Virus genome (UHGV): UHGV-0310400
Reading direction: 5' to 3' (one strand)
From: a virus
Length of the DNA stretch: 16,611 nucleotides
Shown here: in pieces, positions 1 to 16,611 of the stretch
How positions within the stretch are numbered: the first letter of the stretch is position 1
Layout of the letters: every line of letters starts with the position of its first letter
Notes under the pieces: generated by a model
The model's input: the letters and a program-made list of their open reading frames with translations, nothing else
Database searches by the model: none
What the model was told of the DNA's origin: nothing
Translations under genes and position numbers: made by a program

Positions 1-63
1 ACGGTTGATGAGGGCTTTATTGTAGGTGGGCCAGTTGGTGATTTTGAACTTTTGCTTTGCCAC
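1..63 (-). CDS. IS5-family (IS903-like) transposase, N-terminal fragment; partial, continues past the window start
   Basis: Minus-strand frame from a GTG at 63-61 translates as VAKQKFKITNWPTYNKALINR and stays open to position 1. This matches my recollection of the IS903 transposase N-terminus (..KQKFKITNW.TYNKALINRG..). Start codon choice is uncertain. Confidence 0.6.
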   Translation of the reverse strand, partial: MAKQKFKITNWPTYNKALINR

Positions 64-140
64 GGAACGGTCTGCGTTGTCGGGAAGATACGTGATCTGA
101 TCCTTCAACTCAGCAAAAGTTCGATTTATTCAACAAAGCC
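1..140 (-). mobile_element. Terminal segment of an IS903-group (IS5 family) insertion sequence; the element continues beyond the window start
   Basis: Minus-strand sequence reading inward from position 140 is GGCTTTGTTGAATAAATCGAACTTTTGCTGAGTTGAAGGATCAGATCACG..., which I recognise from memory as the IS903/Tn903 terminal inverted repeat and adjacent sequence, with a few substitutions. The outermost base of the inverted repeat is at 140. Not verified by alignment. Confidence 0.75.
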
Positions 141-1384
141 AAATCACCAGCAAATAATCCGTGATCAGTAATGCGAATATAAGCGACTTGCTGATTTGCT
201 GCTTTCGTTATACCACCATAAACGCGAAGGCTGCGACTCATTGGGCGATCCCACAACTCTGCAACCTGCAGTTTATTTCCTCTCACGGTCCGCGTCTCAA
301 TTACAGCAAAAAGGCGATTTCTGACAACCCCCATACTCATGCAGTGATAGTTAACTGTGGGATAGTTTTCATGTAAATCTGTAAGCCATTCCGGCGTTGT
401 CCAGGTCTTCCCGTCATCTCCTGAGCGAACCCATGCAACATGGAGGTTATTTACACCATGGCGGTCTCCAGCCATAAAAGGCGCATAGATGACATTGTCA
501 TATACAAACGTTTTATCCTGCGTCCAGGCGTTGTACCACGGTGTATCTGTAATTTTAAATAACTCTCCCTGGATAAAATCTTCAGAAGCATAAAAAAGAG
601 GCTGGCCCGGTATTCTCTCAAATAAAAAACGAGCATTTTTAAATCGACTGACATCCGGAAGAGTTGATACTTTAAAAGTAAGCCCTAATCCGTCAATTTT
701 ATAACCTGGAGATGAGGCTTCAAGGCACGCGCTTATTGCAGTGGAATCGTCATTTATACCATCACCAACAGCTCCAAAATCTTTGGGGCTAATAGCATCA
801 CGCATTTTATCCTGGAACGTTCGGTACACAGCCCCAGAACCATACTGAATAAACCAACCAAAACCACCAACAACTCCGGCGATTGCAGCATCGACATAAT
901 TACGCATTGAGCGATTATTTACAGCGTCCTGCTCAAATGATGGATCTGCAAGGTTAGAAATTTTGTTTTGCTTTGCATCGTAATATTTTGCAAGCAGAGA
1001 GGGCTTCATCAATGCACGTCTGAACCACCCAAAACATTGCTGGATCAGCATCGTCAGGTAGTCAAAGGCATCTTCATGCACTTCGGGGAAAAATTTTCCC
1101 TGATTGCGAAGGTCTGTGTCCTGCACTACATCAAGCACACGATCTATCGTAATTCGCCATCCAGTAGCAAGCGGAGACGGAAGAACCACAGAACCGCCAC
1201 TATAAGTGCCCGCCCCAGTTACCGTATAACCGGTATCCAGGACCAATTCTGTTACGTTCCCGTTCAGGTCAGACACCTGAACAACCAGGTCTGATTTTCT
1301 GAAAATTCGAAAAGTATACGGAAACGATGTCGTAACGCCGTTACCGGTGTATTCGTTGTGGTCAACTTCGGTTGAGACCGTCAT
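110..1384 (-). pseudogene. Tail fibre/tailspike gene (T7 gp17 position), 3' end truncated by IS insertion at 140/141; native sequence is 141-1384
   Basis: The 424-aa ORF has an N-terminal segment (EYTGNGVTTSFPYTF...VLDTGYTVTG...) resembling tail-attachment domains of podovirus fibres and tailspikes. It carries a DFGAVGDGINDDSTA motif (plus 758-781) typical of pectate-lyase-like beta-helix depolymerases, and an Asp-box-like SGDDGKTW (plus 401-424). The last 10 codons and the stop lie inside the IS inverted repeat (110-140). SD GGAG precedes the ATG at 1384. Confidence 0.6.
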
Positions 1385-1487
1385 GTTAAATCTCCAGATA
1401 GTCGCAGCACCCGTTGCGCCGCATATCTGGTTATTCTATTACCTGAAAAACCATATATGGATAAAAAGACTATAAATACCAATAGAT

Positions 1488-1504
1488 ATTACCTTTCGGG
1501 TAAT
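1488..1504. promoter_or_regulatory. 17-bp dyad operator-like site, copy 1 (ATTACC-TTTCG-GGTAAT)
   Basis: Perfect 6-bp inverted half-sites separated by 5 bp, in the divergent intergenic region between the tail fibre gene and the 85-aa gene. Same half-sites recur at 2608, 2701 and 3768. Confidence 0.5.
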
Positions 1505-1540
1505 TTGCAAAACGTGCTGGATAGCAAACAAATTATTTGT

Positions 1541-1560
1541 TACTGTATAAACATACAGTT
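1541..1560. promoter_or_regulatory. LexA (SOS) box
   Basis: TACTGTATAAACATACAGTT: CTGT (1543-1546), 8-nt AT-rich spacer, ACAG (1555-1558). Matches the enterobacterial LexA consensus TACTGT-N8-ACAGTA. Lies about 20 bp upstream of the SD/ATG of the 1580 gene. Confidence 0.7.
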
Positions 1561-1579
1561 ATTGCATGGAGAAGATAAG

Positions 1580-1837
1580 ATGCAGCAGTATCACTATCCA
1601 CTGGAAGACGGATTTACCGAAAGGATTCACACGCCGGGAGGCGTCAGGTCACTGGTGGAGGGATCGCACTTGATGAAATTACTCCGGGATCTCGATAAGG
1701 ATGGATTTAATGTCGATGGCCCACTTGCCGAACTGACTGCACTGATTAACTACGTCACCAGCTCACAGATGTCTATGCAGGATCTGCAAACACATCTCGA
1801 CTATTGTGCCGAACAATTACGAAAACAAACCCGGTAA
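1580..1837 (+). CDS. Small (85 aa) SOS-controlled antirepressor-like protein, paralogous to the C-terminal domain of the Bro-N antirepressor at 2986-3696
   Basis: ATG at 1580 is preceded by GGAGA (1568-1572). The track ORF from 1457 would run through the operator and LexA box, so the shorter start is preferred. Residues GVRSLVEGSHLMKLLRDLDKDGFNVDGPLAELTALINYV...DLQTHLDY align by eye with GVLGLTENSLLMNLLNQLQEDGHDVSGAAAELTTMFCYI...DIQTHAEY of the 2986 gene. Confidence 0.6.
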   Translation: MQQYHYPLEDGFTERIHTPGGVRSLVEGSHLMKLLRDLDKDGFNVDGPLAELTALINYVTSSQMSMQDLQTHLDYCAEQLRKQTR

Positions 1838-1844
1838 ATTTAAA

Positions 1845-1860
1845 GGCCGCAAGAGCGGCC
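1845..1860. terminator. Bidirectional intrinsic terminator hairpin between convergent genes
   Basis: GGCCGC-AAGA-GCGGCC perfect 6-bp GC stem, flanked by AAATTTAAA upstream and TATCGTTTCGCTTT downstream. Sits between the stop of the 1580-1837 plus gene and the stop of the 1860-2588 minus gene. Confidence 0.6.
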
Positions 1861-2588
1861 TATCGTTTCGCTTTGTGCTCGTCCCAGCACGTTTTGCACC
1901 ATGCCATTAAGCCGTCCGCATTTTGATTATTAGGGTAAAAGCTGGTCCGTTTTCTGCGGACATTACAAATTGGGCACCACTTCATATGGCGTGTATTCTT
2001 TGGGCCATCGAGGCACCTTGCACACCACTTAGTCAATCCATCTGGATTTTTTGACGATTTCCGGAATTTGTCATATGGAAGGTTTATTCTGCATCGCAAA
2101 CACTGCTTGCGGCCACTTGAAACTCTGTTAGCTGATTCTTCTTTTGGCGGCGATACAGAAGGTATTCTTGCTGGCTCTGATACTGCCTGAGGTGCTTTTT
2201 TAGATGACTGAGACGATATGTCATCACCAGGGAATCTTCCATGATATGCCGGACGCGTTGACACTCCAGGTGGAAGCTCAGCTGTAAACGGCTTTGGCTG
2301 AATCAGTTGCCTCTCTTTTGCTAACTCCTGCTGTTTATAATATGTCTGGATTACCGCACTATCATAAGCAGGAGGTACGGAAATATCAGGCGCGTTACCT
2401 CCAGTTTTTTGAAACTGAGTAGATGTGTGTTCTATCACCTGTGTACGACTAATCGTTACCTCCCCATCTTCGGTCTTTATCGTTTTGTTCTGATTAACGA
2501 CCGTACGATCAGAGATCTTAGTCTTGTTCTGGTTGATAACGTAAATAATCACCGCAACCACACCAACAACTATCCAGAAAACTTCCAT
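1860..2588 (-). CDS. Membrane-anchored protein with N-terminal TM helix, Pro/Ser-rich linker and C-terminal tandem Cys4 zinc-ribbon-like repeats; function unknown
   Basis: 242-aa ORF. N-terminus FWIVVGVVAVIIYVI is hydrophobic. C-terminus has two repeats, CLRC-x22-WCARC and CPIC-x23-WCKTC, each with DGL just before the second Cys pair. Stop codon abuts the terminator hairpin. Confidence 0.6.
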   Translation of the reverse strand: MEVFWIVVGVVAVIIYVINQNKTKISDRTVVNQNKTIKTEDGEVTISRTQVIEHTSTQFQKTGGNAPDISVPPAYDSAVIQTYYKQQELAKERQLIQPKPFTAELPPGVSTRPAYHGRFPGDDISSQSSKKAPQAVSEPARIPSVSPPKEESANRVSSGRKQCLRCRINLPYDKFRKSSKNPDGLTKWCARCLDGPKNTRHMKWCPICNVRRKRTSFYPNNQNADGLMAWCKTCWDEHKAKR

Positions 2589-2607
2589 TGCTTTTCCTCA
2601 CAATAAC

Positions 2608-2624
2608 ATTACCTTAAAGGTAAT
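2608..2624. promoter_or_regulatory. 17-bp dyad operator-like site, copy 2 (ATTACC-TTAAA-GGTAAT)
   Basis: Perfect palindrome about 20 bp upstream of the 242-aa gene start (2588, minus), in the divergent region shared with the antirepressor leader. Confidence 0.5.
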
Positions 2625-2700
2625 ATCTTGCTTTCAGGTGATCAAGCGTTAAACGCAATCAACCAAATACGGTTGATTTTAATATTTCTTCGCGTTTATC

Positions 2701-2717
2701 ATTACCTTTGCGGTAAA
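2701..2717. promoter_or_regulatory. 17-bp dyad operator-like site, copy 3 (ATTACC-TTTGC-GGTAAA)
   Basis: Same half-sites, one mismatch in the right half. Located at the start of the long leader upstream of the Bro-N antirepressor gene. Confidence 0.45.
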
Positions 2718-2751
2718 TTTACATCGCACTCCTCTTGTGCCATAGTAATCG

Positions 2752-2829
2752 GGCACTGGCAAAATCCAGTGCCGGGATTGGCGTCCCGGGTTACTAAGTG
2801 GCGCATACCACGCCAGACGTGGTTTTTTT
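2752..2829 (+). promoter_or_regulatory. Structured leader upstream of the antirepressor gene: overlapping hairpins ending in a terminator-like stem plus T7 tract; candidate attenuator or small RNA
   Basis: Hairpin GGCACTGG-caaaat-CCAGTGCC (2752-2773) overlaps hairpin CCGGGA-ttggcg-TCCCGG (2772-2789). Then CCACG-ccaga-CGTGG (2808-2822) is followed by TTTTTTT (2823-2829). An alternative pairing TGGCG (2798-2802) with CGCCA (2811-2815) competes with the terminator stem. Confidence 0.35.
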
Positions 2830-2985
2830 ATGCGTTAAGCACAGCTATATCCGAATTATGGTGGGCTGGGCAGGGGTCCGAAAGGACGCCGGTACCACTT
2901 AGGCCGGTACGCCAACCTTGTCCAGTTCACCACCAGTAATTGGCGTTGCGGTGGTGATTAAAATCACTAAGTGGAGATAACCACC

Positions 2986-3696
2986 ATGGCTAATGCTCAA
3001 ACTTCCATCTTCAAATTTGAATCTGTTAACCCTATCCGTTCCATCATTATCGATGGCCAACCATGGTTTGTAGCCCAAGACGTTTGTAGTGCGCTGCGTA
3101 TCCAAAACGTCACCCAAGCACTTGAAAAACTGGATGATGATGAAAGGTCTATGTTCAACATAGGGCATGAACATCGTGCAATTTTTGACAGCCGAGTAAA
3201 AGAGATCAACATCATCTCCGAGTCAGGCCTCTACACACTGATCCTCCGCTGCCGCGACGCAGTGACACCAGGCACTATCCCCTACCGCTTTCGTAAATGG
3301 GTTACAGGTGAGGTTCTTCCTCAGATCCGCCGCACCGGAAGCTACATTAAAAACTCGCTCCCGCAGGAAGAACGCATAAAGATGGTTGCCGACCAGGTAG
3401 CCAACGCCACGGCGTCAGCAGTAATGCAGGCGATGAAGATAGAGAACAAAACCTACAGCGCCCCACTGAAGCCCGGCTACCGTAGCCTGATTCATTCGCC
3501 GTCTGGTGTTCTCGGCCTGACGGAGAACTCACTGCTGATGAATTTGCTGAACCAGTTGCAGGAAGACGGGCACGATGTATCGGGCGCGGCGGCGGAGCTG
3601 ACAACCATGTTTTGCTACATCGTTGGTGTGAGTAAATGCCTGCGTGATATCCAGACTCACGCGGAGTACATCAACGACAAAGCAGGATTCTTCTGA
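2986..3696 (+). CDS. Phage antirepressor with N-terminal Bro-N domain
   Basis: ATG at 2986 is preceded by GGAGA (2973-2977); the track ORF from 2971 uses an upstream GTG. N-terminus IFKFESVNPIRSIIIDGQPWFVAQDVCSALRIQN matches the Bro-N signature (F.F....IR....DG.PWF.A.DV...LG). C-terminal approximately 70 aa are paralogous to the 1580-1837 product. Confidence 0.8.
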   Translation: MANAQTSIFKFESVNPIRSIIIDGQPWFVAQDVCSALRIQNVTQALEKLDDDERSMFNIGHEHRAIFDSRVKEINIISESGLYTLILRCRDAVTPGTIPYRFRKWVTGEVLPQIRRTGSYIKNSLPQEERIKMVADQVANATASAVMQAMKIENKTYSAPLKPGYRSLIHSPSGVLGLTENSLLMNLLNQLQEDGHDVSGAAAELTTMFCYIVGVSKCLRDIQTHAEYINDKAGFF

Positions 3697-3704
3697 CGGG
3701 CGGC

Positions 3705-3730
3705 GGCACAGGGATGTGCCTTTAAATAAT
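3705..3730 (+). terminator. Intrinsic terminator downstream of the antirepressor gene
   Basis: GGCACA-ggga-TGTGCC stem-loop (3705-3720) followed by TTTAAATAATT. Confidence 0.45.
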
Positions 3731-3740
3731 TCTGTACAGA

Positions 3741-3769
3741 TTGCAGACCGGGGGTGAATAGCGTACTAT
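3741..3769 (+). promoter_or_regulatory. Sigma70-like promoter for the 3810-5411 operon
   Basis: TTGCAG (3741-3746), 17-bp spacer, TACTAT (3764-3769). The -10 element overlaps operator copy 4. Confidence 0.45.
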
Positions 3770-3784
3770 TACCTTAAAGGTAAA
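3768..3784. promoter_or_regulatory. 17-bp dyad operator-like site, copy 4 (ATTACC-TTAAA-GGTAAA)
   Basis: Identical to copy 2 over 16 of 17 bp. Overlaps the -10 and predicted transcription start of the cargo operon promoter. A second small inverted repeat CATGT-gttt-ACATG (3786-3799) follows. Confidence 0.5.
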
Positions 3785-3809
3785 CCATGTGTTTACATGA
3801 GGAGGAGAT

Positions 3810-4019
3810 ATGGGATTTTGGTTCGCTCGTACAAAAACGAGGGATAATGCACCCAGCCCTCAGGCAAAAAATACAGAAGTTCCGGCGTCAGCGCAGGTTA
3901 ACAAGCGTGGTGGTGTGTATATCTCATCACAGCAAATTTCTGAGCTTCCTGAGGTTAAGGAGATGCGTCGTCTCGCTGCTGCAATCGTTAAACAGGATCT
4001 TGCCACTGTAAGGAAATAG
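3810..4019 (+). CDS. Small (69 aa) hypothetical protein, first gene of the cargo operon
   Basis: Strong SD AGGAGG (3800-3805) 4 nt before the ATG at 3810. Stop TAG overlaps the GTG start of the next gene (TAGTG). Preferred over the alternative-frame ORF 3787-4011, which lacks an RBS. Confidence 0.5.
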   Translation: MGFWFARTKTRDNAPSPQAKNTEVPASAQVNKRGGVYISSQQISELPEVKEMRRLAAAIVKQDLATVRK

Positions 4020-4882
4020 TGTTGTTAGCTCTTCTAATTATCCCCATTCTGGTTAGTGGTTATATTATGATAACCGCTAACCAGTATCATTATTTCCGTT
4101 TATACCGACATGAAGGCCAGCTTCTTTATATGAAAGTAGCTGCATTAGGTACATATTGCCTTGTTGCTTCTGTAATAATTGCCGCATTTATAAAATATAA
4201 ATATCCTGATTTTCACCTAGTTCACGATATGGTGGAAACTTTTAATGTAACGTCAAAACCAGAAACAGATAGAATTTACATGTGGCTACTTCTTCTGTCA
4301 GTCACATCAATTTGCTTCTCTTTGTGTTATGTATCTTTTGTTTGGCTAAAAGATCTTCTTTTAGGTTGTTTTTATAAACGTGATATTTATGACAAAATAT
4401 CAGAGGCAATGAAAGCTAGGGTATTGCGAAAAACGTACTCCCAGGGTTCTTTAGATTTGCTATTGCTTGATGCAATCGAATCAGATCCTAAGAAACCAAT
4501 GTTAATTACTTTATCATCAAATAAAGTATACGTTGGAATAATAAATGGTTCTGGTGAGCCAACGGAAAATCAAGGGCCACACCAACACATATCTTTTGTT
4601 CCTTTAATGTCAGGGTACAGAAACAAAGAAAATTTATCTGTTACATTTACAAACGCTTACCCAGGTGAAATCCAAATTAAGCGCAGTGCTGCGATAAAAG
4701 GGATAAGCAAAAAGAAAGTTCAAGGTCTAGAAATTATGGTATCTATAGACGAAATAAGTCATATATCATGGTTTGACTTTGAAGTATATAAGGCAACAAA
4801 TAACAAAGTAGAAACAAAGGGTCATGTTGTTAATGTGACCAAAAATGGTCGCAACATATACTACAGAAGTGGCAGGAAATAA
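4019..4882 (+). CDS. Multi-pass membrane protein (about 3 TM helices) with a soluble C-terminal domain of roughly 170 aa; AT-rich cargo gene of unknown function
   Basis: 287-aa ORF. Hydrophobic segments LLALLIIPILVSGYIMI, MKVAALGTYCLVASVIIAAFI and YMWLLLLSVTSICFSLCYVSFVWL. Base composition is visibly more AT-rich than the flanking virion genes. GTG start is coupled to the upstream stop; an internal ATG at 4067 is an alternative. Confidence 0.65.
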   Translation: MLLALLIIPILVSGYIMITANQYHYFRLYRHEGQLLYMKVAALGTYCLVASVIIAAFIKYKYPDFHLVHDMVETFNVTSKPETDRIYMWLLLLSVTSICFSLCYVSFVWLKDLLLGCFYKRDIYDKISEAMKARVLRKTYSQGSLDLLLLDAIESDPKKPMLITLSSNKVYVGIINGSGEPTENQGPHQHISFVPLMSGYRNKENLSVTFTNAYPGEIQIKRSAAIKGISKKKVQGLEIMVSIDEISHISWFDFEVYKATNNKVETKGHVVNVTKNGRNIYYRSGRK

Positions 4883-4907
4883 ATTTTACGCAGTTTAGGT
4901 GGCTTAT

Positions 4908-5411
4908 ATGGATAATACTATCTTAGGCGCATTGATAGGTGCTGTTATTGCTATAGTTTCCACTTATATAAATGCAGGACAAGGATACAAAAACAGCATA
5001 AGATTAGAGCGACAAAAAATATTAAGGGATAAACGCGAGCAATTATTTATAAATTGTATACTTACTAAAAAAGTCATAGATTCAAGCACAATTACCATTC
5101 TCAATTTCGTAAAAAATGCCAGATACCACTCTGATAGTAAATTTGACGTATCAAGAGCGAATCCGTTGCAAACGATGGAAATGCTAATAAACATATACCT
5201 TCCTGAGTATAAAAAAGACTTACAAGAACTCAATAATGCGTATCAAGAATTTCACAAATACTACTCTCAATATACATGTGCACATACCTTCAAAAATATG
5301 CCTGATAATGAGAAGTCGAGGTTTATTGAGGAGGCTGATTTTTATGCAAAAAAGATATATGGCAAACTTAATGATATTAAGGACAAGATATCATTAAACT
5401 CAATAGTATAA
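4908..5411 (+). CDS. Single-pass membrane protein (N-terminal TM helix plus soluble domain of about 140 aa); AT-rich cargo gene of unknown function
   Basis: ATG at 4908 with SD AGGTGG (4897-4902); the track ORF starts at an upstream GTG at 4899. N-terminus NTILGALIGAVIAIVSTYI is hydrophobic. Very AT-rich. Followed by a GC-rich palindrome and the terminator at 5496-5513. Confidence 0.6.
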   Translation: MDNTILGALIGAVIAIVSTYINAGQGYKNSIRLERQKILRDKREQLFINCILTKKVIDSSTITILNFVKNARYHSDSKFDVSRANPLQTMEMLINIYLPEYKKDLQELNNAYQEFHKYYSQYTCAHTFKNMPDNEKSRFIEEADFYAKKIYGKLNDIKDKISLNSIV

Positions 5412-5462
5412 CAGCGATACTGCCGCTGACGGCTCCCGCTGCGGTGGGCGTTCTGCGGATTC

Positions 5463-5474
5463 CCGCCCGGGCGG
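5463..5474. repeat. Perfect 12-bp GC palindrome CCGCCCGGGCGG inside a short GC-rich intergenic segment
   Basis: The segment from about 5415 to 5485 is strongly GC-rich between two AT-rich genes and contains this palindrome plus flanking CCGCTG/CAGCGG repeats. Confidence 0.4.
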
Positions 5475-5495
5475 CGGTGGCATTCGTTAAAAACA

Positions 5496-5513
5496 AGGCC
5501 GCGAAAGCGGCCT
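5496..5513. terminator. Bidirectional intrinsic terminator between convergent cargo genes
   Basis: AGGCCGC-gaaa-GCGGCCT 7-bp stem. On the minus strand it is followed by TTGTTTTT, on the plus strand by TGTTTGAT. Lies directly after the stop of the 5520-6371 gene. Confidence 0.6.
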
Positions 5514-5519
5514 GTTTGA

Positions 5520-6371
5520 TCACTGTGCAGTTTTCGCTGATCGATTTTCAGCTCTAAATTCAAGAACCGTTTCAATATTTCTTTCCTTCAGCATATCAAT
5601 AACATTTTTATTCATTTGACTATCACTGGTTAATAACTGGTAAACGTCGCTTCTCTCTTTATCAGAGTTTTCTTTAACAGCTGCTTTGCATGCCAAATGC
5701 TTATTGAAATTTTCTACATCGCTAGTACAGGAATTTACGGCTGCTGATGAAATATCAGACGCTGAAGAAACACCATCATCCAAACGTTTTATAGCATTTT
5801 CTATACATGAGTTAAGGGAATAAACGACAACTGAGCGATACCCTTCAGACGCACACCATTCTAAATTTCTTGAAGGATCGAGTGGTTTTACTTCGCTGGA
5901 TTGAATTAACTTGTCAAAAACTGACTTATATTCAATCTGTTTTTTATCTATAGCCCATACTTCAGTAGCTGATTTATAATTCCCCGTATGCCTATTAACA
6001 TCAAATCCATGTTTTATAAGCAAATCTGCCCATGAAAGATTTATTGATTCATTGTTATGAGGCCATTTTCCTGTCAGAACCGCCCCCATAGACCCCATAT
6101 ATCCGCCATATGATGGTATAGCACCATGGCTCAGTAACTTCTCAGCAACCACAGGGCAATTAATTACATAAGAGGCGTAAAGCCCATTCCATAAAGCCCC
6201 TCTATAGTAATCGCCACGATTAGGTTCTTTTAAGTCGATAGCCTTTGATAATTGTTCACACGTTTTGCATGCATCAAAGTTATCCTTATTGCATTGCAAT
6301 GAACTGGCAGCTGTAGGATTTACAGAGACTATTGAAAGCACTATGCCAAAAAACAAATTTATTTTTTTCAT
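5520..6371 (-). CDS. Secreted/periplasmic protein with cleavable signal peptide; AT-rich moron coupled to the last virion gene; function unknown
   Basis: 283-aa ORF. N-terminus MKKINLFFGIVLSIVSVNPTAASS is a classical Sec signal peptide. Multiple cysteines in the mature part. Start lies 2 nt from the stop of the 1129-aa gene. AT-rich relative to the virion genes. Confidence 0.65.
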   Translation of the reverse strand: MKKINLFFGIVLSIVSVNPTAASSLQCNKDNFDACKTCEQLSKAIDLKEPNRGDYYRGALWNGLYASYVINCPVVAEKLLSHGAIPSYGGYMGSMGAVLTGKWPHNNESINLSWADLLIKHGFDVNRHTGNYKSATEVWAIDKKQIEYKSVFDKLIQSSEVKPLDPSRNLEWCASEGYRSVVVYSLNSCIENAIKRLDDGVSSASDISSAAVNSCTSDVENFNKHLACKAAVKENSDKERSDVYQLLTSDSQMNKNVIDMLKERNIETVLEFRAENRSAKTAQ

Positions 6372-6372
6372 C

Positions 6373-9300
6373 CTATTTCATCTGCTCTTCAACTTTATTT
6401 AGTAATGGTGATATCGCCCACAGGTTCTGAAAAGGTAGCATTTTACGGACCGCGTGGGTTTGCTGGCTGTCAAATTCTCCGTTAAGTACACCATTCGCAA
6501 CCGTCGCGGCATCACCGCCAAGATCAAAGGTAGGACCAAGTAAAGCACCAATAGCATTACGACTCTGAAACCTTGATACCGGAGGCGCACCAAACATCGC
6601 GCCAAGACCAAACCTACCACCGCTTATGTTCTCAACGGTATTCAGCGGCTCAGAGAGCCAGCCAAGCATTCCGCCCCGGTCGATCCCCTCTTTCACAAGG
6701 TTATTCCAGCTGTAGTCAATATCGCGACCGCTTAACTTCTGTTTCATCATATAGACCATTGAGCCAAGCGCAATCGTGCCAAGCGCACCAAGATAGAATG
6801 CAGCATCGCCCTGCTGGATACCAGATACCAGCACCCTGTTATGCTGTGCGAAGATAAACGTTTTGAACTGCGTGATCATCTTCCAGCCTTCTTTACTAAA
6901 AAACAGCGGTGTATCACCTACGCCAGGCGTTACAATCACTGAGTCTACATCTTTCAGCACTGCAGACTGGAAAATCTCTCTAGCGAAACGGTCATCCCAC
7001 AGATGACTATGCCCGGTTAACAGCCCGTCCATATCCTCTCCGTGCTTCCCGAATTGCTCCCCGATTCGACGCAGAACATCTTCATTGATGCCGACCTGTG
7101 CCATCTTCCGCATTTCACTTTTGGAGAGCGTGCCACCAGCAGAAACTTGGCGAGCCGCGTCAAGTATCCTCGACTGCACTATCATCCCAGACCATGATTT
7201 AAGTGCGCTGTTCCACTGATTCATCAGCGTCCAGTTACCGAATTTCTGCGTCATCCAGTTCAGACCTCGCTCAGCGGCGCTTCTCCGGCTATAGGGGTCA
7301 GTAAGATCCGCTATAGCCTTTGTACGCGTAGACAGGACATAATCAAGCCCAACGGCCATTTCTCGCAAATCCCTGGTTGCAATTTTCACTGAGTCCATAT
7401 TTTTAAGCATGCTTACCATTGGTCCGAGAGATTTTCTCAGGCCATGCTGCATCATCGGTCGCATCAGATCAGTTGCAGCGGAGACAGTCATTCCACCAAG
7501 CAAACGGAGGAAGTTAATATTCCTAGCAACTCGCCCGGCACGAACAAAGAAACTGCGTGGATCTTGAGGTGCACCGTAAGTACCAAGCAGTCGATCACGC
7601 ATAGCCGTAATATCCCTAATATCAGCCTCCCGTTGCTTCTCAAGAACTGCACGTCGTTTAGGTGTTTTAGCCTCTTTTATTAGCCGGGTATATTCCTCAC
7701 TAACCTGACGGATTTGCTCCCCCATATCTTTACGGCCAAACTGCGCAGTCAGCTCAATTTCTGGTGCCACCTGCCGGAGATAACTTTCCATGATGTAGTT
7801 AACATCTGATTCAAGAAAATCTTCTATACGCTCATCAGGAATAAGCAGCGTTCTGCTTTTAGTGAAACCAGCCCGACCAACGAGTCTCTCTGGGATAATA
7901 TCGGCTGGTACAAGCCCGGAAGGTGCGCCTATTATTTTATTCACGATCTCGTCAGCAGCGTCCTCTGCTTCCTCTCGGGATAGAGGCTCCATCTGCTTCA
8001 GTGCTCGTTCGCGGCTTGCATTCAGCCTTGTGGTTGAATTTGCCCGTTTTTGCAGTCGGCGAAGCTCAGAACGATATTTCCGTGGATTATCCAGCAACTC
8101 CATATGGCGCTGATAGACAGGAAGCTCACTCTTTGCCTGCGCTATATCATCAAGGCGTGTTTTAAGGTCAGAGCTTTCTTTCATCATTCTTGCCTGAAGT
8201 TTTTCTGATGAAGTCTCGGCCAACTCTTTTTCTATTCTTGTAAGACGCGCCTGTGTGTCAGTCTCCTGAGATATAAGCTTATTTCGTTTATCCAGTTCTT
8301 CCATGAGTAGAATTTTTTTACCAGACCATTTCTCCGCTTCAGCGATTTCACTAGCGAGAGCATCAGCGCGCGGTGCCGATTCCTCTGCAGTTTTTAGCAA
8401 TGAATTTATCCTTTCAATTCGCTGACCTGCCTTGTCAGCACCTTTGGCACTAATCCCTTGTATCCAGTTGGCAATTCGCCCTCTGAATTCAGTGCGGTCG
8501 GAAAGTATCTTATCGAACTTATAAATGCGGGGAAGATAACTTTTCGCCGTCACGACATCGATATCCTCAGGAAGGATCCCCAGTTCCTGCATACGGGCTT
8601 TTGTGATCTCGAAAATGGGGCGGATTCTGGCGGCTGCTTGTGAAACCTCAGGAATATCACTCTGATCACCACGGCGCATGGCCATGCCAACAGCTTCATT
8701 GAAATCAATAAAGTTCATCCTCTTCACGCCGCGGGCGCTAACAGATTTGCTGTACTGCTGATAAGCATCACTAGTGGCTTCCATCTGCTTATAAAGCATG
8801 GCGTCGTATTGCTTAATCTTAGTCTCGACTGCCGTAAACGTAGCCAACCCCTCATCATTTTTGGCGAAGAAATAGTTATTTTCGGCAAGCTGCTGGTTAA
8901 TCTGACGGGAGACAAGAGATGGTGATTGCGCCAAGCGGCCAGCAGGAGTGACACTCAACGTTTTGTTAGCAAGTCCAAGTCCAGCGAGCTGTTCCTGATC
9001 GAGTGTGGTATTGAAAACCTGAGCTGCACCAATGCTTTGAGGAGAATCCATACCTCGCAAATGATTACCTACTGAGTTAACCACTGCCTCGCGCGCGCTA
9101 GGTCCAGCAAGTAGCTGTGCACCAGCACCAAGGATCCCACCAACGAGAGCATCAACAACAACGTTCGATACGCTCTCCATCGGTGAGCGAGCTTCCTGAG
9201 TGGCCTGTAATGCGGCTTCTGATACTCCCCCACCAGCAGCATTCGCCAGGGCAAAACGCCCTGCCGTCTCAGCAATACTTCCTCCACGCGCTACCGCCCC

Positions 9301-9762
9301 TACAGGGATGAACATTGCAGCCACATTAACCGGGTCTATCATTCCCATTGCTAAGCTTGAAATAGTACCAGCACCACCCATTTCAGATAGATATTCTCTA
9401 TCTGTTCTTTGCTTATCGATTCGATGTTTAATTGCCATTGTTTCTTCATGCGAACCGGAGTTGATAAACGAATCTGCAAAATCTTCATAGCCTTTAATAT
9501 CTGCTGCATCGTTATCAAATGGGTTATATCCTTCAACCCTGTCAAACTGACTGAAAGGAGCACTGGCAATAAAGCTACCCAGCGTGTTATCTATACGAAA
9601 TGCTGCTTGTCTAGACCTTTGAACGCGTTGATCACTGGTAAATGGGTTCACAGCAGAAAGCAAAGAAGGTGTTTCCATATAGAAATTACTGTCATCAGGT
9701 GCTGCTATTTGCTGAATATCCTCGCCAAGCAACTCTTTAGGATCCTGTTCATATATCGGCAT
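6373..9762 (-). CDS. Large internal virion/ejection protein (T7 gp16 position)
   Basis: 1129-aa ORF. Gly/Ala-rich hydrophobic N-terminal region (GGAGTISSLAMGMIDPVNVAAMFIPVGAVARGG...) and a central coiled-coil-like charged region (..EKELAETSSEKLQARMMKESSDLKTRLDDIAQAK..). Assigned by position and size in the gp11-to-gp16 series; no direct homology recognised. Confidence 0.55.
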   Translation of the reverse strand: MPIYEQDPKELLGEDIQQIAAPDDSNFYMETPSLLSAVNPFTSDQRVQRSRQAAFRIDNTLGSFIASAPFSQFDRVEGYNPFDNDAADIKGYEDFADSFINSGSHEETMAIKHRIDKQRTDREYLSEMGGAGTISSLAMGMIDPVNVAAMFIPVGAVARGGSIAETAGRFALANAAGGGVSEAALQATQEARSPMESVSNVVVDALVGGILGAGAQLLAGPSAREAVVNSVGNHLRGMDSPQSIGAAQVFNTTLDQEQLAGLGLANKTLSVTPAGRLAQSPSLVSRQINQQLAENNYFFAKNDEGLATFTAVETKIKQYDAMLYKQMEATSDAYQQYSKSVSARGVKRMNFIDFNEAVGMAMRRGDQSDIPEVSQAAARIRPIFEITKARMQELGILPEDIDVVTAKSYLPRIYKFDKILSDRTEFRGRIANWIQGISAKGADKAGQRIERINSLLKTAEESAPRADALASEIAEAEKWSGKKILLMEELDKRNKLISQETDTQARLTRIEKELAETSSEKLQARMMKESSDLKTRLDDIAQAKSELPVYQRHMELLDNPRKYRSELRRLQKRANSTTRLNASRERALKQMEPLSREEAEDAADEIVNKIIGAPSGLVPADIIPERLVGRAGFTKSRTLLIPDERIEDFLESDVNYIMESYLRQVAPEIELTAQFGRKDMGEQIRQVSEEYTRLIKEAKTPKRRAVLEKQREADIRDITAMRDRLLGTYGAPQDPRSFFVRAGRVARNINFLRLLGGMTVSAATDLMRPMMQHGLRKSLGPMVSMLKNMDSVKIATRDLREMAVGLDYVLSTRTKAIADLTDPYSRRSAAERGLNWMTQKFGNWTLMNQWNSALKSWSGMIVQSRILDAARQVSAGGTLSKSEMRKMAQVGINEDVLRRIGEQFGKHGEDMDGLLTGHSHLWDDRFAREIFQSAVLKDVDSVIVTPGVGDTPLFFSKEGWKMITQFKTFIFAQHNRVLVSGIQQGDAAFYLGALGTIALGSMVYMMKQKLSGRDIDYSWNNLVKEGIDRGGMLGWLSEPLNTVENISGGRFGLGAMFGAPPVSRFQSRNAIGALLGPTFDLGGDAATVANGVLNGEFDSQQTHAVRKMLPFQNLWAISPLLNKVEEQMK

Positions 9763-12509
9763 TATTTGCCCCCTGCGTATATATTGCTCGGAAGGTAATT
9801 GGCTGAACCATAACCGAATGGTTTGGTCAGATCTGGAGGAGTATATCCATCTTTATTGCTGAACTGCGGCAGCGGATTGCCTTCTCTCCGCACTCTAGCC
9901 TCATCAACACGCTGTTGCTGGAACTGAATGGTTTGCCTGTACATTGGAGATGTCAGCTGATCCGGCTTGAAACGAACAGGGAGACCATTTTCTCCAATAT
10001 AATTTCTCGGTTCTATCGCTCCGTTTGCGTCAGGCTGTAAAACCATAACAGCATAACTCCTATCCCTTGCCGTAAGGCCATCAGAAACAAGTATTAAGTC
10101 CGTATCACTGCGAGGACCGCCAAAGGATTTTGATTTAAGCTCGCGTTTTTCCTGCTCCCACTGCCCCTGTATCCAGTTACCAGCACCATTATTTACTCCG
10201 TACAATGCCTCAGGTGCATACTTCATAACCTCTGCTTTGCCATTAACCGTAGAAACTCCCCAAGTGGTTCTGATCATGGCATTGGTCATTTTCTCAGCCT
10301 GTTCTGCATCGCCACCTGTCTGTACAAAGTTAGCATCGTAAATTGTCTGGTAATCTCGCTGATAGGCCGCATTTGATTTTCCTGGATCGGTAATATCCGG
10401 AGACCACGAACCAAAGGAAGTCAGACTGCTGGCGTTATTTTGTGCAGCAGTTGCCCTCGCCGCGACATATTTTTTGTCTCGCATGGCAGTGGAAAGCATC
10501 TGTTTCATTCGGTCATCCTGTTGGAACACCTGGCTGTAAGCCATATCAACAGCCTTATCCTCCGGCACGCCAGCGCGGGAATAATCGTAAACCTTGCCGT
10601 AAAATGCCATCGTACTTTTATCAAGTGTTGCCGCTGCCGCCGGATTATTATCGAATAACTGACCGTAGAATTTTGCCATCGGGACAACCAGCGCAGGATC
10701 TCTTGATGTTGCTCCACTGTTAAGCATTGTTTTAACCTGAGTTGGTATCATGCCGCTTTTAGTTGTGACGGTGACCAGTGTATTGATGCTCTGCGGATCA
10801 GATATGGAAAACGAAGGCGCGATATCCTGCGCGAAATAACGGTCTACCGCTGCCTGATTGTTTTTGTCGTTCGGGTCCAGCGGGAAGTTATTTTGCATTG
10901 AAGACACGAACCTGTTTCTTCCCTGCTGAATCTCCCACTCCCTATCCATCTCTTTAAATTTGGCCTGCATTTTCTCCCAGCGTTGCTGGTTAGCTGCAAA
11001 TCCAGGAGCGTTTGGATCCTGTGGACGTAAACGTTCAAGAATGTCTTGTCGTCCTTCTGGAGTGAGGTCTTTAGCGGCACCAATGACACCTCCATATTGT
11101 ATCTGCGCCTGCATATCCTTCCACTTCATAGCGCCAATGCGCGGACCATTGGCCCGGATAAAATCGTCCTCAGAAGGTAACTGCTCAGGTTTCAATCCTT
11201 CATCAAGGGCTGAATATGCATCTTTAACTACGGTGCTAAGCTGGTCCGCATACTGCTGGCGGTACTGATTTCTCAGCTCATTAGCCTGCCTCAATGCCTG
11301 TATTTGCATTTGAGGGCTCATAGCATCAAATGCCGCATTGCCCGTATAACGCTTAGGTGAATCAAGGTTAGTTAGACCAAGGGCTGCCGAGATACCAGTT
11401 TCAAGCTGTTCGGTGCTATAAGGCATACTGCCATTTTCGTGTTTAATAATCCCAGCACATAAAGCAGCTAGTGTCTTTGGGTTAGAGATATCAAGCTGAT
11501 CATTCTCCCCAACACCAAGCTCACCACACAATGCCCTAATATAAGCATCAGTATTATTACCATCACTAGCCGGAGCATAACGATTAACAATCTCGCTAAC
11601 GGTGTCATAGCCTTGACGCTGGTAAGACAACATATTTTTACCCAACGCGCGGATTCCATGCTCAGGGGTAGCAAACGTTGCAAAACGTCCATCGCTACCG
11701 ATCTGACCTTCCCACGGGTTAGATTTGCTCGCTTCAATATTACCAGGATTATTATTACGTAAACCACGAGCATCCAATGAATTACCATGTGACATTGCAC
11801 GGCTCACACCGTCAAGATCCCCTGGCTCTCCATTAACCTGAAGAAACTCGTTGTATTTTTGAGCGATATTTCCTATCCATGCTTGCTGCCCCATTTGTTC
11901 CTTGAGCTGAGTTTTCTGCTGAACACGCCACTCATCAGGAAGCCCATGCGCATCAGCGTATTGATCAATAGATTCAAATCGCTGCTTGGCTAAATCGACA
12001 AATGCTTGGTTATCGCTATATAGCCCCGCAGACTGAGTGACAGCCAATGCATTTCCTGACAAATACGTTTGATCTTGGAATTGCTGAAACTGCCCAACTT
12101 CATATCGACGTGCCTGATTGTAATAAGACTGCATAGACTGCTGGAGTTGAAAGGATAATTTATTCCTTTCCTCACTTTCAGGAATTGAGCCTAATAATGC
12201 CTGAGCCCTTTCCTGCATATTTTTCATAACAGCGTCACTCTGACCAAGAGCGTTTTTACCCTGTTTAGAAATCAGCCCATTTTCTGGGTTGTTAATCTGG
12301 TCATCTGCAAATTGGTTAAATTGCAGTAACGCCTCCTGGGCCATAGCAACATTCGCTTTCTGCCTGGCTTCACCATATGCCACCGCATACTGATCTGCGA
12401 CATTCGCCAGCACCTGACCTGCTTGAGGAACATCGAAGGTTTGAAAACCACCGGTTTGCACACCACGACTTTGCACCTGGCGTCCGGATGTAGTAGGAAC
12501 AACAGGCAT
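9762..12509 (-). CDS. Internal virion/ejection protein (T7 gp15 position) with a conserved motif block that may be a cell-wall-active domain
   Basis: 915-aa ORF, start overlapping the upstream stop. Residues about 245-330 (plus 11520-11777) contain RGLRNNNPGNIEASKSNPWEGQ...GRFATFATPEHGIRA, which looks like a conserved enzymatic motif; the family is not identified with certainty. Confidence 0.55.
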   Translation of the reverse strand: MPVVPTTSGRQVQSRGVQTGGFQTFDVPQAGQVLANVADQYAVAYGEARQKANVAMAQEALLQFNQFADDQINNPENGLISKQGKNALGQSDAVMKNMQERAQALLGSIPESEERNKLSFQLQQSMQSYYNQARRYEVGQFQQFQDQTYLSGNALAVTQSAGLYSDNQAFVDLAKQRFESIDQYADAHGLPDEWRVQQKTQLKEQMGQQAWIGNIAQKYNEFLQVNGEPGDLDGVSRAMSHGNSLDARGLRNNNPGNIEASKSNPWEGQIGSDGRFATFATPEHGIRALGKNMLSYQRQGYDTVSEIVNRYAPASDGNNTDAYIRALCGELGVGENDQLDISNPKTLAALCAGIIKHENGSMPYSTEQLETGISAALGLTNLDSPKRYTGNAAFDAMSPQMQIQALRQANELRNQYRQQYADQLSTVVKDAYSALDEGLKPEQLPSEDDFIRANGPRIGAMKWKDMQAQIQYGGVIGAAKDLTPEGRQDILERLRPQDPNAPGFAANQQRWEKMQAKFKEMDREWEIQQGRNRFVSSMQNNFPLDPNDKNNQAAVDRYFAQDIAPSFSISDPQSINTLVTVTTKSGMIPTQVKTMLNSGATSRDPALVVPMAKFYGQLFDNNPAAAATLDKSTMAFYGKVYDYSRAGVPEDKAVDMAYSQVFQQDDRMKQMLSTAMRDKKYVAARATAAQNNASSLTSFGSWSPDITDPGKSNAAYQRDYQTIYDANFVQTGGDAEQAEKMTNAMIRTTWGVSTVNGKAEVMKYAPEALYGVNNGAGNWIQGQWEQEKRELKSKSFGGPRSDTDLILVSDGLTARDRSYAVMVLQPDANGAIEPRNYIGENGLPVRFKPDQLTSPMYRQTIQFQQQRVDEARVRREGNPLPQFSNKDGYTPPDLTKPFGYGSANYLPSNIYAGGK

Positions 12510-13084
12510 CAGTAACCTCCTATTTTGAATCGGGAGTCAGAATTCATAAAACCTGAGTTAGATAACATTGGCGTCCCACCACTAGATGTACTTCCTTTAG
12601 AGAACGGACTCCACGTCCCACCAAACATCTGGTACGCACCGTATGCCTTCAGAGGCGCAGTGAGCAATGTTGTTGCTGCTCCCACATTCCCCTGTTTACG
12701 GGCTGAACTGGCTTCTGCTTTATAGTTGGCAGCCTGAACCTGATAACCGTAAGCCTCGCGTTGCGCGTTATTCACCGTCGTCAGCGAATCAAGAGCGCCG
12801 AACTGAGCAGTGTCACCAAATATATCCAGCGCGTTACCTGTAGATAAATCAGCGCCGGTCGCCCCCATTGTCGCCGCCTGTGTACCAAGCCGCTGTCGGG
12901 TCTCTCTGCGCCGTTGCTCAGCTTCAGCGTTACCTCTGTTTATTGCATCATTTGCCTGAGCTGTGGCTATATCTGCGTTCGCTTCTGCAACCTTCGAGGC
13001 ATACTTTCCCTGTTGGTACTGGGTGTATGCCTGAATGCCACTCATGGCGAGCATTGCGCCACCAGCAATAACCGGATCGCACAT
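12509..13084 (-). CDS. Small virion protein (T7 gp14 position), Ala/Gly/Gln-rich
   Basis: 191-aa ORF, close to the size of T7 gp14 (196 aa), coupled to both neighbours. Low-complexity Ala/Gln/Gly-rich composition. Assignment by synteny only. Confidence 0.45.
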   Translation of the reverse strand: MCDPVIAGGAMLAMSGIQAYTQYQQGKYASKVAEANADIATAQANDAINRGNAEAEQRRRETRQRLGTQAATMGATGADLSTGNALDIFGDTAQFGALDSLTTVNNAQREAYGYQVQAANYKAEASSARKQGNVGAATTLLTAPLKAYGAYQMFGGTWSPFSKGSTSSGGTPMLSNSGFMNSDSRFKIGGY

Positions 13085-13548
13085 TATTTTCTCTCCATGT
13101 GAAATCTGTGGAAATTAAGACCAAGAGCACCATAAGGCGCGGCTTCTTCAAGCCTGAATCCAAGCCAGTGCAGCCATGCTTTGGCAACATGGTTTCGCTC
13201 GTCGACGTAGTTTTCCAGGCGCGGATAAACTGCCAGCATCTGCTGCAATACAGGGCGGCAGTGGCGAAGAAATGTCTTCTGATATTTTTCAATACGGCTG
13301 GTTCCTACCAGCCAGGGCGTACCATTGCCACCGATCATTGACGCCGGAGATACGCCAAACATGGTTACCAGTTCTCCGTTCGCGAACCCTGACCAGGCCA
13401 TAGTCGCAGTGCGCAGACCAACACGCAGCGCATCTTTGGTAGTCATCAGCGATACCGCATACAGTTCGTCAATATCAGCCTGACGAACATCCGGCAAAAT
13501 CATCTGAAGATGCTCTTCGGTAGCGGGAATAATTTGAACATCGATCAT
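13084..13548 (-). CDS. Small virion-associated protein (T7 gp13 position)
   Basis: 154-aa ORF, overlapping the stops and starts of both neighbours. Assignment by synteny only. Confidence 0.4.
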   Translation of the reverse strand: MIDVQIIPATEEHLQMILPDVRQADIDELYAVSLMTTKDALRVGLRTATMAWSGFANGELVTMFGVSPASMIGGNGTPWLVGTSRIEKYQKTFLRHCRPVLQQMLAVYPRLENYVDERNHVAKAWLHWLGFRLEEAAPYGALGLNFHRFHMERK

Positions 13549-16019
13549 CAGAATCCCCCAACAGTAAGGCGAGGAATAACGGCAAGAACAGACAGCGGCA
13601 ACGGGTCAAGCTGACGGATTTTTACACGTCCGTTTTTGCCCCAGTTACTGTCCAGTTTCACTTCTACTTTTCCGGTAGCATCATCAACAGGATCATCGTA
13701 GAACTCGAATTCACGCTGTGGATATTCGTACCATTTGCCGCCGGGCGTAGTCGCCCAGATGCCGCGACTGGCATTCACAACCAGAGTAACGGACGGGATC
13801 ACCTGTTTTTTGTCCAGCAGCGTTTCCTGTCCGTTAATGTTGATATCCAGTGTTTCGAATTCAGCAGTTATTGGCAGGCCGATGTGCACAACAGCCCCAG
13901 GTGATTCCAGCGTGACGGCACCTCCGGAAACCACTTTCTGTGGTTCCACGTTCGCATCAGAGAGAATGTTTACGGTCTGGCCTTCAAGATGAGACAGGCC
14001 TCCAAATGTCCGGCGCGCCATCTGCCAGTTCGTGGTGGCCACATTCCTGAGGGATGGCGGGACGTTCCTGTTAGCACGAACCACTACTGCGGTATTGCTG
14101 GTTACAGAAATAATGTCGCAACGTAATTCTTTTGACACTTCATCGCCAGTATCAGGATCAGTTCCGGTATAAGGGAACTGTAGTTGCGCACCGACATCAC
14201 TACTGGTGAAGTACGCACCACCAGAAACACTGATTGTATATTCCTCGCGGTAATCCCATTCGCCAGAACCACCAGTGATGATCATCGTTCTGTCAGACGT
14301 ATTTCTTCCATCATAGCTAAGGCCAGAATCAACAAAGAAAGCATCTTCATCGCTGGTAAATAAACGGCTGGACAGTCGCTCGATGTATCTCACTGTTTGC
14401 CCGTTAACGGTTCGGTTAACGACGAAATACACCGCATCTTCATTGCCTTCGCTGATACTGCATGTGCTTTCATATTTTCCGGTACTGGATTGTGGTGCCC
14501 ATGCAAAAACCTGCTGATCACGCAAATAGGTCATCACCAGTAATTTACCGTCATCACGAATGCAGAAGGCGCTGGAGTAAGGGACAATAGAGAAGCACCA
14601 GTCAACAATGCTGTGCTTCTGAAAAAGATGATTGGCAAGGATGGTCAGGTCGTTCCCCTGATAGCCGTCAACATCGAATGAGTAGGCCAGATCACGGACA
14701 ACACTGCCTTTCTCCTGGACGAACAGAGCAATATTCGCCACGGCAATTGGTGGGACATTGCTCGAGCCATTTGATCCCTGAGAGCTGAATGCAAATGATG
14801 ATGGGGTAAGCACTTTGTTCTGGTCGCCGGTGATGACGTACTCACCTCCGGAAGTCAGCGCCACCAGCGAACCGACATCAATCAGGTGGCGGATCTCATT
14901 AACCTGACGCCCGGCATAGGTGTAGATAATTCTGTCGTCATCCTGCGTAGGATTGCTTTTGCCAAAATCCTTATAATCCCCGGTACGGCTGACCCAGATA
15001 GTCTGAGGGAACGCAGTCGATGCGGCGAAGTAAAGACGTTGTTGATAATAAACAACAGTGCCAGGATAACCATTAACACTGTTCCAGGCATATTTAGCCC
15101 ATTTATAGCTGGCATTATCCTCGCCAACTACCTGCGAAGGGATATAGGAAATCACCTCGGCAGTTGCAGTAGTTCCATTTGCAGCAGTGATACGGGCAAT
15201 GCCAAAACCACTGTGCAGATATTCCCACTCAATGCCAGTATCATCATCACCGGATCCGCCCCAGCCATCCCATGATGTGCCTTCTGTATGCGAAGGGCGC
15301 AAAGTGCCTGTTTTGCCTACTGTAACGGCGCGATAGTAGTTACTGTCTGCACGGCGAATATCGCCAATTGACGTACTCTTACTGGTTTCCCATACCGGCA
15401 CAGAATCCACTGCAGGCTGTTCCAGATAGAACAATTTGCCTACCTGCTCCGCGCCAAAAATAGAGGCGCTTGCCGTTAACGTAATTGTCCCGGTGCTGGC
15501 GCTGGCATAAACCGTCACTGACTCGTCAATATTGATATCTTCAAATGGTCCGTTCTTCGTTACCACATCAACCAGTTGCCAGTTGTCATGCGCATAGCGA
15601 CGCAACTCTTTCGGCGGGTATGCCGGATGAACAAGCGTAAGCACGTCGGCGCTTTGCGTGAATTTAATTCGGAACAGATCGGCTTCAGTATATGGCGTGG
15701 CAATTTCATAAATAACATTGCTGCTGTTCAGCACCAACGCACCATCTTTGATAACGCGCATGTACTGGTGTCCGAACTCCAGAGCATAGGTCTGAACCGT
15801 CGAGAACTGGAACGGGATCAGGCGGCATTTCCGATTTGGGTATTTGGCGGCACCGACAAAACGCGTACCAGGTCGATTCTCAACGCCGCCATACTGCCGC
15901 ACGATAAAGTTATCGCACTTGCGCAATGCCACCTGGTACTTCGCCATGTCAATACGCCCGTACAACGACGGTCCAATCTCACCACCGGCAAAGCTGGGCT
16001 GGATCCAACTGATAGCCAT
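13548..16019 (-). CDS. Tail tubular protein B-like (T7 gp12 position)
   Basis: 823-aa ORF, comparable to T7 gp12 (794 aa), immediately downstream of the gp11-like gene with a TGATG stop/start overlap. Assignment by size and synteny. Confidence 0.55.
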   Translation of the reverse strand: MAISWIQPSFAGGEIGPSLYGRIDMAKYQVALRKCDNFIVRQYGGVENRPGTRFVGAAKYPNRKCRLIPFQFSTVQTYALEFGHQYMRVIKDGALVLNSSNVIYEIATPYTEADLFRIKFTQSADVLTLVHPAYPPKELRRYAHDNWQLVDVVTKNGPFEDINIDESVTVYASASTGTITLTASASIFGAEQVGKLFYLEQPAVDSVPVWETSKSTSIGDIRRADSNYYRAVTVGKTGTLRPSHTEGTSWDGWGGSGDDDTGIEWEYLHSGFGIARITAANGTTATAEVISYIPSQVVGEDNASYKWAKYAWNSVNGYPGTVVYYQQRLYFAASTAFPQTIWVSRTGDYKDFGKSNPTQDDDRIIYTYAGRQVNEIRHLIDVGSLVALTSGGEYVITGDQNKVLTPSSFAFSSQGSNGSSNVPPIAVANIALFVQEKGSVVRDLAYSFDVDGYQGNDLTILANHLFQKHSIVDWCFSIVPYSSAFCIRDDGKLLVMTYLRDQQVFAWAPQSSTGKYESTCSISEGNEDAVYFVVNRTVNGQTVRYIERLSSRLFTSDEDAFFVDSGLSYDGRNTSDRTMIITGGSGEWDYREEYTISVSGGAYFTSSDVGAQLQFPYTGTDPDTGDEVSKELRCDIISVTSNTAVVVRANRNVPPSLRNVATTNWQMARRTFGGLSHLEGQTVNILSDANVEPQKVVSGGAVTLESPGAVVHIGLPITAEFETLDININGQETLLDKKQVIPSVTLVVNASRGIWATTPGGKWYEYPQREFEFYDDPVDDATGKVEVKLDSNWGKNGRVKIRQLDPLPLSVLAVIPRLTVGGF

Positions 16020-16611
16020 CAGGACAACCTCGCAATGGTAAACTCGTCAACCGGTGGCTGTGGTTCCTGTGATTCATTCTGGCTATGCGAGCCAGCACTA
16101 AGAATCACGCGATTGTACATATTGAGAGCAAATGTACCGAGGTCTGCATTCCCAGTCAGCGCCATGTTAATAGCTGCCGCAAGACGCCAGGCCAACGCCT
16201 CCATAAAAATGGCATCAAACATGTTCACATCTGTAACGCGAGAGACATACTTGAGCCATGCCTGAGGCTGGTCTGTGTAGATCAACTTTCCTGTTCCGTT
16301 GGTGTCTGCACCAACTTCGTACTGAACGCGCATTGCTGCTGTTGGATTGCGTACACCAGGAAGCATAATTTCAGTAATGCGCAGACAATCTGACGGGTAC
16401 TGGTACGCATATTCCCAGTCAGGCGGTGGATTGCTCGTATCTGCAAGCGCCACGCGTTTGGTAGCAAAGTTCCAGTCAAAATCAGAAAGCACAGCATCAC
16501 GGCAGGCCTCAAAGTGCAGCGAACATTCCCCCGCTTCCTTGCTGGCTTCCGTCAGGCTGTTAATACTGCGGCTGTTGCCAATATTGGACAGCGCACGATT
16601 GCAGATCTCTA
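16019..16611 (-). CDS. Tail tubular protein A-like (T7 gp11 family), partial; N-terminus lies beyond the window end
   Basis: The frame stays open from the GTG at 16492 up to 16611. The upstream translation ..EICNRALSNIGNSRSINSLTEASKEAGE...AVLSDFDWNF resembles, from memory, the T7 gp11 N-terminal region (..VNDILASIGEPPVSTLEGD...RGWTFN). Confidence 0.6.
   Translation of the reverse strand, partial: EICNRALSNIGNSRSINSLTEASKEAGECSLHFEACRDAVLSDFDWNFATKRVALADTSNPPPDWEYAYQYPSDCLRITEIMLPGVRNPTAAMRVQYEVGADTNGTGKLIYTDQPQAWLKYVSRVTDVNMFDAIFMEALAWRLAAAINMALTGNADLGTFALNMYNRVILSAGSHSQNESQEPQPPVDEFTIARLS

Follow-up and report, generated by a model that had tools for sequence, protein, structure and literature searches.

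The window analysed here, a stretch of 16,611 nucleotides of viral DNA (UHGV virus genome UHGV-0310400), begins with one end of an insertion sequence (IS), which is followed directly by the 5' part of a tailspike gene and, further to the right, by a small antirepressor gene, a variable accessory block and the virion genes of a prophage (Table 1). To judge from these genes, the prophage is a phiV10/epsilon15-like temperate podophage (Uetakevirus) of E. coli that is integrated beside yfgI, and its virion genes share 96-98% nucleotide identity with those of phages EC.W1-9, TL-2011b, phiV10 and phiv142-3. The virion proteins encoded in the window (283, 1129, 915, 191, 154 and 823 aa) have the same lengths as those of the isolated phage EC.W1-9, as do the lysis proteins (134, 102, 209 and 160 aa) encoded on a second contig from the same assembly (k141_106000, here L005), and these virion and lysis gene lengths recur in many other copies. 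No other damage was apparent in the 21 kb seen (window plus L005), which make up part of the prophage. When the 823-aa virion protein was looked up, it was matched only in samples other than the source assembly.

Table 1. Coordinates of the IS903B ends, the interrupted tailspike gene with its domains, and neighbouring genes. Positions are those of the window unless L005 or residues of the intact protein are given.
Feature	Position	Strand	Basis or remark
IS903B left (IRL) end	1..140	-	140/140 identity to annotated IS903B copies
18-bp IS903B terminal inverted repeat GGCTTTGTTGAATAAATC	123..140	-	Read directly from sequence
9-bp target-site duplication copy AAATCACCA (TGGTGATTT in gene orientation)	141..149	.	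Second copy at L005 118-126
Truncated ORF, 424 aa (414 native residues + LALLNKSNFC + TGA)	110..1384	-	ORF translation; longest ORF in 1-1384
Native tailspike 5' part, 1244 nt (40% of 3120 nt)	141..1384	-	100% identity to CUVET20-PYO2, 99.4% to vB_EcoP_ZX5
N-terminal virion-attachment (adaptor) domain, residues 1-204	773..1384	-	Dpo31 match; fully retained
End_N_terminal (PF12218), residues 205-271	572..772	-	Pfam; retained
Catalytic beta-propeller (PF12217), residues 272-383	236..571	-	Pfam; first 112/367 profile positions
Beta-barrel insert (PF12195)	141..238	-	Pfam; first 34/83 profile positions, IS inside domain
242-aa ORF	In accessory block 1860-5411	-	Weak zinc-finger/endonuclease VII-like matches
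BRO-N antirepressor	2971-3696		Accessory block
69-aa ORF	In accessory block 1860-5411
287-aa ORF	4019-4882		Accessory block
170-aa ORF	4899-5411		Accessory block
IS903B right end	L005 1-117		116/117 identity to reference copy
TGGTGATTT, reverse complement of window 141-149	L005 118-126		Perfect 9-bp target duplication
Remaining 3' part of tailspike gene	L005 127-2002
Two holin genes, GH19 endolysin, DUF2514 gene, prophage end, yfgI	L005, downstream of 2002
End_N_terminal	Residues 205-271 of intact protein		Pfam
End_beta_propel	Residues 272-721 of intact protein		Pfam
End_beta_barrel, inserted in propeller	Residues 383-465 of intact protein		Pfam
End_tail_spike (stalk)	Residues 722-876 of intact protein		Pfam
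Peptidase_S74 chaperone	Residues 877-937 of intact protein		Pfam

Results

The first 140 bases of the window were identical to the left end of IS903B, a sequence that recurs in thousands of E. coli entries with the annotation 'IS5-like element IS903B family transposase'. The transposase of this element is read in the same orientation as the interrupted tailspike gene, and its start is either the RefSeq-annotated TTG at window 108 or the classical GTG at window 63. The 18-bp repeat GGCTTTGTTGAATAAATC that closes this end of the element also bounds the opposite end of the reference IS903B (the complete 1057-bp copy in pCP53-mcr), in inverted orientation, and recurs at positions 100-117 of L005. 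When window 1-1500 was compared by megablast with 5,426 complete E. coli genomes, all 72 genomes that carry the gene aligned from base 141 and none aligned across 140/141, and an IS at this tailspike site was found in none of the 5,426. Exact scans with the 35-nt junction (window 126-160) found no copy in the GTDB representative genomes or in JGI metagenome contigs. The 9-bp target sequence occurs once in the uninterrupted gene of E. coli CUVET20-PYO2 (L001 6001-6009), and a 9-bp direct repeat has been reported for IS903B insertions (PMC9769513). The element thus has the end identity, the 18-bp inverted repeats and the 9-bp target-site duplication of IS903B. A sequence-only reading of the window had proposed that an IS903-group element interrupts a fibre or tailspike gene at 140/141, and both parts of this proposal held: the element is IS903B, a member of the IS903 group of the IS5 family, and homology to the gene begins at exactly base 141 in every gene-carrying genome.

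The interrupted reading frame starts at the native ATG at 1384. Codon 415 spans the junction and is changed from F to L, and nine codons that lie entirely within the IS (ALLNKSNFC) follow before the TGA at 112..110, so that the frame stops ten codons past the junction, as the same reading had stated. That reading had also placed an Asp-box about 100 residues before the truncation; the first Asp-box, SGDDGKTW (residues 321-328, window 401-424), was found 94 residues ahead of the break. The exact 424-aa product is recorded on three ENA contigs. The tail-attachment domain is recognisable from a match of residues 1-209 to domain 1 of Dpo31, a Klebsiella phage tailspike in the PDB (E value 1e-36). 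The stump retains this domain together with about a third of the beta-propeller, including His309 (the equivalent of K1F H350; window 458-460). The break costs the product 625 of 1039 residues (60%). Among these are four of its five key catalytic residues, the greater part of the beta-barrel, the entire trimeric stalk and the intramolecular chaperone domain at the C terminus. The distal enzymatic part is therefore incomplete, as had been suspected, and the loss is larger than the distal tip.

The intact gene comprises 3120 nt (1039 codons) in eight of the nine complete E. coli genomes inspected (IAI39, GN02050, AREA_486, BEN5202, EC67, SF-468, F11 and B20123). It runs to the same length in the viable phage vB_EcoP_ZX5, which disposes of the possibility, raised in the sequence-only reading, that the gene ends naturally at the junction. 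The orthologue is labelled in RefSeq as 'endosialidase catalytic beta-propeller domain-containing protein', and all five Pfam families of the endosialidase tailspike scored well above cut-off in the intact orthologue, in the expected domain order. The crystallised core of K1F endoNF aligns over its full length with residues 205-876 of the intact protein (E = 0). The key catalytic residues of the K1F endosialidase, H350, R549, E581, R596 and R647 (PMC12632334), align to H309, R515, E547, R562 and R613 of the intact protein, and only H309 precedes the break. By its domain content, the interrupted gene is an endosialidase tailspike (GH58; K1F endoNF type) that is predicted to degrade K1 polysialic acid.

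The complete genome closest to the window, that of CUVET20-PYO2, is 100% identical to window 141-1500. Its tailspike gene (L001 4126-7244) is independently inactivated by a 1-nt deletion near codon 735 and is annotated as a frameshifted pseudogene.

The window is identical (100% over at least 11,384 bases) to the ENA contig ERZ27267874:k141_22946, and both end at the same base. The k141 in the contig name marks a MEGAHIT assembly with k = 141, for which 140 is k-1. Since the contig runs exactly k-1 = 140 nt into a multicopy repeat and then stops, the window starts where the assembly broke and not at a biological end. For the far side of the element, the allele expected from a simple insertion was built from the complete IS903B and the intact gene, and the predicted downstream ORFs were looked up by exact sequence, with three alternative start codons for each allele, the intact and the CUVET20-frameshifted one. 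The only predicted downstream product on record was a 608-aa product with a GTG start from the intact allele, and its ORF sits on the 4,560-nt contig L005 from assembly ERZ27267874, which also contains the contig identical to the window. In a homology search with the C-terminal 624 residues, the downstream fragment did not stand out as a cluster of its own; it was hidden in a cluster of 3,581 members headed by a CUS-3-type protein, in which the 'partial' members are mostly contig-end fragments.

As listed in Table 1, L005 opens with the right end of IS903B, continues with a perfect second copy of the 9-bp target sequence and then carries the rest of the tailspike gene. Joining window 1384..141 to L005 127-2002 yields a 3120-nt ORF of 1039 codons with no internal stop, and the reconstructed tailspike gene differs from that of IAI39 by 4 nt and its product by one residue. 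A displaced 3' end beyond the IS and a 9-bp target-site duplication were two of the marks by which the sequence-only reading had proposed to recognise the insertion, and both were recovered from this assembly. The 3' part of the gene is not lost from the genome, only separated from the 5' part by the IS. The two junctions lie on separate short-read contigs, and from these we infer the ~800 nt in the middle of the IS as well as the adjacency of the gene halves.

The two contigs break within IS903B at 140 nt (window) and 117 nt (L005) from the element ends, and because both break inside the IS, the sample holds at least two IS903B copies. An A/G difference from the IS903B reference copy was seen at L005 position 37. 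Directly 3' of the tailspike stop, L005 2003-2030 forms a hairpin, GCCCGCAAAATATTGCGGG, with an A-run before it. A T-run accompanies this hairpin on the opposite strand only, and it would serve as an intrinsic terminator for that strand only. An AT-rich gap of 306 nt lies between the hairpin and the first holin gene, and promoter-like matches in this gap were no better than chance. These features were considered with a view to a possible polar effect of the IS on the lysis genes.

We compared the gene with those of known phages. The temperate phage vB_EcoP_ZX5 (MW722083.1, QTH80017.1), described in PMC9782041 and classified as Uetakevirus, has a tailspike gene with 99.4% DNA identity over all 1244 native bases and with the same neighbours, an 85-aa gene upstream and holin genes downstream; this phage is viable and its gene is unbroken (3120 nt, 1039 aa), whereas the gene in the window is split by IS903B. 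The siaK1 gene of CUS-3, a P22-like prophage of E. coli K1 RS218 (CP000711.1), shows 99.3% DNA identity over window 141-686, and the C-terminal 624 residues share 98% protein identity with a 981-aa CUS-3-type protein. The two proteins differ at the N terminus, where the 981-aa CUS-3 protein has a P22-type head-binding domain (PF09008) and the 1039-aa protein described here has a phiV10-type adaptor (residues 1 to ~200). K1F endoNF (PDB 1V0E, 3GVL and 3JU4; chaperone domain 3GW6) has the same catalytic fold, domain order and conserved catalytic residues, but it comes from a T7-like lytic phage and has another N-terminal adaptor, and the product of the interrupted gene reaches only to the position that corresponds to K1F residue ~455.

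Window 803-1384 (residues 1-194) is common, at 98-99%, to phiV10-like phages with unrelated receptor-binding modules (phiv142-3, and EC.W1-9 with its 'eliminase'), and the siaK1-like part of the tailspike begins at about residue 233. The tailspike is a mosaic, and by these comparisons its endosialidase module has evidently moved between two different phage chassis, one P22-like and one phiV10-like. Hundreds of 'partial' endosialidase or 'peptidase S74' entries are present in public databases, several of them on contigs that are exactly fragment-sized, and the end of one Logan contig (L024) falls near window ~626, where the stretch in common with CUS-3 has its edge. These 'partial' entries look like assembly breaks in strains that carry both CUS-3-type and phiV10-type endosialidase genes, and not like real truncations.

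Upstream of the tailspike gene, window 1541-1559 carries TACTGTATAAACATACAGT, a perfect LexA/SOS-box-like palindrome of the form CTGT-N8-ACAG, of which 0.02 copies would be expected by chance. The palindrome precedes by 39 nt the ATG of an 85-aa ORF (1580-1837, + strand), a member of phrog_450, to which the C-terminal half of the neighbouring BRO-N/Ant antirepressor also belongs. In each of the 11 related loci with this region, including those of the viable phages EC.W1-9 and vB_EcoP_ZX5, the box is conserved at an unchanged distance. This arrangement suggests a LexA-controlled small antirepressor as a putative induction switch. Comparable LexA-controlled induction is known for Tum of coliphage 186 and for the Gifsy phages. 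Between the tailspike and the virion genes lies the variable accessory block, window 1860-5411. Neither its 287-aa ORF nor its 170-aa ORF gave a PADLOC hit or a significant Pfam hit, the 170-aa product having one match below the curated cut-off. The closest complete genome has other genes in place of 3813-5411, and in other relatives the accessory block holds YafO toxin, DUF2335 or DUF4760 genes.

Discussion

Taken together, the two junctions and the reconstructed gene indicate that IS903B very probably entered the endosialidase tailspike gene (1039 codons) by transposition at codon 415 and thereby disabled the spike of this prophage. A single hop of the element into the tailspike gene of a phiV10/epsilon15-like prophage adjoining yfgI would have left the typical 9-bp target duplication. 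IS903B is the only lesion in the gene, and when the IS and one copy of the repeat are removed the full ORF is restored; since no other lesion is present, the insertion is probably recent.

The way in which the contigs end bears on whether every prophage copy in the sample carries the insertion. Interrupted and intact alleles might coexist in the sampled population, part of which could then still make functional phage, and this is conceivable in that the ENA assembly comes from a metagenome assembler, so that mixed strains are possible, and in that the intact allele is common in E. coli. Two abundant alleles, however, would branch the assembly graph at 140/141 and end the contig there. The contig instead runs the full k-1 into the IS, and the far-side contig also continues into the element, as judged from the behaviour of de Bruijn assemblers, and we therefore consider coexistence unlikely. 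It is very unlikely, too, that recombination between two IS903B copies inverted or translocated the DNA and left the gene halves at different chromosomal places. The sample does hold at least two copies of the element, the gene halves lie on separate contigs without a physical link in the data, and IS-mediated rearrangements are common; yet the perfect 9-bp duplication at both ends, oriented as for one element, is the signature of a simple insertion, and the far-side contig leads on into the usual lysis cassette and yfgI, the arrangement of uninterrupted prophages. An assembly chimera formed at a repeat, with the gene really intact, would account for a window that starts exactly k-1 = 140 nt into a multicopy repeat at a MEGAHIT contig end and for the lack of an IS at this site in all 5,426 complete E. 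coli genomes, but the independent second junction and its exact duplication effectively exclude it: this is a complementary junction on another contig of the same sample, which a chance misjoin would not give. The chimera is further opposed by the identical 424-aa product on three contigs and by the fact that a de Bruijn contig crosses a junction only if the reads contain that junction.

Under simple transposition of IS903B, the consequences for the phage can be predicted from what is known of endosialidases. The C-terminal domain of the enzyme is required for proper folding (PMC12632334). With the chaperone domain needed for trimer folding, the stump should stay unassembled and be unable to cleave polysialic acid; loss of this cleavage is predicted for the 424-aa product from the domains that it lacks. 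Particles formed after induction would have no working spikes and would fail to adsorb to K1-encapsulated cells or to bind and get through their polysialic acid capsule, an adsorption defect that we infer from known endosialidase biology (K1F endoNF). The 608-aa downstream ORF could not substitute, even if expressed, because it lacks an adaptor domain and includes just two thirds of the propeller. The prophage would then persist only vertically, and its spike might be recovered through rare precise excision of the IS across the 9-bp repeats or through recombination with a homologous endosialidase gene, such as siaK1 of CUS-3.

Inactivation of genes by IS903B has been described before. In Klebsiella, the element inactivates wcaJ and wbaZ, splitting the coding sequence with a 9-bp direct repeat (PMC9769513), and inactivation of cirA by IS903B has also been reported (PMC13618097). 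Those cases differ from the present one in that the targets were bacterial genes whose loss was selected (phage or drug resistance), whereas here the target is a virion gene of a prophage. Both IS903B and the Uetakevirus-type endosialidase tailspike (vB_EcoP_ZX5) were already known, and the insertion described here is only a new allele. IS disruption of prophage genes is a routine form of decay, and this case is ordinary, recent prophage decay. We regard it as highly doubtful that the insertion is selected domestication and not neutral decay. If it were, cells induced spontaneously would no longer release enzyme or particles that strip or attack the K1 capsule of clonal neighbours, the remainder of the prophage (lysis cassette, morons and the LexA-controlled antirepressor module) would be kept, and the frameshift in CUVET20-PYO2 would be a second instance; yet eight of the nine complete genomes inspected keep the gene intact.

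For annotation, the insertion means that gene callers would report two 'partial' tailspike proteins from one gene, and that in depolymerase mining the intact enzyme would be recoverable by joining the two contigs and dropping the IS together with one 9-bp repeat. A window that begins inside an IS is also a reminder of an assembly break. Beyond annotation the case carries little significance: a single IS903B hop very probably disabled, and recently, this copy of a K1-specific phiV10-like prophage.

Follow-up and report, generated by a model that had tools for sequence, protein, structure and literature searches.

The DNA analysed here, hereafter referred to as the window, is a stretch of 16,611 nucleotides from the UHGV virus genome UHGV-0310400. 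Gene calling and profile searches revealed seven protein genes in mixed orientation within positions 1385-6372, between a tailspike gene and the gene for the last large internal virion (ejection) protein (Table 1). The original prediction of six or more genes in mixed orientations was borne out, and two RNAs that it had not seen, isrK and C4, were additionally found.

Table 1. Features of the region and its flanks (window coordinates; empty cells, no entry)
Feature	Position	Strand	Basis or remark
IS903B (IS5 family) end	1-140		terminal inverted repeat cgatttattcaacaaagcc at 122-140
K1-type endosialidase tailspike gene, 5' part (about 415 codons)	141-1384	-	Pfam; left flank, ends at 1384
Candidate -10 hexamer TAGAAT, tailspike promoter	1433-1438	-	inference from conservation
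Rep operator-like palindrome ATTACCTTTCGGGTAAT	1488-1504		in spacer
Putative LexA (SOS) box TACTGTATAAACATACAGT	1541-1559		20 nt upstream of ant start codon
ant, 85 aa	1580-1837	+	SPC32H-type antirepressor
Hairpin terminator	1844-1861		between convergent ant and 242-aa genes
242-aa gene	1860-2588	-	slot A cargo
Rep operator-like palindrome	2608-2624		just upstream of 242-aa gene
Rep operator-like palindrome	2701-2717		abuts isrK promoter
isrK promoter, -35 TTTACA	2718-2723	+	promoter scan
isrK promoter, TG-extended -10 CATAGT	2741-2746	+	promoter scan
isrK RNA	2753-2829	+	Rfam match
isrK a1 TTGGCGT	2778-2784	+	hairpin-2 loop
isrK b1 CTAAGTGG	2794-2801	+	single-stranded linker
isrK intrinsic terminator	2807-2829	+	
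C4 RNA	2854-2937	+	Rfam match
C4 b' CCACTTAG	2895-2902	+	hairpin loop
C4 a' ACGCCAA	2909-2915	+	unpaired junction
ant2 leader	2940-2985	+	holds C4 targets a2 and b2
a2 TTGGCGT	2940-2946	+	
b2 CTAAGTGG	2967-2974	+	overlaps Shine-Dalgarno GGAG (2973-2976)
Bro-N protein gene (ant2), 236 aa	2986-3696	+	
Rep operator-like palindrome	3768-3784		upstream of cargo cassette
69-aa gene	3810-4019	+	slot B cargo
287-aa gene	4019-4882	+	slot B cargo
170-aa gene	4899-5411	+	slot B cargo
Hairpin terminator	5496-5513		between convergent 170-aa and 283-aa genes
283-aa gene	5520-6371	-	slot C cargo
Last large internal virion (ejection) protein gene, 1129 aa	6373-9762	-	phrog_342; right border

The 1129-aa protein at the right border matches phrog_342, described as 'internal virion protein with endolysin domain' (E 2e-234). 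The neighbour on the left had been taken for a whole fibre gene, and what is present is the first part of an endosialidase tailspike, in which an epsilon15 gp20-like N-terminal domain is followed by endosialidase domains (Pfam End_N_terminal, 1.5e-32; End_beta_propel, 5.6e-71, covering only profile positions 1-112 of 367). This fragment is 98-99% identical to the tailspike of the IHE3034 prophage, whose gene is intact (1039 aa). The mechanical open reading frame extends to position 110; homology to intact prophages begins at position 141, and positions 1-145 share 99.3% identity with more than 5000 plasmid records annotated as 'IS5-like element IS903B family transposase'. IS903B has cut and destroyed the tailspike gene in this copy, at about residue 415.

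Over aligned stretches, the window is 96-98% identical to EC.W1-9, phiV10, TL-2011b and related E. coli phages, and about 75% identical to epsilon15; annotated relatives carry an antirepressor region at the same position. The original prediction had described an island splitting the canonical gp16-gp17 junction of a T7-type module, which does not hold. The phage is epsilon15-like, and in each of the nine loci tabulated (eight relatives plus the window) a stretch separates the last ejection gene from the tailspike gene, the smallest being that of epsilon15 (0.7 kb) and the largest that of TL-2011b (5.9 kb). A foreign island of 5 kb, inserted as a unit into a T7-type module that once had the fibre gene immediately behind the ejection gene, might account for the AT-rich right half (GC 0.36 vs 0.49 for structural genes), for gene content that varies between close relatives, and for the finding that coverage of window positions 1-6500 stays below 80% in every complete E. 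coli genome of the collection. However, the variation arises from swaps of cassettes at three distinct slots, each between conserved flanks: the difference from the closest complete genome is confined to the replacement of 3814-5410 (junctions at 3813 and 5411), and other relatives also vary at the 242-aa and 283-aa slots. Neither an integrase or transposase gene within the region nor flanking direct repeats bounding it were found, and P22, an unrelated podophage, has its immI at an analogous position. The comparison with related prophages suggested earlier as a check showed variable genes in the cargo and not in the part with ant, the LexA box and the operator, which is kept in all seven relatives aligned and evidently represents a conserved core rather than an insertion. 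A single foreign insertion is thus very improbable, and in its unit-insertion form this explanation is already contradicted.

The conserved core includes a 195-bp spacer (1385-1579), also kept in 7/7 relatives, that holds a repressor operator and, read on the strand of the tailspike gene, an unchanging TAGAAT. The hexamer sits within an 11-nt block, ATTCTATTACC, that is identical in all seven, including epsilon15 and Tyrion; a consensus scan of the tailspike strand of the spacer found no sigma-70-like site. The tailspike gene may be read from its own promoter in this spacer, and the separate promoter postulated earlier is plausible in view of the conserved spacer, the invariant hexamer and the operator.

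On the other side of the spacer, the single SOS box that had been placed before the divergent gene next to the tailspike corresponds to a perfect predicted LexA box upstream of ant. It is the sole exact LexA-box match in the window (0 found in 200 shuffles) and occurs at the same place in epsilon15, phiV10, TL-2011b, Tyrion, EC.W1-9 and IHE3034. The 85-aa Ant is a homologue of epsilon15 gp19, matches phrog_450 and, over residues 2-84, PDB 5d50 chain E ('Anti-repressor protein', E 4.1e-47), and is 84-100% identical across all Uetakevirus relatives examined. A LexA-controlled Ant is given as a published mechanism in a passage of PMC7380047 that cites Kim & Ryu 2013, and the tetramer of the repressor Rep is broken up by tetrameric Ant (PMC9638917). 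By analogy with the experimentally shown SPC32H homologue, LexA on its box would keep Ant silent, and DNA damage would remove LexA and allow Ant to be made and to bind Rep; since Ant would then take the DNA-binding tetramer apart, the prophage would be induced.

Four ATTACC-N5-GGTAA palindromes were detected, each of them intergenic and beside a gene start (TTACC-N5-GGTAA, 4 in the window vs 0.06 expected). The motif is that of the sites annotated as 'protein_bind repressor' in the epsilon15 record, three of which adjoin rep, and it also flanks rep in EC.W1-9 and phiV10; the operator assignment is based on this GenBank annotation and on genomic distribution, the rep gene lying outside the window. 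The palindrome at 1488-1504 is kept in relatives, with one base of one arm changed in phiV10 and TL-2011b, and a site equivalent to 3768-3784 stands upstream of different cargo in EC.W1-9 and TL-2011b. Because the palindromes adjoin all four gene starts, this arrangement suggests that Rep may damp the promoters of the region in the lysogen.

One of these palindromes adjoins the putative isrK promoter, and the Rfam isrK match starts 7 nt beyond the end of the promoter's -10. In 5/6 relatives the operator abuts the -35; phiV10 has an operator but a different -35 region. Both RNAs score well above their gathering thresholds (isrK, RF01394, 67.7 bits vs 50; C4, RF01695, 66 bits vs 45), the leader at 2753-3000 folds with z = -4.97, and each of the six relatives with a Bro-N gene carries the pair upstream of it; the pair was not found in epsilon15. 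The C4 elements a' and b' occupy unpaired positions of the consensus structure. All 58 unique sequences, which represent three a types, show full complementarity of a' to both a1 and a2. The pairing of b' with b1 and b2 extends over at least 7-10 nt and is seen in at least seven b types, while non-cognate pairs average 5.9 and 4.3 nt; in most of these sequences b2 lies 7-11 nt before the ATG. C4 thus pairs with its targets and covaries with them.

The gene behind this leader codes for a protein with an N-terminal Bro-N domain (Pfam, 1e-19), matches to phrog_130 and phrog_450, and a C-terminal domain homologous to the small SPC32H-type Ant (PDB 5d50_E, E 1.3e-13, residues 160-236 of a 241-aa ORF); in TL-2011b, the corresponding C-terminal DNA, with 94.6% identity, is joined to the N-terminal part of a P22-type Ant. 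We therefore designate it as a predicted second antirepressor. It could instead be proposed that the isrK and C4 matches reflect inert remnants and that the Bro-N protein serves in DNA binding or host takeover, particularly as the function of the Bro-N domain is not settled (PMC9782041). Such remnants would not covary perfectly with their targets over so many types, and the high Rfam scores as well as the homology of the C-terminal domain to a crystallised antirepressor also argue against this possibility. Furthermore, overexpressing 'ORF4', a Bro-N protein of the related phage ZX5, reduced the prophage titre from 10^9 to 10^6 PFU/mL (about a thousand-fold) and repressor transcription by 75% (PMC9782041), and we regard the inert-remnant explanation as extremely unlikely.

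In the proposed RNA-gated input, the promoter at 2718-2746 would drive an IsrK-like RNA, most of which would end at its own terminator, and read-through transcripts would carry the C4 antisense RNA together with ant2, whose product would join a Bro-N domain to a Rep-binding domain of the kind present in the small Ant. Pairing of a' and b' with a2 and b2 in the leader would be expected to block ant2 translation, as for P1 c4, because b2 covers the Shine-Dalgarno sequence, and the IsrK-like RNA could compete for C4 and relieve the block since a1 and b1 are copies identical to a2 and b2. As the a and b sequences differ and reassort between phages, a resident C4 would probably silence only an incoming phage of the same type.

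All three hairpin terminators of the original prediction were located, as strong G+C-rich hairpins followed by T-runs (1844-1861, 2807-2823 and 5496-5513); positions 1-6800 contain 17 terminator-like sites vs 5.8 +/- 2.2 in shuffles. The stem at 1844-1861 has seven pairs, 6 of them G-C, with a T-rich tail on the minus strand, and this terminator probably works in both directions. The same may apply to the one at 5496-5513, which sits inside a short backbone remnant (5412-5519, GC 0.66); 5411-5515 is common to the window, TL-2011b, EC.W1-9, IHE3034 and CUVET20. The composition check agreed with an AT-rich right part, with a GC of 0.36 for 4019-6371 vs 0.467 for 1385-4018 and 0.488 for structural genes. 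The 287-aa, 170-aa and 283-aa genes have values of 0.34, 0.32 and 0.37, and AT-richness does not extend to the 69-aa gene on the left edge of the cargo (0.476).

The cargo occupies three exchangeable slots, containing the 242-aa protein, the 69+287+170-aa cassette and the 283-aa protein, respectively. The 242-aa protein (phrog_6762, E 1.4e-148) combines an N-terminal membrane helix with two C-terminal Cys4 zinc-ribbon-like motifs and has weak matches to the zinc-binding part of endonuclease VII and Lar-like families. Its gene is present in CUVET20 and a Providencia prophage, is represented in TL-2011b only by a misc_feature 'similar to hypothetical protein', is replaced by a YafO toxin pair in IHE3034, and was not found in epsilon15, phiV10 or Tyrion in a presence/absence comparison. 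The slot B cassette also occurs in other prophages and in other slots. The 170-aa protein has an apparent hydrophobic N-terminus, and the 283-aa protein, whose gene begins 1 nt past the stop of the 1129-aa gene, an apparent N-terminal signal peptide.

The AT-rich cargo (69+287+170 aa, perhaps also 283 aa) could itself be the functional core, serving SieA-like superinfection exclusion or abortive infection, with expression from the prophage to shield the lysogen and with the regulatory genes as mere neighbours. Its position matches that of sieA in P22, its proteins appear to be membrane-anchored or secreted, the 69+287 pair moves as a cassette between prophage accessory slots, including one beside a Citrobacter prophage integrase, and the 287-aa protein joins about 4 membrane helices to a small C-terminal Sm/Hfq-like (Sm/WYL-like) beta-barrel. 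Comparison with P22 SieA showed no resemblance in any cargo protein, and repression by Rep at the cargo promoter (3768-3784), if real, would keep these genes off in lysogens, which fits poorly with a classical moron or exclusion role. We consider it rather unlikely that the cargo is the core. Because its proteins appear to be membrane-anchored or secreted, it might tentatively be assigned to envelope-level exclusion, another form of lysogenic conversion or an early-lytic accessory role.

The regulatory-plus-cargo character attributed to the region was recovered in the form of antirepressors, operators, RNAs and cargo genes. The region is real and orderly, yet of a type already known for epsilon15-like E. 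coli phages. We estimate a probability of roughly 0.8 that 1385-6372 represents an immunity and accessory region typical of its lineage, that of the epsilon15-like (Uetakevirus) temperate podophages, and combines a two-input switch for Rep inactivation with exchangeable cargo.

The ant part closely parallels the system of the epsilon15-like phage SPC32H (Rep, small Ant and LexA; Kim & Ryu 2013, Kim et al. 2016, PDB 5D50). The 85-aa Ant is homologous (E 4e-47), the putative LexA box lies directly upstream, the gene adjoins the tailspike gene as epsilon15 gp19 does, and the repressor sites have the sequence of those annotated in epsilon15; for this part there is no detectable difference, with the rep gene lying outside the window. 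In P22, the gene order is 7-20-16 / sieA / mnt-arc-sar-ant / 9, so that immI lies between the ejection-protein genes and the tailspike, as the region does here, and it likewise includes an accessory gene and an antirepressor controlled by both RNA and protein. The match to immI and sieA drawn earlier applies to position and to the presence of antirepressors, but not to the individual genes, as no arc, mnt, sar RNA, P22-type Ant or SieA homologue was found in the window; the relative TL-2011b carries arc-sar-ant in addition.

The Salmonella prophage Gifsy-1 has an isrK-orf45-anrP locus, in which IsrK switches on antirepressor translation in trans by opening the mRNA structure around an upstream ORF, and the read-through transcript is processed to STnc1160, which has stretches complementary to IsrK (Hershko-Shalev et al. 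2016, PMC4825925). Both loci have an IsrK with a leaky terminator upstream of an antirepressor gene on one transcript. In the window, however, IsrK has an explicit C4-family RNA as its partner for pairing, and the IsrK mechanism may differ because the translational-coupling ORF of Gifsy-1 is not conserved (14 codons in the window, 3-37 in relatives). In APSE phages of Hamiltonella, isrK-family and c4-family RNAs reportedly lie next to a Bro-N gene, with c4 a'/b' matching the region upstream of it, as in the window; these phages belong to a different lineage, and the SOS-controlled small Ant is absent from the APSE description (PMC7313666).

As in the immI of P1/P7 (c4-icd-ant), the window has a C4-family RNA in which a' and b' are unpaired, the same target pair on both sides of C4 (a1/b1 before it, a2/b2 after it), a downstream target that covers the ribosome-binding site, an antirepressor as the controlled gene, and specificity types that vary between related phages. 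The P1 immI layout with a1/b1 and a2/b2 was reportedly described by Citron and Schuster in 1990. A main-repressor operator at the promoter is also shared (PMC8201110, PMC7313666), and Ant of P1 is under the control of C1, C4 RNA and Icd (PMC8201110). In contrast to P1/P7, the window lacks an icd-like ORF between C4 and ant2, such that C4 would hit the ribosome-binding site of ant2 directly, its a1/b1 pair is located in a separate, terminated IsrK-like small RNA, and its antirepressor is a Bro-N fusion. Judged from its sequence, the immunity module is of the P1 (C4 RNA) type rather than the P22 type.

Over aligned stretches, the window is 96-98% identical to the E. coli phages EC.W1-9, TL-2011b, phiV10, and phiv142-3 and approximately 75% identical to Salmonella phage epsilon15, all of which are temperate podophages of the genus Uetakevirus. 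The original prediction had described positions 1385-6372 as an island of about 5 kb that splits a canonical T7-type junction between the large ejection-protein gene and the fibre gene. This frame had to be given up, since the phage lineage is not of the T7 type, the regulatory half of the region is ancestral to the genus, and an inserted mobile island was rejected: the region contains no integrase or transposase genes, is not bounded by flanking repeats, and varies slot by slot rather than as a unit. What had been read directly from the sequence was borne out, including the genes in mixed orientations (seven protein genes between 1385 and 6372), three strong hairpin terminators (1844-1861, 2807-2823, and 5496-5513), an SOS box (a single perfect LexA box), and the AT-rich character of 4019-6371 (GC content 0.36, versus 0.467 in 1385-4018 and 0.488 in the structural genes). 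The comparison of related prophages that it had proposed for finding variable genes was run on nine loci, and the variation sits in three exchangeable slots. The fitting annotation is therefore not a foreign island but an antirepressor and accessory region within an epsilon15-like prophage. No tRNA was found in a scan of the window.

Features of the antirepressor and accessory region and its surroundings (positions in the window unless a phage is named)
Feature	Position	Strand	Remarks
IS903B (IS5 family) end	1-140		terminal inverted repeat 122-140
Tailspike ORF	110-1384	-	epsilon15 gp20-like N-terminus, then endosialidase domains
Operator-like palindrome	1488		ant-tailspike spacer
ant	1580-1837	+	85-aa SPC32H-type antirepressor
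Slot A gene	1860-2588	-	242 aa
Operator-like palindrome	2608		ahead of 242-aa gene
Operator-like palindrome	2701		abuts IsrK promoter
IsrK RNA	2753-2829		Rfam RF01394, 67.7 bits vs threshold 50
a1	2778-2784		IsrK-like RNA, loop
b1	2794-2801		IsrK-like RNA, linker
C4 antisense RNA	2854-2937		Rfam RF01695, 66 bits vs gathering score 45, full length
b' (CCACTTAG)	2895-2902		C4 hairpin loop, unpaired in Rfam consensus structure
a' (ACGCCAA)	2909-2915		C4, unpaired in Rfam consensus structure
a2	2940-2946		Bro-N gene leader
b2	2967-2974		Bro-N gene leader, overlaps Shine-Dalgarno GGAG
ant2	2986-3696	+	Bro-N antirepressor
Operator-like palindrome	3768		ahead of slot B cargo cassette
Slot B cassette	3810-5411	+	69+287+170 aa
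Slot C gene	5520-6371	-	283 aa
Tail-tube and internal virion (ejection) protein genes	16492 down to 6373	-	last = 1129-aa protein, phrog_342
62-bp palindrome pairs, EC.W1-9 (L006)	1815/1877, 39326/39388		
62-bp palindrome pairs, phiV10 (L007)	31953/32015, 35070/35132		

The product of ant matched the 'Anti-repressor protein' of Salmonella phage SPC32H (PDB 5D50 chain E, residues 2-84) with an E-value of 4.1e-47; it is a homologue of epsilon15 gp19 and is 84-100% identical in each Uetakevirus relative examined. A LexA box (TACTGTATAAACATACAGT, 1541-1559) lies 20 nt upstream of the ant ATG and is the sole perfect copy in the window, whereas the chance expectation is 0 (none in 200 shuffles). In 7/7 relatives aligned, including epsilon15 and Tyrion, the box is retained along with the ribosome-binding site and most of the 195 bp that separate ant from the tailspike gene. 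In the epsilon15-like phage SPC32H, LexA cleavage leads to production of the small Ant, as summarized in PMC7380047 (citing Kim & Ryu 2013), and PMC9638917 describes an Ant tetramer that binds two repressor dimers and thereby breaks the DNA-binding tetramer. Judged by sequence, the 85-aa 'hypothetical protein' adjoining the tailspike is an SOS-controlled antirepressor, and conservation places the ant/LexA-box part in the core of the lineage rather than among inserted genes. The gene for the main prophage repressor (Rep) is located beyond the window; relatives carry one, such as the 'putative repressor' of EC.W1-9 and epsilon15 gp38, which is annotated with the HHpred match 5d50_A.

Four copies of an ATTACC-N5-GGTAA palindrome are present in the window (0.06 expected), all of them intergenic and within the region. 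The epsilon15 record annotates the same motif as a repressor binding site, with three copies adjoining a repressor gene that is annotated as similar to the SPC32H repressor, and in EC.W1-9 and phiV10 the palindrome flanks the repressor gene. We infer that Rep would act on promoters at the four operator-like sites. The site at the promoter of slot B speaks against the cargo being simply constitutively expressed in the lysogen. Outside the region, such palindromes are often paired exactly 62 bp apart, a spacing that would fit a repressor tetramer on two sites.

The untranslated stretch 2589-2985 should be annotated as containing two regulatory RNAs, IsrK and C4, both of which lie directly 5' of the Bro-N gene. 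The IsrK terminator is located at 2807-2829, with the Bro-N gene start 157 nt further downstream. A sigma-70-like promoter (TTTACA-17-CATAGT, with a TG) ends 7 nt ahead of the first base of the IsrK match; the sigma-70 scan returned 15 sites versus 15.3 in shuffled sequence, and only the site landing exactly at the isrK 5' end was used. The IsrK/C4 pair was detected in 6/6 relatives that have the Bro-N gene, and epsilon15 has neither the two RNAs nor the gene; in phiV10, a Bro-N antirepressor is annotated at the same position. The C-terminal domain of the Bro-N protein matches SPC32H Ant (E 1.3e-13), and the two antirepressors probably have the same type of repressor as their target. TL-2011b additionally carries a P22-type arc-sar-ant set, in which the DNA of the Ant C-terminal module (L003 5086-5342) is 94.6% identical to window positions 3463-3719. 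The Bro-N protein and the P22-type Ant of TL-2011b therefore share one repressor-binding module on unrelated N-terminal domains.

Exact complements of the C4 elements a' and b' are present twice, in the IsrK-like RNA (a1/b1) and in the leader of ant2 (a2/b2). Covariation was analyzed in 58 distinct versions of the module from IMG/VR contigs and relatives, with pairing elements extracted from each sequence by anchors. Column-wise counts on a MAFFT alignment (A1) were abandoned because indels push the short variable elements out of register, and whole-RNA duplex folding of C4 against its neighbours without internal structure was uninformative. The a' element is perfectly complementary to a1 and a2 in 58/58 sequences, across three a types, and the b' loop pairs with b1 and b2 over at least 7-10 nt despite at least seven b types, whereas pairing in non-cognate combinations averages 5.9 and 4.3 nt. 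The a and b types, natural non-cognate examples of which include CTAAAAGG and TTGGTCT, combine differently among the 58 sequences, and b2 is located 7-11 nt ahead of the start codon in most of them. C4 thus has paired and covarying partners on both sides, and a C4-dependent block of ant2 translation would be the regulatory outcome. Since a1 and b1 are on a separately terminated RNA, the IsrK-like RNA could titrate C4.

Two IMG/VR contigs (L028 and L058) have a different geometry, in which the partner of the b' loop is TCACTATG, the start-codon region, instead of the Shine-Dalgarno region, and the usual b2 position is occupied by unrelated sequence; this may represent a recombinant or an alternative way of targeting. 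In the window, the ant2 leader (2939-2997) is predicted to form a local hairpin in which GCGGUGGUG is base-paired to the ACCACCAUG start region, and the start codon may therefore be masked in cis too.

Among the nine loci (the window and eight relatives), the region ranges from 0.7 to 5.9 kb. Slot A, between ant and the IsrK promoter, encodes a protein that combines a membrane helix and a pair of Cys4 motifs in the window, contains a YafO toxin pair in IHE3034, and is empty in epsilon15. Slot B, 3' of the Bro-N gene, holds the 69+287+170-aa cassette. Compared with the closest complete genome, CUVET20-PYO2, the replacement covers exactly 3814-5410, and both flanks are 99-100% identical. The same trio occupies slot B of other E. 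coli prophages with different tailspikes. A Providencia prophage has the 69+287 pair in its slot A, and a Citrobacter prophage has it next to the integrase. The 283-aa protein of slot C is apparently secreted, and its gene starts one base past the stop of the 1129-aa gene. No named family was assigned to the slot A-C proteins, whose Pfam and NCBIfam matches are all well below curated cut-offs; PADLOC returned 0 families for six region proteins at E <= 0.01, and likeness to P22 SieA is absent (BLASTP E 1.4 for the 287-aa and 3.2 for the 170-aa protein). The predicted model of the 287-aa protein (pLDDT 71) combines approximately four membrane helices with a small Sm/Hfq-like barrel, and that of the 283-aa protein has only weak ankyrin-like similarity. 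It is likely that the cargo proteins act at the cell envelope, and any function proposed for them is a guess. A hairpin at 4049-4084 was rejected as a terminator, as it lies inside the 287-aa coding sequence.

Amid these AT-rich genes, a short GC-rich (0.66) stretch at 5412-5519 is a backbone remnant at the right-hand junction of the cargo replacement; its counterpart in relatives is the 3' end of a 53-aa gene ('putative transmembrane anchored protein' in TL-2011b) together with the terminator. The adjacent ejection-protein module (6373-12509, minus strand) is mosaic too, with two large genes (915 and 1129 aa) versus three in epsilon15, phiV10, and Tyrion. In tblastn, none of these three phages gave a match to the 1129-aa protein, which is 56% identical to a Providencia prophage protein.

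On the other side of the region, homology to intact prophages starts at position 141. Only part of the endosialidase domains is encoded (Pfam profile positions 1-112 of 367 for the propeller and 1-34 of 83 for the barrel), and the complete tailspike architecture of N-terminal extension, beta-propeller, beta-barrel, stalk, and C-terminal chaperone is not present in the window. Considering these partial domains, the IS903B end, and the intact 1039-aa homologue in E. coli K1 strain IHE3034, the 'fibre' is a tailspike specific for the K1 capsule, and its gene is interrupted near codon 415. The second IS903B end and the target duplication are located beyond the window. The prophage copy in the window therefore probably cannot make functional tailspikes; intact K1 endosialidase tailspikes are encoded by prophages of extraintestinal E. 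coli of the K1 type, among them IHE3034 and APEC O18. The K1-capsule endosialidase is carried on an epsilon15-type N-terminal adaptor, and in close relatives the same N-terminus bears quite different receptor-binding domains.

A separate promoter for this gene in 1385-1579 had been proposed. Such a promoter in the ant-tailspike spacer is likely, because the structural operon stops at the 5496-5513 terminator and most genes in between face the opposite way; in addition, a TAGAAT on the tailspike strand (1438-1433) is invariant in the relatives aligned, although a consensus scan of the spacer returned no full sigma-70 site for the tailspike. In phages that have the 242-aa gene, tailspike transcripts might alternatively arise by read-through from it.

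Taken together, we tentatively propose, with a joint probability of roughly 30%, that the region is a two-input induction hub and that, separately, the 69+287(+170)-aa cassette is a module, not described before, for exclusion at the envelope or for abortive infection, based on a membrane-anchored Sm-like barrel. In the hub, two antirepressors would share one common Rep-binding domain, LexA gating one and a two-RNA titration switch the other, in which the terminated IsrK-like RNA, through its a1 and b1 copies, would act as a decoy that captures C4. The two-part a/b 'address', with at least 3 types of a and 7 of b, reassorts between phages and would determine a second immunity specificity at the RNA level that does not depend on Rep. 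As both antirepressors have the same repressor-binding domain, DNA damage and a distinct RNA-gated pathway could each trigger induction, and the same two triggers would apply to cross-talk with co-resident or incoming relatives. The covariation of C4 and IsrK offers natural specificity variants that are ready for tests of RNA-level immunity, and the cargo slots are places to seek new exclusion or conversion genes. In the literature searched, we did not find statements of the shared repressor-binding domain of the two antirepressors, of the a/b elements as a reassorting two-part code, or of IsrK carrying decoy copies. None of these findings overturns current understanding.

Several known systems resemble parts of the region. 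The analogy with P22 immI drawn in the original prediction is good with respect to position, as P22 has sieA, mnt, arc, sar, and ant between ejection gene 16 and tailspike gene 9, and the region is likewise placed between ejection genes and tailspike. However, unlike P22 immI, it is without the ribbon-helix-helix repressors arc/mnt, sar RNA, and P22-type Ant: Arc/Mnt had no Pfam match among ten ORFs scanned, sar had no Rfam match, and the region proteins had no tblastn match to the P22 region. In P1 and P7, according to PMC8201110 and PMC7313666, the ribosome-binding site that precedes ant is blocked by c4, an antisense RNA. Their immI also has a C4-family RNA with unpaired a'/b' and with targets at the ribosome-binding site and in a second upstream copy, but the icd-like ORF between c4 and ant has no conserved counterpart in the window. 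An icd/orf45 equivalent in C4 was rejected, the sole ATG-initiated frame having 14 codons here and 3-37 in relatives. In the isrK-orf45-anrP locus of Gifsy-1, IsrK turns on antirepressor translation in trans (PMC4825925); this locus too has an IsrK RNA and an intrinsic terminator 5' of the antirepressor gene, and its inactive 'structure A' resembles the predicted ant2 leader hairpin, whereas the orf45-type coupling ORF is not seen in the window. A Bro-N protein has been tested by overexpression in ZX5 (PMC9782041), and APSE phages already have a described isrK, c4, and Bro-N arrangement. The LexA/Ant system of SPC32H agrees with the window in both its small Ant (approximately 86 aa) and the LexA box at the ant promoter region. 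Each component is thus already known from SPC32H (LexA/Ant), P1/P7 (C4), Gifsy-1 (IsrK), or APSE (isrK, c4, and Bro-N). Among the complete E. coli genomes in the collection, none reaches 80% coverage of window positions 1-6500, and what is specific to the window is its particular mosaic of these components.

Follow-up and report, generated by a model that had tools for sequence, protein, structure and literature searches.

The four copies of a 17 bp dyad which we have studied, ATTACC-N5-GGTAA(T/A), are very probably operators of Rep, the master lysogeny repressor of a Uetakevirus prophage (epsilon15/phiV10/SPC32H type); this is the best explanation we have found. They lie in a stretch of 16,611 nucleotides from the virus genome UHGV-0310400, which we call the window. 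The window is an epsilon15/phiV10-like (Uetakevirus) prophage: Its virion genes match those of EC.W1-9, TL-2011b, phiV10 and epsilon15, and a guaA-integrated E. coli prophage (L006) is 99.5% identical to it. The dyads are real copies of an operator which has already been annotated for the repressor of this type, so that the finding is correct but ordinary. The original prediction, in which they tie several genes into one regulon, is essentially right.

Dyads in the window

Sequence reading and a pattern search find the dyad at all four positions where it had been reported (no strand is assigned):

1488–1504, O1: ATTACCTTTCGGGTAAT, between the divergent small ant and tailspike genes
2608–2624, O2: ATTACCTTAAAGGTAAT, a perfect palindrome, 20 bp upstream of the start of the 242 aa membrane/zinc-ribbon gene (minus strand)
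2701–2717, O3: ATTACCTTTGCGGTAAA, upstream of the isrK-C4-ant operon
3768–3784, O4: ATTACCTTAAAGGTAAA, overlapping the -10/+1 region of the cargo operon promoter

The pattern gives eight strand-matches in the window, while 0.14 are expected, and none of 200 dinucleotide shuffles reaches this number. Two of the sites fit ATTACC-N5-GGTAAT perfectly and the other two have a single mismatch. O2 and O4 differ at only one of 17 positions, as had been noticed. All four dyads are upstream of genes and none is found in the virion genes: Intergenic DNA, which amounts to 851 bp (5.1% of the window), holds all four sites with at most one mismatch, while the 15.7 kb of coding DNA only contain degenerate matches with two or three mismatches. 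Dyad pairs are often phased, with a distance of 62 bp in nine cases and 93 bp in the window. We infer that paired sites may be joined by looping. As the original prediction recognized, no gene in the window codes for the binding protein.

Genes and promoters next to the dyads

The region around O1 contains the following features:

1518–1559, plus strand: predicted ant promoter, TGGATA (1518–1523), 17 bp spacer and TACTGT (1541–1546), with a LexA box, TACTGTATAAACATACAGT (1541–1559), from sequence reading
1580–1837, plus strand: small SPC32H-type antirepressor Ant, 85 aa, which matches PDB 5D50 chain E, "Anti-repressor protein" (E 4e-47, 83 residues)

By homology and promoter layout, the 1580–1837 reading frame is a predicted LexA-controlled antirepressor of Rep, of the SPC32H type. 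The blocks which correspond to its promoter and LexA box are invariant in six phages; in the same six phages the half-sites of O1 are invariant, with a variable spacer. O1 aligns column for column with positions 19895–19911 of epsilon15, annotated as "protein_bind repressor", and with the SPC32H site at 20012. It had been proposed that O1 controls the SOS antirepressor-like gene. The identity of this gene is borne out, since it is an SPC32H-type Ant, but the LexA-controlled promoter has its predicted start about 57 bp downstream of O1, and O1 is outside the promoter core. A role on the divergent tailspike side, or an action through looping, is therefore more plausible for O1. No convincing core promoter is found under O1 on either strand.

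O2 precedes the zinc-ribbon gene:

1860–2588, minus strand: 242 aa protein, hydrophobic in an N-terminal segment and with zinc-ribbon repeats at the C-terminus (phrog_6762)

This protein weakly matches endonuclease VII and Lar-like zinc ribbons. O2 is identical in L006, and sequence reading suggests a candidate minus-strand promoter, TTGATC-17-TACCTT, whose -10 is inside O2.

O3 is found between two tandem predicted promoters, at the head of an operon which codes for a second antirepressor:

2673–2702, plus strand: predicted promoter TTGATT-18-TATCAT; the last two bases of its -10 are also the first two of O3
2718–2746, plus strand: predicted isrK promoter TTTACA-17-CATAGT, TG-extended, whose -35 abuts O3
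2753–2829, plus strand: isrK-like sRNA and terminator (Rfam RF01394, 67.7 bits, E 6.6e-13)
2854–2937, plus strand: C4-type antisense RNA element, within the ant leader (Rfam RF01695, 66 bits, E 3.5e-11)
2986–3696, plus strand: Bro-N antirepressor, 236 aa (Pfam Bro-N, 9.6e-20; PHROG anti-repressor families)

The isrK promoter is predicted to start transcription at about 2753, where position 1 of the isrK model also falls. O3 is conserved in four phages, with a variable spacer; its orthologues are found in phiV10, Tyrion and EC.W1-9. By sequence reading, the -10 equivalent to that of the upstream promoter is TATTAT in EC.W1-9, TATTAT in Tyrion and TATATT in phiV10, with TTGAAA, TTGTAA and TTGCAA, respectively, as -35. 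The Bro-N antirepressor matches phrog_450 (residues 153–234). Its C-terminal residues 155–228 align with the small Ant (BLASTP, 42% identity, E 9e-16), and this apparent homology between the two antirepressors is mildly new.

O4 is followed by the cargo operon:

3741–3769, plus strand: predicted cargo promoter, TTGCAG (3741–3746), 17 bp spacer and TACTAT (3764–3769), from sequence reading
3810–5411, plus strand: AT-rich cargo operon with three genes (69, 287 and 170 aa)

The overlap of O4 with the -10 of this promoter had been foreseen: The dyad starts at the last two bases of the predicted TACTAT. The promoter is kept in two relatives, L006 and EC.W1-9 (with TAAAAT as -10), EC.W1-9 also has an orthologue of O4, and the promoter-operator-RBS block is conserved in 20 viral contigs. 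Downstream of this block the cargo is swapped exactly at the start codon. The cargo proteins belong to PHROG families of unknown function, and the last two have hydrophobic N-termini, as seen by reading the sequence. We have considered a defence system and rejected it: A PADLOC search with the cargo and zinc-ribbon genes gives no defence-system match, and their Pfam and PHROG matches are marginal or correspond to families of unknown function.

The overlap of O3 and O4 with predicted sigma-70 -10/+1 regions, for which we predict transcription starts at about 2709 and 3776, would fit repression by occlusion. A mildly new aspect is that both antirepressor genes and the swappable cargo slot carry predicted Rep operators.

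Related phages and the Rep repressor

The dyad is not restricted to the genes of the window. From nine to twelve copies per sequence are found in EC.W1-9, phiV10, epsilon15, Tyrion, SPC32H and L006. In an E. coli genome, chance alone would give about 0.3 perfect copies of the 12-base dyad. In the four genomes which we have checked against their annotation, each of them 92–93% coding, 40 of 43 dyads are intergenic, so the motif does not have a similar density inside genes, and it marks the start of almost every transcription unit. The proposed regulon is thus supported as a shared operator set, but it is not special to the genes initially suggested: It covers the whole phage. Dyad clusters flank rep on both sides, in an arrangement like that of OR and OL: Three graded dyads separate rep from a cro-like gene; on the downstream side of rep there are two or three, of which one is centred on the +1 of the strongest promoter, TTGACA-17-(A/G)ATTAT. 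The dyad of the lysis operon is found 105 bp upstream of the first gene in three relatives (phiV10, epsilon15 and SPC32H). A universal rule in which the -10 is fused to the operator does not hold: A clear TAnnAT hexamer is fused to the dyad in 21 of 67 sites, about a third, which makes it one recurrent design.

The rep gene would be outside the window, about 27 kb from the dyads. A rep gene of the NLVNRW type is present in L006 (36403–36987) and in all five related phages. The Rep proteins of the relatives match the crystallised SPC32H Repressor (PDB 5D50_A) over their full length, with E 4e-42. The PDB and Pfam matches are of the HTH_3/Cro-C1 type; in Pfam they correspond to HTH domains alone, with no S24 peptidase domain, which sets Rep apart from the autocleavable switches of LexA/CI type. 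The Rep proteins of these phages are 43% identical overall, while NLVNRW is invariant and the dyad is the same. Six further Rep homologues from enterobacterial prophages have NLVNRW (TLVNRW in L011), and all of them present dyads at -70/-87/-117 and +640/+700/+780. On the other hand, five distant Rep relatives with a different helix have neither these dyads nor an alternative repeated dyad. This covariation in 11 loci appears supportive, not decisive: The recognition helix was part of the search patterns, and the close Rep matches therefore share NLVNRW by construction.

The original prediction called for one dimeric DNA-binding protein. A single sequence-specific protein from outside the window is supported and can be named as Rep, which we infer to bind the dyads physically. 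It would not be a simple dimer, as a tetramer of SPC32H Rep is reported to bind palindromic DNA (PMC9638917). In ZX5, a related phage, overexpression of an identical repressor reduces holin and endolysin transcripts by more than 99.9% (PMC9782041). Induction runs through antirepressors, as the same work and the match of the small Ant to PDB 5D50_E indicate.

It is very unlikely that another phage regulator is the main binder. The candidates would be the 76 aa cro-like protein divergent from rep, which matches a PHROG "transcriptional repressor" family, or the conserved "transcriptional regulator" which ends the early-right operon (epsilon15 gp49, phiV10 p55). In lambdoid switches Cro shares its operators with CI, and phages with Reps of only 43% identity share the same dyad, so a more conserved binder is conceivable. 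Nevertheless, the recognition helix of Rep is invariant in spite of this divergence, the presence or absence of dyads follows this helix in the 11 independent loci, and the epsilon15 annotators assigned the dyads to the repressor. The cro-like protein could share the dyads with Rep, which would add to Rep binding and not replace it. Activation by the bound protein at some sites (O1, O3 and late-operon sites), from class I or class II positions, is unlikely. The clearest cases (PL, cargo and terS) overlap -10/+1 regions, O3 also covers the -10/+1 of the upstream promoter, and Rep overexpression in ZX5 shuts down lysis genes (PMC9782041). The position of some sites would suit an activator: the centre of O3 is at about -44 relative to the isrK promoter (about -41 in phiV10), from where some repressors activate; O1 is about 70 bp upstream of the tailspike start, if the conserved TAGAAT at 1433–1438 is the tailspike -10; and several late-operon sites are found 90–105 bp before start codons without overlapping any strong promoter. 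But the distance from O3 to the -10 is different by 3 bp in the window and in phiV10, so that face-specific activation is hard to reconcile with these data.

Two other readings leave DNA binding by a regulator aside. The dyads might be mainly recombination junctions at module boundaries with no regulatory role, as the exchange of cargo after O4 exactly at the start codon, with promoter, operator and RBS kept, could indicate. This is highly unlikely, given that the cargo is exchanged about 25 bp downstream of the dyad and not within it, and that most dyads are found in conserved, non-mosaic regulatory regions such as OR and OL. RNA hairpins acting after transcription, as processing, antitermination or translational elements, are extremely unlikely because the folding energies are weak, from -3.7 to -5.3 kcal/mol in all but one case, even though each dyad can fold into a stem of 5–7 bp with a loop of 3–5 nt and one conserved site has a Shine-Dalgarno sequence in its spacer, 3 nt before the start codon. 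In addition, the half-site sequence itself is conserved and not mere complementarity, the common GGTAAA variant breaks the terminal pair, both orientations occur, and several dyads are upstream of predicted transcription starts. We have also rejected a site for a host factor such as CpxR, whose site is GTAAA-N5-GTAAA, because the dyad has inverted and not direct half-sites and because no copy of the motif is found in about 8 kb of host flanks of L006.

Proposed switch and known systems

Rep (for example, WP_000836290.1) would be a non-cleavable repressor in which an N-terminal HTH is joined to a C-terminal oligomerisation domain, and its conserved recognition helix NLVNRW would read ATTACC-N5-GGTAAT. 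The operator would be built into or beside sigma-70 promoters at nearly all transcription-unit starts of the phage, so that bound Rep would silence the prophage by occluding the -10/+1 or the -35 region. In the window, it would act through O1 on the divergent tailspike/small ant region, through O2 on the zinc-ribbon gene, through O3 on the isrK-C4-Bro-N ant operon and through O4 on the cargo operon, presumably as a repressor in each case. Induction would start when SOS takes LexA off the small ant promoter. Ant would then strip Rep from DNA and every operator-bearing promoter would open, including that of the second antirepressor, which would give positive feedback. A more ambitious version seems doubtful to us: A single Rep tetramer species would directly gate all units (early, late, lysis, both antirepressor genes and the swappable cargo slot) through about 12 operators, many in loopable phased pairs, and timing after induction would depend on operator affinity and on the feedback of two antirepressors with the same Rep-binding domain (LexA-gated small Ant and isrK/C4-gated Bro-N-Ant fusion), not on a dedicated late activator.

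The closest known case is epsilon15, in the same genus, which has the same 17 bp dyad. Its record (NC_004775.2/AY150271) annotates seven dyads as "protein_bind: repressor; lysogeny", which are predictions and not footprints; all seven are ATTACC-N5-GGTAAT. They are found at the same genomic positions: terS, the portal operon, ant/tailspike, OL and downstream of the replication genes. O2, O3 and O4 have no annotated counterpart there because epsilon15 has neither the isrK-C4-Bro-N ant module nor the cargo slot. Kropinski et al. reportedly gave, in 2007, the consensus ATTACCWDWWNGGTAAT for the epsilon15 repressor sites. Full-text searches of the literature for this consensus, and for ATTACC/GGTAAT together with the word "repressor", yielded no relevant match.

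In P1, one master repressor, C1, acts on many operators scattered over the genome, and the dispersed operators of Rep are similar in this respect. P1 operators are asymmetric 17-mers, ATTGCTCTAATAAATTT, bound by a C1 monomer. The sites in the window are symmetric dyads, unlike those of P1, and do not belong to the P1 C1 type, although their dispersed arrangement works as in P1. Within our tests, which give PDB and Pfam matches of the HTH_3/Cro-C1 type for Rep, C1 and Rep show no sequence relationship. The similarity extends to the immI operon of P1 (c4 RNA, icd, ant), where an antirepressor is under both the master repressor and a C4 antisense RNA (PMC8201110); the ant operon of the window also has an Rfam C4 match. 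Similarities with the CI/Cro operators of lambda and P22 are the 17 bp dyads with a variable centre and the tripartite OR/OL arrangement, in which three graded sites separate the divergent genes for the repressor and the cro-like protein, and the leftward early promoter has two or three. Unlike CI, Rep lacks an S24 peptidase domain, its inactivation depends on antirepressors, and its operators are found beyond OL and OR, also at late, lysis and accessory operons.

The lytic switch formed by Rep and Ant in SPC32H (PDB 5D50/5D4Z; Kim & Ryu 2013; Kim et al. 2016) is the one to which the small Ant of the window belongs. The LexA box of SPC32H ant is in the same place and its genome has the same dyads in the same places, although the Rep type found here is only about 43% identical to SPC32H Rep. 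Unlike SPC32H, the window phage also codes for a larger Bro-N antirepressor besides the small one, controlled by isrK/C4 RNA and with a C-terminus like that of the small Ant.

In summary, the operator was already known and raises no new question, but its case confirms that a genuine set of operators can be recognized from raw sequence alone. For the annotation of Uetakeviruses, the dyad reliably marks where transcription units start. The Rep/Ant switch of the SPC32H type probably extends to prophages of the E. coli K1 type, where acquired modules appear to be wired into the regulon of the master repressor: an sRNA-controlled second antirepressor, a zinc-ribbon gene and a variable membrane-protein cargo.

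Dyads in the window and in related phages

The window is part of an epsilon15/phiV10-like podophage of the genus Uetakevirus. Among phages it is closest to Escherichia phage EC.W1-9 (78% coverage, 97.9% identity), with further matches over the virion genes to TL-2011b, phiV10, Tyrion and epsilon15. An E. coli prophage integrated beside guaA is 99.5% identical over 141-6400, the cargo region excepted. An IS903B (IS5-family) element, whose end occupies positions 1 to ~140, truncates or interrupts an endosialidase-type tailspike gene (110-1384). The tailspike product has an N-terminal endosialidase (K1 capsule-degrading) domain, a beta-propeller and a beta-barrel. The source prophage is probably tailspike-defective.

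Four copies of a 17-bp inverted repeat, ATTACC-N5-GGTAA(T/A), are found in the window, with exactly the positions and sequences of the original prediction.

Dyads in the window
O1, 1488-1504: ATTACCTTTCGGGTAAT
O2, 2608-2624: ATTACCTTAAAGGTAAT
O3, 2701-2717: ATTACCTTTGCGGTAAA
O4, 3768-3784: ATTACCTTAAAGGTAAA

A pattern search of the window with up to one mismatch gives 8 strand-matches (0.14 expected), a number reached in none of 200 dinucleotide shuffles. All four dyads lie in intergenic DNA, which amounts to 851 bp (5.1% of the window), and coding DNA contains only degenerate matches with 2-3 mismatches. One of these, ATTGCTCGGAAGGTAAT (9783-9799, 2 mismatches), precedes the start of a 1129-aa virion gene by 21 nt and is kept in EC.W1-9 and the CUVET20 prophage; an operator role is improbable for it.

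The proposed genome-wide scan has been run, with up to one mismatch, on the complete genomes of EC.W1-9, phiV10, epsilon15, Tyrion and SPC32H and on the near-identical prophage. Each of these six sequences contains 9-12 dyads. In four genomes, each 92-93% coding, 40 of the 43 dyads are intergenic, and two of the three exceptions are due to an over-extended terS annotation in phiV10. The host flanks of the near-identical prophage (~8 kb) contain no dyad.

Conserved dyad positions in the relatives
terS: 20 bp upstream
Portal operon: 90 bp upstream
Interval between ant and the tailspike gene: 76 bp from one start codon and 104-106 bp from the other
Lysis operon: 105 bp upstream
Downstream of rep, two or three dyads
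Between rep and the cro-like gene, one to three dyads
After the replication genes, a pair

The consensus of 62 unique sites is a-TTACC-wwWww-GGTAA-t, in which the outermost base and the spacer are free. Paired dyads are spaced by 62 bp (nine times), 17-18 bp or 76 bp, and by 93 bp in the type found in the window. Exact 62-bp pairs are present at two loci in six related sequences (L001-L006): One locus is downstream of rep, the other follows the replication genes. In the second pair, the spacer of the downstream dyad holds the next gene's Shine-Dalgarno sequence, 3 nt before the ATG.

The binding protein

The element is already known: It has been predicted in epsilon15, and its repressor and antirepressor have been studied in SPC32H. 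The RefSeq/GenBank record of epsilon15 has seven "protein_bind; repressor; lysogeny" features, and all seven are the ATTACC-N5-GGTAAT dyad. O1 and the feature at 19895-19911 occupy the same columns of an alignment in which the half-sites are invariant in six phages and the spacer varies (TTTCG, TTTCA, TTACA, GATAA). The operator consensus of the 2007 epsilon15 genome paper by Kropinski et al. is reportedly ATTACCWDWWNGGTAAT, which fits the annotated sequences.

The same dyads are found in the same places in SPC32H, also a Uetakevirus. Rep, the master lysogeny repressor, has 194-198 aa in the relatives, with an HTH at the N-terminus and an HTH_3-like domain at the C-terminus; a domain search finds no S24 peptidase domain in it. 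It matches over its full length the crystallised SPC32H "Repressor" (5D50_A, E 4e-42), and the small Ant encoded in the window (1580-1837) matches the SPC32H "Anti-repressor protein" (5D50_E, E 4e-47). In the account of Kim et al. 2016 given in PMC9638917, SPC32H Rep is reported to be tetrameric on palindromic sites and to be dismantled by a tetrameric Ant. Paired dyads are compatible with bridging by such a tetramer.

Rep proteins of the phiV10 and epsilon15/SPC32H types are only 43% identical, and their predicted recognition helix, NLVNRW, is invariant, which fits their identical operators. Six more enterobacterial prophage homologues have this helix (TLVNRW in one), and all six loci have dyads at -70/-87/-117 and +640/+700/+780 relative to rep. 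In five distant relatives of the N-terminal domain, with a different helix, the dyad is absent within 1.5 kb. This co-occurrence of helix and dyad disfavours a cro-like protein or another regulator as the binder instead of Rep. The repressor of the related phage ZX5, described as identical to the phiV10 repressor, lowers holin and endolysin transcripts by >99.9% when overexpressed (PMC9782041). By every criterion that can be applied to sequences, O1-O4 appear as members of the Uetakevirus Rep operator set. The suggestion that one DNA-binding protein controls several genes is thus supported, and its scope widens to the whole phage.

Promoters and cargo genes

Features around the dyads
1541-1559: LexA box
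1860-2588, minus strand: zinc-ribbon gene
2753-2829: isrK (Rfam, 67.7 bits)
2854-2937: C4 antisense RNA (Rfam, 66 bits)
2986-3696: Bro-N antirepressor gene
3810-5411, plus strand: cargo operon

The overlap of O4 with a -10 is confirmed: O4 shares its first two bases with the end of the -10 of a predicted promoter, TTGCAG-17-TACTAT (3741-3769), so it spans about -8 to +9. O3 shares its first two bases with the end of the -10 of another, TTGATT-18-TATCAT (2673-2702). The -35 of the predicted isrK promoter, TTTACA-17-CATAGT (2718-2746), directly adjoins the other end of O3. Both features are also found in EC.W1-9, Tyrion and phiV10. A protein on O3 would obstruct both tandem promoters. Between O2 and O3 there is a terminator-like hairpin (2657-2678), AATCAACC-AAATAC-GGTTGATT followed by a T-run, whose 3' arm is the source of the TTGATT -35. 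O2 is found 20 bp before the zinc-ribbon start codon and includes a candidate -10 read from the sequence (TTGATC-17-TACCTT, minus strand).

O1 overlaps no convincing core promoter. For the small ant promoter the best reading is TGGATA-17-TACTGT, whose -10/+1 carries the LexA box; O1 is then near -57. A TAGAAT hexamer conserved on the tailspike side (1433-1438, minus strand) is ~70 bp away from O1. The tailspike leader contains a block (1433-1460), CATTCTATTACC...AACCxTATATG, kept in all six phages, where a lone ATTACC half-site overlaps this -10-like hexamer; the epsilon15 record places an IHF site between the block and the operator. Among the other dyads of the genome, one is centred on +1 of the strongest leftward early promoter, TTGACA-17-(A/G)ATTAT. 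A TAnnAT hexamer is fused to the dyad in 21 of 67 sites, a design that recurs without being a rule.

In 20 viral contigs (L018-L037), the block of promoter, operator, leader and Shine-Dalgarno sequence (3741-3812; 9350-9425 in the near-identical prophage, L006) is conserved as far as the ATG. The cargo genes behind it differ.

Cargo types
Type A: proteins of 69 and 287/288 aa, the latter with 291 aa in a single contig; a variable third gene usually comes next
Type B: membrane peptides of 62-66 and 110-115 aa

The N-terminus of a 170-aa cargo protein of the window (4899-5411) is hydrophobic. In Pfam this protein matches the nucleoside 2-deoxyribosyltransferase-like YtoQ only marginally, below the cut-off (E 0.004), and PADLOC gives no match for it.

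Other roles for the dyads may be considered. A purely recombinational function, as junctions, is contradicted, since the cargo breakpoint is at the ATG, ~25 bp past the dyad. Action as RNA hairpins is a weak alternative: Folds are weak in 7 of 8 cases (-3.7 to -5.3 kcal/mol), and sequence is conserved, not pairing. Activation instead of repression is possible at O1 or O3, whose positions allow it, but the 3-bp spacing difference at O3 between the window and phiV10 weakens this idea.

Two antirepressors and proposed control of lysogeny

The Bro-N antirepressor gene has isrK and C4 in tandem in its leader, an RNA control module of the P1 immI / Gifsy-1 isrK-anrP type, here inside a podophage. 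Residues 155-228 of the Bro-N antirepressor (236 aa) are homologous to the small Ant (85 aa; 42% identity, E 9e-16; phrog_450). This shared C-terminal domain indicates that the phage has two antirepressors, one LexA-gated and one sRNA-gated, and, from their homology, a single Rep domain is probably the docking site of both. In P1, Ant expression is under C1 and C4 antisense RNA (PMC8201110), a double control echoed by O3 if it blocks the isrK-C4-ant promoters.

With repression by Rep as the preferred reading, Rep on the dyads of a lysogen would block RNA polymerase at nearly all phage promoters. DNA damage would release LexA from the small ant promoter, and Ant would strip Rep from DNA. All dyad-bearing promoters would then open, including that of the isrK-C4-ant operon. 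After relief of the RNA-level block, for which Gifsy-1 isrK/anrP is a precedent (PMC4825925), the Bro-N antirepressor would reinforce Rep inactivation as a feedback, because its C-terminal domain is homologous to the small Ant.

The dyads would work like the dispersed C1 operators of P1 and like lambda OR/OL, but are members of neither: P1 operators are not symmetric, while the dyads are, and lambda CI has an autocleavage domain, absent from Rep. Two aspects are modestly new. Both antirepressor genes carry predicted Rep operators, and so does a conserved promoter-operator-RBS "socket" with exchangeable cargo.

Follow-up and report, generated by a model that had tools for sequence, protein, structure and literature searches.

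The 16,611-nucleotide stretch of virus genome UHGV-0310400 analysed here (the window) very probably carries the ant part of an epsilon15-like prophage, a module orthologous to the Ant/Rep/LexA switch of the Salmonella phage SPC32H. Its core is a gene for a small antirepressor with a putative LexA box directly upstream (Table 1), an arrangement for which the first-pass annotation of this region had proposed a LexA-repressed antirepressor that works without repressor autocleavage, and this proposal is supported both by the close identity of the encoded protein to SPC32H Ant and by the orthologous box. The mechanism, the structure and the genome position of such a module are already known from SPC32H (Kim & Ryu 2013; Kim et al. 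2016), and the case adds little new biology.

The ant gene and its LexA box

The 85-aa protein is homologous to SPC32H Ant over its full length (85 against 86 aa). In a phmmer search its residues 2-84 align with residues 3-85 of PDB chain 5d50_E, described as 'Anti-repressor protein' (E 4e-47, ~88% identity), while its PHROG match is phrog_450 (E 9e-48), and a tblastn search gave 88% identity to the SPC32H/SPC32N gene annotated in GenBank as 'ant: anti-repressor protein' and a perfect match (100%) to a gene without a name in phage vB_EcoP_ZX5. A Pfam scan returned no family above the cutoff, only a sub-threshold match to DUF724, and gave no match to the DinI family; Tum-type homology is likewise absent among the Pfam, PHROG and PDB matches, which consist only of phrog_450, phrog_15539, phrog_1760 and 5d50_E. 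Among 5426 complete E. coli genomes, 529 have the ant cassette, which is found in many phage records as well; RefSeq names the gene 'hypothetical protein' in those E. coli matches that were sampled. The open reading frame called in the first-pass annotation is a real gene, but its ATG lies at 1580 and not at 1581. A longer frame of 126 aa, beginning at an ATG at 1457, was considered and rejected: it would place both the LexA box and the ribosome-binding site (RBS) inside coding sequence, and this start is unsupported by the annotations of the orthologues or by the 86-aa crystallised chain, all of which begin at the equivalent of 1580.

Table 1. Features of the ant region and its surroundings in the window.
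Feature	Position	Strand	Remarks
IS903B (IS5-family), terminal 140 nt	1-140	.	inserted in the tailspike gene
Tailspike gene, endosialidase type, N-terminal part	110-1384	-	divergent from ant; native sequence stops at 141
Perfect palindrome ATTACC-N5-GGTAAT, putative Rep operator	1488-1504	.	ant-tailspike intergenic; 37 nt upstream of the LexA box
Weak -35-like TAGCAA	1522-1527	+	18-nt spacer to TATAAA; by eye only
LexA (SOS) box, putative	1541-1560	.	TACTGTATAAACATACAGTT; orthologous position occupied in 15 related loci
Candidate -10 TATAAA	1546-1551	+	within the left half of the LexA box; by eye only
RBS GGAG	1568-1571	+	8 nt before the ATG; invariant in the 11-phage alignment
ant, SPC32H-type antirepressor	1580-1837	+	85 aa plus stop
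GC-rich hairpin AGGCCGCTCTTGCGGCCT	1844-1861	.	after the ant stop, between convergent ant and the 242-aa gene
242-aa accessory gene	1860-2588	-	zinc-finger / endonuclease VII-like C-terminal matches; phrog_6762
Related ATTACC-N5-GGTAA(T/A) palindromes	2608-2624, 2701-2717, 3768-3784		accessory-island intergenic regions
isrK match	2753-2829	+	Rfam, 67.7 bits, above the gathering score
C4 antisense RNA match	2854-2937	+	Rfam, 66.0 bits, above the gathering score; directly upstream of the Bro-N/Ant-domain gene
Bro-N/Ant-domain gene	2986-3696	+	Pfam Bro-N, N-terminal; phrog_130; phrog_450 on residues 158-239

No CTGT-N8-ACAG site other than the box itself occurs in the 16.6 kb of the window, where 0.20 would be expected by chance. 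Compared with the E. coli LexA consensus of 20 nt, TACTGTATATATATACAGTA, the box has three mismatches (box positions 10, 12 and 20), none of them within the CTGT/ACAG cores, and no other site in the window comes within three mismatches of that consensus; such a site appeared in 0 of 200 shuffled sequences. These results bear out the near-consensus LexA box that had been noticed at first pass, although the distance then given, about 20 bp upstream of the RBS, holds for the box centre only, as the end of the box stands 7 nt before GGAG and 19 nt before the ATG. From this agreement in sequence we infer a working operator, to which LexA would bind.

How the box has fared among relatives can be followed in the intergenic region between ant and the tailspike gene. 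All relatives examined have ant and the tailspike gene in divergent orientation, a synteny found in the phages SPC32H, epsilon15 (gp19/gp20), phiV10 (p24/p25), TL-2011b, Tyrion and BUCT554 and three Klebsiella phages, as well as in five E. coli prophages; the window shares it, being itself an epsilon15-like podovirus genome with ant divergent from the tailspike gene. The intergenic alignment covers 11 phages, and the box site was extracted from 15 loci whose Ant proteins range in identity from 59 to 100%. A LexA-type site is present in all 15, at a constant distance from GGAG and ATG, and the box of the window, directly upstream of ant, aligns column for column with that of SPC32H. The two half-sites are invariant apart from the Klebsiella phages, which have ATGT on the left, and SPC32N, which has AAAG on the right through a C-to-A change in ACAG, whereas the 8-nt spacer drifts (ATAAACAT, ATAAATAT, ATAAATAC, ATATTTAT, GTATTTAT, ATGTTTAT, ATAAGCAT, ACATATAT and ATATATAT). 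Judged from these alignments, the box is under selection.

The SPC32N change has its counterpart in the window at the C at 1556, and it is one of only two differences between SPC32H and SPC32N in the 1449 nt compared. The two phages reportedly differ by two nucleotides, the change in the LexA site being said to make Ant synthesis constitutive, and the sequence difference found in the box agrees with this account of 2013.

Two further observations concern the LexA-like sites of this group. Read relative to ant, the 16-nt core of the box at 1543-1558 (CTGTATAAACATACAG) equals, letter for letter, the reverse complement of the core at 19958-19973 in SPC32H (CTGTATGTTTATACAG), and it appears either that the LexA site was flipped between the lineages or that the spacer drifted to the mirror sequence. 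The CUVET20-PYO2 prophage also has a second, weaker LexA-like site at 37303-37322 (TGCTGTAAACCAGTACAGCC), located between a phage tRNA-Arg gene and a 140-aa hypothetical gene, and SPC32H has no LexA-like site at the matching place.

As the RBS lies only 7 nt past the box, transcription of ant should start within or upstream of the box, which must then overlap or abut the ant promoter, the position of the latter being one that we infer. A simple scan for the sigma-70 consensus gave no promoter on the plus strand around the box, and the candidate elements listed in Table 1 were picked out by eye. In SPC32H the LexA box reportedly overlaps the ant promoter, and an overlap of this kind would mean that LexA keeps ant silent. 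Downstream, the hairpin that follows the gene is a probable bidirectional terminator; the terminator scan scored it on the minus strand, its plus-strand T-run falling under the scan threshold.

Prophage setting, repressor and putative operators

At the DNA level the window is 95-99% identical to Uetakevirus genomes, which are epsilon15-like podoviruses (phiV10, TL-2011b, EC.W1-9, ZX5 and PAS61), and among E. coli prophages it is matched best by CUVET20-PYO2, with 90% of the window covered at 99.5% identity. The window is an epsilon15-like (Uetakevirus) E. coli prophage. On one side of ant lies the divergent tailspike gene, and on the other an accessory island of ~3.6 kb (1860-5411), followed by large virion and ejection-protein genes on the minus strand (5520-16492). 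That ant is embedded between tail genes, as the earlier description had it, is broadly correct, in that the divergent tailspike gene is indeed its neighbour, but the other flank is the accessory island. Its placement far from any immunity region also stands, the gene being tailspike-adjacent and away from immunity, but not as an anomaly, as this is the usual, conserved place of ant in the genus. Besides the 242-aa gene (Table 1), the island has an accessory pair on the plus strand in 4019-5411, encoding proteins of 287 aa (phrog_3630) and 170 aa (phrog_36918), where the closest relative has smaller genes. PADLOC matched none of the accessory genes at 1860-2588, 3787-4011, 4019-4882, 4899-5411 and 5520-6371 to a defence system.

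The tailspike gene is interrupted. Nucleotides 1-140 are 100% identical to IS903B copies on thousands of plasmids and the match to the CUVET20-PYO2 relative begins at 141, which puts the IS903B junction at 140/141 and cuts the tailspike after ~414 native codons. The prophage is probably tail-defective, and induction of the IS903B-disrupted prophage may yield no infectious particles. According to its annotation, the full-length tailspike gene of the closest relative (3119 nt) also has a defect, a frameshift.

The rep gene is absent from the 16.6-kb window. The CUVET20-PYO2 prophage encodes a 194-aa Rep homologue (46649-47233), which matches PDB chain 5d50_A, 'Repressor' (E 4e-42) and is 42% identical to the Rep of SPC32H (33739-34335); the accession of the phiV10-type Rep is WP_000836290.1. 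A Pfam scan of the 194-aa protein found HTH domains only and no Peptidase_S24, and the lack of an S24 domain fits a repressor that does not cleave itself. In SPC32H, ant (SPC32H_020) is next to tsp (SPC32H_021) and rep (SPC32H_041) is ~14 kb off. Across the phage collection, 35 records have an Ant homologue and 37 a Rep homologue, and these are largely one set; the E. coli phage records with Ant at an identity of at least 97.6% all carry the Rep of the CUVET20-PYO2 prophage at an identity of at least 98.5%. By analogy with SPC32H, we assume that the Ant-Rep interaction has been kept in the E. coli lineage.

Putative sites for Rep can be recognized by a palindrome, ATTACC-N5-GGTAAT, of which there are 12 copies in SPC32H and 12 in the E. 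coli relative, with fewer than 0.2 expected. In both genomes the motif stands on either side of rep, and the epsilon15 record annotates the orthologous palindrome as 'protein_bind repressor / lysogeny'. The motif appears to be conserved despite a Rep identity of only 42%. With one perfect copy upstream of the LexA box (Table 1), the ant-tailspike intergenic region of the window probably holds a LexA site and a Rep site together.

A second Ant-domain gene and related antirepressors

Within the accessory island, between putative Rep operators, sits a larger gene with a Bro-N and an Ant domain (Table 1). The C-terminal ~80 aa of its product are 42% identical to the 85-aa Ant (E 9e-16), and the protein matches PDB 5d50_E with E 1.2e-13; its start codon was set from a RefSeq relative together with an RBS, GGAG, at 2973-2976. 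Rfam matches to isrK and to the C4 antisense RNA precede the gene, and the loop of the C4 match, CCACUUAGG, has two complementary stretches, 2794-2801 and CUAAGUGG at 2966-2973, the latter overlapping that RBS. In phage P1 the ant gene of immI sits behind C4 antisense RNA control, and from its sequence the segment 2753-3696 resembles immI of P1 and looks to encode a second antirepressor under RNA control. The prophage carries two Ant-domain proteins, each behind an apparent control element of its own, a LexA box for one and the isrK and C4 RNA matches for the other, and we suggest, tentatively and with more doubt than confidence, that both act on Rep, the small Ant maybe also across immunity types. 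Should Rep be the target of both, SOS induction and an anti-immunity input governed by RNA would be brought together in one switch.

Of the antirepressors already described, that of SPC32H (Kim & Ryu 2013, J Virol 87:11775; Kim et al. 2016, PNAS 113:E2480; PDB 5D50, 5D4Z) is the closest. The two systems have in common an orthologous small Ant, a Uetakevirus genome, an ant gene divergent from the tailspike gene, the distance of the box from RBS and ATG, and the ATTACC-N5-GGTAAT motif, and prophages near-identical to the window encode an HTH Rep without S24 as well. They differ in host (Salmonella for SPC32H, E. coli here) and in their Reps, which share the low identity given above, and SPC32H has no accessory island beside ant, whereas the E. 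coli relatives have one that includes the Bro-N/Ant-domain gene behind the isrK and C4 matches.

The precedents first named for the window, Tum (Shearwin 1998) and the Gifsy and Fels antirepressors (Lemire 2011), are apt as functional analogues but are not its closest ones, a place taken by SPC32H Ant with its ~88% identity. No sequence relationship of the 85-aa Ant to Tum or to Gifsy GfoA-GftA was detected, so that the likeness is functional only, and the genome position differs too. SPC32H Ant is also said to be structurally distinct from the antirepressors of siphoviruses and myoviruses. The logic is nevertheless the same, since Tum of phage 186 and the antirepressors of Gifsy-1/-3 and Fels-2 are LexA-repressed small proteins that, on SOS induction, inactivate a non-cleavable repressor non-covalently (PMC7380047).

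There is a likeness, too, to the large Ant proteins of the P22/P1 type, in which a Bro-N or KilA-N domain is joined to an antirepressor domain: the 85-aa Ant is homologous to the C-terminal domain both of the neighbouring Bro-N protein and of PHROG 'anti-repressor' families. Unlike them, the 85-aa protein is a stand-alone domain with a LexA box upstream and with neither Mnt/Arc nor antisense RNA control, and it is the neighbouring Bro-N gene, placed behind a C4 antisense RNA match, that resembles P1 in its arrangement.

The proposed switch and its alternatives

In the lysogen, host LexA would occupy the box and keep ant, a single-gene unit, silent. DNA damage would activate RecA and lead LexA to cleave itself, so that the 85-aa Ant would be made, an SOS control to which the conserved half-sites and the SPC32N change point indirectly. 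Ant would then bind the prophage repressor Rep and free the operators of it; on the model of SPC32H, an Ant tetramer would do so by breaking up the DNA-binding tetramer of Rep into dimers. With Rep removed, the lytic genes would be expressed, Rep being in this scheme an HTH protein that lacks an S24 autocleavage domain. Both halves of this sequence of events have published counterparts, as one source describes LexA self-cleavage followed by the production of Ant and inhibition of the repressor through protein-protein interaction (PMC7380047), and another describes, for SPC32H, the disassembly of the Rep tetramer by Ant and the crystal complex of the two, 5D50 (PMC9638917).

Other readings of the same region start from the protein, from the state of the prophage or from the box. 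From the E. coli to the Salmonella lineage, Ant keeps 88% identity and Rep only 42% (in Enterobacter phage Tyrion the figures are 85.5% for Ant and 78% for Rep), and divergence so unequal is a hint that a conserved surface of Rep is recognised by Ant or that Ant can act across immunity types. On these grounds the module could be intact and yet its Ant be mainly a broad-range protein acting in trans, which cross-induces heteroimmune epsilon15-like or other prophages besides or instead of its own, much as trans-acting LexA-controlled antirepressors are documented for Gifsy and Fels-2 prophages (PMC3121763; PMC7380047). We think this rather unlikely, as the Ant and Rep homologues occur in largely one set of phage records, which fits pairing in cis, and no second repressor of the epsilon15 type was seen.

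Less likely again is that the module is a relic of a decaying prophage, with the LexA box and ant persisting although induction would be unproductive, or with ant now serving the host as an SOS-induced gene. The IS903B insertion in the tailspike gene, the annotated frameshift in the tailspike of the closest relative and the lack of rep in the window would all suit such decay, but the relative has the ant cassette at 100% identity, as vB_EcoP_ZX5 has its protein, the rest of the window is 97-99% identical to phage genomes and keeps its large ORFs intact, and the switch itself is unaffected by a broken tailspike. As for the box, the palindrome might be no LexA operator at all, with ant controlled instead by Rep through the ATTACC-N5-GGTAAT motif, or with the protein having another function such as that of a DinI-like SOS modulator. 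The putative Rep operator only 37 nt upstream and the want of a Pfam family for the 85-aa protein would allow this, yet we hold it to be highly improbable given half-sites that stay invariant over the 15 loci, with the exceptions noted, while the spacer drifts, the SPC32N change inside the box, the 88% identity to a protein crystallised bound to Rep and the absence of any match to DinI or another Pfam family above the cutoff.

Read as the ant part of an SPC32H-type switch, the module is chiefly of value for annotation, in that a common 'hypothetical protein' of E. coli would be the probable SOS trigger of these prophages. It also bears on predicting the induction of such prophages by antibiotics and DNA damage, including that of the EHEC relatives TL-2011b and phiV10.

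What the first reader, a model, noticed from the sequence alone, without database searches (positions are those of the whole stretch)
1580..3696. The 85-aa SOS gene is a stand-alone paralogue of the Bro-N antirepressor C-terminal domain
The C-terminal approximately 70 residues of the Bro-N antirepressor and most of the 85-aa protein align by eye at roughly 40% identity (GV..L.E.S.LM.LL..L..DG..V.G..AEL......YV......D.QTH..Y). Two proteins sharing one probable repressor-binding module, one with a DNA-binding Bro-N domain and SOS-independent, one minimal and LexA-controlled, could compete or cooperate on the same target.
Basis: seen in the sequence. Interest (0 to 1): 0.6.

Follow-up and report, generated by a model that had tools for sequence, protein, structure and literature searches.

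The report
Two antirepressors sharing one repressor-binding module
This epsilon15-like E. coli prophage carries the known small SOS-controlled antirepressor Ant and a second, larger antirepressor with a diverged copy of the Ant module at its C-terminus; the larger gene has no LexA site and sits behind an antisense-RNA switch and a probable repressor operator, so one repressor-binding module appears to be wired to two different signals.

Summary
The 85-aa protein (1580-1837) and the last ~75 residues of the Bro-N protein (2986-3696) align without gaps at 42% identity (E=9e-16; z=31 against shuffles).

- **Small gene.** It is 88% identical to the antirepressor Ant of Salmonella phage SPC32H (PDB 5D50) and has a strong LexA box. 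It is an already known kind.
- **Bro-N C-terminus.** It matches the same PDB chain by sequence (E=1e-14). A confident model (pLDDT 88) matches only 5D50 Ant among solved structures (TM 0.84).
- **Control of the large gene.** It has no LexA box. It lies behind a conserved cassette: a TTACC-N5-GGTAA site (probable Rep operator), an IsrK-like RNA and a C4-type antisense RNA. The C4 loops pair with the gene's ribosome-binding site and covary with their targets across seven loci.
- **Module shuffling.** In related phages the same module follows AntA, Rha or P22-Ant N-terminal domains in the same genomic slot, always beside a small ant.
- **Published test.** A homologue identical over its last 157 residues (ZX5 ORF4) lowers lysogeny when overexpressed.

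Binding of the fused module to Rep, and any competition or cooperation between the two proteins, remain untested. I rate this a new variant of a known kind, of moderate interest.

The parts
1489..1503 (.). TTACCTTTCGGGTAA, a probable Rep operator upstream of ant and of the divergent tailspike gene
   Evidence: There are 4 exact TTACC-N5-GGTAA sites in the window against 0.36 expected. The same motif clusters in the rep-cro intergenic region and beside rep in SPC32H and in the closest prophage. A site at the equivalent position precedes SPC32H ant.
1543..1558 (+). LexA (SOS) box CTGTATAAACATACAG, 21 nt upstream of the ant start codon
   Evidence: It is the only exact CTGT-N8-ACAG in the window. 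A box sits at the same position in SPC32H ant, ZX5 and L015.
1580..1837 (+). ant: 85-aa stand-alone antirepressor, orthologue of SPC32H Ant
   Evidence: phmmer against PDB hits 5d50_E 'Anti-repressor protein' at E=4.1e-47 over residues 2-84. tblastn gives 88% identity to SPC32H ant. It matches phrog_450 at 9e-48.
1844..1861 (.). GC-rich hairpin between the convergent ant and 242-aa ORF, a likely bidirectional terminator
   Evidence: Terminator-like site found.
2609..2623 (.). TTACCTTAAAGGTAA, a probable Rep operator just upstream of the minus-strand 242-aa ORF and 93 bp from the next operator
2702..2716 (.). TTACCTTTGCGGTAA, a probable Rep operator abutting the -35 of the predicted isrK promoter
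   Evidence: The distance from operator to isrK start is 51 nt in the window, in ZX5 and in L015.
2718..2746 (+). Predicted sigma-70 promoter (TTTACA, 17 nt, TG-n-CATAGT) for the isrK-C4-antirepressor transcript
   Evidence: Consensus scan, 9 of 12 matches with TG before the -10. The string TGCCATAGT is conserved just upstream of isrK in all seven loci. This is a prediction only.
2753..2829 (+). IsrK-like RNA with its own terminator; it carries the decoy sites a1 (TTGGCGT, 2778-2784) and b1 (CTAAGTGG, 2794-2801)
   Evidence: Rfam RF01394 isrK scores 67.7 bits against a gathering score of 50, and RF03163 c4-a1b1 overlaps it at 2740-2792. The terminator is at 2807-2823 followed by a T run. Complementarity to C4 is shown.
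2854..2937 (+). C4-type antisense RNA; loop b' is CCACTTAG (2895-2902) and single-stranded a' is ACGCCAA (2909-2915)
   Evidence: Rfam RF01695 C4 scores 66 bits against a gathering score of 45. Three-way covariation across 7 loci is.
2940..2974 (+). C4 target sites a2 (TTGGCGT, 2940-2946) and b2 (CTAAGTGG, 2967-2974); b2 overlaps the Shine-Dalgarno GGAG of the Bro-N gene
2986..3696 (+). Gene for the 236-aa Bro-N antirepressor ('Bro-Ant')
   Evidence: ORF. RefSeq annotates the identical protein with this start. It is 82% identical overall, and 100% over the last 157 residues, to ZX5 ORF4, which was tested by overexpression (PMC9782041).
3034..3321 (+). Bro-N domain
   Evidence: Pfam PF02498, E=1e-19, 71.4 bits against a cut-off of 25.6.
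3442..3687 (+). Ant-like C-terminal module (Ant')
   Evidence: BLASTP to the window's own Ant gives 42% identity at E=9e-16. It matches phrog_450 at 4e-36 and PDB 5d50_E at E=1.2e-14. The AF2 model has pLDDT 88.2, and Foldseek places it on 5d50_E with TM 0.84 and rmsd 1.1 A.
3769..3783 (.). TTACCTTAAAGGTAA, a probable Rep operator upstream of the next operon (3810-5411)

Best explanation
The window comes from an epsilon15/phiV10-like (Uetakevirus) prophage of E. coli. Its lysogeny repressor is a Rep-family protein encoded outside the window. The region holds two antirepressors built on one Rep-binding, tetramer-forming module.

(1) ant (1580-1837) is the orthologue of SPC32H Ant. LexA sits on its promoter. 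DNA damage removes LexA, Ant is made, and by analogy with the 5D50 complex an Ant tetramer takes Rep tetramers apart and off the DNA.

(2) Bro-Ant (2986-3696) carries a diverged copy of the same module at its C-terminus, behind a Bro-N domain and a helical linker. It has no LexA box. Its transcript starts at an isrK promoter abutted by a probable Rep operator. Its ribosome-binding site is masked by a C4-type antisense RNA processed from the same transcript. The short IsrK RNA carries decoy sites for C4.

The most likely working is as follows. In a lysogen, Rep and C4 keep Bro-Ant off. Once Rep is lifted, either by SOS-made Ant or in a cell without Rep, the cassette fires, IsrK titrates C4 and Bro-Ant is translated. 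It then attacks Rep-family repressors. This would make it a positive-feedback latch on induction, or a P1/P22-style anti-immunity weapon against related prophages, or both.

Shown here: the homology, the fold, the LexA box, the RNA elements and their covarying pairing, and the conserved cassette and slot. Shown by others: Ant-Rep binding and LexA control in SPC32H, the pro-lytic effect of ZX5 ORF4, and IsrK activation of a downstream antirepressor in Gifsy-1. Inferred: that the fused module binds Rep, that TTACC-N5-GGTAA is the Rep operator, and the order of events.
For: **Homology and fold**
- Ant against the Bro-N C-terminus: 42% identity, no gaps, E=9e-16, z about 31.
- Small Ant against 5D50 Ant: E=4e-47. 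Bro-N C-terminus against 5D50 Ant: E=1.2e-14.
- The AF2 model of the C-terminal module (pLDDT 88.2) matches only 5d50_E and 5d50_G in the PDB, at TM 0.84/0.83 and probability 1.00.
- phrog_450 matches both proteins.

**Link between the module and Rep**
- All 34 phage records with the module also appear in the Rep tblastn hit list (37 records).
- The closest prophage, with identical Ant and Bro-Ant, encodes a Rep 41% identical to SPC32H Rep.

**The module is the constant part**
- It is found behind Bro-N, AntA, Phage_pRha, ORF6N and P22_AR_N domains.
- The contexts examined (Bro-N, AntA and pRha forms; ORF6N not examined) lie in the same slot beside a small ant.
- TL-2011b has three copies.
- A natural in-frame hybrid has an N-terminal half like small Ant and a C-terminal half like Ant'. 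It sits at the ant locus with a degenerate LexA-like box (ATGT-N8-ACAG).

**Control of the large gene**
- isrK and C4 score above Rfam gathering thresholds.
- The C4 loops are complementary to a1/b1 and a2/b2, with b2 on the Shine-Dalgarno sequence.
- There are three a-types and three b-types with matching changes at all three positions across 7 loci, giving 5 combinations.
- The cassette precedes the Ant'-module gene in every locus where one was identified.
- There is no LexA-like box near it.

**Operator**
- The motif occurs 4 times against 0.36 expected.
- It forms a tripartite cluster spaced 17 and 30/31 bp in the rep-cro intergenic region of both SPC32H and the E. coli prophage.
- It lies 51 nt upstream of the isrK start in three loci.

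**Function**
- Overexpressing ZX5 ORF4, which is identical over the last 157 residues, cut prophage titre from 1e9 to 1e6 and rep mRNA by 75% (PMC9782041).
- Short IsrK activates translation of the downstream antirepressor AnrP in Gifsy-1 (PMC4825925).
- SPC32H Ant is described as a tetramer that binds two Rep dimers and breaks the Rep tetramer (PMC9638917).
Against: - There is no direct evidence that the fused module binds Rep. It differs from small Ant at 58% of positions, and I could not map the 5D50 interface residues.
- The full-length AF2 model was unusable (pLDDT 45.6), so the geometry of a fused tetramer is unknown.
- Bro-Ant is dispensable. It is frameshifted in phiV10 and absent from PAS61, and both carry the same Rep.
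- The ZX5 experiment is a plasmid overexpression during infection. It does not show which domain acts or what the target is.
- Small Ant is 88% conserved between phages whose Reps are only 41% identical, so pairing specificity is not understood.
- The identity of TTACC-N5-GGTAA as the Rep operator rests on its position only. I could not read the primary SPC32H papers.
- The Rep gene of the window's own genome is not in the window.
Confidence: 0.62

Rival explanations
1. The shared module serves in the large protein only as an oligomerisation (tetramerisation) domain. The Bro-N domain is the active part, binding DNA or another target, and the large protein does not touch Rep.
For: SPC32H Ant is a tetramer, so the module does carry an assembly function. 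Bro-N, AntA, Rha and KilA-N-like domains are generally regarded as the DNA-binding parts of such proteins (my own knowledge: Iyer, Koonin and Aravind 2002). The module's sequence has diverged to 42% identity.
Against: The N-terminal domain is the interchangeable part, with five kinds seen, while the module stays constant. The module is confined to a small family: 61 clusters among 1.84 billion representatives. All 34 phage records that carry it also have a Rep-family repressor. Polar positions conserved across the whole family (Y4, S29, E51, H72 in Ant numbering) are kept in the fused copies. In TL-2011b the module stands where P22 Ant has its own C-terminal domain (by my recollection of P22 Ant; not compared here), in a phage whose repressor is Rep-type.
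Confidence: 0.17
2. The large protein modulates the small one. Because both share a tetramer-forming module they co-assemble into mixed tetramers. Bro-Ant would then damp or retarget SOS-made Ant, acting as a competitor or anti-antirepressor rather than as an independent antirepressor.
For: The two have the same fold. A natural hybrid of the two halves exists, so the halves are structurally compatible within one chain. The two genes are kept adjacent in many phages.
Against: Overexpressing the near-identical ZX5 ORF4 pushed the phage away from lysogeny, the opposite of what a damper would do. With 42% identity, mixed tetramers are uncertain. No assembly data exist either way.
Confidence: 0.1
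3. The fused module is aimed at other repressors rather than the phage's own. It would be a trans-acting weapon against the Rep variants of co-resident or superinfected Uetakevirus-like prophages, with a specificity different from that of small Ant.
For: Identity of the Ant' module falls with Rep identity across genera: 100/100, 77/78 and 53/45%. Small Ant stays at 88% where Rep is 42%. The diversified C4 specificities resemble the P1/P7 immI heteroimmunity logic (my own knowledge). phiV10 annotators called the gene 'putative anti-immunity protein'. Trans-acting antirepressors between prophages are documented (PMC3121763, listed).
Against: All E. coli members share one Rep at 98% identity or more, so there is little Rep diversity to target in this host. 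The apparent tracking rests on only three comparisons and may simply reflect host phylogeny and mosaic recombination. This reading overlaps with the best explanation rather than excluding it.
Confidence: 0.11

Closest known systems
Ant of Salmonella phage SPC32H (Kim and Ryu 2013, J Virol; Kim et al. 2016, PNAS; PDB 5D50)
   Same: The 85-aa gene is its orthologue. It is 88% identical, sits in the same position next to the tailspike gene, has a LexA box over the promoter and a Rep-type operator upstream. The C-terminal module of the Bro-N protein has the same fold.
   Different: SPC32H and the other Salmonella members have only the small gene. Here a second copy of the module is fused behind a Bro-N domain, has no LexA box and is under RNA control. 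The cognate Rep in the E. coli lineage is only 41% identical to SPC32H Rep.
ORF4 anti-repressor of E. coli phage vB_EcoP_ZX5 (PMC9782041)
   Same: It is the same gene family in the same slot. It is 82% identical overall and 100% over the last 157 residues, including the whole Ant' module. It has the same isrK and C4 elements upstream. Overexpression lowers lysogeny.
   Different: The Bro-N subtype differs. The paper describes only the Bro-N domain and does not mention SPC32H or LexA (no occurrences of either term in its text), nor, in the passages I read, the C-terminal homology, the small ant gene or the RNAs.
P1/P7 immI region (c4 antisense RNA, icd, ant)
   Same: A C4-family RNA is processed from the same transcript as the antirepressor. 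Paired a1/b1 decoy sites and a2/b2 target sites are present, with b2 on the ribosome-binding site. Specificity types are diversified, and a repressor operator sits at the promoter. The P1 details are from my own knowledge.
   Different: There is no icd-like leader gene; the antirepressor ORF follows the targets directly. The repressor is Rep-type rather than C1, and the effector domain is the Ant module rather than P1 Ant.
Gifsy-1 isrK-orf45-anrP locus of Salmonella (PMC4825925)
   Same: An IsrK RNA with a leaky terminator is followed by a processed stable RNA and an antirepressor-like gene whose translation is activated by short IsrK. The Rfam isrK model matches here at 67.7 bits.
   Different: It sits in a different phage type and a different antirepressor context. 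No link to an SOS-controlled paralogue is described there.
P22 immI (arc, sar RNA, ant)
   Same: It is an antirepressor region beside the tailspike gene in a podovirus. The relative TL-2011b carries an Arc-like gene, a sar RNA and a P22_AR_N protein.
   Different: The window has no Arc, Mnt or sar. In TL-2011b the Ant' module occupies the C-terminus of the P22_AR_N protein, at 92% identity to the window's Ant' module.
Domain shuffling in Bro-N/KilA-N/Rha-type phage regulators (Iyer, Koonin and Aravind 2002; my own knowledge)
   Same: Interchangeable N-terminal domains are joined to various C-terminal domains.
   Different: Here one such C-terminal domain is identified with a structurally solved, stand-alone repressor-binding protein. 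This assigns the effector role to the C-terminal part.

Membership tests
SPC32H-type Ant (small LexA-controlled antirepressor) | Sequence homology to SPC32H Ant (PDB 5D50 chains E-H) | tested here: met
   The small protein scores E=4.1e-47 at 88% identity. The Bro-N C-terminal module scores E=1.2e-14 at about 38-40% identity.
SPC32H-type Ant (small LexA-controlled antirepressor) | Ant fold | tested here: met
   The AF2 model of residues 149-236 of the large protein (pLDDT 88.2) matches 5d50_E at TM 0.84 and rmsd 1.1 A. There are no other PDB hits with E below 1. The small protein was not modelled; at 88% identity to the crystal chain this was unnecessary.
SPC32H-type Ant (small LexA-controlled antirepressor) | LexA box at the promoter | tested here: met
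   Met for the 85-aa gene, with a box at 1543-1558. NOT met for the Bro-N gene, which has no box even with one mismatch allowed.
SPC32H-type Ant (small LexA-controlled antirepressor) | Stand-alone protein of about 85 aa | tested here: met
   Met for the small gene. NOT met for the Bro-N protein (236 aa, module at residues ~153-234). The large protein is therefore a fusion variant and not a member in the strict sense.
SPC32H-type Ant (small LexA-controlled antirepressor) | Cognate Rep-family repressor in the same genome | tested here: inconclusive
   Rep is not inside the window. The closest full prophage, with identical Ant and Bro-Ant, has a Rep homologue. All 34 phage records with the module also have one.
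SPC32H-type Ant (small LexA-controlled antirepressor) | Forms a tetramer that binds Rep and releases it from DNA | not testable with these tools
   This needs biochemistry or a multimer prediction. It is known for SPC32H Ant only (5D50).
Bro-N domain proteins | Pfam PF02498 match above the gathering score | tested here: met
   71.4 bits against a cut-off of 25.6, residues 22-117 of the 241-aa translation.
C4/IsrK-controlled antirepressor cassette (P1 immI type) | C4-family RNA upstream of the antirepressor on the same strand | tested here: met
   RF01695 scores 66 bits (gathering 45) at 2854-2937, and RF01394 isrK scores 67.7 bits (gathering 50) at 2753-2829.
C4/IsrK-controlled antirepressor cassette (P1 immI type) | Two C4 loops complementary to upstream (a1/b1) and downstream (a2/b2) sites, with b2 over the ribosome-binding site | tested here: met
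   Exact 7- and 8-nt complementarities are present, and b2 (2967-2974) overlaps GGAG.
C4/IsrK-controlled antirepressor cassette (P1 immI type) | Pairing maintained by compensatory change | tested here: met
   Three a-types and three b-types change together at the loop, decoy and target positions in 7 loci. The one imperfect case is b1 in Tyrion, which was not detected as an exact complement.
C4/IsrK-controlled antirepressor cassette (P1 immI type) | Leader ORF (icd or orf45) translationally coupled to ant | tested here: not met
   Only 48 nt separate C4 from the ATG at 2986, and no ORF lies between them.
C4/IsrK-controlled antirepressor cassette (P1 immI type) | Promoter controlled by the phage's main repressor | tested here: inconclusive
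   A TTACC-N5-GGTAA site abuts the predicted -35. Assigning that motif to Rep rests on its position.
P22 Ant | P22_AR_N and P22_AR_C domains under Arc, Mnt and sar control | tested here: not met
   Neither window protein has these Pfam hits. They are present only in the relative TL-2011b, where the C-terminus is the Ant' module.

The most novel reading that the evidence does not exclude
In Uetakevirus-like temperate phages a single, structurally defined Rep-disassembling module is deployed under up to three separate control circuits. These are LexA for the stand-alone form, Rep operator plus the IsrK/C4 RNA switch for forms fused to Bro-N, AntA or Rha domains, and Arc plus sar for the P22_AR_N fusion. 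This would make a multi-input lysis-lysogeny switch. The small form would be the SOS trigger. The large forms would act as a Rep-gated positive-feedback latch and, through diversified C4 specificities, as heteroimmune anti-immunity weapons. The two forms might also co-assemble into mixed tetramers.
Probability: 0.3. Interest if true: 0.65.

Novelty: new variant of a known kind. Interest (0 to 1): 0.45.

Why it matters
It gives a concrete structural hypothesis for a large, poorly understood class of 'Bro-N/BRO-like anti-repressors' in Enterobacteriaceae prophages, which run to hundreds of near-identical members. The hypothesis is that the C-terminal ~80 residues are the repressor-targeting part, homologous to the crystallised SPC32H Ant, and that the N-terminal domain is exchangeable. 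It would also explain the pro-lytic activity reported for ZX5 ORF4, whose mechanism that paper left open.

The region shows how one effector module can be connected to different inputs: DNA damage, repressor level with an RNA switch, and Arc with sar. This arrangement is directly testable in a simple phage with a solved repressor-antirepressor complex.

It is not a new principle. Antirepressors, LexA control, C4/IsrK switches and domain shuffling are each already known.

Tried and rejected
1. **Full-length AF2 model.** A model of the Bro-N protein from a 27-sequence alignment gave pLDDT 45.6 and was discarded. Only the C-terminal module was modelled usefully.
2. **Primary SPC32H papers.** The J Virol 2013 and PNAS 2016 papers are not held. 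The Ant-Rep interface residues and the published operator sequence could therefore not be checked. Statements about them rest on my memory of the abstracts and on a secondary citation.
3. **Curated families.** Pfam and NCBIfam have no family for the Ant module. The DUF724 hit at 17.6 bits is below threshold and was ignored.
4. **First word-indexed homologue search.** The search with the C-terminal module returned only 27 proteins, many of them fragments or internal-Met calls such as the 95-aa 'MPAILEAMK...' proteins. One of these (P0009) lies at the edge of a degraded prophage with about 1 kb of uncalled DNA upstream. I did not treat it as proof of a second stand-alone lineage.
5. **Weak LexA boxes near the Bro-N cassette.** None were found.
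6. **Defence-system models (PADLOC).** There were no hits for the neighbouring ORFs.
7. **Exact source genome.** No complete E. coli genome covers 80% or more of the first 6.4 kb. The best covers 73% at 99.5% identity, so the window is a mosaic not present as such in that collection.
8. **Recent tandem duplication.** I considered and rejected this. The two copies share 42% amino-acid identity, and the module occurs behind several N-terminal domain types, which points to old divergence and shuffling.


Full report
**1. What is at the coordinates**

The window is part of an epsilon15/phiV10-like (Uetakevirus) temperate podovirus of E. coli. The region 1400-3900 is 91-97% identical in pieces to phages TL-2011b, HEMP4, ZX5 and phiV10. 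The gene order matches SPC32H and epsilon15: tail and injection genes, an accessory slot, ant, then the divergent tailspike. The tailspike here has an endosialidase-type head.

The 85-aa ORF runs from ATG 1580 to the stop at 1837. The Bro-N ORF ends at 3696. Its mechanical start is GTG 2971, but ATG 2986 behind GGAG is the likely start, and RefSeq uses it for the identical protein.

**2.

- BLASTP of the two proteins gives 31/74 identities (42%), no gaps, E=9e-16.
- The Smith-Waterman score is 161, against 26.7 +/- 4.3 for 2000 shuffles, so z is about 31.
- The other criterion, unrelated structures, is not met either. An AlphaFold2 model of the C-terminal 88 residues from a 23-sequence alignment has pLDDT 88.2. 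Its only meaningful PDB matches are chains E and G of 5D50, at TM 0.84/0.83 and rmsd 1.1/1.7 A; the next hits have E above 7.
- AlphaFold's training data probably included 5D50 (my own knowledge), so this supports the sequence result rather than being independent of it.

**3. The small gene is a known thing**

It matches the 'Anti-repressor protein' chain of 5D50, the Rep-Ant complex of Salmonella phage SPC32H, at E=4e-47 and 88% identity. A strong LexA box (tACTGTATAAACATACAGt, 1543-1558) lies 21 nt upstream of the ATG, at the same place as in SPC32H.

From my own knowledge of Kim and Ryu 2013 and Kim et al. 2016, which I could not open:
- SPC32H Rep is not RecA-cleaved.
- It is inactivated by Ant, whose promoter is LexA-repressed.
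- Tetrameric Ant binds the C-terminal domains of two Rep dimers and dismantles the DNA-bound Rep tetramer.

A held paper summarises the last point in the same terms (PMC9638917).

**4. The large gene**

Pfam finds Bro-N at residues 22-117 and nothing further on. The C-terminal 88 residues hit 5d50_E directly at E=1.2e-14. PHROGs already groups the two implicitly: phrog_450, labelled 'unknown function', matches the small protein at 9e-48 and the Bro-N C-terminus at 4e-36. Pfam and NCBIfam have no model for the module.

The full-length family is large in Enterobacteriaceae. There are 6165 hits with E of 1e-5 or lower, most of them probably through the Bro-N domain. The best 120 listed (70-99% identical over about the full length) come from E. 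coli, Salmonella, Citrobacter, Enterobacter and related genera, and carry names such as 'BRO-like protein' or 'anti-repressor protein'.

**5. How the large gene is controlled**

There is no LexA-like box anywhere near it. Rfam instead finds three elements on the same strand, directly upstream:
- an isrK RNA at 2753-2829 (67.7 bits, gathering score 50);
- the c4-a1b1 target element overlapping it;
- a C4 antisense RNA at 2854-2937 (66 bits, gathering score 45).

The C4 hairpin loop CCACTTAG and the single-stranded ACGCCAA are exactly complementary to two pairs of sites. One pair is CTAAGTGG and TTGGCGT inside IsrK (b1, a1). The other is the same two sequences between C4 and the start codon (b2, a2). 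Site b2 (2967-2974) overlaps the Shine-Dalgarno GGAG.

The same isrK-C4 cassette precedes the Ant'-module gene in TL-2011b, ZX5, Tyrion, a Klebsiella phage and two metagenomic or Logan prophages. Across these seven loci the pairing covaries three ways:

| Element | Type 1 | Type 2 | Type 3 |
|---|---|---|---|
| a' loop | ACGCCAA | AGACCAA | GTGCAAA |
| b' loop | CCACTTAG | CCTTTTAG | CCTTTGTAG |

Each type has matching changes in both its decoy and its target, giving five combinations. This is strong comparative evidence that C4 really gates translation of this gene, and that specificity is diversifying as in the P1/P7 immI system (my own knowledge). In Gifsy-1, short IsrK activates translation of the downstream antirepressor-like AnrP on the read-through transcript, and a stable processed RNA lies between them (PMC4825925).

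**6. A probable Rep operator**

TTACC-N5-GGTAA occurs four times in the window, at 1489, 2609, 2702 and 3769, against 0.36 expected.
- In SPC32H the motif forms a tripartite cluster in the rep-cro intergenic region (34390, 34407, 34437), a second cluster just beyond rep, and one site upstream of ant.
- The closest full E. coli prophage has the same tripartite layout, spaced 17 and 31 bp, and a pair beyond rep.
- In the window, site 2702-2716 abuts the -35 of the predicted isrK promoter (TTTACA, 17 nt, TG-n-CATAGT). It lies 51 nt from the isrK start, as it does in ZX5 and L015.

I infer that Rep represses the cassette. This rests on position only and needs a footprint.

**7. Is the module tied to Rep?**

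- Rep is not in the window. In E. coli CUVET20-PYO2, whose Ant and Bro-Ant are identical to the window's, the prophage next to guaA encodes a 194-aa Rep. It is 98% identical to TL-2011b gp10 and 41% to SPC32H Rep.
- In the phage collection 34 records carry the module and 37 carry a Rep-family hit. All 34 module-bearing records are among the 37.
- A profile search of 1.84 billion representatives found only 61 clusters, so the family is small and lineage-restricted.

**8. The module is the constant part and the N-terminus is swapped**

Longer family members carry the module C-terminal to AntA, Bro-N, Phage_pRha or ORF6N domains. The AntA and pRha versions sit in the same slot, behind isrK-C4 and beside a small ant.

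TL-2011b has three copies:
- small Ant;
- Bro-Ant;
- gp42, a P22_AR_N protein preceded by an Arc-like gene and a sar RNA, whose last 88 residues are 92% identical to the window's Ant' module.

Within the Bro-N family, several Bro-N subtypes and two linker types are joined to the same module.

A natural 84-aa hybrid (P0020) has the N-terminal half of small Ant and the C-terminal half of Ant'. It sits at the ant locus with a Rep-type site and a LexA-like box. It looks like an in-frame deletion between the two paralogues.

**9. Functional evidence from others**

ZX5 ORF4 is 82% identical to the window's protein overall and 100% identical from residue 80 to the end. When overexpressed during infection it lowered prophage copies from 1e9 to 1e6 per mL and rep mRNA by 75% (PMC9782041). 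That paper describes only the Bro-N domain. Its text contains no occurrence of SPC32H or LexA, and the passages I read do not mention the C-terminal homology.

**10. Most likely mechanism, and its limits**

- The small Ant is the SOS trigger.
- Bro-Ant is a second, Rep-directed antirepressor kept silent in the lysogen by Rep at its promoter and by C4 at its ribosome-binding site.
- It is released when Rep falls and IsrK outnumbers C4.
- That would make it a feed-forward latch on induction, a P1/P22-style anti-immunity function, or both.

Points against or unknown:
- There is no binding data for the fused module.
- 58% of positions differ from small Ant.
- The gene is dispensable: it is frameshifted in phiV10 and absent in PAS61, and both have the same Rep.
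- Small Ant is 88% conserved between phages whose Reps are 41% identical, which is not explained.

Three rivals remain open and are scored separately: the module as an oligomerisation domain only, mixed tetramers that modulate Ant, and specificity for foreign Reps.

**11. Comparison and novelty**

The small gene is already known. The large gene belongs to a known, annotated and partly tested class. The isrK/C4 switch is a known kind.

What I did not find in the 8 million papers I could search:
- the identification of the Bro-N antirepressor's C-terminus with the crystallised Ant fold;
- the conserved pairing of a LexA-controlled stand-alone copy with an RNA- and Rep-gated fused copy;
- the extension to other N-terminal domains and to a third, Arc/sar-controlled copy.

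The primary SPC32H papers, which mention 'numerous Ant homologues' by my recollection of the abstract, could not be checked. I rate this a new variant of a known kind, with interest about 0.45.

Noticed in passing
window 1489-1503, 2609-2623, 2702-2716, 3769-3783: There are four exact TTACC-N5-GGTAA palindromes against 0.36 expected, each at the head of a transcription unit. The same motif forms tripartite clusters at rep-cro in SPC32H and in the closest E. coli prophage, and marks many other operon starts. This suggests a P1-like dispersed operator network for Rep.
   Followed up: partly
window 2753-2937, with L001, L010, L011, L012, L013 and L015: The C4 antisense RNA loops covary three ways with their decoy (IsrK) and target (RBS) sites. 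There are three a-types and three b-types in five combinations across seven loci, which implies several immI-like specificity classes in Uetakevirus-like prophages.
   Followed up: yes
L008 (TL-2011b) 31060-32244: This is a third Ant-module gene in a relative. A P22_AR_N domain protein has a C-terminal 88 aa that is 92% identical to the window's Ant' module. It is preceded by an Arc-like gene and a sar antisense RNA.
   Followed up: partly
L007 4001-4255 (protein P0020): A natural 84-aa hybrid antirepressor has an N-terminal half like small Ant and a C-terminal half like the fused module. It sits at the ant locus beside the tailspike with a degenerate LexA-like box, and is probably an in-frame deletion between the paralogues.
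   Followed up: partly
window 1860-2588 (minus strand): A 242-aa ORF lies between the two antirepressor genes. It has an N-terminal transmembrane segment and two C-terminal Cys-rich motifs resembling endonuclease VII, Stc1 or zinc ribbons (phrog_6762, unknown function). It is preceded by an operator-like site, is absent from ZX5 and is annotated only as a similarity feature in TL-2011b.
   Followed up: no
window 3810-5411 (plus strand): An operon of three ORFs of unknown function (69, 287 and 170 aa; the 287-aa product starts with hydrophobic segments) lies behind an operator-like site. The same slot holds a YafO toxin module in TL-2011b and other cargo in ZX5. There were no PADLOC hits, so this may be a moron or exclusion slot.
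   Followed up: partly
window 5520-6371 (minus strand): A 283-aa protein with an apparent signal peptide (phrog_6118, unknown function) sits between the accessory slot and the large injection or tail genes.
   Followed up: no
window 110-1384 (minus strand) and the whole of 1-6400: The tailspike N-terminus is epsilon15-type and is joined to an endosialidase-type catalytic part, which suggests K1 capsule specificity. No complete E. coli genome in the collection covers 80% or more of the first 6.4 kb, so the window is a mosaic of modules found separately.
   Followed up: partly
L003 (SPC32H) compared with L009 (E. coli prophage): Small Ant is 88% identical between phages whose Rep repressors are only 41% identical. 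The fused module's identity falls roughly in step with Rep across genera (100/100, 77/78, 53/45%). This is unexplained and may reflect recombination or different binding constraints.
   Followed up: partly
L002 (phiV10) 3751-4430: The phiV10 Bro-N antirepressor gene is split by a frameshift inside the Ant' module (p23 plus p22). The well-studied phiV10 therefore probably lacks a functional large antirepressor.
   Followed up: partly

Follow-up and report, generated by a model that had tools for sequence, protein, structure and literature searches.

A P1 immI-type RNA immunity cassette probably controls the Bro-N antirepressor of an epsilon15/phiV10-like prophage of Escherichia coli

How the antirepressor gene of a prophage is controlled from its own leader is the question raised by a 268-nt structured region (positions 2718-2985) in the genome UHGV-0310400, of which we analysed a stretch of 16,611 nucleotides, referred to here as the window. 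An earlier inspection of the letters (the sequence-only reading) had suggested that this antirepressor is controlled at the RNA level, and Rfam matches to isrK and C4, together with covariation, indicate that an RNA regulatory leader does precede the gene. We consider it very likely that positions 2702-2985 constitute a complete RNA immunity cassette of the P1 immI type, whose elements can be recognised by their identity, geometry, complementarity and covariation, and which would control synthesis of a Bro-N antirepressor.

The window is an epsilon15/phiV10-type prophage of E. coli, in which the cassette is flanked by a tail-fibre gene and by virion-protein genes. E. coli chromosomes contain identical (100%) copies of the cassette, and its identity is 86% to phage TL-2011b and 79% to phiV10. 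Of 5426 complete E. coli genomes, 472 have the cassette or a close relative of it, as do many phage records. The E. coli, TL-2011b and phiV10 records that we compared carry no RNA annotation at the cassette, and several records annotate an open reading frame (ORF) running across the RNA elements. The product of the regulated gene matches Pfam Bro-N (E = 9.6e-20) and PHROG 130 'anti-repressor Ant' (E = 5.2e-57), and its homologues carry the label BRO-N protein in E. coli, and in phiV10 and TL-2011b that of an anti-immunity or anti-repressor protein; across the family, the first gene downstream is often of an antirepressor type (Bro-N, KilA-N, AntA/ANT, Rha or ORF6N/P22_AR_C). The ORFs neighbouring the cassette had no matches in PADLOC or NCBIfam.

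Folding of the leader (253 nt) gave a minimum free energy of -106.7 kcal/mol (z = -4.67), and none of 200 shuffled sequences was equally stable, so that its structure exceeds chance, in agreement with the structured leader proposed by the sequence-only reading. The two hairpins which that reading had picked out, and the stem followed by seven T residues, are present where it had placed them (Table 1). It had taken the hairpins to be mutually exclusive, which they are not, since they overlap by just two bases, and both the minimum-free-energy fold and the Rfam model contain them together, as adjacent elements.

Table 1 Features of the candidate RNA immunity cassette (window coordinates).
Feature	Position	Strand	Description
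Operator-like palindrome	2702-2716		TTACC-N5-GGTAA; abuts the -35 hexamer; third operator copy of the sequence-only reading
Predicted cassette promoter	2718-2746	+	Found by consensus scan
Hairpin 1	2752-2773	+	GGCACTGG-CAAAAT-CCAGTGCC, perfect, 8 bp
IsrK-type leader/terminated small RNA	2753-2829	+	77 nt; hairpin 1 (here 2753-2772), hairpin 2 (here 2773-2788), linker, intrinsic terminator
Hairpin 2	2772-2789	+	CCGGGA-TTGGCG-TCCCGG, 6 bp
a1	2778-2784	+	UUGGCGU; loop of IsrK hairpin 2; exact 7-nt complement of a'
b1	2794-2801	+	CUAAGUGG; IsrK linker; exact 8-nt complement of b'
Alternative helix	2799-2803 / 2811-2815	+	UGGCG/CGCCA; competes with the terminator 5' arm
Terminator-enclosing helix	2801-2806 / 2830-2835	+	GCGCAU/AUGCGU; in the minimum-free-energy fold
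Intrinsic terminator	2807-2829	+	Stem ACCACG/CGUGGU (2807-2823), loop CCAGA, seven U (2823-2829)
C4-type antisense RNA	2854-2937	+	84 nt; long closing stem, two internal hairpins
b'	2895-2902	+	CCACUUAG; loop of second C4 hairpin
a'	2909-2915	+	ACGCCAA; single-stranded joint of C4
a2-display hairpin	2928-2956	+	Stem CACCACC (2928-2934) / GGUGGUG (2950-2956); a2 in loop
a2	2940-2946	+	UUGGCGU; exact 7-nt complement of a'
b2	2967-2974	+	CUAAGUGG; exact 8-nt complement of b'; overlaps Shine-Dalgarno GGAG (2973-2976)
Antirepressor gene	2986-3696	+	236 aa; Bro-N domain and C-terminal domain; regulated cargo

The suggestion that a terminated small RNA is made here was borne out at the level of family membership, as the first ~77 nt correspond to IsrK: Rfam isrK (RF01394) matches on the plus strand over its entire length (67.7 bits, gathering score 50; model positions 1-77 of 77), and RNAfold recovers the IsrK fold. 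A permissive Rfam scan also placed c4-a1b1 (RF03163), described in Rfam as "a1, b1 targets of C4 antisense RNA", at 2740-2792 (E = 5.6e-10; model positions 1-53 of 53), with a score of 44.1 bits that lies just below the threshold of 46.7, a threshold exceeded in P1, Gifsy-1, CP-1639 and Stx2a phage. As befits an isrK locus, a predicted promoter stands immediately 5' of the match and an intrinsic terminator with seven U residues at its 3' end. The promoter consists of the -35 hexamer TTTACA (2718-2723), a 17-nt spacer and a TG-extended -10 element, TGcCATAGT (2738-2746), which ends 7 nt 5' of isrK model position 1 and predicts a transcription start at 2753. Gifsy-1 and Stx phages have a different promoter (TTGACA...TATATT), likewise directly 5' of isrK.

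The largest structure in the leader was absent from the sequence-only reading. It is a three-helix element which Rfam C4 (RF01695) matches over its full length on the plus strand (66 bits, gathering score 45; model positions 1-87 of 87), the E-values of the two full-length matches, isrK and C4, being 6.6e-13 and 3.5e-11. We propose that the main regulator is this C4-type antisense RNA, which would share both coding strand and transcript with its target, as do P1/P7 c4, the N15 RNA, P4 CI and Gifsy-1 STnc1160. RNAfold recovers the C4 fold (-43.6 kcal/mol), and in an alignment of 96 family members fitted to the model pairing holds in 98.1% of cells and compensatory change is seen at 19 of 23 pairs, compared with covariation scores of at most 0.1 in slid controls. 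On the basis of homology to the annotated ends of P1 c4 (744-820 of the P1 sequence L141, inside an Rfam match at 738-823), the mature RNA is predicted to span about 2860-2934. Its ends, GGUGG...CCACCA, resemble those of a tRNA, but ARAGORN found no tRNA or tmRNA. The 5' strand of the hairpin that displays a2 is at the same time the 3' strand of the C4 closing stem, and the two structures are mutually exclusive within one molecule; of 98 cassettes, 70% have runs of at least 6 pairs flanking a2, a share that falls to 27% on shuffling, and the sequences vary by lineage.

All of the conserved structure and both family matches lie on the plus strand, which bears on the precedent invoked by the sequence-only reading, the sar RNA of P22. 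The opposite strand encodes this cis-antisense RNA, and a sar-like antisense RNA across the ant ribosome-binding site of the window would likewise have to come from there. P22 immI and the window resemble each other in that an antirepressor encoded beside a tail-spike or tail-fibre gene is, in the window putatively, controlled at the RNA level, an argument by analogy only. At the window there was no sequence or structural match to sar, in Rfam scans that included a permissive one to E 5, and no minus-strand promoter-like site was present in 2400-3200. We regard sar-like control as extremely unlikely and sar as the wrong precedent for this locus.

The C4-type element carries two segments, a' and b', with exact complements both in the IsrK-type leader (a1 and b1) and in front of the antirepressor gene (a2 and b2). 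This is the arrangement expected of a C4 RNA, which lies on the same strand as its target and upstream of it, with the a1 and b1 copies still further upstream. In order to assess the strength of pairing, we calculated duplex energies of the loop against each target and compared them with shuffled sequences, given that nested folding is unable to represent loop-loop pairing. The C4 loop formed a duplex of -14.5 kcal/mol with IsrK and of -12.6 kcal/mol with b2, values that 5 of 1000 shuffled sequences equalled in each case. When C4 was co-folded with IsrK or with the ant leader, there was no net energy gain, because nested folding cannot model loop-loop contacts. The a and b duplexes are short (7-8 bp). 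Separately, the translation-initiation region of ant is itself structured and could repress translation without C4. The palindrome GTGATT-AA-AATCAC, which had been noticed upstream of the ribosome-binding site at 2953-2966, is present one base further to the right (2954-2967), and is incidental beside the abutting b2 site.

We then asked whether the pairing sites are maintained across related cassettes, which were drawn from phage records, IMG/VR and one pattern scan of 185,579 species genomes, and confirmed by a covariance model built from 13 phage copies; under this check the pattern-scan matches were mostly true C4 elements. The resulting family comprises 117 cassettes with sufficient flanking sequence. 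It contains 88 different b' loops and 16 a' variants, the latter counted with a search pattern that fixed the TTGG/CCAA core of the a sites and left three variable bases free. Across loci, b' and a' change together with both of their target sites, a three-way covariation. The window pairs CCACUUAG with CUAAGUGG and phiV10 pairs CCUUUUAG with CUAAAAGG, their a' being common to both and their b' different, and in Tyrion the a' pair is AGACCAA/UUGGUCU. Among 92 distinct cassettes, the median complementarity between b' and b2 was 8 nt for cognate and 5 nt for non-cognate combinations, and complementarity of at least 7 nt was found between a' and a1 in 100% of cognate versus 2% of non-cognate pairs, and between a' and a2 in 90% versus 2%. 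Furthermore, in 75 of 94 cassettes b2 ends 6-11 nt ahead of the start codon, at the position of the Shine-Dalgarno sequence. Protein coding by ORFs 2628-2939 (plus strand) and 2899-3174 (minus strand) was considered as well and is unsupported, the RNA covariation and the variable length of the upstream ORF speaking against it.

The terminator was detected independently by a consensus scan. Per-sequence scans of the terminator region across the family found a hairpin followed by a T-run between b1 and C4 in 75 of the 117 cassettes, and hairpins equivalent to that of the window are annotated terminators in phiV10 and N15. The alternative pairing which, according to the sequence-only reading, would disrupt the terminator does exist: the segment just 5' of the terminator, typically GGCGC, pairs with the terminator 5' arm, and in the window the energy of this helix is close to that of the terminator (-6.6 versus -7.6 kcal/mol). 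It shares 3 nt with b1 and 2 nt with the terminator 5' arm. Competing helices with 5 or more Watson-Crick pairs were found in 65% of cassettes versus 7% after shuffling, and b1 reaches with its 3' end into the 5' strand of the helix in 48 of 52 cassettes. Judged from these comparisons, the terminator/anti-terminator design is conserved and coupled to b1, a putative binding site of C4. Because b1 overlaps the competing helix, C4 bound at b1 should disable that helix and favour termination. The further helix enclosing the terminator (2801-2835) is possible in read-through transcripts only. It recurs with altered sequence in homologues (GCGACAA/UUGUCGC, GGACAC/GUGUCC and, in P1, CGGACA/UGUCCG), and runs of at least 6 pairs are found in 67% of cognate versus 40% of non-cognate combinations, a comparison of low power as the sequence is highly conserved.

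With a terminator and a conserved competing helix in place, the leader has the parts of the transcriptional attenuator suggested by the sequence-only reading, and in the simplest case a protein, ribosome or metabolite could switch these in cis without any RNA acting in trans. We consider such a self-contained attenuator highly improbable, as the leader has no leader peptide and the Rfam scans gave no match to a riboswitch or leader family, and as it would leave unexplained the 84-nt C4 element, the three-way covariation of the a and b sites and the placement of b2 on the ribosome-binding site. What stands of the attenuator idea is the switch itself, within a cassette that would be governed by C4.

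The operator-like palindrome in front of the promoter suggests how the cassette may be connected to the remaining regulation of the prophage. TTACC-N5-GGTAA occurs in 4 exact copies in the window (at 1489, 2609, 2702 and 3769), against 0.36 expected, and in 14 copies with at most one mismatch in the phiV10 genome, against 0.64 expected. Two of the phiV10 copies fall within the repressor/p41 intergenic region and one upstream of that phage's own cassette. Given these copies, including those of the repressor/p41 region, the main prophage repressor probably controls the cassette too, in the way that C1 controls P1 immI; we infer that this repressor binds the operator at 2702-2716.

Taken together, these elements suggest the following mechanism. 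Transcription would start at about 2753, from the operator-abutted promoter, and most transcripts would end at the weak terminator (2829), giving a 77-nt IsrK-type RNA which carries a1 and b1. The read-through transcript would contain the C4-type RNA, to be excised from it, which in P1 is done by RNase P at the 5' GG. The a' and b' segments of C4 could then pair with a2 and b2 of the antirepressor mRNA and, since b2 overlaps the Shine-Dalgarno sequence, C4 bound there would block translation of the Bro-N antirepressor, so that the prophage repressor is kept safe. C4 may also act on a1 and b1 of the nascent leader, blocking the anti-terminator helix and favouring termination, a negative feedback like that described in P4 and N15 for the homologous RNAs. 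Finally, free IsrK may serve as a decoy that titrates C4 and releases antirepressor synthesis, a role implied by the Gifsy-1 over-expression data. Processing, translation block, termination feedback and decoy action are inferred from analogy to these homologous systems.

The relative weight of the two repressive actions can be argued differently. C4 could act mainly on transcription, as has been described for P4 CI and the N15 RNA, with pairing at a1/b1 (and a2/b2) provoking premature termination, either at the leader terminator or further downstream, and occlusion of the ribosome-binding site being secondary. The same isrK and C4 pair is present in P4 and N15, the anti-terminator helix is conserved and overlaps b1, and the terminator of the window is weak, with an energy close to that of the helix that competes with it. 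Moreover, in Gifsy-1, mutations of a1 in cis increase basal expression, and IsrK supplied in trans raises the transcription of anrP 8-fold, as measured with a transcriptional fusion (PMC4825925, Table 1 therein). C4-favoured termination fits these two results as well as the mechanism reported for P4 CI. However, b2 is located on the Shine-Dalgarno sequence in most cassettes, which would be unneeded for pure termination, and in the same Gifsy-1 experiments the effect of IsrK on anrP translation, 139-fold, was far larger than that on transcription. A mainly transcriptional C4 is therefore possible but rather doubtful in our judgement; the two modes are compatible, and the choice between them is a matter of weighting more than a true alternative.

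One of the closest known counterparts of the proposed cassette is the isrK - orf45/STnc1160 - anrP - isrJ locus of Gifsy-1 in Salmonella, in which the isrK, c4-a1b1 and C4 models all match. The design is the same as in the window, a terminated IsrK RNA and a read-through transcript, with b2 located on the Shine-Dalgarno sequence of anrP. The a1, a' and a2 sites are identical to those of the window (UUGGCGU/ACGCCAA), whereas the b specificity is a different one (GGUGA/UCACC). Both IsrK and STnc1160 are abundant in lysogens (PMC7067206). Compensatory mutation in Gifsy-1 has validated the pairing of G28 and G31 with C162 and C159 (PMC4825925, Table 1D therein), and when we mapped these published mutations on the sequence, G28 and G31 fell in a1 and C162 and C159 in a', which means that the validated pairs are the a1/a' contact. 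The window differs in that no Rfam match to isrJ was found downstream of its cassette, and in that the cassette adjoins a tail-fibre gene instead of lying downstream of the antiterminator Q gene, so that the AntQ toxicity cascade has no visible counterpart.

The Gifsy-1 authors concluded that activation proceeds via translation of the upstream orf45 and not by titration of a C4-like repressor (PMC4825925). According to this model, IsrK opens the orf45 ribosome-binding site on the read-through mRNA and the antirepressor is made by translational coupling. The window is homologous to isrK-orf45-anrP and the AUGG at the 5' edge of C4 (AU followed by GGUGGG) is conserved; in addition, tagged Orf45 and AnrP were detected, and mutations of the orf45 start and stop codons lowered activation (PMC4825925). 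At the window locus, however, we found no translated upstream ORF of the orf45 type that could be coupled to the antirepressor: in place of the 45 codons of Gifsy-1, the ORF starting at AUG 2858 has 14 codons, lacks a Shine-Dalgarno sequence and ends at 2902, inside the b' loop and 84 nt before the ant start. Among 12 loci the length of this ORF ranges from 8 to more than 160 codons, and the authors themselves point to conservation of the nucleotide sequence but not of the peptide (PMC4825925). The conserved AUGG is explained by the C4 stem together with the RNase P cleavage site, which, as outlined in PMC5320573, precedes GG. As the upstream ORF is short and variable, coupling of the orf45 type is not the conserved mechanism and is inapplicable at the window, and we judge this explanation very unlikely there. 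Titration of C4 by IsrK would explain Gifsy-1 data otherwise ascribed to orf45. Constitutive co-expression of orf45/STnc1160 did not relieve IsrK toxicity (PMC4825925), a result which argues against a simple decoy model.

The cassette is a well-known kind of system, recognised by standard RNA family models, here in an unannotated copy without icd or orf45. No new kind of system is revealed, and the practical gain is better annotation: once the cassette is recognised, the antirepressor in epsilon15/phiV10-like prophages acquires a regulatory logic, and the a and b sequences predict immunity specificities. Two parts are mildly new, the family-wide evidence tying b1 to the terminator switch and the case for viewing the P1, P4, N15 and Gifsy-1 models as accounts of a single circuit. 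From the comparison of 117 cassettes emerges a possible way of reconciling the models of translation block, termination and IsrK activation, which were reported for different phages.

Of these systems, N15 and P4 show the terminating side of the design. Both contain isrK-like and C4 elements above gathering scores, in N15 upstream of genes 32-30, with the Ant gene among them, and in both, as we propose for the window, processing yields the regulator from the leader of the very transcript that it targets. Ravin et al. reportedly described, in 1999, premature transcription termination for the N15 anti-immunity (immA) RNA. The same mode of action has been reported for P4 CI RNA with seqA/seqC (as summarised in PMC4825925). 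P4 differs from the window in its target, which is replication genes and not an antirepressor, and in a longer distance from isrK to C4 (~108 nt versus 24 nt).

P1 and P7 show the translational side. Citron & Schuster (1990) and Hartmann (1995) are said to be the sources for repression by the C4 of P1/P7 and for its cleavage by RNase P. As outlined in PMC5320573 and PMC12197685, C4 of P1/P7, which RNase P cleaves, uses its a' and b' loops to block the ribosome-binding site. The order of elements in P1 immI, namely operator, promoter, a1, b1, C4, a2, b2 and start codon, is that of the window; the annotated P1 operon has a C1 operator, two promoters, a1, b1, c4, a2, b2 and the icd start, and the full P1/P7 set runs from the Oc4 operator and the P1c4/P2c4 promoters through a1, b1, c4, a2 and b2 to icd and ant1/2. 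The pairing sites have equal lengths (7 and 8 nt), and the spacings agree within 1-2 nt (a1 to b1, 16 nt in the window and 14 in P1; a2 to b2, 27 and 29; beginning of b2 to the start codon, 19 and, for the icd start, 18), except that the gap from b1 to C4 is ~8 nt shorter in the window. The C4 family scores are also similar (66 bits versus 68.8 bits in P1), and the P1 leader gives a full-length, sub-threshold isrK match with a terminator-like hairpin. In both cases a repressor operator, putative in the window, is found at the promoter and the cargo is an antirepressor. The specificities differ (P1 a1 is UUGACAG and b1 GUUAGUG), as do the antirepressors (a Bro-N protein versus Ant1/2 in P1/P7) and the host elements (an integrated epsilon15-like podovirus versus a plasmid myovirus). 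Moreover, the window has no icd, and b2 sits on the Shine-Dalgarno sequence of the antirepressor itself, unlike in P1.

Since the isrK and C4 pair is found in P1, Gifsy-1, N15 and P4, the RNAs studied there, P1 c4, Gifsy-1 STnc1160, the processed RNA of N15 and P4 CI, are homologues of the element described here. We tentatively go one step further and raise the possibility, which we hold with less than even confidence, that P1 c4, P4 CI, N15 immA RNA and Gifsy-1 IsrK/STnc1160 are versions of one conserved RNA-only circuit, of which the window would be a minimal version. If this is true, C4 would repress its own operon twice, at the ribosome-binding site through a2 and b2 and at the conserved anti-terminator beside b1, whose loss would force the leader to terminate, and terminated IsrK carrying a1 and b1 would sequester C4 in trans as a decoy. 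Antirepressor release would then have a threshold set by how much terminated leader there is relative to processed C4, and the b sequences would define the immunity specificities of related prophages; the window and phiV10, with a common a' and different b', differ in the manner of P1 and P7.

The translation-initiation region of ant, the Bro-N antirepressor gene, is itself folded (2950-2985), an outer helix (GGUGGU 2950-2955 with ACCACC 2980-2985) enclosing an inner palindrome (GUGAUU/AAUCAC, 2954-2967). Both b2, the target site of the C4 antisense RNA, and the ant Shine-Dalgarno sequence are thereby placed in an internal loop. The outer helix covaries in homologues, reading AGUGGU/ACCACU in phiV10 and GUGAUA/UAUCAC in a Klebsiella phage.

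In three phages an annotated protein-coding gene extends through isrK and/or C4 (Table), and the start codons of these genes have probably been annotated too far upstream. Other RNAs also occur around related cassettes. Type II hammerhead ribozymes lie near isrK/C4 in two IMG/VR contigs, one of them in L006 about 55 nt upstream of isrK and on the same strand, and a ryfA RNA lies about 1 kb from the cassette of Yersinia phage vB_YpM_41. Paired C4 elements, 100 to 4000 nt apart, were seen in six bacterial loci (L016, L052, L061, L068, L081 and L130), where the cassettes are arranged in tandem or lie close together; most of these loci belong to Pseudomonas and related bacteria.

Features of the window and of related loci.
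Feature	Sequence	Position	Strand	Remarks
Tail-fibre gene	window	110-1384	-	endosialidase domains fused to epsilon15-type N-terminus
TTACC-N5-GGTAA copies	window	1489-1503, 2609-2623, 2702-2716, 3769-3783		
LexA-box-like palindrome	window	1541-1559	+	TACTGTATAAACATACAGT; perfect, CTGT-N8-ACAG
Type II hammerhead ribozymes	L006 (IMG/VR contig)	721-790, 2899-2970	-	
Type II hammerhead ribozymes	L008 (IMG/VR contig)	2177-2269, 4771-4835	+	
'Ash family protein' gene	L134 (Hafnia phage yong2)	1288-1971		overlaps isrK and/or C4
Annotated protein-coding gene	L135 (Yersinia phage vB_YpM_41)	1639-1926		overlaps isrK and/or C4
ryfA RNA	L135	163-461	-	134.6 bits
'Putative antirepressor' gene	L136 (Salmonella phage 118970_sal3)	1131-2273		overlaps isrK and/or C4

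The palindrome TTACC-N5-GGTAA, which is probably the operator for the main prophage repressor, occurs in four exact copies in the window (0.36 expected) and, counted at up to one mismatch, in 14 copies in phiV10 (0.64 expected), at 32727, 32775 and elsewhere; the phiV10 locations include the repressor/p41 intergenic region and other early promoters. The copy at 3769 lies 5' of a variable slot (3787-5411, plus strand) between the antirepressor gene and a minus-strand 283-aa gene. In the window, three ORFs occupy it (74, 287 and 170 aa), with matches to PHROGs 3630 and 36918, both of unknown function, and a weak, sub-threshold YtoQ/nucleoside deoxyribosyltransferase-like match; PADLOC and NCBIfam searches of these ORFs returned no matches. 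In the E. coli locus L001, which shows 100% identity over the 441-bp cassette region (2560-3000), three small ORFs (6250-7031) fill the slot instead.

The tail-fibre gene, annotated as frameshifted in its RefSeq copy, contains End_N_terminal and the starts of the catalytic beta-propeller and of the beta-barrel. It may encode a decayed K1-capsule-specific tailspike.

Shortly downstream of the LexA-box-like palindrome, the only CTGT-N8-ACAG in the whole window, starts an 85-aa ORF (1580-1837, plus strand) homologous to epsilon15p19 and phiV10p24, with the operator copy at 1489-1503 nearby. The C-terminal domain of the Bro-N antirepressor (aa 155-228) is 42% identical to this ORF. The ORF looks like a second, small, SOS-controlled antirepressor alongside the RNA-controlled Bro-N one, a candidate in the style of 186 Tum and the Gifsy antirepressors.

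What the first reader, a model, noticed from the sequence alone, without database searches (positions are those of the whole stretch)
3741..5520. AT-rich, operator-controlled operon of two membrane proteins: candidate undescribed exclusion or defence cassette
Three translationally coupled genes (69 aa, 287 aa with about 3 TM helices, 167-170 aa with one TM helix) sit behind their own promoter, whose -10 overlaps a dyad operator, and are insulated by terminators on both sides. The two membrane-protein genes are far more AT-rich than the surrounding virion genes, which points to separate horizontal acquisition. I recognise no domain in either protein. The location, between ejection genes and the tail fibre gene, is the classic moron slot where P22-type phages carry sieA.
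Basis: partly seen in the sequence, partly recalled or inferred. Interest (0 to 1): 0.8.

Follow-up and report, generated by a model that had tools for sequence, protein, structure and literature searches.

The report
Prophage membrane-protein cassette, candidate phage exclusion
The operon is real, but its conserved core is an uncharacterised gene pair (a small soluble protein plus a three-helix membrane protein with an Sm-like cytoplasmic domain) that moves between the accessory slots of many prophages, which makes it a good but untested candidate for a new anti-phage system.

Summary
Window 3741-5520 carries a promoter with a dyad operator, three same-strand genes (69, 287 and 167 aa), AT-rich cargo and a strong downstream terminator. 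It lies between internal-virion (ejection) genes and an endosialidase tail fibre gene of an epsilon15/phiV10-like E. coli prophage.

Three corrections:
1. The promoter and dyad belong to the slot, not the cargo. TTACC-N5-GGTAA occurs four times in this accessory region, including before the isrK/C4-ant operon, and it precedes other cargo in relatives.
2. The conserved unit is the 69-aa plus 287-aa pair. It recurs across Proteobacteria in prophage accessory slots: downstream of antiterminator Q, next to integrases, and in the P2 old/tin hotspot beside bSEFIR.
3. The 167-aa gene is a rare E. coli-only add-on that truncated a resident 53-aa gene.

The best reading is a new two-gene membrane exclusion or abortive-infection module. 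This rests on genomic association only. Interest is about 0.6.

The parts
3705..3720 (+). Short hairpin (GGCACA-GGGA-TGTGCC) after the BRO-N/ant gene stop. At best a weak terminator.
   Evidence: Inverted repeat found. The fold is no better than shuffled sequence (z -0.48). The sequence is conserved in relatives.
3741..3769 (+). Sigma-70-like promoter: TTGCAG, 17-nt spacer, TACTAT. It belongs to the slot, not to the cargo.
   Evidence: Read from the sequence. It matches 7 of 12 consensus positions, below the scanner threshold. It is conserved in TL-2011b, which carries different cargo, and homology to that phage breaks only after position 3785.
3769..3783 (.). Dyad operator TTACCTT-A-AAGGTAA that shares a base with the -10 element. 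One of four TTACC-N5-GGTAA sites in the window; the others start at 1489, 2609 and 2702.
   Evidence: four sites against 0.02 expected by chance. The motif is conserved at equivalent promoters in loci L001-L004.
3810..4019 (+). Gene for the 69-aa soluble partner protein (phrog_5739). Core motif is a beta-hairpin followed by a helix: ...RGGVYISSQQISELPEVKEM...
   Evidence: Homologues lie directly upstream of the large gene in 43 of 63 loci, and in 21 of 21 IMG/VR contigs. Alignment A6. dN/dS 0.07-0.11, from few differences. No Pfam or PDB relative.
4019..4882 (+). Gene for the 287-aa inner-membrane protein (phrog_3630): three N-terminal transmembrane helices and a cytoplasmic Sm/LSm-like beta-barrel at about residues 145-252. 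Invariant residues are G44, Y171, S198, G199, R201 and Y214.
   Evidence: The family has 2,785 representatives at 50% identity. dN/dS 0.089.
4049..4084 (+). 15-bp RNA hairpin with a U-rich tail, about 30 nt inside the 287-aa ORF. Possible intragenic attenuator.
   Evidence: Flagged. Free energy -22.5 kcal/mol, z -6.1. Retained in enterobacterial alleles with three doubly changed pairs, but the shuffle control is not decisive.
4908..5411 (+). Gene for a 167-aa protein with one transmembrane helix and an all-helical remainder (phrog_36918). An orphan add-on with its own AGGTGG ribosome-binding site.
   Evidence: 13 clusters only. Present in 8 of 5426 E. coli genomes, always with the pair. Absent from the phage record collection. 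The AF2 model is poor (pLDDT 49.5). dN/dS 0.46.
5416..5490 (+). 3' remnant (25 codons including the stop) of the slot's resident 53-aa signal-peptide protein gene, annotated elsewhere as 'transmembrane anchored protein'. It was truncated when the 167-aa gene was inserted.
5496..5513 (.). Bidirectional intrinsic terminator (AGGCCGC-GAAA-GCGGCCT) shared with the convergent gene 5520-6371.
   Evidence: Annotated as a terminator in phiV10.

Best explanation
**What the locus is.** The finding is a composite accessory locus in the immI-like region of an epsilon15/phiV10-like E. coli prophage. A resident promoter with a dyad operator belongs to a four-site regulon that also controls the isrK/C4-ant operon. 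This promoter drives exchangeable cargo.

**The cargo here.**
- A mobile two-gene module: a small soluble protein (69 aa) translationally coupled to a three-helix inner-membrane protein whose cytoplasmic C-terminus is an Sm-like barrel (287 aa).
- A separately acquired one-helix helical protein (167 aa) of unknown role.

**Most likely function (inferred, not shown).** The pair is a phage-exclusion or abortive-infection module.
- The membrane protein oligomerises through its Sm-like domain, as Sm proteins form rings.
- Its conserved loop residues (K169, Y171, G173, P195, S198, G199, R201, Y214) form a cytoplasmic ligand- or partner-binding face.
- Its conserved transmembrane helices TM1 and TM2 act in the membrane, either collapsing membrane potential or blocking entry of incoming DNA.
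- The small protein acts as the regulatory partner: an antitoxin-like inhibitor or a trigger adaptor.

**Shown versus inferred.** Shown here: gene structure, purifying selection, the fold assignment, strict pairing of the two genes, mobility between prophage accessory slots, and the shared operator. Inferred: the anti-phage role, oligomerisation, membrane action and the role of the small protein.
For: **Pairing**
- jackhmmer finds a homologous small ORF ending within 80 nt upstream of the large gene in 43 of 63 loci. The loci span Alpha-, Beta- and Gammaproteobacteria.
- More diverged small ORFs with the same hairpin-helix core precede the large gene in most of the remaining loci.
- In IMG/VR, 21 of 21 viral contigs with a small-gene homologue have the large gene directly downstream.

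**Mobility into accessory or defence positions**
- The same epsilon15-like slot in Providencia.
- Between integrase and the prophage end in Citrobacter, Cronobacter phiES15, Shewanella, Vibrio lentus and V. cholerae.
- Directly downstream of antiterminator Q, or between RusA and the holin genes, in lambdoid prophages.
- Between tail chaperone genes and the tape-measure gene in a Proteus prophage.
- In the P2 gpA-Q hotspot of SEN4/SEN5 and of a Klebsiella phage, where it sits beside a bSEFIR gene. PMC9122126 showed that this locus is an antiviral hotspot.
- On a Xanthomonas island with BrxR-WYL and E2/ThiF/JAB genes.
- CBASS cyclases, PD-T4-6, MADS and Mokosh genes occur among the neighbours of 22 diverse loci.

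**Protein features**
- The family is large (2,785 representatives) and unannotated.
- Purifying selection: dN/dS 0.089.
- Conserved residues lie in TM1, loop 1 and TM2 as well as in the Sm loops, so the membrane part is more than an anchor.

**Local context**
- The slot carries other conflict cargo in relatives, such as a YafO toxin in TL-2011b.
- The position is analogous to P22 sieA.
Against: - No experiment exists, and no homology to any characterised defence, exclusion or toxin protein was found.
- Association evidence is weaker outside the enteric prophages. Many neighbours of the non-enteric loci are housekeeping genes such as GGDEF, MFS and ABC.
- The cassette promoter carries the same operator as the antirepressor operon. 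It may therefore be repressed in a stable lysogen, which fits a lytic-phase function better than constitutive lysogen protection.
- The AF2 model is of only moderate confidence (pLDDT 71.6). The fold match covers 60-75 residues of a very common small barrel.
- In one prophage the small gene is followed by a DUF2335 protein instead of the 287-aa gene.
Confidence: 0.5

Rival explanations
1. The pair is a toxin-antitoxin or addiction module. The 287-aa membrane protein is the toxin and the small upstream protein its antitoxin. Its main role is to stabilise the prophage or island rather than to stop other phages.
For: - The gene order and 1-nt overlap are typical of type II TA operons.
- In TL-2011b the same slot carries a small gene followed by a YafO toxin.
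- A strong hairpin with a U-rich tail just inside the large gene could bias expression towards the small protein.
- The module often lies at the ends of integrative elements.
Against: - The small protein shows no similarity to known antitoxin folds: hhalign against AbrB is negative and there is no Pfam hit.
- No PADLOC or Pfam toxin model matches.
- Many TA modules also act as abortive-infection systems, so this rival overlaps with the best explanation rather than excluding it.
Confidence: 0.17
2. The module serves the phage's own lytic programme. For example, it could exclude competitors or modify the membrane early after infection or induction, or influence DNA ejection, entry or lysis timing. 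It would not be expressed in the lysogen.
For: - The cassette promoter carries the same TTACC-N5-GGTAA operator as the promoter of the isrK/C4-BRO-N (ant) operon and other promoters in the region, which suggests co-regulation with antirepressor genes.
- In lambdoid prophages the paralogue lies between Q and the lysis genes. A position downstream of the antiterminator suggests late transcription, but that was not tested.
Against: - The module is not a core gene of any phage type. It is present in only 28 of the 499 E. coli genomes that match the slot flanks.
- It occupies different positions in different phage architectures, and it also sits on non-phage islands.
- The lysis cassette of this phage family lies elsewhere.
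Confidence: 0.15
3. The module is a host-fitness gene unrelated to phages, for example an MscS-like or other small channel that affects the envelope or stress tolerance.
For: - The architecture resembles MscS: three transmembrane helices with N-out, C-in topology, followed by an Sm-like beta domain, in about 286 aa (the MscS architecture is from my own knowledge).
- Many non-enteric loci have housekeeping neighbours.
Against: - No Pfam MS_channel hit in the window protein or in 102 family members.
- hhalign against E. coli MscS is negative (probability 0.2).
- The MscS C-terminal alpha/beta domain is absent.
- The obligate small partner has no counterpart in MscS.
Confidence: 0.08
4. All three genes form one three-component system.
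For: - They lie in one operon with no terminator between the genes.
- The 167-aa gene is never found without the pair in 5426 E. coli genomes.
- The 167-aa and 287-aa genes have similar AT-rich composition.
Against: - 20 of the 28 E. coli genomes with the pair lack the third gene.
- 16 of the 21 IMG/VR contigs, and all non-E. coli loci examined, lack it.
- Its insertion truncated a resident gene.
- It is under weaker constraint (dN/dS 0.46).
Confidence: 0.1

Closest known systems
P22 SieA (superinfection exclusion A) in the immI region
   Same: - It occupies the same kind of position: between the ejection or internal-virion genes and the antirepressor region, before the tailspike or tail fibre gene.
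- It is an inner-membrane protein (from my own knowledge) with its own annotated promoter.
   Different: - There is no sequence similarity: hhalign probability is 0.3 or lower against the 287-aa family and the 167-aa family.
- SieA is a single 164-aa protein. It has no obligate small partner and no Sm-like domain.
Lambda RexA/RexB two-component abortive infection system
   Same: Both are prophage-encoded pairs of a soluble protein and a polytopic inner-membrane protein. In Rex the membrane protein is thought to depolarise the cell on a trigger (from my own knowledge). This is a functional analogy for the proposed mechanism.
   Different: - No homology was detected through the PADLOC models.
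- The size relationship is reversed: here the soluble partner is tiny (58-115 aa) and the membrane protein carries the large cytoplasmic domain.
Sm/LSm/Hfq and WYL small beta-barrel domains
   Different: - No sequence-level relationship: no Pfam LSM, Hfq or WYL hit, and hhalign against Hfq gives probability 0.2.
- Here the barrel is fused to three transmembrane helices.
- RNA or ligand binding and ring formation are untested.
MscS-family mechanosensitive channels
   Same: Similar size and architecture: three transmembrane helices followed by an Sm-like beta domain, with a cytoplasmic C-terminus (the MscS architecture is from my own knowledge).
   Different: - No MS_channel Pfam match and a negative hhalign result.
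- No C-terminal alpha/beta domain.
- An obligate small partner gene.
- Carried on prophages.
CBASS Cap15-type effectors (two transmembrane helices plus a small beta-barrel)
   Same: In both, transmembrane helices are fused to a small cytoplasmic beta-barrel. In Cap15 the barrel binds a signal and drives membrane disruption (from my own knowledge; cited in PMC9122126 as Duncan-Lowey et al. 2021).
   Different: - No PADLOC effector model matches.
- No cyclase or other signal-generating gene lies in the operon.
- The helix count differs, and there is an obligate small partner.
P1/P7-type immI (c4 antisense RNA and ant), also found in APSE phages; this applies to the neighbouring genes, not the cassette
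   Same: isrK and C4 RNAs lie directly upstream of a BRO-N/antirepressor gene. Both Rfam hits are above the gathering score. The same arrangement is described for APSE phages in PMC7313666.
   Different: Here the ant operon promoter and the cassette promoter share a TTACC-N5-GGTAA dyad. I found no description of this dyad, and the protein that binds it is unknown.

Membership tests
P22 SieA superinfection exclusion family | Sequence homology to SieA | tested here: not met
   hhalign of the 287-aa family (A4) and the 167-aa family (A5) against P22 SieA gives probability 0.3 or lower. The PHROG hits of both proteins are families of unknown function.
P22 SieA superinfection exclusion family | Position between the ejection genes and the immI/tailspike region | tested here: met
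   The P22 gene order is 7, 20, 16, sieA, mnt, arc, ant, 9. The window order is internal virion proteins, cassette, isrK/C4 with BRO-N, tail fibre.
P22 SieA superinfection exclusion family | Blocks DNA entry of superinfecting phage | not testable with these tools
   Needs plaquing, adsorption and DNA-entry assays.
Known anti-phage defence systems (PADLOC-DB v2.0.0) | Match to any component HMM | tested here: not met
   No hit for the three window proteins. Among 102 family members only two isolated weak hits appeared. The P2-type and lambdoid paralogues gave none. The library dates from 2023, so later systems are not covered.
Known anti-phage defence systems (PADLOC-DB v2.0.0) | Co-location with defence genes or mobile-element hotspots | tested here: met
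   The module sits in the P2 gpA-Q hotspot next to bSEFIR (PMC9122126). It is on an island with BrxR and E2/ThiF/JAB genes. CBASS, PD-T4-6, MADS and Mokosh genes occur among neighbours. All annotated contexts are prophages or islands. No formal enrichment statistic was computed.
Sm/LSm/Hfq superfamily | Sm fold: an N-terminal helix followed by a strongly bent five-stranded sheet | tested here: met
Sm/LSm/Hfq superfamily | Sm1/Sm2 sequence motifs or a profile match | tested here: not met
   No Pfam hit in the window protein or in 102 members. hhalign against E. coli Hfq gives probability 0.2. No PDB sequence hit.
Sm/LSm/Hfq superfamily | Hexameric or heptameric ring and RNA binding | not testable with these tools
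   Only single-chain prediction was available.
MscS mechanosensitive channel family | MS_channel profile match (TM3 plus the beta domain) | tested here: not met
   No Pfam hit.
MscS mechanosensitive channel family | Three transmembrane helices followed by an Sm-like beta domain and a C-terminal alpha/beta domain | tested here: inconclusive
   The three helices and the Sm-like domain are present. No alpha/beta domain follows: residues 262-287 are short and of low confidence.
Type II toxin-antitoxin operon | A small upstream gene that overlaps a larger downstream gene | tested here: met
   The TAG stop and GTG start share the G at 4019. The gap is 0-25 nt in the loci listed.
Type II toxin-antitoxin operon | A recognisable antitoxin or toxin fold or family | tested here: not met
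   No Pfam hit for 11 small proteins. hhalign against AbrB gives probability 0.3. The best PDB profile hit has E 0.035, to ribosome hibernation factor, which is not significant.
Type II toxin-antitoxin operon | Toxicity of the large protein, neutralised by the small one | not testable with these tools
   Needs expression experiments.

The most novel reading that the evidence does not exclude
The 69-aa and 287-aa pair is a widespread, previously unrecognised two-gene anti-phage system. In this reading a ring-forming Sm-like domain, tethered to the inner membrane by three conserved helices, senses a phage-derived nucleic acid or protein at the point of DNA entry. It then opens a membrane pore or blocks the entry channel. 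The small hairpin-helix protein acts as its inhibitor or trigger adaptor, and an intragenic attenuator hairpin sets their ratio. That would be a new mechanistic class of membrane-bound sensor-effector.
Probability: 0.22. Interest if true: 0.8.

Novelty: new variant of a known kind. Interest (0 to 1): 0.6.

Why it matters
- **A testable candidate.** If the pair is an anti-phage module, it adds a large and entirely unannotated family to the known defence repertoire: at least 2,785 clusters at 50% identity across Proteobacteria and beyond. Its architecture, a membrane-tethered Sm-like domain with an obligate mini-protein partner, was not found in the defence literature I searched. It is small, about 1.1 kb, and easy to test.
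- **A cargo slot in epsilon15/phiV10-like prophages.** The flanks match 499 of 5426 complete E. coli genomes. The cargo is driven by a resident promoter and operator that is part of a regulon shared with the c4/isrK-ant immunity region. This is useful for finding further cargo and for understanding when accessory genes are switched on.
- **If it is not defensive.** A conserved membrane Sm-like protein carried by so many mobile elements would still be an open question worth resolving.

Tried and rejected
**Family and profile searches that found nothing**
- Pfam, NCBIfam and PADLOC scans of all three proteins gave nothing above threshold. Scans of 102 family members, of 10 further small proteins from other loci, and of the P2-type and lambdoid paralogues also gave nothing.
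- PDB sequence-profile searches for the three families gave nothing significant. The best was E 0.035, the small protein against ribosome hibernation factor, which I treat as chance.

**Pairwise tests of specific ideas, all negative**
- The 287-aa family against MscS, Hfq and SieA.
- The small protein against AbrB.
- The 167-aa family against SieA and against the DUF2335 protein that replaces the 287-aa gene in another prophage.
- The 283-aa neighbour against SieA.

**Other leads**
- I tested whether the Klebsiella phage homologue belongs to the Rousset three-gene TIR plus transmembrane system. Its neighbour is a stand-alone bSEFIR gene and the pair hits no model, so I rejected this.
- I looked for fusions of the small and large proteins among 277 collected proteins and found none. 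The longer family members simply have a larger periplasmic loop between TM2 and TM3.
- The AF2 model of the 167-aa protein was too poor to use (pLDDT 49.5).
- The afdb50 fold library was unavailable.
- Literature searches by protein accession, by Sm-like or LSm with defence terms, and by phiV10 with exclusion found no description of these genes.
- The novel systems named in the 2026 P2/P4 hotspot paper do not correspond to this pair.

**Readings rejected**
- Lysis function: the lysis cassette lies elsewhere.
- Serotype conversion: no transferase features.

Full report
**1. What the window is**

The flanks of 3700-5520 match Escherichia phages phiv142-3, TL-2011b and phiV10 at 94-99% identity, but the interior matches nothing in 50,697 phage records. 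PHROG and Pfam hits identify:
- internal virion (ejection) proteins and tail proteins at 6373-16492, minus strand;
- a BRO-N/antirepressor gene at 2971-3696;
- an endosialidase tail fibre gene at 110-1384, minus strand.

The window is therefore the late/accessory end of an epsilon15/phiV10-like E. coli prophage with K1-type tail fibre domains. Near-identical prophages occur in complete E. coli genomes, and RefSeq calls the same three genes 'hypothetical'.

**2. Checking the observation**

The three plus-strand ORFs are present: 3810-4019, 4019-4882 and 4908-5411.

| Feature | 69-aa gene | 287-aa gene | 167-aa gene | Backbone |
|---|---|---|---|---|
| Transmembrane helices | none | three (about 1-22, 35-60, 85-116) | one (6-27 of the 170-aa ORF from 4899) | not applicable |
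| GC | 47.6% | 34.3% | 31.6% | 46.3% (whole window) |
| GC3 | 0.40 | 0.27 | 0.30 | 0.40-0.52 |
| dN/dS between alleles | 0.07-0.11 (few differences) | 0.089 | 0.46 | not applicable |

- The convergent neighbour 5520-6371 is also AT-rich (GC3 0.28).
- The first two genes overlap by one base. The third starts 25 nt downstream with its own ribosome-binding site.
- The downstream terminator at 5496-5513 is strong in both directions. The upstream hairpin at 3705-3720 is not better than chance.
- The 287-aa gene is clearly under purifying selection; the 69-aa estimate rests on only 1-2 non-synonymous and 4-5 synonymous changes; the 167-aa gene is under looser constraint.

**3. The promoter and operator belong to the slot**

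- TTGCAG, a 17-nt spacer and TACTAT (3741-3769) is followed immediately by the perfect dyad TTACCTTAAAGGTAA (3769-3783).
- The identical 15-mer recurs at 2609-2623. Variants of the form TTACC-N5-GGTAA lie at 1489-1503 and 2702-2716. That is four sites against 0.02 expected by chance, all within the accessory region.
- At three of the four sites a TAnnAT hexamer ends on the first T of the dyad.
- Relatives keep the dyads at equivalent promoters, including promoters in front of other cargo.
- Homology between the window and TL-2011b, which carries a small gene plus a YafO toxin in the slot, breaks right after the dyad at 3785 and resumes at 5411.
- The site at 2702 lies just upstream of Rfam hits to isrK (2753-2829) and C4 antisense RNA (2854-2937), which precede the BRO-N gene. 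This is the P1/P7-type c4-ant arrangement, also reported in APSE phages (PMC7313666).

The cassette therefore sits behind a resident promoter and operator that is part of a regulon shared with the antirepressor operon. The binding protein is unknown. This raises the possibility that the cassette is not expressed in a stable lysogen.

**4. The conserved unit is a two-gene module**

The 287-aa protein has few close relatives (32 hits, Enterobacterales). A profile search of 1.84 billion representatives found 2,785 proteins at E ≤ 0.001 and 1,628 at E ≤ 1e-10.

A small ORF lies directly upstream of the large gene:
- In genome, phage and metagenome loci, jackhmmer finds a homologous small ORF of 58-115 aa ending within 80 nt upstream in 43 of 63 loci.
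- In most of the remaining loci a more diverged small ORF with the same hairpin-helix core is present.
- In IMG/VR, 21 of 21 contigs with a small-gene homologue carry the large gene directly downstream.

The 167-aa gene behaves differently:
- It has only 13 related clusters.
- It is in 8 of the 28 complete E. coli genomes that carry the pair and in 5 of the 21 IMG/VR contigs.
- It is absent from every non-E. coli locus examined.
- Where it is present, only the last 25 codons of the slot's resident 53-aa signal-peptide gene remain.

It is therefore an add-on or an independent accessory gene. In one prophage, homology to the window stops exactly at the junction between the 69-aa and 287-aa genes, and a DUF2335 protein follows instead.

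**5. What the proteins look like**

- *Conserved positions.* Invariant or near-invariant residues lie in TM1, loop 1 and TM2 (P9, L11, G14, R30, G33, Y37, G44) and in the barrel (K169, Y171, G173, P195, S198, G199, R201, Y214).
- *No sequence relatives.* Pfam, NCBIfam, PADLOC and PDB sequence searches are all negative for the family.
- *MscS comparison.* The MscS-like architecture (three helices plus an Sm-like domain) has no sequence support.
- *Small protein.* It has no relatives of known function.
- *167-aa protein.* It is predicted to be all-helical, but at low confidence.

**6. Genomic contexts**

Every context with annotation is a prophage or integrative element, and the module sits at an accessory position in each:

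| Host or phage | Position of the module |
|---|---|
| Providencia | same epsilon15-like slot |
| Citrobacter, Cronobacter phiES15, Shewanella, Vibrio lentus, V. cholerae | between integrase and the element end |
| E. coli (lambdoid prophages; paralogue indexed in 462 collection blocks) | directly downstream of antiterminator Q |
| Enterobacter | between RusA and the holin genes |
| Proteus | between tail chaperone genes and the tape-measure gene |
| Salmonella SEN4/SEN5 (P2-like) | downstream of gpA, at the end of the circular record |
| Klebsiella phage (P2-like) | between gpA and portal gene Q, beside a bSEFIR gene |
| Xanthomonas | island with BrxR-WYL and E2/ThiF/JAB genes |

Rousset et al. 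showed that the gpA-Q locus is an antiviral hotspot (PMC9122126). A 2026 follow-up found that most randomly chosen unknown loci in P4 hotspots are defensive (PMC13586616).

Among the neighbours of 22 diverse non-enteric loci there are CBASS cyclases, PD-T4-6, MADS and Mokosh genes and integrases, but also many housekeeping genes.

**7. Interpretation**

The best-supported reading is a mobile two-gene membrane module that acts in conflicts between phages, by exclusion or abortive infection. The Sm-like domain would be the oligomerising and sensing part, the conserved helices the membrane-acting part, and the small protein the regulatory partner. I put the anti-phage role at about 0.5 and the specific mechanism lower.

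The rivals are a toxin-antitoxin or addiction role, a function in the phage's own lytic programme (suggested by the shared operator), an unrelated host-fitness channel, and a true three-gene system.

The positional analogy with P22 sieA is correct, but there is no homology to SieA.

**8. A further feature**

A 15-bp hairpin with a U-rich tail lies about 30 nt inside the 287-aa ORF (free energy -22.5 kcal/mol, z -6.1).
- It is retained in Providencia, Citrobacter, Symbiopectobacterium and Yersinia alleles, and three of its pairs have changed on both sides.
- The shuffle control is not decisive, and the hairpin is not universal in the family.
- It might attenuate transcription into the membrane-protein gene. 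This is a lead, not a finding.

**9. Verdict**

It needs redefinition as a pair plus an add-on, sitting behind a promoter and operator owned by the slot. I rate the novelty as a new variant of a known kind (prophage-borne membrane exclusion or abortive-infection modules) built from components with no characterised relatives. Interest is 0.6.

Noticed in passing
window 2753-2829 and 2854-2937 (+): There are Rfam matches above the gathering score to isrK Hfq-binding sRNA (67.7 bits) and C4 antisense RNA (66 bits). They lie directly upstream of the BRO-N/antirepressor gene at 2971-3696. This is a P1/P7-type immI (c4-ant) arrangement in an epsilon15-like prophage.
   Followed up: partly
window 1489-1503, 2609-2623, 2702-2716, 3769-3783: Four TTACC-N5-GGTAA dyads lie in promoter-like positions of the accessory region, against 0.02 expected by chance. 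They are conserved in relatives in front of different cargo genes. They look like the operators of one unknown regulator. The BRO-N protein and the prophage repressor are candidates.
   Followed up: partly
window 4049-4084 (+): A strong RNA hairpin (-22.5 kcal/mol, z -6.1) with a U-rich tail lies inside the 5' end of the 287-aa ORF. Enterobacterial alleles keep it, with some compensatory changes. It may be an intragenic attenuator.
   Followed up: partly
window 5520-6371 (-): An AT-rich gene (GC3 0.28) encodes a 283-aa cysteine-rich protein with a signal peptide and unknown function (phrog_6118). It occupies the place where TL-2011b has ant and arc, and looks like another acquired accessory gene.
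   Followed up: no
window 1860-2588 (-): A 242-aa protein has an N-terminal transmembrane helix and C-terminal zinc-ribbon repeats. The repeats give weak PHROG hits to endonuclease VII, HNH and Lar-like families. The gene is present in some relatives (L002) and absent in others (L001).
   Followed up: no
window 110-1384 (-): The tail fibre ORF has endosialidase N-terminal, beta-propeller and beta-barrel domains, but it stops after 424 aa inside the beta-barrel domain. The equivalent gene in a near-identical prophage is annotated as a pseudogene (L001). The gene may be truncated or frameshifted.
   Followed up: no
L002 5489-5600 and L003 6150-6269, matching window 3600-3719: In relatives, the last 112-120 bp of the BRO-N gene together with its hairpin is repeated in inverted orientation on the far side of the cargo slot. 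The slot is therefore bracketed by inverted repeats, which may help cargo exchange. The window lacks the second copy.
   Followed up: no
L004 3111-4058: In E. coli strain 4/4 the 69-aa gene is kept at 96.6% nucleotide identity. Homology to the window then ends exactly at the junction with the 287-aa gene, and a DUF2335 protein gene follows instead. Either the small gene is orphaned there, or it can pair with a different partner.
   Followed up: partly
window 1580-1837 (+) and 2971-3696 (+): The 85-aa protein is homologous to the C-terminal domain of the BRO-N protein (phrog_450 and phrog_15539). It is a stand-alone copy of the antirepressor C-terminal module, and it has its own dyad-bearing upstream region.
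   Followed up: no

Follow-up and report, generated by a model that had tools for sequence, protein, structure and literature searches.

The question raised by this locus is why a prophage should carry, directly behind the last and largest gene of its structural core cluster, a small AT-rich gene whose product appears to leave the cytoplasm. The window analyzed here, a stretch of 16,611 nucleotides, is part of an epsilon15-like Escherichia coli prophage. The initial annotation regarded the gene as a moron, translationally coupled to the last ejection-protein gene and encoding a secreted protein that might act in superinfection exclusion or, alternatively, in lysogenic conversion or virulence. 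In this study, we conclude that it is an optional accessory gene of epsilon15-like prophages with T7-type gp14/15/16-like core proteins and that it occupies one fixed slot in these genomes.

On the minus strand, the genes run in the order 823-aa (phage tail protein according to RefSeq), 154-aa, gp14-like, 915-aa core, 1129-aa core, 283-aa gene, and terminator, and the 915-aa core protein gave transglycosylase-type PHROG matches, with the transglycosylase segment at approximately residues 246 to 381. Past the terminator lies a variable region with a BRO-N/Ant antirepressor gene, followed by an endosialidase tailspike gene. Near-identical prophages in RefSeq encode an integrase and a GH19 endolysin together with an epsilon15-type capsid staple, a cement protein of the Bbp16 family, and a core protein of the T7 gp14 family. 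The 283-aa gene is also found, in the same place and with 99.6% protein identity, in an isolated phage, Escherichia phage EC.W1-9 (PP445227). The features of the locus are listed in Table 1.

Table 1. Positions of the 283-aa gene, its predicted parts, and its flanking features in the window
Feature	Coordinates	Strand	Basis
CDS, 283-aa exported protein (phrog_6118; RefSeq WP_000723561.1-type "hypothetical protein")	5520..6371	minus	ORF list and translation; ATG start
Predicted signal peptide, residues 1-24: n-region MKK, h-region INLFFGIVLSIVSV, c-region NPTAASS	6300..6371	minus	Hydropathy and conservation
N-domain, approximately residues 25-160: Cys-rich cap (C27, C35, C38, C72), then degenerate ankyrin-like repeats	5892..6299	minus	
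C-domain, approximately residues 166-283: predicted helical bundle with C173, C189, C215, C228	5523..5876	minus	
Stop-start junction TAG-G-ATG, 1129-aa core gene/283-aa gene	6369..6375	minus	Sequence: TAG at 6375-6373, one base (6372), ATG at 6371-6369
Intrinsic-terminator-like hairpin AGGCCGCTTTCGCGGCCT followed by TGTTTTT	5488..5513 (hairpin 5513..5496)	minus	Scan
1129-aa internal virion (ejection/core) protein, last structural gene of the core cluster	6373..9762	minus	phrog_342 "internal virion protein," E 2e-234

Several other features of the window were observed. The tailspike ORF (positions 110 to 1384, minus strand) ends at 424 aa, compared with approximately 1039 aa for the intact protein of strain IHE3034, and bases 1 to 140 of the window match thousands of sites on E. 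coli chromosomes and plasmids; this suggests that the end of an insertion sequence interrupts the tailspike gene, in which case the source prophage may be defective. A 126-aa ORF (1457 to 1837, plus strand) matches the same C-terminal antirepressor families (phrog_450 and phrog_15539) as the C terminus of the BRO-N/Ant protein (2971 to 3696, plus strand) and looks like a partial duplicate or the remnant of a second antirepressor. The 242-aa protein encoded at 1860 to 2588 (minus strand; phrog_6762) combines a hydrophobic N terminus with two C-terminal cysteine-rich repeats that match endonuclease VII, HNH, and Lar-like PHROG families, and this pairing of a membrane anchor with zinc-ribbon-like repeats is unusual. 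At 4019 to 5411 (plus strand), a two-gene cassette with 32 to 34% GC encodes 287-aa and 170-aa proteins with hydrophobic N termini (phrog_3630 and phrog_36918); PADLOC returned nothing for it, and it could be defense or abortive-infection cargo. A small "transmembrane anchored protein" gene has seemingly been truncated by this cassette and leaves a remnant at approximately 5416 to 5490. Only 8 of 5,426 E. coli genomes had the complete cassette, and in the majority of these the match ended a little short of the 283-aa gene; the cassette was therefore rejected as forming one unit with that gene. Comparison with phage TL-2011b (locus L009) showed 98 to 99% identity for the 823-aa, 154-aa, and gp14-like proteins (12509 to 16019) but only 29 to 42% identity for the two large core proteins (6373 to 12509), which places a recombination joint, with a sharp mosaic boundary, between the gp14-like and 915-aa core genes.

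The open reading frame starts just after the stop codon of the 1129-aa gene, as initially described, and there is good reason to regard it as a gene. Compared with Klebsiella-type copies, which share 88% nucleotide identity with it, the ratio of nonsynonymous to synonymous change (dN/dS) was approximately 0.16; the gene is therefore real, functional, and under purifying selection. Its GC content is 36.9% (GC3, 28.2%), as opposed to 48.1% (GC3, 43.6%) for the 1129-aa gene and 46.3% for the window, so that the reported drop in GC content was borne out.

The N terminus of the protein, MKKINLFFGIVLSIVSVNPTAASS, has the organization of a Sec signal peptide, a call that is based on inspection, hydropathy, and conservation among homologues. 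Residues 4 to 18 form the sole hydrophobic segment of the protein by hydropathy, with no other window close to it; they are preceded by Lys2-Lys3 and followed by the small-residue stretch NPTAASS, and cleavage by signal peptidase I is predicted at approximately Ser23/Ser24. The sequence thus has the basic n-region, hydrophobic h-region, and small-residue c-region of an exported protein, with no further membrane-spanning segment. An N-terminal signal is kept in all 15 aligned homologues, for example, as ...SGSALA|KC in Morganella. The mature part contains eight cysteines (C27, C35, C38, C72, C173, C189, C215, and C228), all invariant across 15 homologues that are 38 to 89% identical, which is consistent with disulfide bonds formed outside the cytoplasm. 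Both the signal peptide and the cysteine-containing mature domain of the initial annotation were therefore upheld. The end of the signal peptide lacks a lipobox ([LVI][ASTVI][GAS]C): the residues before Cys27 are S-L-Q, with Gln at position -1, and L-A-K precedes the cysteine in Morganella. A lipoprotein, such as an exclusion protein of the Cor/Llp type, was rejected on this basis. Taken together, we are highly confident that the gene encodes a real, exported periplasmic accessory protein.

The mature protein had been described as having no recognisable motif, and for the usual domain libraries this description held: searches of Pfam (E values up to 10), NCBIfam, and PADLOC gave zero matches, and the Pfam Ank and Ank_2 to Ank_5 models at their gathering thresholds did not match the protein. 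It did not hold for profile and fold searches, from which an ankyrin-like N-domain and a new helical domain emerged. Over its full length, the protein matches phrog_6118 (E 1.7e-200 in PHROGs), a family to which no function is assigned, and a literature search for WP_000723561 did not find the accession. A word-indexed search of 5.8 billion proteins recovered only 22 clusters of homologues, which share the eight invariant cysteines and come from E. coli, Klebsiella, Serratia, Morganella, and Providencia genomes and from metagenome assemblies. When 1.84 billion representatives were searched exhaustively with a profile, the protein proved to be a fusion of two modules, each of which is also found alone as a small protein with its own signal peptide.

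In the N-domain, the segments AEKLLSHGAIP..GG and ADLLIKHGFDVN look like the ankyrin consensus. Stand-alone relatives of this module are 160 to 170 aa long (E 1e-41 to 1e-27 in the profile search) and likewise had no Pfam match. The family profile also matched multi-repeat eukaryotic ankyrin proteins, more weakly than the stand-alone relatives (P0061, E 2e-9, in seven stretches). Against PDB sequences, the N-domain profile found Ankyrin-1 (E 1.3e-6) and many DARPins, with individual stretches weak, and a single-sequence search against the PDB gave only DARPin matches at an E value of approximately 1. Foldseek against viral structures returned nothing significant for the protein. Profile and fold searches thus suggest an N-domain that is ankyrin-like at a level below the Pfam Ank models. 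In one 480-aa metagenomic protein (P0054), the N-domain is fused to tetratricopeptide repeats, and the source name is "tol-pal system protein YbgF"; this fusion hints at a link of the N-domain to the Tol-Pal or peptidoglycan-synthesis machinery and fits a periplasmic location.

The C-domain carries the motif C-x9-LDDG(V/I)S-x-ASDI-x8-C, that is, LDDG(V/I)SxASDI between two conserved cysteines, and its predicted structure is a helical bundle (pLDDT 89.8). Homology links it to exported proteins of 110 to 165 aa, which form one family (hhalign probability 99.0, E 3.6e-18). Neither the C-domain profile against PDB sequences nor the C-module fold against the PDB gave anything specific, and in a second large search with the C-domain profile all of the relatives lacked a name or a Pfam domain. 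The remote homology search proposed in the initial annotation was thus productive for the N-domain and for the C-domain family, but it yielded no specific PDB match for the C-domain. We consider it probable that the architecture is an ankyrin-like N-domain joined to a new helical C-domain. The family (phrog_6118) is uncharacterised, and the helical C-module is previously undescribed.

In every relative examined, the full-length homologue immediately follows the last and largest core gene in the same orientation. The contexts comprise E. coli, Klebsiella, Serratia, Morganella, Providencia, one metagenomic contig, and two further viral contigs, and the adjoining core alleles encode proteins of 937, 982, 1129 to 1133, and 1157 aa. 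Between E. coli and Morganella, identity is 41% for the 283-aa protein and 55% and 44% for the two core proteins; between E. coli and Serratia, the corresponding values are 61%, 79%, and 57%. The divergence of the gene tracks that of the core genes. In every lineage, the homologues are 9 to 17 GC points below their neighbors, even at 40% protein identity. Since the GC gap is conserved across such deep divergence, the AT-richness is old and maintained rather than a mark of recent transfer, and recent horizontal acquisition was rejected as its cause.

The slot is variable among close relatives. Klebsiella phage ST512-KPC3phi13.3, with a 92.6% identical core protein, fills it with an unrelated 204-aa gene (phrog_3383) for a nonexported protein; this gene is equally AT-rich and is flanked by the same core-gene end and terminator hairpin. 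In TL-2011b, the slot is empty. Among complete E. coli genomes, 106 have the 283-aa gene (approximately 2% of these genomes) and 120 have the core gene. Such presence, absence, or replacement among close relatives is expected of a moron, and the low GC content can be read as a moron signature in the sense of optional AT-rich cargo that is replaced or absent in relatives, but not as a mark of recent acquisition. In a second Morganella prophage of the same type, the slot holds a 156-aa exported protein that consists of the C-domain only (P0073); thus, the C-module is the common denominator of the slot. Further genes for membrane or exported proteins follow in some lineages: a multi-segment membrane protein of approximately 100 aa after the homologue, on the same strand, in Serratia and Providencia (L006, 8850 to 9146; L057, 5838 to 6140), and a 227-aa signal-peptide protein after the Morganella C-domain-only variant (L062, 9499 to 10182). 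The slot seems to collect envelope-targeted proteins.

Away from this slot, stand-alone C-domain genes (P0083 and P0069) are found 11 to 64 nt downstream of, and co-oriented with, genes for CI-like repressors (HTH_3 plus Peptidase_S24), and one stand-alone C-module gene adjoins the integrase of a P4-like island in Thauera. The position downstream of the repressor is the other classical exclusion position; it is one expressed in lysogeny and links the C-domain to the lysogenic state. Stand-alone relatives of both domains come mainly from environmental and marine bacteria and metagenomes (Tara samples, Methylotenera, Thauera, and Thiobacillus). One N-domain relative (P0089; gene at 7001 to 7585 of marine metagenome contigs L047 to L049) lies approximately 2.5 kb downstream of genes for an EH_Signature protein and an SNF2-type helicase, a pair that resembles ZorC/ZorD of Zorya and that would place the relative in a possible defense island.

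The signals for expression of the E. coli copy are sparse. No Shine-Dalgarno sequence is present at a usable distance from its start codon; therefore, coupling to, or reinitiation after, the core-gene stop is plausible for this copy. Other homologues lie 11 to 176 nt after the core gene and have their own Shine-Dalgarno sequences, and in one contig (L043) a hairpin and approximately 176 nt separate the two genes; translational coupling, as initially claimed, is therefore not a trait of the family. No sigma-70-like promoter reached the scan threshold within 630 nt upstream of the gene. The only candidate found, within the 3' end of the 1129-aa gene (6434 to 6467, minus strand; approximately 63 to 96 nt upstream of the ATG), pairs a perfect -35 hexamer, TTGACA, with a near-consensus -10 hexamer, TAAAAT, at a noncanonical spacing of 22 nt, and it is doubtful as a promoter. 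No terminator was detected by the scan between the core gene and the E. coli copy. The terminator-like hairpin 7 nt past the stop codon of the 283-aa gene closes the late operon, and the same hairpin follows both the alternative cargo gene of the Klebsiella phage and the Klebsiella-type copy of the 283-aa gene. Expression from the repressed prophage, through a promoter and terminator of its own, is a defining property of a moron; the gene has the terminator-like hairpin, and no sigma-70-like promoter was found upstream of it.

What, then, might the protein do? From its predicted location and its genomic company, we tentatively favor a role in superinfection exclusion or immunity at the level of the envelope, as a possibility that falls somewhat short of an even chance. 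We postulate that the protein would leave the cytoplasm through the Sec pathway, lose its signal peptide to signal peptidase I, and remain, as a disulfide-stabilised soluble protein, in the periplasm, where the ankyrin-like N-domain would be the protein-binding part. Its partner would be something that an incoming phage has to deploy there, most likely the trans-periplasmic ejection conduit or its peptidoglycan-cutting domain, and this binding would block DNA entry. T7-type ejection proteins, which bridge the periplasm as a conduit and include a transglycosylase (PMC8954989), offer a plausible periplasmic target. A precedent for the mechanism is found in periplasmic ankyrin proteins such as Bd3460, which act through binding to enzymes of the envelope (PMC4686830). 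In the E. coli copy, translation would seemingly depend on ribosomes that terminate at the core gene, and the protein would then be made with the late operon. A broader version of this proposal is that the C-terminal LDDG(V/I)SxASDI domain represents a new class of soluble periplasmic exclusion module that blocks the gp14/15/16-type conduit or transglycosylase, found at the two classical exclusion positions, with the N-domain as an add-on that broadens or changes the target range; we regard this version as somewhat unlikely.

Several observations speak against exclusion. No promoter for expression in the lysogen came to light, the E. coli copy seems bound to late transcription (unusual for an exclusion gene), and there is no relation in sequence or topology to SieA of phage P22. 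Furthermore, the gene accompanies several core alleles, and a near-identical core allele occurs without it, so there is no covariation with a specific ejection-protein target. The conserved position could be explained by physical linkage alone, and genomic position is weak evidence for function.

Late synthesis in itself would be expected of a protein with a purely lytic-cycle function, made with the late operon only, acting in the periplasm of the dying cell, and doing nothing in the lysogen; it might, for example, tune lysis or envelope breakdown or spare progeny from being wasted on infected cells. The TAG-G-ATG junction without a Shine-Dalgarno sequence, the lack of both an upstream promoter and a detected terminator between the core gene and the E. 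coli copy, and the conserved position at the end of the operon all favor such a function. We nevertheless think it quite unlikely, given that the gene is dispensable in close relatives with the same core genes, that stand-alone C-domain genes reside in repressor operons, and that L043 has its hairpin and gap of approximately 176 nt after the core gene. The same end-of-cluster position, as the last gene of the structural core, would also suit a component of the virion or of its assembly, for example, an accessory protein of the tail or core. Here the evidence is far more one-sided: a cleavable Sec signal and eight conserved cysteines are at odds with the cytoplasmic assembly of tailed phages, the gene is missing from, or exchanged in, phages that share a core protein at 92.6% identity, and neither PHROGs nor fold searches gave any structural-protein homology for the 283-aa protein. 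Homology to virion or tail assembly proteins, the finding that would have told against the initial annotation, was thus not encountered; a virion role is extremely improbable, and we rejected it because of the signal peptide and the replaceability of the gene among near-identical phages.

Two further explanations place the protein in the envelope or beyond it but give it a different partner. It may be an immunity protein or inhibitor directed against envelope-attacking enzymes other than the phage entry machinery, either as an orphan immunity protein against the type VI secretion lipase or peptidoglycan hydrolase of a competitor or as self-protection from the transglycosylase or endolysin of the phage itself at a late stage of infection. 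There is no effector gene nearby, and a specific endolysin partner is hard to reconcile with an endolysin type that varies by host (GH19 in E. coli, Phage_lysozyme in Serratia, and Peptidase_M15_4 in Morganella). The match to the type VI secretion lipase immunity complex protein of Enterobacter cloacae (7ubz) was no better than those to dozens of unrelated ankyrin proteins and was missing from the profile search against PDB sequences; specific kinship with that protein was rejected, since the match equals that of any other ankyrin protein. Overall, we judge such a role unlikely. The protein may instead be a lysogenic-conversion or host-interaction factor that is exported, is released by lysis or in vesicles, and acts on eukaryotic cells in the manner of ANKp, a phage-encoded ankyrin protein with a signal peptide that dampens phagocytosis and cytokine production by macrophages (bioRxiv 10.1101/608950). 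Besides this precedent, carriers include the extraintestinal pathogenic strains IHE3034 (locus ECOK1_RS14685) and APEC O18 and also Klebsiella pneumoniae, and disulfide bonds would suit extracellular life. However, stand-alone relatives of both domains are mainly environmental or marine, the ankyrin part is dispensable in Morganella, where the C-domain alone fills the slot, and no dedicated route of secretion across the outer membrane is evident. The virulence idea in the initial annotation gained no support from our analysis, and we consider a host-interaction role improbable.

The exclusion reading is directly testable, since EC.W1-9 is an isolated phage that carries the gene. The family has so far been known only as a "hypothetical protein" in prophages of E. 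coli strains, some of them from extraintestinal infections, and of Klebsiella, Serratia, Morganella, and Providencia. Should the protein prove to block phage entry, it would act against podovirus genome delivery as a soluble exclusion factor of the periplasm, and the small helical domain would be a reusable exclusion module present in many prophages. It would then bear on the prediction of host range against lysogens in phage therapy and would provide a handle on the assembly of the ejection conduit in the periplasm.

The gene is reminiscent of several known systems. Bor and Lom of phage lambda, Cor of HK022 and phi80, and Llp of T5 are encoded by AT-rich optional late-operon genes with a terminator and have envelope products; they are lipoproteins or outer membrane proteins with their own promoters and known targets (FhuA, serum resistance). 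Like these lambdoid morons, the 283-aa gene is AT-rich and optional, lies in the late structural operon, is followed by a terminator, and has an envelope-directed product; it differs from them in that its product lacks a lipobox and no promoter was detected. ANKp of the sponge "Ankyphages" shares with the 283-aa protein a phage origin, an ankyrin-type sequence, an N-terminal signal peptide, and the lack of a transmembrane domain (bioRxiv 10.1101/608950). Unlike ANKp, which was found via Pfam ankyrin signatures and acts on eukaryotic immune cells (bioRxiv 10.1101/608950), the 283-aa protein fails the Pfam Ank models, has an extra domain, and has relatives that are common in non-host-associated bacteria. 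A third comparison is with periplasmic ankyrin inhibitor and immunity proteins: Bd3460 of Bdellovibrio, which inhibits peptidoglycan endopeptidases by binding to them (PMC4686830), 7ubz_A from the type VI secretion lipase toxin/immunity complex of E. cloacae, Pseudomonas AnkB, and Rickettsia RARP-1. Compared with this set, the 283-aa protein has repeats too degenerate for Pfam Ank, a four-cysteine cap, and a new C-domain, and it is phage encoded.

The closest positional parallel, which lends the exclusion idea indirect support by position, is sieA of phage P22. This gene is situated between gene 16, the last of the ejection-protein genes, and the tailspike gene; of 66 P22-like phages, 22 carry it (PMC10883804). 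SieA blocks DNA injection, and escape mutations map to the ejection proteins gp16 and gp20 (PMC10883804). It is a polytopic inner membrane protein of approximately 19 kDa that bears the motif FxRYPxEAxxFNK, and its gene has a putative promoter of its own (PMC10883804), whereas the 283-aa protein is a predicted soluble, disulfide-bonded, two-domain periplasmic protein of an epsilon15/T7-core-type phage, with no similarity to SieA and no promoter found; the motif is absent from its translation, and given the different topology and the missing motif, a SieA homologue was rejected. Both genes are optional, are carried by temperate podoviruses between the last ejection-protein gene and the antirepressor/tailspike region, occur in a subset of related phages from overlapping genera (Escherichia, Serratia, Providencia, and Morganella), and have products in the envelope, that of the 283-aa gene by prediction. 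The order of core genes, 283-aa gene, antirepressor, and tailspike in the window, with the same placement in all homologue contexts, is a likeness to P22 in position only. In conclusion, the 283-aa gene belongs with the envelope accessory genes of prophages; in its product, a degenerate ankyrin module is joined to a new helical one that is found again at prophage positions of the exclusion type.
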